Shown piece by piece: positions 1 through 64,000 of a stretch of DNA of 64,000 bases. The notes under the pieces are model-generated. The model worked only from the letters and a program-made list of their open reading frames with translations. It had not been told where the DNA came from and did no database searches. This DNA is from Stegostoma tigrinum (lineage: Eukaryota): NCBI RefSeq assembly GCF_030684315.1, contig NC_081354.1, forward strand, positions 16,610,226 through 16,674,225, in the 5' to 3' direction. Position 1 is the stretch's first letter; every line of letters begins with the position of its first letter. Both the position numbers and the translations under genes were made by a program.

Positions 1-600
1 ACAAAAAATTAAACTAGAAATCAAGTAGGTTAGTACATTATGCTTATGTCTATTCCACAGTTCATTAGCCTGAACTTTGCTGGCATAAGACACCTTAGCA
101 AACAAATTTTAATTTCTTGCCTAGCTTGAACTCTTTCATGACTTCATGCTCCATACTTCTGATTCTCTTTCCAACACAAAGAACTGTGAACATCTTTTAA
201 ATCTCCTCTCAGCCTTCTCTCTTCCAACCTACTTCAGTAACTGAACTTCTTCATTCCTGAAACCATTCTTGTGAATTTTTACTGCAGACTCCCCAAAGCC
301 TTCACATCTTTCCTAAAGAGGGGCATTCTGAAGTGAACAGGTACCTCATTTATGTTTTATACAAGTTCAACATAATTTCCTTGCTCTTGTATTCAATTCT
401 ACCAATAAAGCAGCCTTGGTCTTGATGCTTTATTAACTGTTCTCTCAAGCTGTCCTGCCATCATTCTGCTCCACTGAGACAGACCTTGTGTACATGCCAC
501 TATCTTTGCCCCACCACCGAATTTCACTGTTGACAGCTATGCTTTTACATTTCTAGCTTCAACTCAAATGTAATTGCTAAATTCATCACCGCCTCTTTAT

Positions 601-1083
601 AGACAATAAACAATAGGTGCTGGAGTAAGCCATTCAGCCCTTCGAGCCAGCACCACCATTCATTATGATCATGGCTGATCATCCACAATCAGTATCCTGT
701 TCCTACCTTATCCCCATAACTCTTGATTCCACTATCTTTAAGAGCTCTATCTATCTCTTTCTTGAAACTATCCAGAGACTTGGCTCCACTGCCTTCTGGG
801 GCAGAGCATTCCATATATCCACCACTCTCTGGGTGAAGAAGTTTCTCCTCAACTCTGTTCTAAATGGCCTACCCCTTATTTTTAAAATGTGTCCTCTGGT
901 TCTGGACTCACCTATCAGCGGAAACATGCTTCCTGCCTCCAGAGTGTCCAATCCCTTAATAATCTTATACGCCTCAATCAGATCCCCTCTCATCCTTCTA
1001 AACTCAAGTGTATACAAGCCCAGTCGCTGAAATCTTTCAACATATGATAGTCCAGCCATTCTGGGAATTGACCTCGTGAACCT
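601..1083 (-). mobile_element. CR1 LINE 3' fragment
   Basis: GLSYVER...RRMRGDLIE.YKI...FFTQRVV..WN.LP plus 3' tail. Confidence 0.9.
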
Positions 1084-1491
1084 TTCTCTTCTCTTTTAGT
1101 GGGCTTCTCAAAATTCACCACTCGTTTCTAGTTCAGCATTTACTTTCCACACAGCTATCTGTGAAGAATTTCAGGATGTCAAAAGGCAAAAAGATGCAAC
1201 TTCTGTTCTGGTATCAATCAAATCAAACAATACTGTATGTAACCTCCACTATATTAAAAATCGAAATCTGTGTACATGTTAAAGAAAAGGTAAACATGGA
1301 TGGCAGCCCATCTGAAATATTTAAATTGAGGAAGAAGGAAAATTTGATTCTGAAGCCCAAAACCTCTCAACTGTTGTTGGCTGACTTGAGAGGTTTCTTC
1401 ACTTTTTGCTCAATCCCACCATTTCAGGCATCTACTGCATTCCACTTTGATCCTGAACTGCTTTACCTGCATCAATTTTTTTTTTCATTTA

Positions 1492-35468
<33,977 letters not shown>

Positions 35469-35648
35469 CTCGACAGCCGATTATGGGTTAACGGGAACGG
35501 AGAAAACAAACCGGCTGGATCCGACCAGTTAAAGCGACGGATGAAACCTATACTCGTCCGCCGCCTCGGCACCAAACGGAGCAGTAGTGAGCACTGCGCA
35601 TGCTCCATCTTCTCATCCATTCACTGAGTGGGGGAGAGACAGCGCCAC

Positions 35649-35872
35649 CTCTGGATCAGTCACCCAGTGCAGAGGGCCCTGTCTGTGGGTCATTTCACTA
35701 GTTCAAAGAGCACAGTCTCTGGGTCAATCACCAAGTGCAGAGGGCACTGTCTCTGGGTCAGTCACCCAGTGCAAAGGACATATTATCTGGGTCAACTATC
35801 TAGTGCAGACGACTCTGAACATGGGTCCGTAACCCACTGCAGAGGGTACTGCCTCTGGGTCAATCACTCATA
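35649..35872. repeat. 34-bp minisatellite, about 7 copies
   Basis: Consensus CTCTGGGTCAGTCACCCAGTGCAGAGGGCACTGT; units start at 35649, 35683, 35717, 35751, 35785, 35819 and 35853. Confidence 0.9.
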
Positions 35873-37038
35873 GAGACAGAAAGAGAGAGAGGGTGTTGTT
35901 TCTGGGATATAAATTGAATGCTAGAGATGTGATCCAAATATTATCTTTTATAGGTATTATTGTGGACTCATATATACTTATATCTTGAACAAAGAACACT
36001 TGGATAAGGAAAGGTTCTGTGTACAACAGCAATTATGTTGCACCTACTGGAGCAGAGAGCTTACACATGTCTGGAATTTCAGGGAGAGGTGGCGTGGCCC
36101 AGGTTGTGAGTGGAATCAGACTATTCTGTTTTTGAACTCAGTCAGAAGCAATTTGACCTGTGTGAAGATCAACAGCCTATTGCTCCGTCTTCTTTCTCTG
36201 CATCTCATCTCATCTCAGTGCGTCAGCTGTCAACCTGCCAAAAGTCACCTTTACCACGTTGGTGGATGAGTGGAAAGGATTAGTTGGAATCTACCCGCAC
36301 CATTTGAACAAAGACAATTCAGTCAGTACAACCATTCCAGAAAGACACATCAGTGCCTGCAGGTTGTGTATGTAGAATAACTTTGGAATCAGAAAACCAT
36401 TCGGGACAATTTATGATCTATAATGTCTTAATGAGCTGAACTATTACTTGGAAAAAGCACTTTAAAGTTAACACTGCAGAATGTTTCCTTTTTGTTGCCC
36501 CTCAGACTTGGATGTGTTTATGTGTATGTATTTTTTAACAGGAATATTTGTATCATCTAAAATGCTTGTCAATAGTCTGAAATTTTTTTGTTTGAACATG
36601 TTTAACTTTGGTACTAAAGCAGTTATTTGTTGTTGAGTGGAGAAACCTGGCTGACTTGTTCTTAATACTGAAACATACCTGATACAGTGTGAAACCTTTA
36701 TAGTTGGCCAGATTACCAACCTGGCTAAATTTAAATTTGTTGTGACAGGTGGAGGTATGGGATGAGAAAAGGATACGGTATACTCCAAACCTGATCATAC
36801 AATCTCACAGAAAAAGTGGGTATTCTTTCTGACTATAAATGCACAGAGGGAGTGGGAGGTGTCTGTGGTGTTGCAGATATATAGTTAATGGTTCATATGC
36901 TATCATATAAATTACTAATGATATGAAAGTTTGAAACAGGAAAATGGGATAAATGCAACTGAAGCACTTTGAACTCAAGTACAGTTAAAAGATAGGTATA
37001 CTGTTGCTTTGACAGGTTAACAGCTGGCAATTTGAAAT

Positions 37039-37258
37039 AGATAATAAAATGTGAGTCTGGATGAACACAGCAGGCCAAGCAGCATCTCAGGAGCACAAAA
37101 GCTGACGTTTCGGGCCTAGACCCTTCATCTGATGAAGGGTCTAGGCCCGAAACGTCAGCTTTTGTGCTCCTGAGATGCTGCTTGGCCTGCTGTGTTCATC
37201 CAGCCTCACATTTTATTATCTTGGAATCTCCAGCATCTGCAGTTCCCATTATCTCTGA
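37039..37258. mobile_element. Penelope-like short fold-back insertion (91-bp arms)
   Basis: 3' end of the same family. Centre at 37130; TSD GGCAATTTGAAAT at 37026-37038 and 37259-37271. Confidence 0.9.
37129..37156 (+). ncRNA. Minimal hammerhead ribozyme-like motif
   Basis: Identical 28-nt motif starting at the palindrome centre. Confidence 0.55.
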
Positions 37259-38118
37259 GGCAATTTGAAATGTTGGGCCTTGGTGATTGTCAGAATACTT
37301 AAGGCAAATGTTAGTTTTGAAGATTACCGCTTTTTTCATAAAATCAAAATAGAACAGATACAGCTGAAAAACAATGGATGGGCGTTCTTAACTGGCTGCA
37401 ATGCTTGCAGTAATACTTGTCTAGAGGGAGTTAGAGTTAATTTAACCTAAAAGTAAACAGGAAACGTCAGGTTATGCCAAAATGTAGATGCAGAGAGCTT
37501 AAAAATTCATGTGTGCATTGTTTGCTGATAGATGTGAATTACATTTCGGAACTGGGAGATTGTTAAATCATAAGAAACTTGCAAATTACAAGCAATTATG
37601 GCTTAGGATAAGTCCCAGGGAATTTGGCTCCATATCTTGGAAACATTTGGAGCTAAAAGGAACCACTGTTAACCCAAACAAGTTGGAAGTCAAGGGAAGG
37701 AAGCCCACAAATGAGTGGAGTATTAGATCATAATTTTTATGTAAACTCATGTGTACCTCATGTTTACTTGAATTCTGAAGTCTCAGTTGTATACGATTTA
37801 GGATCAAAATCTAACCTGCTCAATATTACTTTTATTTCACTATATTTTTGATTGTGGACTGCAATGAGTAAAGGACTGTTTTAAAAACCAAGGATTGTAG
37901 AAGGGATTGCTGCACTTTTTAAAGTAAGACACCAACACTTATTTTAAGTTACATTGTTGCTTTGTTTAACCAGTACAGGGAGTTGATTGCAGACACCTGG
38001 TACTATGGACTGTGTATAAGGTGAGATTCAGCTCGCGACAAGTGGCTGATTGGTCTGGTGACCAGTTGTCAATGATAAAGGACATCTGGCCCAGCAGCAT
38101 CTCAGGAGCACAAAAGCT

Positions 38119-38146
38119 GACGTTTCGGGCCTAGACCCTTCATCAG
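38119..38146 (-). ncRNA. Minimal hammerhead ribozyme-like motif
   Basis: Reverse complement of the same motif. Confidence 0.6.
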
Positions 38147-39033
38147 AGAGGGGAATGGGGTGAGGGTTCTGGAATAAATAGGGAGAGAGGGGGAGGTGGA
38201 CCGAAGATGGAGAGAAAAGATAGGTGGAGAGGTAGGGAGGGGATAGGTCAGTCTAGGGAAGACGGACAAGTCAAGGAGGTGGGATGAGGTTAGTAGGTAG
38301 GAGATGGAGGTGCGGCTTGGGGTGGGAAGAAGGGATGGGTGAGAGGAAGAACAGGTTAGGGAGGCAGAGACAGGTTGGACTGGTTTTGGGATGCACAGGG
38401 TGGAGGGGAAGAGCTGGGCTGGTTGTGTGGTGCAGTGGGGGGAGGGGACGAACTGGGCTGGTTTTGGGATGCGGTGGGGGAAGGGGAGATTTTGAAGCTG
38501 GTGAAGTCCACATTGATACCATTGGGCTGCAGGGTTCCCAAGCGGAATATGAGCTGCTGGGTATCAATGTGGAACTTCCACATTGATACCATTGATACCC
38601 AGCAACTCATATTCCGCTTGGGAACCCTGCAGCCCAATGGTATCAATGTGGACTTCACCAGCTTCAAAATCTCCCCTTCCCCCACCGCATCCCAAAACCA
38701 GCCCAGTTCGTCCCCTCCCCCCACTGCACCACACAACCAGCCCAGCTCTTCCCCTCCACCCACTGCAACCCAAAACCAGTCCAACCTGTCTCTGCCTCCC
38801 TAACCTGTTCTTCCTCTCACCCATCCCTTCCTCCCACCCCAAGCCGCACCTCCATCTCCTACCTACTAACCTCATCCCACCTCCTTGACCTGTCCGTCTT
38901 CCCTGGACTGACCTATCCCCTCCCTACCTCCCCACCTATACTCTCCTCTCCACCTATCTTCTTTTCTCTCCATCTTCGGTCCGCCTCCCCCTCTCTCCCT
39001 ATTTATTCCAGAACCCCCACCCCATCCCCCTCT

Positions 39034-39061
39034 CTGATGAAGGGTCTAGGCCCGAAACGTC
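39034..39061 (+). ncRNA. Minimal hammerhead ribozyme-like motif
   Basis: Identical 28-nt motif. Confidence 0.6.
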
Positions 39062-39618
39062 AGCTTTTGTGCTCCTGAGATGCTGCTGGGCCTGCTGTGT
39101 TCATCCAGCCTCACATTTTATTATCTTGGATTCTCCAGCATCTGCAGTTCCCATTATCACTGATAAAGGACATCTGCCTGCCAACAACTATGTAATTGGT
39201 TTGAAGATAGCTTTAGACATCCAGAATGGCTTTATCTGTCTCTCTGCGCAGTAAAAATGAATACAGGTACACCCAAACCTTAAAGAATTTCATTTTATTT
39301 TTTCCTCACCCATTAGTATAAGCTGTGGCTAGTAACCAGTAAGTAAGAGACTTTGCAATTTGTGAATCAGTCACTCTGTGCTTCCTGCAAGAAGGTGAAA
39401 GTGCCTGGAGGGGAGAGAATGGAGAACACTAAGTCCTGACAAGGAAAAGGATCATTTCATGGAACCCTGTGGACAAGAACCAAATACCTGTTTTCTCAGT
39501 TTTTCCCCTCCACCCATGATCCTTTTTGTCCAGCTATATCTGTCTGTATTTGCATGTCAGGGAGTTTTATAAGGGAATCAGAATTTTAACTAAAAAAAAA
39601 TCCCATAAGAGCCAAAAT

Positions 39619-39955
39619 GGGCAGCACAGTGGTTCAGTGGTTAGCCCTGCTGCTTCCCAGTGTCAGGGATCCGGGTTCAATTCCAACCTTGGGTGACTGT
39701 AACAATCCCCCTGATTCTGCGTGGGTTTCCTCCAGATGCTCTGGTTTCCTTCCACAGTTGAAAGATATGTAGGTTAGGTGAATTGGCCATGAGAAATTGA
39801 CTATGGTGTCCAGGGATGTGCAGGTTAGGTGGATTAGCCACGGCAAATGGAGGGTTATTGACATAGAGTGGGGGTGGATCTGGGTGAGATGCTCTTCAGA
39901 CGTTTGGTGTGGAATTGATGGGCTAAATGGCCTGCGTCCACACTGCAGGGATTCT
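39619..39955 (+). mobile_element. tRNA-derived SINE (same broad family as 47740-48064)
   Basis: A box GTGGTTCAGTGG, B box GGTTCAATTCC, body TCTGCGTGGGTTTCCTCC. Confidence 0.8.
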
Positions 39956-39964
39956 GTTTCAATT

Positions 39965-41240
39965 TCTGCTGGAGGTGCTGGAAATCTGAAACAAAAACAA
40001 AAAATTGCTGGTAAATCTCAGCAGGTCTGGCAGCATCTGTGGAGTGAAATCAGAGTTAATGTTTCAGGTTCAGTGGAGGCAAAGGTGCTGTGTGGCTGTG
40101 GGGGTGTGTTGGGAGTGAAGGAGGAGCTGACCAGGGAGTCTTTGAGGGATTAGTCCTTGCAGAAGAAGGGAGAGCAGGGGAATATGTGTCTGGAGGTAGC
40201 ATCCTGCTGGAGGTGGTGGAAATGGTGACTAATGATCCTCTGGATGTGGCTGTTGGTGGGATGATAGGTGAAGACAAAGGGAACGCTATCATTGTTGGGG
40301 GAGGGAGGAAAGGAGCTGAGGGCTGAAATGTGAGAGAAGAGTTGGACCCGGCTGAGGACTGTGTCAACTGTGGTGCTGGGGAATCCACATTTGACAAAGA
40401 AGGTGGCCATTTCGGAGGCCCCATTATTGAAGTTGGCATCATCAGGACAGCTGCAACAAAAATAGAGGTACTGGGAGAATGGAGTAAAGTCTTTACAGGA
40501 AGTAGGTGTGAGGATGTTTCATCAAGGTAACTGTGGAAATCATAGAGCCAAATAGCACAGAAACAGACCCTGCGGTCCAACTAGTCCATTATCCTAAAAC
40601 AGACCAATCACCCCTGCCTCCATTTTGCCCATAACCCTCCAATCCTTTCCTATTCATGTACTTATCTAAATGTTGTAACTGTAGCCGCAACCACCACTTC
40701 CTCTGGAAGTTCATTCCACACATGAACCACTTCCTCTGTAAGGGTTTGGGGTGGATATTGGTGGCCAGTCTATCCCCAGAAATGGGAACAGAGATGTTGA
40801 GGAATGGAGGGAGGAGTCAGAGATAGGCCAGGTGAAGGTGAGACTGGGGTGGAAATTGGAAGCAAAATGGATAAACCTTTCCAATTCCAGACAAGAGAGG
40901 GAAGTGACACCAATTACATCATTGATACACCAGTGAAAAGGTTGTGGGTGGTGGCCGGAGTTGGTTTGGAATAAGCATAGTTCCACGTACCCCACAAAGA
41001 AACAAGCAAAACTGGGTCCCAATCAGGTACCCCTGGCCTGCCCTTTGACCTGAAGAAAATCAGAGGAGTTAAGATGGAAGTCATTCAAGGCGAGGACAAG
41101 CTCAACAATGCTGAGGAGGGTGGCAGTTAATGGGGACAGCTCAGCACTTTCATTCAGGAAGAAGCAGAGAGCCTTGAGACCGTCCTTCTGGGGAATTAGA
41201 CGTGTAAAGGGATTGCATGTCCATGGTAAAATAGTTTTAA
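39965..41240 (-). mobile_element. Older, decayed Penelope-like element (RT and linker fragments), interrupted by a CR1 tail at about 40535-40736
   Basis: Fragments MGPSFACFFVGYVE, a decayed YIDD region (WCINDVIG), F.FASNFHPSL.FTW and VPFVFTYHP...IQRII..HF are homologous to the younger PLE protein. Confidence 0.75.
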
Positions 41241-42787
41241 CTGGTAGTATTATATGTCGTCAGTTCATACTTGTTTATACATCGCTAGAAACTGTTTAGT
41301 TGTAATAATTAGTAATTATTGTTGCATACAGAAACCTGGTCCATGCTTTCTGTTAGCCTGGATCTAAAAGGTAGGTGCATTGTGGAGTTTATACTTTGAT
41401 AAAATTTTTAACTTTTGTGAAGACTCTGAGACTAATGGAGCTTGATTTCCAGCGTGCTACCTTGGTGAGGTGTTACACTATTTAGTCATCAACACTTGTA
41501 TTTGTTTTGTACACGTTTGTTAATAATGATTTTTAGTTTTGAAGTTTCAGTTCCACCCTGAAATCTGTTGTTTATTTCCTTATCCCTGGTTCTTCTGTGG
41601 ATTCTAATATTTTTGTAATATTATCATCCTTTATGACGTTATGGTGTATTAATGGAAAGCCAATTGGATACTTCCATGGTTTCTACCACACAGGTAAAAA
41701 TGGAATCAAGCAACATCCATCCCTCCCTGTGCACAATGGACTAAGGGCATTTAAAGGAGTTCTTGTGTTCTATCCACTCAATGTTTGCAGCCAGACGAAG
41801 GATGAGGAAGAATAGAAATAGAAATAGTCAACAGTGACTTTGATTAGGGCATTTCAGTACTGTTGAAAGAAAAAAAGATTAGAGACTACAGAAATAGAAG
41901 AGTTTTGTGTGGTCATGTGAAGATAACAGATTTAGTGTGAGCAAGGGAGAATTGTTCTGGATGAGAAAGAACAATTTAGAGTATCTGCAAATATGAGAGA
42001 AACAAAGTGAGGGTAGGGATTATTTAGATAACGGTTTGATGTGAATAGAGTCAAGGGTATCATGAAGAAGAGCTTGGAAAGGAGAAAACTAGATAGAGGA
42101 TAATTCAGTTCTGAAACAGAGTCATATCACATTCAGTTATTGGAACTCAACTATTGGAATCCCAGACTTAATGTCAACTATGTACCAAATACAGTGGTTG
42201 TGCATTACAGTTCAGCCTGGCATCTGACTTGCTGTGGCAACATGCACATAGTATGTAACTTTGGATGGTGACGTTGGAGTCTCCAACAATCTGTGCATCC
42301 TGACCAGGAATGTCCCTTACACTTGTTGCATGCCACTAATGTGTGTTGAATGGTTGATACTCAAAATGGCCATGTTAAGAATGTACATTCCTCGGCTATG
42401 AAATGGGTGTGGGACCAGGGACTTCTGTCTCACAGCCACTGTCTCACAAGAATTTCTTTATACCCAGTGCTGGAGCAAACAGAGCCGGGCTGGGTGACCT
42501 GCTGTACTGCAAAAATTCTAATTTCTCCCTCTGTTAGATAATATCTAATAAATCAGTTCAGAGGTGTTACAACACACTTCTGAAGCATGCAACTTTTACC
42601 CAGTACCACTGTCCCCCTTTACCCTGAAACTCACCCACAATGTGTGTCAGGGTAGATGCAGTCTCAAAAGGGCCTGTTGTGTTGCAGTTAGTGTCCCTAC
42701 CTCTGAACCAGGAGGCCCGAAATTCAAGCCTGAGCCACTCCAGAAGTTTGCAACGACCGCTTTGAACAAGATAACTTTCATAACGTA

Positions 42788-42933
42788 TCAGAGATGACGG
42801 GAACTGCAGATGCTGGAGAATTCAAGGTAACAAAGTGTGGAGCTGGATGAACACAGCAGGCCAAGCAGCATCTTGTGCTCCTAAGATGCTGCTTGGCCTG
42901 CTGTGTTCATCCAGCTCCACACTTTGTTACCTT
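42788..42933. mobile_element. Penelope-like short fold-back insertion (51-bp arms, 8-nt loop)
   Basis: Slightly variant 3' end of the family; arms 42824-42874 and 42883-42933; no clear TSD. Confidence 0.85.
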
Positions 42934-42965
42934 TTCGAACGGAATTATTCTGAATAGGGATAATT

Positions 42966-43060
42966 CCAGCCAATCACAGCCTGGGTCGGTCCAGCCAATC
43001 AGAGTCATCACCTGTCCAACCAGTCAAAGCCGTGATCTGTCCAGCCAATCAGAGCCAGGA
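42966..43060 (+). promoter_or_regulatory. Array of CCAAT (NF-Y) boxes upstream of the THAP1-like ATG
   Basis: CCAGCCAATCA at 42966, 42991 and 43041, with a degenerate copy at 43016; exact 25-bp period. Confidence 0.75.
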
Positions 43061-43097
43061 TTGCTGTCAGGTGCATAGCGGGTGAAGGGCTGTGGAA

Positions 43098-43168
43098 ATG
43101 GTGCTTTCCTGTTCGGCTTATGGCTGTAAGAATCGGTATGATAAGGATCGGGGAGTTTCTTTCCATAG
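43098..43168 (+). CDS. THAP1-like exon 1 ([24 protein letters not shown])
   Basis: gaaATGG start and AG|gtacgg donor; compare human [24 protein letters not shown]. Missed by the ORF track. Confidence 0.92.
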
Positions 43169-46100
43169 GTACGGAGAGTCGACTGGCTATGCCTGTGTCT
43201 TTTTTTGTTTGCGAGGTTTCAGCACCACTTTAAAGCGATAAAAGTTCGACGCTAGCCGGCCTGGTTTTAGACGGGGCGCAGTGAAGAGCGGGGGGAAGGA
43301 AGAAGAAAGAAGAGGAGGAGAGTGGTGTACACAGCGAGGGATTTCAAAGGGGTGTGAAGGCAGAGAGATATTGGTTAGCGGTAGGCTGGGGTTGGGGAGA
43401 GTCGGTGAGGAAGGGATTACGAAGATGTTTCCGGACCGTTGATTGAAAAAGAGGAGGTGGTTGAGGTGTTTGGGAGTAGAAGGGGTTTCAGAAGAATGTT
43501 GTTTCAACGGTGTTCTCGAGGAAAGAGATTGCGGAAATACAGACTGTCTGTCACTTGTGAGAGCCGCCTGGTGTTCTAATTTTATGTTCAAGTGTGAAAT
43601 TGAGCTATTGTTTGACTCGTGTGCATCCTTGTTAAGTGCTGGCACTAGACTTCGGTCAGACTCCAGACACCAAAGCACAGACTAATAGTTCACTGCAGAA
43701 CTGAGGATGTGTACGTTATTTGATGGATTGCCTCTTGGATGTGATGTTAAGCACAAGCTGTGTCTTACCTTTTAAGTTGGATGCGAGATCCCAAGGTTAT
43801 GCTGATCTGATCAATATTTTAATCCTTAATCAAGACCCAAAACAAATGATTATCTTAACTTTCGTTTCATTTCTGTTTGGTGACCTTTTGTTGATTGCTT
43901 CATTTGCCACACTACAGTAGTGATTAGATTTTAAAAAGTACTTAACTGGCTGTGAGATAGCAAGGTGTCAAGCTGGATGAGCACAGCAAGTCAAGCAGCA
44001 TCAAAGGAGCAGAAAAACTGACGTTTTCAGCTTTCTGAAGCTCAGACCCGAAAGCTCTATATGCTGTTATCTCAGATTCTCCAACATCGGTAATTCCTAC
44101 TATCTCTTAAAAGGCTCTCAGTTGCTTTTTGATTGTGAAGGAGCAAGTTAAATGCAAACTCTATTGTGCTCTTCTTTCTTTACTTGTTTTTTGAAGAGGT
44201 GAACATGACTCTGGTCTCCATGCCATGAGAAGGAGGAAATAAATAATGGATTAGTTTAGTATCAGAGATAATGGGAACTGCAGATGCTGGAGATTCCAAG
44301 ATAATAAAATGTGAGGCTGGATGAACACAGCAGGCCAAGCAGCATCTCAGGAGCACAAAAGCTGACGTTTCGGGCCTAGACCCTTCATCAGAGAGGGGGA
44401 TGGGGGGAGGGAACTGGAATAAATAGGGAGAGAGGGGGAGGCGGACCGAAGATGGAGAGTAAAGAAGATAGGTGGAGAGGGTGTAGGTGGGGAGGTAGGG
44501 AGGGGATAGGTCAGTCCAGGGAAGACGGACAGGTCAAGGAGGTGGGATGAGGTTAGTAGGTAGCTGGGGGTGCGGCTTGGGGTGGGAGGAAGGGATGGGT
44601 GAGAGGAAGAACCGGTTAGGGAGGCAGAGACAGGTTGGACTGATTTTGGGATGCAGTGGGTGGGGGGGAAGAGCTGGGCTGGTTGTGTGGTGCAGTGGGG
44701 GGAGGGGATGAACTGGGCTGGTTTAGGGATGCAGTAGGGGAAGGGGAGATTTTGAAACTGGTGAAGTCCACATTGATACCATATGGCTGCAGGGTTCCCA
44801 GGCGGAATATGAGTTGCTGTTCCTGCAACCTTCGGGTGGCATCATTGTGGCAGTGCAGGAGGCCCATGATGGACATGTCATCAAGAGAATGGGAGGGGGA
44901 GTGGAAATGGTTTGCGACTGGGAGGTGCAGTTGTTTGTTGCGAACTGAGCGGAGGTGTTCTGCAAAGCGGTCCCCAAGCCTCCGCTTGGTTTCCCCAATG
45001 TAGAGGAAGCCGCACCGGGTACAGTGGATGCAGTATACCACATTGGCAGATGTGCAGGTGAACCTCTGCTTAATGTGGAATGTCATCTTGGGGCCTGGGA
45101 TGGGGGTGAGGGAGGAGGTGTGGGGACAAGTGTAGCATTTCCTGCGGTTGCAGGGGAAGGTGCCGGGTGTGGTGGGGTTGGAGGGCAGTGTGGAGCGAAC
45201 AAGGGAGTCACGGAGAGAGTGGTCTCTCCGGAAAGCAGACAGGGGAGGGGATGGAAAAATGTCTTGGGTGGTGGGGTCGGATTGTAAATGGCGGAAGTGT
45301 CGGAGGATAATGCGTTGTATCCGGAGGTTGGTAGGGTGGTGTGTGAGAACGAGGGGGATACAACTCCCCCTCGTTCTCACACACCACCCTACCAACCTCC
45401 GGATACAACGCATTATCCTCCGACACTTCCGCCATTTACAATCCGACCCCACCACCCAAGACATTTTTCCATCCCCTCCCCTGTCTGCTTTCCGGAGAGA
45501 CCACTCTCTCCGTGACTCCCTTGTTCGCTCCACACTGCCCTCCAACCCCACCACACCCGGCACCTTCCCCTGCAACCGCAGGAAATGCTACACTTGTCCC
45601 CACACCTCCTCCCTCACCCCCATCCCAGGCCCCAAGATGACATTCCACATTAAGCAGAGGTTCACCTGCACATCTGCCAATGTGGTATACTGCATCCACT
45701 GTACCCGGTGCGGCTTCCTCTACATTGGGGAAACCAAGCGGAGGCTTGGGGACCGCTTTGCAGAACACCTCCGCTCAGTTCGCAACAAACAACTGCACCT
45801 CCCAGTCGCAAACCATTTCCACTCCCCCTCCCATTCTCTTGATGACATGTCCATCATGGGCCTCCTGCACTGCCACAATGATGCCACCCGAAGGTTGCAG
45901 GAACAGCAACTCATATTCCGCCTGGGAACCCTGCAGCCATATGGTATCAATGTGGACTTCACCAGTTTCAAAATCTCCCCTTCCCCTACTGCATCCCTAA
46001 ACCAGCCCAGTTCATCCCCTCCCCCCACTGCACCCCACAACCAGCCCAGCTCTTCCCCCACCCACTGCATCCCAAAACCAGTCCAACCTGTCTCTGCCTC

Positions 46101-49100
46101 CCTAACCGGTTCTTCCTCTCACCCATCCCTTCCTCCCACCCATCCCTTCCTCCCACCCCAAGCCGCACCCCCATCTACCTACTAACCTCATCCCACCTCC
46201 TTGACCTGTCCGTCTTCCCTGGACTGACCTATCCCCTCCCTACCTCCCCACCTACACCCTCTCCACCTATCTTCTTTACTCTCCATCTTCGGTCCGCCTC
46301 CCCCTCTCTCCCTATTTATTCCAGTTCCCTCCCCCCATCCCCCTCTCTGATGAAGGGTCTAGGCCCGATTAGTTTAGTACTTCAGTTTTTTAAAAAAACA
46401 TTCAGAATAGCTGTGTATGTCTCATGTAAATAGAAAAAACTGATGGAAAGTTATTAGTCTAAAACACTTACATTTTCCACAGATGGTGCTTGACCTGCTG
46501 AATGTCTCTGGCATTTTTTCCAACATCAGTGGTATTAAGATATTTCAAAAGCTTAATTTAGAGCAAATAAAAATGTAGAGAAGTGTGAGACAGAGGTGGG
46601 AGGAACTGGTTTGCAGTTGAGTGGGAGAATGTGCAGAACTTCCTATGCATGAAGGTCCCCAAAAGTATAATAGAATAACTCCAACAAAAGCAAGCAAAAT
46701 AAATTTGAAAGCTGAGTATGATAATGCATCATAGATGCAGTATAATGTCAATATTTCTAAATTTGTCCATTTGGTAGGATAAAATAATGACTGACATAAT
46801 AAATTTTTTAATTGAGGATGGTGAATCTGTGGAATACTTTACCGCAGAAGATGCAATGGCCAAATCATTAATATATTTCAGAAAGAAATAGATTTCAAAG
46901 TGCTAAAGATTGCAGTTATGAAAAGAGTGGGAGTATGGCATTGAGAAAGAGGATCAGTCAGTGTCAGCACTATTAAACGGACAGTGATGATCCATCCCCA
47001 GCTCCCCCAGAGATTTCAATGTCCGAGGTATTTTTCCCAACATTGACTGGGATTCACTCAGTGTTAGCGGTCAAGATGGAGCAGAATTTGTAAGGTGTGT
47101 CCAGGAGGGTTTTCTAGAGCAGTATGTATGTAGTCCAACTCGGGAAGGGGCCATACTGGATCTGGTGCTGGGGAATGAACCTGGCCATGTGGTTGATATT
47201 ACAGTAGGGGACTAATTTGGAAATAGCGACCACAATTCTGTAAGTTTTACAATACTCATGGACAAGGATAGGAGTGGTCCTAAAGGAAGAGTACTAAACT
47301 GGGGGAAGGCCGACAATACCAAGATTTGGCGGGATCTGAGGAATGTAGATAGGGAGAAACTGTTTGAAGGTAAATCCACATTTGATATGTGGGAGGCTTT
47401 TACAGAGAGGTTGATTAGTGTGCAGGAGAGACATGTTCCTGTGAAAATGAGGAATAGAAAAAGCAAGATTAGGGAACCATGGATGACGGGTGAAATTGTG
47501 AGACTAGCCAAGAGAACAAACGGAAGCATACATGAGGTCTAGGCGACTGAAGACAGATGGAGCTTTGCAAGAATATCAGGAATGTACAGCGAATCTGAAA
47601 CGAGGGCTAAGAGAGGACATGTGATATTGCTGGCAAACATGGTTAAGGAAAATCCCAACGCCTTTTATTCATATATAAAGAGCAAGAGGGGAACTAGAGA
47701 AAGGATTGGCCCACGTAAGGACAAAGAAGGAAAGTTATGATTAGATTAGATTAGATTAGATTCCCTACAGTGTGGAAACAGGCCCTTCAGCCCAACAAGT
47801 CCACACAGCCCCTTGAAACATCCGACCCAGACCCAGGCCCATCCCCCTATAACCCACACACTCCTGAACACTACGGACAATTTAGCATGGCCAATCCACC
47901 CAGCCTGCACATCTTTGGACTGTGGGTGGAAACCAGAGCACCCGGAAGAAACCCACGCAGACACTGGGAGAATGTGCAAACTCCACACAGACAGTCGCCC
48001 GAGGCTAGAATTGAACCTGGGTCTCCGGTGCTGTGAGGCTGCAGTGCTAACCACTGAGCCACCCTCACATTCAATGGTGCTACCATCATTGAATCACACA
48101 CTATCAACATCCTGGGTGTTATCATTGACAATTCAACTGGGCTCACCACATAAACACAGTGGCTTCAAGAGCAGGCCAGAAGCTAGGAATACTATGGTAT
48201 CTATGTCACCTCCTGACCACTCAAAGCTTGTCCACCATCTAAGAACAAAGAACAAAGAAACCTACATCACAGAACAGGCCCTTCGGCCCTCCAAGCCTGG
48301 GCTGATCGAGATCCTCTGTCTAACCTGTCATCTATTTTCTAATGGTCTGTGTCCATTTGTTCCCTGCCCATCCATGTACCTGTCCAAATATATCTTAGAA
48401 GACGCTAATGTGTATGCGTCTACCACCTCCGCTGGCAACGCATTCCAGGCGTCCACCACCCTCTGTGTAAAGAACTTTCCATGCATATCTCCCTTAAACC
48501 TTCCTCCTCTCACTTGAACTCATGACCCCTAGTAATTGAATCCCCCACTCTGGGAAAAAGCTTTTTGCTATCCACCCTGTCTATACCCCTCATGATTTTG
48601 TAGACCTCAATCAGGTCCCCCTCAATCTCCATCTTTCTAATATGGAATTGTGGTCGCTATTTCCAAAGTAGTCCCCTACTATAGTATCAACTACCTGGAC
48701 GGATTCATTCCCCAGCACCAGGTCCACTATGGCCCCTTCGCAAATTGGATGACGTACATACTGCTCTAGAAAACCCTCCTGGACACACCTTACAGATTCT
48801 GCTCCGTCTTGACCCCTAACACTGAGTGAATCCCAGTCAATGTTGGGAAAATTAAAATCTCCCATCACCACCACCCTGTTTCTCCTACACCTTTCCATTA
48901 TCTGTTCACATGTTTGTGCCTCTATCTCATGCTCACTTTTGAGAGGCTTGTAGTACAGCTCCAACATTGTTACTGCATCCTTCCTATTTCTGAGATCTAC
49001 CCATATTGCCTCACTGCTTGAATCCTCCATGGGGCCCTCCTTCAGTGCAGCTGTGATATCGTCTTTGACCATTACTGCAACTCCTCCACCCTTTACCTCC

Positions 49101-52100
49101 CTCTGTATCCCACCTGAAGCATCGATATCCTGGGACAACTAGTTATGCCTGAGTCAGAGAAAATGGGTGACATTCTTAACGAGTACTTTGCATCGATATT
49201 CACCAAGGAGAGGGACATGACGGATGTTGAGGTTAGGGATAGATGTTTGCTTACTCTAGGTCAAGTTGACATAAGGAAGGAGGAAGTGTTAGGTATCCTA
49301 AAAGACTTTAAGTTGGACAAGTCCCCAGGTCCGGATTGGATCTATCCCAGGTTACTGAGGGAAGCGAGAGAGGAAATAGCCGGGGCCTTAACAGATATCT
49401 TTGCAGTGTCCTTAGACACGGGTGAAGTCCCAGAGGACTGGAGACTTGCTAATGTTGTCCCCTTGTTGAAGAAGGGTAGCAAGGATAATCCAGGTAATTA
49501 TTGACCAGTGAGCCTGACGTCAGTGGTAGGGAAGCTACTGGAGAAGACACTGAGGGATAGGATCTATTCCCATTTGGAAGAAAATGGGCTTATCAGTGAT
49601 AGGCAACATGGTTTTCTGCAGGGAAGGTCATGTCTTACCAACTTAATAGAATTCTTTGAGGACATGACAAAGTTGATTGATGAGGGAAAGGCTGTAGATG
49701 TCATATACATGGACTTCATTAAGGTGTTTGATAAGGTTCCCCATGGCAGGCTGATGGAGAAAGTGAAGTCACATGGGGTCCAGGGTGTGCTAGGTAGATG
49801 GATTAAAAAACTGGCTAGGCAACAGGAGACAGAGGGTAGTAGTAGAGGGATTTTCTCAAATTGGAGACCTGTGACCAGTGGTGTTCCACAGGGAGCTGTG
49901 CTGGGACCACTGTTGTTTGTGATATATGTAAATGATCTGGAGGAAGGTGTAGGTGGTCTGATCAGCAAGTTTGCTGATGACACTAAGATTGGTGGAGTAG
50001 CTGATAGTGAAGGGGACTGTCAGAGATTACAGCAGAGCATAGATAGACTGGAGAGTTGGGCAGATAAATGGCAGATGGACTTCAATCCGGGCAAATGCGA
50101 GATGATGCGTTTTGGAAGATCAAATTTAAAGGCGAACTATACAGTAAATGGAAAAGTCCTAGGGAACACAGAGATCTGGGTGTTCAGGTCCATTGTTCCC
50201 TGAAGGTGACAACGCAGGTCAATAGGGTGGTCAAAAAGGCATATGGCATGCTTTCCTTCATTGGGCGGGGTATTGAGTACAAGAGTTGGCAGGTCATGTT
50301 GCACTTGTATAGGATTTTGGTTCGGCCACATTTGGAGTACTTTGTGTTGTTCTGGTCGCCACGTTACCAAAAGGATGAGGATGCTTTGGAGAGGGTGCAG
50401 AGGAGGTTCACCAGGATGTTGCCTGGCATGGAGGGTGCTCGCTATGAAGAGAGGTTGAGTAGATTAGGAGTATTTTCATTAGAAAGACGGAGATTGAGGG
50501 GGGACCTGATTGAGGTCTACAAAATCATGAGGGGTATAGACAGGGTGGATAGCAAAAAGCTTTTTCCCCAGAGTGGGGGACTCAATTACTAGGGGTCATG
50601 AGTTCAAAGTGAGAGGAGGAAAGTTTAAGGGAGATATGCGTGGAAAGTTCTTTACACAGAGGGTGGTGGGTGCCTGGAATGCGTTGCCAGCGGAGGTGGT
50701 AGACGCAGACACGTTAGCGTCTTTTAAGATATATTTGGACAGGTACATGGGTGGGCAGGGAACAAATGGACACAGACCCTTAGAAAATAGATTACAGGTT
50801 AGACAGAGGGTCTTGATCGGCGCAAGCTTGGAGGGCCGAAGGGCCTGTTCCTGTGCTGTAGGTTTCTTTGTTCTTTGTATAAGTCTTCAGTCAATTTGAA
50901 TCACTTCATGTGATATAAAAACACTGGAGGCACTGGATATTGCAAAGGCTGTGGGCTTTGACAACCATAGCACTGAAGACGTGCTCTAGAACTTGCTGTG
51001 CCCACTACCTGCAAAGATGTTCGAGGACAGTTACAAAACCAGCATTTGCCCGATCAATGTGAAAAATCATCAAGTTACATCCTGTAATCGGGGAATGGTC
51101 TCCTCTGGTTGGAATTATGTGTATCACAGAGGAAGATGATTTGATTGAAGGTTAACCATCTCAGCCTTTGGACATCTCTGCAGGAGATCCTCAGTAGGTG
51201 TTCTTGGACCAGCCATCTTTAGCTGCTTCCTCAATGACCTTCTTTCCATCATAATGTCAGAAGTGAAGATGTCTACTGGACAGTGTTCAGCACCATTTGT
51301 CACAGATACCGAAGCAACAAGATGACAGAATGTTTGAGCTGACAAATGGCAATTACCATTTGTGTCGGGCACATCTTAAGGGTTGTCATTGTGCAGAAAC
51401 TGACCTGGGATTGGCTAGGTACAAATGAAATGGCTACAAAACTGGATCCAGGCTAGGAAGCCTGCACAGAGTAAATCATCTCCCAACTCCCGAAAGTCTG
51501 TCCATCATCTGCAAGGCACAAGTCAGGAATGTAGTGGCATACTCCCCACTTGGCTAGATGAGTGCAGCTCCAATAACACTCAAGTCTCATCATTCAACAT
51601 CCAGCAACCCACCTCTTGACTGACATTTACATACAAAGATCGATTGCATTCATTCTGACACAGTAAGAGCAGTGTGTGCTATCTACAAGGTGCACTGCAG
51701 AAATTCACCAAGCCTCCTTAGTACCTTTTTCTAATTTAAGACCACTACCGTGTTGATGGCTGTGGGATCACCAACACCTGCGAGTTCCTTCCAAGCCACT
51801 CGCCATCTTGACTTGGAAATGTATTGCCATTCCTTTGCTGTCGCTGAGTAAAGATCCTGGAATTCCCTTCTTATTGTTTGTCTCCTGACCTTCAGTTAGA
51901 TTATTGTAGTTCAAGAAGGCAGCTGCTTTCTCAAAGGCAACGAGAAGTAGGCAATAAATATTGGGCAAGCCAGACGCGCACACACACTTACCCACACACT
52001 AGGAATAAATTAAAAGGAAAAAGCAGATTACAAAATGACTGGATTAGTGAGATCATCAAGCCACCCTCAAATTGTGTTGATCTGTTTGTCATTGACTTCC

Positions 52101-55100
52101 CTCAGTCTTGTGTTGGCACATAAATCTGTTCCTCATGGTCCACAACTTCCTGTTGTAAAACTTGGATGCAGTATCCCTAGCACATCAGTTCTGTTCATCT
52201 CCATTTTAAGCAATACACAAAGTGGTTAATGGGTGAACTGAGTACTGGACCTACATTCCTTTCTGTCAACTTTCTCTGATATAAAGGTCCAGACCTGCCT
52301 TATGAGAACTGCTGATTTCTGAGAGAGACAGTGATGATCTGGCCGTTGGGCTAGAGCACAATCTCAGCAAAACTTACAAAGCAGTATTTGCTGATTAATC
52401 TTCCATTATGCTTTCCCTCCTGTGACTTTGTGAATGTGATCTTTCTCCTAGAAGCGTGTATATGGGCTTGAGATCGATATGACAGGTCGGCACAACATTG
52501 AGGGCCGAAGGGCCTGTACTGTGCTGTTATGTTCTATGTTCTATATCAGAATTGAGGGAAGGGGAAATGCGGCTTAAGTGGAAGAGCACAGATGTGATGT
52601 TACAACCCAGATTTGATTGAGATTCATGTTGACTACAATGATTTAATTTCCTCATCAAAAGTTTCCTTTTATGATACTTGCATCTTGTGATTAGGAAATG
52701 TACTCATCGTGGTCAACATGAATTAAGTAGTTAAGGCTATTGCAAATGTCTCAACAGTTCTTAGATCCTCTTACTGTTGAGTGGTCTGGTTAATCTTAGA
52801 GTGAAAGTTTCAGAATCATTTTCACATCATGCTTCCCTCACTGCAGATATGTCAGCATCATATGGCGACTTGAGGGCAGTGTTCTTGAATTCTTGTTCTG
52901 TAATAGCAACTGACTGAGAGAACTGGGTCATGTAACCCTCACTAAGTTTTTCTCACAACCAGAGGAGGAGATATTGCCTCAAGTTTGTCCTTTCTTAATA
53001 AATTCTCTGCGATTCATCAGTTCCGTTCAGTAACGTTGACTCATGTTGAACTACCTTTTGGATGAGATGATAAATTGATACACCATGCAAGCTTATTTCA
53101 TTGCCGTAAGACCCTGAGGAGCAGAAGCAGATCATTGAGTCAACTCCATCATTCAGTTAGTTCATGGCTGATTTGATAATCTTCAAGTCCACTTTCCTGC
53201 TTGAACCCTTAGCTCCATTATTGGTTTAAAAACCTGTCTATCTCAGTTTAGAATATACTTAACCATCCAGCTTATTCAGTCTTCGTAAGAAGTTTGCTCT
53301 GAGAAGAAATTCCTCCTTGTTTATCTTAAATGCGGGCTTCATATTTTAAGATAGTGTCCAGAACAGAGGACACACCCACGAGAGGAAACTTCCTTTCAGC
53401 ATCTATCCCATCAAGCCCCCAAAGAATCCTGTATGTCTCAACAAGGCTGCCTCTCATTCTTCTGAGCCTCACTGAGCAAGGGCCAACCTACCTTACCTTT
53501 TTTTAGAATACCAGTATGTTTTGCCTTAGAAAAGGGGACCAGACTGTTGACCGTATTCTAGTCATGGTTTAACTATTGGTTTTAACTAGATTTGCTGTTT
53601 CTAATTGTCCTGTTAAAATACTTCTCTAATGTCTTCCCTCTAACAATCTTTCTAAAATTTGATTAAAGGTTTCCCCTGAAACGACCAGAGCTGTGTAAGA
53701 AATGGTTGGCTGCAGTAAGGAGACGTAATTTTACACCCACCAAAAACAGCAATCTTTGCTCAGAACATTTCACGTTGGACTGCTTTAGAAAGAACTGTAA
53801 CAACAAAATACTGGAAGAAAATGCTGTGCCATCCATATTCTGCTTTACCCGACCAAATCAACAATCAAAGGTACTTTTTTTTATTCCAATACAATGTTAG
53901 TTGATTATTGTTTCTAACTTGCAATGTAGCACTGTTTTAGTTGCACACGATACAATCTATTAGATGCTCTCTTGCTTTATCCACAGTAGTTCTGTGAAGT
54001 ATAATGATGTATCATGTTAAATTGCCAACCTCAGACATTTGATACAAATAGCCATGAAATGAGTTATCAGTTAACCTGTTTTTGGTGTTTAATTGAAAAA
54101 TTGTTGGCCAGAGCACTGTAATAGTGTTCTACTCTTTGAATATTATCGTTCAGTATTTAACACTTAGCTGAATGATCAGAATAGAGAAATGAAGTCTTGT
54201 TTTAATAGCTGGGAATCTTGTGCCCTGCCAGTTCTTTGAACTTTTCCTGAATCTTTGAACTTAAACCCTTTAAACACATTTTTGTGAACGTATGTTGATA
54301 ACAGAATATTTATGACTTTAAAGAGCAACAGAAACATCATAGCTAACCAGATTTAAGATTGAGAAATAAATGGTGGAAGAAAGATGAATTGGAATAGTTG
54401 AATTTAAGAGGTATAGAAAGATAAACAATGAAAAGTTAGATTTAGTGAAAGTAGGGGAGAGGATAGAAAGTAAAAGTATTGACATTTATACTGGTGAGTA
54501 TATGTGCCTTTTAAGAGGGATTTGGTCTGTGCTGTTTCTTTTGTAGATGGGCGTTGCCAGTGGTGGTGGAATGGCTGCTTCAGAAGCTCTGGGTAAACAG
54601 CTTTGAGCTCCCAGAGTGTTTTTTTAAATTAAAAAAAAGAAGAATGAGTGACTAGAGTCAGGCTCTCAGACCGAGAGTTTTAGTTTTGCTTTTAGTTTAA
54701 GTTGGGGTTTGAAGCTGATAGCTACAGTTTGCTGTATCTGCTGCTAGATAAGAACACTGAAAGAAACTTCCTCTTGGGCTGGAGGAGATAGCAGGTGAGA
54801 AGAATGTGTTTTGCTGAATTTGTCTTTGCCAAGGGTGTATTTATGGGGTGCTGCTATGTTGGATCAATTGATGATGAGTAGTTAAATAATATCACTTTAC
54901 TCATTATTTTAACAGTTATACCAATTTTTTTGTTTGTATTTTAACTGTGTTGTAAGAAGTGTTTTTACTTAAACCTTGTAATGCTCCAGTCAAATCATTA
55001 CTGGAACACATTGCCTTACGCATGTCTTTTAGATAAGATAAAAGTTGGGCTTGAGGCTATCTCATTGATATATTTTGAGGTGGTTTGGTCATATCAATAA

Positions 55101-58100
55101 CAATACACTTGAGTTGTTCAATTTCTGGGCCAGAGGAGTTGGTTAATAATGACTTAGTCTACCCGGTTGATAATGAAATAACTATTTCATGGAGTTTTAA
55201 CTTTTTTCAATGGGAGAGGGAGTGGAAATGGTTTGCGACTGGGAGGTGCAGTTGTTTGTTGCGAACTGAGCGGAGGTGTTCTGCAAAGCGGTCTCCAAGC
55301 CTCCGCTTGGTTTCCCCAATGTAGAGGAAGCCACACCGGGTACAGTGGATGCAGTATACCACATTGGCAGATGTGCAGGTGAACCTCTGCTTAATGTGGT
55401 ATACTGCATCCACTGTACCCGGTGTGGCTTCCTCTACATTGGGGAAACCAAGCGGAGGCTTGGAGGCCGCTTCGCAGAACACCTCCGCTCAGTTCGCAAC
55501 AAACAACTGCACCTCCCAGTCGCAAACCATTTCCACTCCCCCTCCCATTCTTTAGATGACATGTCCATCATGGGCCTCCTGCAGTGCCACAATGATGCCA
55601 CCCGAAGGTTGCAGGAACAGCAACTCCTATTCCGCCTGGGAACCCTGCAGCCTAATGGTATCAATGTGGACTTCACCAGTTTCAAAATCTCCCCTTCCCC
55701 AACTGCATCCCTAAACCAGCCCAGTTCGTCCCCTCCCCCCACTGCACCACACAACCAGTCCAACCTGTCTCTGCCTCCCTAACCTGTTCTTCCTCTCACC
55801 CATCCCTTCCCCCCACCCCAAGCCGCACCCCCATCTACTTACTAACCTCATCCCACCTCCTTGACCTGTCAGTCTTCCCTGGACTGACCTATCCCCACCT
55901 ATACTCTCTCCACCTATCTTCTTTTCCCTCCATCTTCGGTCCGCCTCCCCCTCTCCCTATTTATTCCAGAACCCTCACCCCATCCCCCTCTCTGATGAAG
56001 GGTCTAGGCCCGAAACGTCAGCTTTTGTGCTCCTGAGATGCTGCTTGGCCTGCTGTGTTCCTCCAGCCTCACGTTTTATTATCTTTGATTCTCCAGCATC
56101 TGCAGTTCCTATTATCACTTATACACTTTGTACTGCATTTGCCAATCATTATGCAAATCACACTGAAACATCTTTACATCATTTTCACAGCTCACCCTCC
56201 CAGCCAGCTTTGACACCTGCAAATTTAGAGCTATTATGTTTTGTTCCCTTATACAAACCATTAATATATATTGTGCATAGCTGGGGTCCTAGCAATGATC
56301 CCTGTTGTAGTCAGTGCCTGCCATTCAGAAAAAGACTCCTTTTACTCCTCCTTTGTTTTCACTCTGCCAGCCAGTTTACTACACTGAAGCTCATGTGCTT
56401 TAATTTTACATACTTGGTCTTCTTGCAGCTGTTGAAATCCAAATAACCTACATCTACTATTGGCACCCCCTCATCAGTTTTCCTAATTACATTCTTAGAA
56501 CACAGAACATAGAAAAGTACAGCACAGTACAGGCCCTTCGGCCCACGATGTTGTGTCGTGGAATAATCCTAATCCCAAAATAAAGTAACCTAACCTACAT
56601 TCCCCTCAATTCACTGCTGTCCATGTGCATGTCCAGCAGTCGCTTAAATGTCACTAATGACTCCGCTTCCACGACTACCACTGGTAAACTATTCCATGCG
56701 CTCACAACTCTCTGGGTGAAGAACCTCCCTCTGACGTCTCCTCTATACCTTCTTCCGAACACTTTAAAACTATGACCTCTCATGGCAGTCAATCCTGCCC
56801 TGGGGAAAAGTCTCTGGCTATCGAAGCATTCCAGTTGATTTGTCAAACATGATTTTCCCTTTGTAAATCTAAGCTGGCTCTATCAGATACTGCAACTGTT
56901 TTCCAAATGCTAAGCTAGTAATTCTCTTATTCAGGCGGTCCCTGATTCAACAATGTATGACTTGCAAACTCTCGTACTTACAAGATCCTATACGAGAGTG
57001 TGTTAATTTAAAAAATCTGACATGCGAACGTTTCCCCATACTTATTAAGTTATTTTATAATGCTCCATATTGTGTTCTAAGTTCTGAATGTTGGAAGCCA
57101 TGCCTTTAGCTAATTATATCTCTTTAAAGTCGAAAAGGGGTGATTGCCTCATCTGTAGCTGCTTGTATCTCTTTTGATCACTCTTTTTGAATTGAGATTA
57201 TGTTAAGGCAATGGCCTAGCGGTATTCTTGCCAGACTGTGAATCCAGAGCTCCAGGTAACATTCCGGGAACCTGGGTTTGAATCCTGCCATGGCAGATGG
57301 TGGAATTTGAATTCAATAAGAATCTGCAATTAAGAGCCTAATGGTGGCCGTGAATCCATTGTCGATTGTTGGAAAAACTCATCTGGTTCACTAATGACCT
57401 TTTTAGGGAAGGAAACTGCCATCCTTACCTGGTCTGGCCTACAAGTGACTCCAGACTCTCAGCAATGTGGTCGACTATGACTATGAACTGCCCTCTGGGC
57501 AATTAGGGATGGGCAATAAATGCTGCCTGGCCAGTAATGTCTTGTCCCATGAATGAATTTTTTAAAAAAAAGCTGTTCCAGTGTTCACTCACTTCCACAA
57601 CACTTAAAGCCTTCATTATGCATGCACACATTCTTTATGATGCATCAGGATTTGATGCAACAGAACAATGCAGAAATTAAACATTCTCATTCTTTGATTA
57701 AAATCTGTTGATGTGGTTGAACAGAAAAGCCAAACCTTGAATTCAAATGCTTACATTTGGGTTAGATGACACATGCCATAAAATGTGCTGTTAATTGTAT
57801 GTTAACTTGTGTGGCATGCTATATTTTAATATTTTGAAGTCTGGCTGGATGAGAAGTTTGTGGTTTGAGAAGTTTACTGTAGTAGATTTATTACAAAAAT
57901 GACTCCAACTTTAGATTTACTGTCATCATATATTAAATATTCCAAGCTGTTAATCTAATAATCATTTTGTATTGATAGAAATTAGAAATACCAATGACAA
58001 GTAACCAACCTAATGCAGAAGAAATAACAGAGGACACCGCACTGAAACAAGCACATGGTTTGCTAACTGTTTATGATCACAGCTATAGTGTCGGTGATGC

Positions 58101-58311
58101 ATGTTTGCAAAAGAAAAAGATTCAGCAATTGGAAGAACAGAATGAGAAGCTGAAGAAGAAACTGAAATTCTTGCAGCAGAAATCACGCCGCCAAGAGCAA
58201 CGATTACAGAAAATGAAGAAGTTATTACAGGAACTTAATACACAAGAGATACTACCACATCAGAGATGTGTACTGTTAAATGATACTTTGTATGAAGTGA
58301 CTAAAGTTTAG
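43098..58311 (+). CDS. THAP1: THAP domain-containing protein 1-like (3 coding exons, 201 aa)
   Basis: Exons 43098-43168, 53669-53870 and 57979-58311 join in frame (606 nt). C2CH THAP finger (CSAYGC...CSEHF), AVPSIF box, HCF-1-binding motif DHSY and C-terminal coiled coil. Orthologue versus paralogue of THAP1 is not settled. Confidence 0.8.
43955..44107. mobile_element. Decayed fold-back remnant related to the young PLE family
   Basis: GCTGGATGAGCACAGCAAGTCAAGCAGCATC on one side and GATTCTCCAACATC...CCTACTATCTCT on the other. Confidence 0.55.
44262..46366. mobile_element. Penelope-like retroelement, 5'-truncated fold-back insertion (about 1-kb arms) with GIY-YIG endonuclease coding remnant
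   Basis: Both arms encode CYTC...[25 protein letters not shown]...H...GIN. Centre near 45361; TSD GATTAGTTTAGTA at 44249-44261 and 46367-46379. Confidence 0.92.
44364..44391 (-). ncRNA. Minimal hammerhead ribozyme-like motif
   Basis: Reverse complement of the same motif. Confidence 0.6.
47740..48064 (-). mobile_element. tRNA-derived SINE with CR1-like tail and (TCTAA)n end (HE1-like)
   Basis: A box GTGGCTCAGTGG, B box GGTTCAATTC, tail GGGCTGAAGGGCCTGTTTCC. Confidence 0.85.
48241..49135 (-). mobile_element. Internally deleted inverted CR1 copy (EN segment fused to 3' end)
   Basis: GGGVA...[10 protein letters not shown]...SDHN fused at about 48641 to the RT C-terminus and tail similar to 50478-50877. 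Confidence 0.85.
50890..52015 (+). mobile_element. Old LINE RT and 3' remnant (different CR1/L2-type family)
   Basis: PQ.SVLGP.IFSCF.ND-like coding; tail GGCAATAAAT...GCCAG. Confidence 0.6.
53105..53580 (-). mobile_element. Decayed CR1 LINE 3' fragment
   Basis: Similar to 601-1083 and 60243-60830. Confidence 0.6.
53669..53870 (+). CDS. THAP1-like exon 2 ([12 protein letters not shown]...CSEHF...NAVPSIF...QSK)
   Basis: taaag|...|gtactt, 202 nt; phase fits exon 1. Confidence 0.92.
55209..56119 (+). mobile_element. Penelope-like insertion with inverted 5' arm, in THAP1-like intron 2
   Basis: GIY-YIG remnant (VVYCIHC...YIGETKRRL) and family 3' end. Inverted arm 55209-55398 joins at an AATGTGG microhomology. 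Confidence 0.9.
55992..56019 (+). ncRNA. Minimal type I hammerhead ribozyme-like motif (PLE-associated)
   Basis: CUGAUGA-A-GGGU(CUAG)GCCC-GAAA-CGUC. Helix III (ACGU) can only form as a dimer and helix I is only about 2 bp. Confidence 0.6.
56497..56823 (-). mobile_element. CR1 LINE 3' fragment
   Basis: [21 protein letters not shown] and tail; same subfamily as 14107. Confidence 0.88.
57207..57570 (+). mobile_element. tRNA-derived SINE, second family
   Basis: TGGCCTAGCGG and GGTTTGAATCC boxes. The body is shared with 4610-4990 (+) and 22250-22640 (-). Confidence 0.75.
57979..58311 (+). CDS. THAP1-like exon 3 (DHSY motif, coiled coil, stop)
   Basis: gatag| acceptor in frame with ORF 57994..58311. 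DHSYSVGD...[15 protein letters not shown] resembles human DHNYTVED...HQLEQQVEKLRKKLK. Confidence 0.88.
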   Translation, partial: KLEIPMTSNQPNAEEITEDTALKQAHGLLTVYDHSYSVGDACLQKKKIQQLEEQNEKLKKKLKFLQQKSRRQEQRLQKMKKLLQELNTQEILPHQRCVLLNDTLYEVTKV

Positions 58312-61114
58312 CATTTATTGGTATCATATTTATTAAATGGCAGATAATTATGTTTCCACACTGCCTAGGATCGAGGAAAGGAGGTAATGATCAGAATGCC
58401 TCGGGTCACTGCGAGGCCTTTGTTTACATTGTACATAAATGATATAAATAAGAACAACTGAATAAATTTTCTGATATGGGTTTAAGCAACTGCAATAACA
58501 GACCATCTCCAACTCTAGAAGAATGTGACAGAGCACTCAAGTTTAGAATAGCTAAAAATAGTGATGAAGTTGAATCGATGGACTGACCGGTGAGAATACA
58601 AAGTGAACAATAGTAGGACATGATAAATCTAGGATATTGATAGATCACTTAGTTTAACAATCACTGTATGAGAAAGCAATAAAGACAATCTAGGCCTTGG
58701 CATCTGCATTCAGAGGGATGAATAAAAGTCACTGTTGGTGATGGGCAAATTTTAGAACTCATTCAGTCCTAACTGGAGTACTGTGTGTAGTTCTGGTCTA
58801 TGCTACAGTGAAGGACTCGTCTAAATCAGTCAGAAAGGATTGGGGATCTGAACGAAGAGAAGCAAGTGAAGAAGCTGGGAATATTTATGCTGCAAAAAAA
58901 ACTTGGAAAAACTACATCAAAGCTTTAAGCTTGTAAAGGCCCACAGATAAAGTGAACTGTAATAAAATACTGAACGTCACAAAGTGCATTTAGGTGGAAG
59001 TCACACTTGGAAAAGGGGAAATTAACAGTTTAGATTTAACTTCAGTTTGGAACAGCATTTAGCTAAAATCTTCTGTTTTTGTCCATAACTACCAAATCTA
59101 ATTTCCTCCTTTTTGTTTTCTTCACAGAGATTATTTTGCCTCTTAATTTTGCTTTTAGAAGTAACTGGATTTATTCAGCATTGTCAGAACATTTCACATA
59201 ACTCTCCTTTTTTTTTCCCCCTAACTTCCTCATGGAAATTCTTTATTAAATCACCCTTTAATATCAGTTCTGTTAACATAAAGCAATTCCAGTTTCTCAA
59301 GTCTTTGTAACTGATATAACCACATGAGGGGGTTACATCTTTAGAGGGATTCATGAATCGAGATGGTGTCCCAATCAAAGGTTTGGTGCAAGTTCAATAT
59401 TACCTCCTTGCATCTATACTAATTCTAGATTTTAAAAAAGCAAGGGTTCCACTTGCCTGTCTTTTAATAGCTTTATCTAATTACACTTCTCACCTTTTTA
59501 ATGATTTACACACCAAGGACCTTTCGCTCGTCTACACAATTTTTAAATCTTGTCCTTCATAGTCTGTTTCCTTATTCCAAGTATTTGAGGGGTGTTTTTT
59601 TTTTTTAAAAAAAAAATTTGTATTCAAAATTTAAAACTGCAGTGGTCATTTTGGTCCTGTGTAATGTTTTAACTGCACTTCCAAAATCTCAAAGTTGTAT
59701 ATAAAATAATCTTTCTGCAATTAGTTAATGTTTAAAAGATGTAATATAATGTGAGTCTCTAGACAATTGCAGGTTATGTAAAATATGTAATAAAAAGCTT
59801 GACATTCTATCACTCCTAAATGGCTTGGTTATCTGATTTTGTATTGTGACAGTGGTGTAGAAAGTAGAACGAAAGAGAAAAGGTTGTGACCCTACTTGTA
59901 AAAGTAAGGGGTCAGTGCATTATAACTTTACGTTCATGTTAAATTACATGAACAGCCTTTGGAGTTTAAAGCAAGGGGAAAATATTTATGCTGAAATGTG
60001 TGCTAAGTGCAATCATCTTCTAAATATGAATTTTAAATGTTTGTTTATTATATATAGTTTAGCCTGTCTCTGTAGTTCGGCTGACCCACAGTTAACAATC
60101 ACTGGGTATAATGTTGAGTTCTTGAATGTTCGCAGGCTAAGAACTACTTAAACTTCTGGAACTGAGGACTTTCTGAAGTGTATAAAATTGAGAAAAGAGA
60201 AAAAAGATGAAAAATGTCTAATGAGACAATGATTAGTGCCATACAAACAAGTAGCAGTAGGTCATTCAGCCCCTCAAGTCTGCTTCACCATTTAATAAAT
60301 TTATGGCTGATTTAATTGTAACCTCCTCTACGTTCGTGACTACCTATGATAACTTTTCACCTCTTTGCTTGACAAGAATCTAACCAACTTTACAATTTTA
60401 AAAAAAGACTCTTCTTCCATCACTTTCTCAGGAGGAAAGGTTCAAAGACTGAATCCTGATTTTTTTTAAAAAAAAACACGTGTTTAAAATTGGCAATCCC
60501 TGATTTTTAAACAGTAATGCTTAGTTTTTGATGCCTCTTATAATAAAACATCTTCATCTAACTATCCAGACCTTGTATGTTTTAATTGTCACATCTTGCT
60601 CTTCTCAACTTCAGCAGATATGTGCTTAGACTGTCAAACTTCTCATTCGACAACCCAACCATTCCAAGTATTAGCCAGTAAACCTTCTATGAGCTGCTTC
60701 CAATTTGCTTGCATGCTTTCTTAAATAAAGTGACCAAAACTGTACACACTACTGTCGTTGTGGTCTCACTAGTGTCTTGCATAACTGAAGGGAAGCTTCC
60801 CTTCAATGTTCAGTTCCCTTTGCAACAAATATTAACATGCTATGAGAATAAGAAGCAGTGTGCCAAGCAAATGGCAGCTTGTTGCTTGGCAGCAAAGAAT
60901 AAAACCATGGCCGACAGCTCCTACCCCAGCAAGGTGTAGAAATTCAGCTCCTTCCTCGGATTACAAAATGCTAATCTCAGCTCCCAGGTCACCTTAGAGG
61001 GACATCAACACCAAATCTGTTGTTACCTTGAGATACCAGAAGAAATAGAGAGTCGAGCAGGTGGGGGAAGCAGACTGAAACACGGATCTTAGCTGTACAA
61101 GATAGCGGTGAGGC

Positions 61115-61600
61115 CACTTTTAAAGTACTGTGTACAATTCTGGTCACTTTACTATGGGAAGGATGTGGTTAAACTAGAAAAGATCCAGGAAAATTAACAA
61201 GGGTATTGCTGGGGCTGGAAGAATTGAGTTAAGGAGAGGCAGGGAATCTTTTGCCTTGGAGCATAGGAGGCTGAGGGGTAACCTCATTGTGGTTTAGAAG
61301 CCTCTGAGGGACATATATAAGGTGAATCAGCATGGTCTTTTCCTCAGGGTAGGGAAGTCCAAAATTGGAGGGCATAGGTTTAATACGAGAGGAGAAAAAT
61401 TTAAAAGGGACCTGAGGGGCAGCTTTTTCTGCACATACCACCATCTGTGGAACAAGCTGCCAGAGGAAGTAGTAGATGCAGATATACTTAGAACATTTAA
61501 AAGGACATTGAACAGGTTCATGGACAGAAAAGATTTAGAGAGCTAAATGAGACCAATTCAGAAAACCTGATCAGCATAGATAAGTTGTTTCTGTGCTGTA
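61115..61600 (+). mobile_element. Decayed CR1 LINE 3' fragment
   Basis: KYCVQFWS, GHRF..RGEKF and WNKLP. Confidence 0.75.
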
Positions 61601-62759
61601 TGACTGTCTTTGCTGTGCTTGCTCTGAACACCGGATTCAAGTCCCATTCCAGAGCTTGATGACCACAGAAGGTGCATTTGTAATGTGACTGAATGTGGAA
61701 AAAATTGCAGGTTGATAATCCAGTATAATCTATATCAGCTGGTAACAGTTGATCAACCAGAATTGTTGCAGTGACATTCCTTGAACTATAGTATCTAGCA
61801 TGAGGCTGGTGAGCTGTTTCAGGAAGACCTAGCCTTGGAAACAGCATTTGCTGAAGAAGGTTCACTGGACTCAATGTTAATTCTGCTTTCTCACCACAGA
61901 TGCTGCCAGACCTGCTGAGTTTTTCCAGCAATGTCTGCTTTCACGAAGCATATTCTTTGTCTCAAACCACTAGTTGTCAGAACAGGATGGAAGAAAATAG
62001 AAATGACCCATTTCCATTAGCTGAGCAGGAAAAATTACAGCATCAATTTTTCCCAGTACAGATGTGGTTATTTTGCCCATCATGGTTACCTTGTCTAGCG
62101 CAGTGAGCAATTCAACCAATATCTTTTCCTACACTTTTCCCAAAACCCTGCATTTCTTCCTTTTCGGAAAGTAATCCAAATTCCCCCTTGGCTTTCAGAA
62201 GAGCCAGTTGCAAGTGTACCGGTTCCCCGGGTTCCTAATATTATGCACGATCAAAATGTAGTTGTTATTATGCAATGAATATTCTGGTCATGAAGGACTA
62301 GTGTCTTTTGTGTACATACTATTCAACATTGTGTCAACCAGTAGGCCCAACAGAAAGCAAAGATAGAAGAGTGAGGGTAGTAAACTGTATCAAACAACGC
62401 AGTACCACATTGAGACAGGCTACAAATACCACAAGGTAACAGGAGTAAGTCATCTGGAAAAATACTAAACAAGCAGGCAGCTGATTCTAAATCTTTATCT
62501 GTTCGAGCCCGAAAACATTTATCTGCTCGTATCCGCCGTTGCCCTTTTCCCAATTTTCGTGAAATCCGTGTCTTCTCATTCTCAATCTTTCCACCAATAG
62601 AAACAAACTCTCAATTTTCACTTTCCACATTCCTCGCGATTTCGAAAATCTCCAATAATTTCAGTCTTAAACGTTTTCGGTGTGGGGAAAAGACAGAACT
62701 AGTCCCAAATGTAAAAGAACGAACTGCGGTGCCGGATATCGCAAACAAACAACAACAAC

Positions 62760-63095
62760 AACAGAAGTTTGCTGGAGAACCTCAGCAGGGCTGGGCAGTG
62801 TCTGCGCCGAAAGAACAAAGCTAACGTTTCGAGTCCCAGTTCTGAAGTACGGTCTGCTGGAATCGAAACGTTAATGGTGTTATCACAAATGCTGCCAAAT
62901 CTGCTGGAAATAATCCCACACTTCACCAAAACATCCCCGACATGAAGGCAGAAAACGTTTGAGCCAGAGAAGTAGAACTCCGAAAGATACAAAAAGGTTT
63001 AAAAAAATTGCTGGAAAAGCTCAGCAGGGTATGGCAGTATCGTGGAGAGAAATCAGAGTGAACGTTTCGGGTCGAGTCACCCTTCTGCAGAACTC
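62760..63095. mobile_element. Cluster of decayed PLE 3'-end fragments (third family), partly fold-back
   Basis: TAACGTTTCGA...TCGAAACGTTA arms at about 62822-62873. A minus-strand CTGCAGAAGGGTGACTCGACCCGAAACGTT lies at 63061-63090. Related copies at 61851-61940 and 39975-40075. Confidence 0.6.
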
Positions 63096-63309
63096 CGACA
63101 GCCCTAAGTAGGAGGACCACAGGGTTAGTCGGAATGGGAACAGTGGGCTGAATGGCCGCTTTCAATGCCCTATACTTTGCGTATTCCCTCCCCCGCCACA
63201 AGTCAAGCCTCCTGCATGTTCCACGTGAACTCGGAATCGGTCCAGCCGTACAACGTCCCAAGGAAGTGCCTAAAGGGGAGGGAGCTCCTGCGACTCCGAG
63301 GAGGAGACA

Positions 63310-63395
63310 GTGCGTGCGCACGTCAGATGCTGGCGCGATGACGCAATGACTATAATTAACACATGCGTCACCCGCGCGAGGAAGTGCGTCAACGG
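63310..63395 (+). promoter_or_regulatory. Promoter with CRE/ATF half-sites and a TATA/MEF2-like element
   Basis: ACGTCA 63320, TGACGCAA 63339, CTATAATTAA 63350, GCGTCA 63365 and 63386, GGAAGT 63380. Confidence 0.6.
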
Positions 63396-63484
63396 CCGAG
63401 GGCCGGCGCCACGTTCCCATTGAGCGGAACCGAGGCGCCGCTGCGGTCTAGAGACTGTCTCCTTTTGGCCCGGGAGCTGTCCGG

Positions 63485-63773
63485 ATGGAAACGCCTTTTT
63501 ACCAGGATGAGGCAGTGAGCATCGGCGGCCGGCTTCAGACCGTCCCCATCATGATGTTAATGATGGAGAAGAAGAACGCTGCCGAACGGCGGCGGCAGCA
63601 CCAACAACACCACCACCACCAACAACAACAACAGGCGGACAGCCCGACTGGAGGAGCAGGCGGCGGCAGCAACACGCTGCAGCAACAGTCACAGTCACCC
63701 GGGTTGGAGAAGGTGGAGGAGGAGAGCGGCGCCAGGCGGGAGCTAGAGGCCCCTGTCCATCCCTTTGTGAAAG
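63485..63773 (+). CDS. First coding exon of a putative Jun-family (JunD-like N-terminus) gene with a Q/H tract
   Basis: METPFYQDEA resembles JunD METPFYGDEA, MMEKK resembles MMKK, and SPGLEK resembles SPELER. CpG island; donors aaag|gtgagg (63773) and tcgg|gtgagt (63807). No bZIP is visible in the window. Confidence 0.55.
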
Positions 63774-64000
63774 GTGAGGTGGACGTGCTGGGGTGGGTGG
63801 GGGTCGGGTGAGTAAGGTTAGGCCTTTTGGAGATCCGTCCATTTGGCCCCTAAGCGGCGAGGAGCACGGCATAGGGCTGCGGTAGGAGGTGGGTGGGGAT
63901 ATCCCCAAGAGCCTGGGCCTTGGGCGGTCAGAAAACTCCGTGCTTCCCCCTCCAACACTTTTACATGTCAGCTCTTCACCTCCCGTCATTTCTTCCCCCC

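Follow-up and report, generated by a model that had tools for sequence, protein, structure and literature searches.

Head-to-head insertions of a Neptune-type Penelope-like element in Stegostoma tigrinum, and the pairing of their tailed and tail-less ends

How does a retroelement come to lie in a genome as a palindrome, with two copies of its 3' end facing outwards? The question is raised by a 64,000-nucleotide stretch of the Stegostoma tigrinum genome (the window), in which the original prediction placed five insertions of one Penelope-like element (PLE) family. Comparison of the window with itself, and alignment of the arms, bore out all five at the places given (A, 37039-37258; B, 38089-39163; C, 42788-42933; D, 44262-46368; E, 55209-56121), and in each the left-hand arm is antisense and the right-hand arm sense, so that the 3' ends point outwards (Table 1). 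These palindromes span 0.2-2 kb, with 695 nt of arm being 100% complementary in D. A sixth fold-back, F, older and decayed, lies among the five (43955-44107). Introns of a THAP-domain gene contain D and E.

Table 1. Parts of the fold-back insertions and their positions in the window (distances with a minus sign are counted from the element's 3' end).
Insertion	Feature	Positions	Strand	Basis
A	Left target-site duplication, 13 bp	37026..37038	+	direct-repeat search
A	Short arm; outer end at tail boundary (-38)	37039..37129	-	self-comparison, arm alignment
A	Long arm, to 3' tail end; fold point at hammerhead motif 5' edge; 1-nt loop	37131..37258	+	arm alignment
A	Right target-site duplication	37259..37271	+	direct-repeat search
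B	Left direct repeat of 16 bp (13 bp once the TGA common to the element end is discounted)	38073..38088	+	direct-repeat search
B	Short arm; outer end inside the element (about -75); holds 10 of 11 arm differences and two small deletions	38089..38559	-	arm alignment
B	Centre; non-native insert with source ~40 nt inside arm, mirrored on both sides, 9-nt repeat	38560..38599	.	centre analysis
B	Long arm, to 3' end	38600..39163	+	self-comparison, arm alignment
B	Putative minimal hammerhead-like core (CUGAUGA, stem II, GAAAC-GUC)	39034..39061	+	read from sequence
B	Right direct repeat	39161..39176	+	direct-repeat search
C	Long arm from 3' end; subfamily ~11% from D	42788..42873	-	arm alignment
C	Short arm; start 10 nt further 5' than long arm, end at tail boundary (-37)	42873..42933	+	arm alignment
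F	Decayed fold-back; minus arm (43955-44026) to tail boundary, plus arm to tail end	43955..44107	.	self-comparison
D	Left target-site duplication, 13 bp	44249..44261	+	direct-repeat search
D	Long arm, 1098 nt, from 3' end into coding region	44262..45359	-	self-comparison, arm alignment
D	Centre; 5-nt templated insert continuing a 4-nt match ~40 nt back in the same arm	45360..45364	+	centre analysis
D	Short arm; end inside hammerhead core (-109), 2 nt shared with duplication	45365..46368	+	arm alignment
D	C-terminal part of PLE ORF: CX4CxxC linker plus GIY-YIG endonuclease with CCHH; repeated in mirror image on minus arm	45367..45972	+	translation, domain search
D	Right target-site duplication	46367..46379	+	direct-repeat search
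E	Short arm; internal outer end (-627), 27-nt spacer, 15 nt further 5' than long arm	55209..55399	-	arm alignment
E	Long arm, to 3' end; 7-nt central microhomology at 55393-55399	55393..56121	+	arm alignment

The palindromic architecture is itself known for PLEs, and the window provides a well-formed example. Arkhipova et al. 2013 describe head-to-head inverted pLTRs that share one target-site duplication (TSD) and carry a tail on one side only, and they propose that these arise when an antisense template primes itself (PMC3846280). Inverted pLTRs count among the standard traits of PLEs in Goubert et al. (PMC8969392), and Craig et al. 2021 call an inverted 5'-truncated copy frequent, naming the origin of these inverted repeats and of the one-sided tails as an open question (PMC8557442). 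Hence the notion that this family builds palindromes as it integrates was not novel, as both layout and self-priming had been published (PMC3846280 and PMC8557442).

That the element is Penelope-like is supported by the protein encoded in D, which has a CX4CxxC linker (CNRRKCYTC) plus, at the C-terminus, a GIY-YIG domain with CCHH. The match to PF01541 (E 4.7e-4, 20.8 bits) lies just below the 22.6 cut-off; in the GIY-YIG alignment C112 and C115 are invariant, H134 and H150 near-invariant, and two Cys lie between GIY and YIG. The telomerase-like reverse transcriptase (RT) has been truncated away in the window. Shark proteins assigned by name to Stegostoma and Rhincodon share 94% and 92% identity with the D protein and extend into an RT core (YIDD), and a 43% identical relative matches PF00078 (E 3e-11). 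According to Craig et al., a CX2-5CxxC linker between RT and endonuclease (EN) is a Neptune trait, absent in Penelope and Poseidon (PMC8557442). The linker and GIY-YIG features of the shark family match those given there, and by these protein features it is a Neptune-clade PLE, an assignment in which Nematis and Hydra are not set apart by phylogeny.

Also shared with Neptune-clade elements, as that source presents them (PMC8557442), are a 30-40-bp tail at one end, an inverted 5'-truncated copy at the 5' end and, putatively, a pLTR with a hammerhead-like motif: within the window 5' truncation occurs together with inverted copies, and A, C and F have short arms that fall 37-38 nt short of the 3' end. 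The window differs from that description in holding neither a full-length copy nor a partial tandem, in having all six copies inverted, and in duplications that cluster near 13 bp rather than varying in length. Putative hammerhead core boxes lie in the last 131 nt, and the motif was also recognised by eye in A, D and E. These boxes fit the minimal motif that Cervera and de la Pena give for the hammerhead (PMC4209133); an Rfam search returned no hammerhead match, and the fold is not significant (z -0.36). Rfam microRNA matches all fell below the gathering score, with hairpins only sub-threshold. A MITE or microRNA hairpin was ruled out, the arms being retroelement 3' ends with variable fold points and no curated microRNA match.

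The argument that each palindrome represents one integration event depends chiefly on the target duplications. Direct repeats flank the whole palindrome in A (13 bp, 37026/37259), in D (13 bp, 44249/46367, the first 2 nt shared with the element) and in B (38073/39161), where the repeat measures 16 bp, or 13 bp when its leading TGA is assigned to the element. This bears out the original statement that three of the five carry a TSD of about 13 bp around the entire unit. Repeats of at least 13 nt arose by chance in 3/5000 random window pairs. A single duplication per unit indicates a single event, as it does in a second family introduced below, where direct repeats of at least 11 nt surround 18/31 inverted copies, compared with 6/300 mismatched pairs. 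An origin of the palindromes in the integration mechanism is supported as well. C and E have no flanking direct repeat, even with 1-2 mismatches permitted. Six models of empty sites gave no spanning match among the loci collected; a 138-nt contig from a relative (X15 record 12) extends over 44121-44261 and breaks off precisely where the D duplication ends, too short to reach the far side.

Similarity between arms constitutes weaker evidence than the duplications, as conversion could also homogenise the arms of a palindrome. Copies diverge from one another by 4-6% among B, D and E, and by 10-17% for C. The arms had been expected to resemble each other more than they resemble other copies, which was clear for D (3/987 differences between arms vs 23/558, p 4e-8) and C (0/51 vs 10/87, p 0.013). 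It was partly so for B, whose 11/468 differences gave p 0.012 against the comparison of its short arm with D, and p 0.12 against that of its long arm with D. The expectation failed for A and E: the arms of A differ at 2/92 positions, yet its long arm equals D at 129/129, and those of E differ at 5/166, yet its short arm differs from D at 3/181. Private columns, in which the arms agree but differ from all of at least two other insertions, number 9 in B, 10 in D, 6 in C and 0 in A, while the 2 shared by the arms of E come from comparison with D only. Both of the private variants originally singled out, at 38-39 kb and 44-46 kb, are real in this sense.

The ends and centres of the arms are more informative about mechanism. 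Short arms end at -38 in A, -37 in C and about -38 in F; the outer ends are internal in B (about -75), D (-109) and E (-627). The 5' ends of paired arms agree within 15 nt in all five insertions, though the fold points span -87 to -1098 and the arms overlap by 51-987 nt. The short arm does largely duplicate the long arm, as had been proposed, but not wholly in C and E, where it reaches 10 and 15 nt further 5'. In these two neither arm is contained in the other, making it impossible for them to have formed by fold-back of the tailed arm alone. Their centres have microhomologies of 2 and 7 nt, with the spacer belonging to the short arm, and that of E forms a 7-bp stem with a 27-nt loop. A has a 1-nt loop, and B has a non-native insert mirrored on both sides, which needs a real fold-back step.

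A second Neptune family, 36-67% identical to the shark family in its best segment, allowed these patterns to be counted. DNA-pattern scans for the shark family across metagenome, viral and genome contigs returned no match, and a protein scan of viral contigs returned no relative. A protein search yielded 15 loci from prokaryote assemblies, of which 13 are animal-like contigs carrying the second family, while two (L012 and L015) were left out as unrelated at the DNA level; loci added by a pLTR motif search brought the set to 30 distinct contigs, 4 of them cut by the contig end. By hand count, 14/26 complete copies have an inverted arm and 12/26 are solo. A further 121 metagenome loci comprise 50 head-to-head, 0 tail-to-tail and 71 single copies; some loci of either set may be orthologous copies from related samples. 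Inverted copies make up 31/65 of the loci clear of contig edges (48%, CI 35-60%), a fraction that short-read assembly probably undercounts.

Of these 31 inverted copies, 25 have just one arm that extends to the tail end, 1 has two such arms and 5 have none, where independence would give 15, 6 and 10 respectively (p 4e-4). The sole both-tailed case (L091) is a three-piece unit whose outer ends are one tail and one tail-less end. In 21 of the 25, the other arm ends at -45 to -72, and A, C and F of the window obey the same rule. This pairing of ends is a new and countable rule, common to the shark family and a distant one, and together with non-overlapping arms under one duplication it makes the mechanism of integration, left as a question for PLEs, testable. 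Of the inverted copies, 22/31 have the 5' ends of both arms close to the hammerhead motif's 5' edge, where 27/34 solo 5' ends are found as well. Duplications of 12-13 bp occur in L004, L010, L017, L023, L027, L031 and L035, and templated centre inserts are also found in L023 and L028. The arms are not nested in L004, L007, L013, L020, L028, L037 and 7/25 metagenome copies (>15 nt). They do not overlap at all in L004, where a 29-nt tail piece and a 1.37-kb tail-less arm share one 13-bp duplication, in L163, again under one duplication, or in L056 and L037.

One tailed and one tail-less end per unit, combined with non-overlapping arms, points to priming from both target ends. Hence the account we favour, at slightly better than an even chance, is that both ends of a staggered cut of about 13 nt prime reverse transcription, producing the palindrome in one event. 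Firstly, one target end would prime at the tail end of the RNA, while its partner would prime either at the tail boundary, 37-38 nt inside, or deeper in the element, where 1-2 nt match the target. Secondly, the two cDNAs, of the same polarity and presumed to copy a single RNA, would come to a halt at, or close to, a common 5' position, most frequently the hammerhead motif's 5' edge. Thirdly, their free ends would be joined by short microhomology, or one would fold back and anneal to the other, generating templated inserts. Fourthly, fill-in would complete a palindrome in which one arm carries the tail and the other lacks it, within a single duplication. Priming by one end only would give a plain solo copy. 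The coupling of the fold points could be explained by both cDNAs running to the same RNA end or stalling, or by a brief fold-back making one complementary to the other; the brief fold-back route also fits B. Of the two routes originally offered, snap-back alone cannot give non-nested or non-overlapping arms, and priming on two independent templates leaves fold points within 15 nt unexplained, such that two-end priming with a coupled centre fits better.

A biochemical precedent is the Anolis Poseidon protein PAc, a predicted dimer that in vitro nicks and extends both strands, at AT-rich targets, with RT starting at two sites that delimit the tail (Frangieh et al. 2024, PMC11167929). Its support is limited by its being of the Poseidon rather than the Neptune clade, and inverted insertions and target duplications are not discussed there.

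Two-end priming is deduced from finished insertions rather than intermediates, which weighs against it, as does the lack of a duplication around C and E. Asymmetric central deletion after insertion, an established behaviour of long palindromes, can also yield non-nested arms, and if the endonuclease trimmed a hairpin at the tail boundary, each unit would likewise keep one tail. The predicted bias, that the inner-primed arm should extend further 5', was seen in a hand count of the window and MAG loci (10 vs 2, p 0.04); it was not replicated in the larger set at a 5-nt threshold (10 vs 7, p 0.63), where a post-hoc cut-off of 15 nt gave 7 vs 1 (p 0.07). B poses two further difficulties, as its mirrored insert demands a genuine fold-back and the 10-to-1 excess of changes on its short arm (p 0.012) misfits one evenly aged template.

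Two-end priming has a relative in L1 twin priming, in which, as Ostertag and Kazazian reportedly set out in 2001, both target ends prime on the RNA and the products are joined by microhomology under one TSD. There the second primer uses variable internal sites and the arms barely overlap. L004 and L163 resemble twin-primed products, whereas the palindromes generally have their second start close to the 3' end, at a fixed site, with arms that usually overlap almost fully. An L1-type inversion with little arm overlap was rejected for the window, being seen only in a minority of the second family (L004, L037, L056 and L163). The literature covered contained no two-end priming model for PLE inversions, though one may be in print in the 2005 and 2006 reviews, and no shark PLE palindromes; nor was PLE palindrome formation treated in the available part of a 2026 retrozyme preprint (10.64898/2026.07.22.740005).

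A more ambitious reading, which we put forward tentatively and rate at somewhat below an even chance, is that EN+ PLEs have a dedicated dual-end reaction, conserved from sharks to invertebrates. In this reaction a dimer with a fixed stagger of about 13 nt would copy one RNA from two start sites, the tail would reflect the spacing of the active sites, and a palindrome would be a default outcome in about half of events.

The most serious competitor, though an unlikely one, is that an antisense strand, either RNA or free cDNA, folds at its 3' end and is elongated as far as the tail end; the endonuclease would then cut this self-primed hairpin back to the tail boundary before its insertion. This would account for the coupled fold points, the short-arm spacers of C and E, the stem and loop of E and the mirrored insert of B. 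It also has published precedent, as self-priming on antisense RNA was proposed by Arkhipova et al. (PMC3846280), and the tail was ascribed to EN-mediated resolution by Craig et al. (PMC8557442). However, L004 and L163 would need a 100-1400-nt loop re-priming inside the tail, the tail-less ends coincide with an RT start site mapped in vitro (PMC11167929), and a hairpin offers no direct route to a constant 12-13-bp duplication. The Penelope of Adineta vaga, for which that model was made, resembles the window in its inverted pLTRs, one TSD, tail on one arm and palindromic junction, but differs in its TSDs of 8-10 bp, low copy number and antisense template, and non-overlapping arms are not addressed in the part of the source available (PMC3846280).

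Rather improbable is the snapping back of a single target-primed cDNA, with the copied arm then joined to the other target end by microhomology. The symmetric centres of A, B and D, the mirrored non-native junction of B, and the internal short-arm ends with a 1-2 nt match in B and D would all be expected of it. Snap-back before 5' joining is documented for R2 insertions by Zhang et al. 2024 (PMC11371274), where self-priming by the cDNA 3' end similarly leaves antisense sequence at the 5' junction; those cases are, however, a minority junction class, singly primed and with no fixed second 3' end. Snap-back needs the second arm to be nested in the first, contrary to C, E and the non-nested copies of the second family, and it leaves the tail-boundary position of the second arm in 21/25 unexplained. 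As the sole route it is already contradicted, unless central deletions are common.

Inverted duplication of DNA after insertion, or homogenisation of two separate insertions by gene conversion, is very improbable. It would suit the arms of A and E being no closer than other copies, and an inverted repeat that extends 686 nt into the flank of L001. Yet the pair of arms lies within a single duplication in A, B and D and in 18 of the second family's inverted copies, and arms stop at element-defined ends, with head-to-head units found 50 times and tail-to-tail units never. An assembly or library fold-back artefact can practically be dismissed, even though the contig check reached the left flank and long arm of D and not the centres or right junctions, as arms differ by substitutions and indels, have element-specific ends and lie within target duplications, the left junction of D is present in contigs of two samples, and unrelated assemblies have the same layout.

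If two-end priming is true, it would be a distinct route of retrotransposon integration, in which the reaction writes both junctions itself. If the dual-end reading is true, there would be of the order of 1e5 near-perfect hairpins in the shark lineage (extrapolated from five in 64 kb), representing a major source of intronic double-stranded RNA and unstable DNA. A very abundant family landing as palindromes of the size seen here would supply long double-stranded RNA; in a lizard, Penelope is reported as the heavily A-to-I edited LINE-class repeat (PMC5625713).

The shark family is apparently very abundant. Contigs from two conspecific samples and from two relatives were aligned to the left flank and long arm of D only, and contig depth over the pLTR was about 1e6 times the single-copy depth, a ratio that is not a copy number. 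Contigs of two samples cross the left junction of D with 0 differences. Loose ends with long, heterogeneous flanks occur at the tail end in at least 653 and at least 668 contigs (in the copy of F), and in at least 455 contigs of one run at 44259; they recur at the tail boundary (44299, -38; at least 613 and at least 615) and at the 5' edge of the pLTR (44392; at least 679 and at least 710), a position that is also the fold point of A. Same-strand go-back joints link 44386-44391 to 44263-44267. The loose ends at 44392 represent 5' ends joined directly to non-element DNA, and many copies are therefore not fold-backs. Hence the claim that all insertions of the family are fold-backs fails outside the window, in these contigs as in the second family, where about half are inverted. 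The six of six inverted copies give a one-sided lower bound of 61%, for a window chosen for this pattern, while its seven older pLTR relics (65-75% identical) comprise two inverted and five solo copies.

Five head-to-head palindromic insertions of the Penelope-like family (A, B, C, D and E) and one older, decayed fold-back (F) share the window with a THAP-domain gene, which we take to be THAP1-like, and whose second exon was recognised in a domain search (PF05485, E 9e-13). Its first intron holds both D and F, and its second intron holds E, such that the pre-mRNA could form a near-perfect hairpin of 1 kb. C lies approximately 165 nt 5' of the start codon of this gene, with three CCAAT boxes adjacent.

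Features of the window, with relics of the pLTR (the 131-nt 3' segment of the element)
Feature	Window position	Remarks
Head-to-head pLTR relic	12364-12603	related family; older
Head-to-head pLTR relic	62727-62906	related family; older
Solo pLTR relics	11114, 39960, 46476, 61848, 63000	related families; older
THAP-domain gene	43098-43169, 53670-53864, about 57979-58310	PF05485 match on the second exon
Inverted LINE pieces	48245-48641 vs 50478-50878	94.5%
Inverted LINE pieces	47029-47238 vs 48645-48854	90%

F may predate the split of the species, as a contig from a relative (X15 record 11, window 43865-43968) extends 14 nt into it at the orthologous place. Within B, 10 of the 11 differences between arms, and both deletions, fall on the short arm (window 38089-38559; p 0.012), with the majority of these differences outside CpG. 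This excess may reflect error-prone synthesis of that arm, or a second template. Among the contig joints listed, the strongest-supported pair a tail end on one strand with a tail-less end on the other (window 44259-44267 to 44296-44301), and are present in both same-species samples, at around one locus per contig. These joints may represent either neighbouring palindromes placed face to face over unique DNA, or units that abut directly.

The second, distant Neptune family occurs on many contigs of two records filed as bacterial MAGs, CBDDTI01 and CBDAUV01 (loci L001-L011, L013, L014 and L016-L042). Hence both records include host DNA, this being an animal retrotransposon. One palindromic and one solo copy (L017 2881-3142 and L034 2937-3039) occupy an almost identical site within a single target sequence that is itself repeated, which hints that the element prefers certain targets or that an arm has been lost. 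L001 (128-3260) has two tail-less arms, and its inverted repeat continues 686 nt into shared flank; this locus arose differently from the other fold-backs.

Inverted pieces were also observed within a presumably CR1-like LINE region (window 47029-50878), with their 3' ends pointing outward. The open frame that runs from about window 63452 presumably resembles the first part of a transcription factor of the Jun family.
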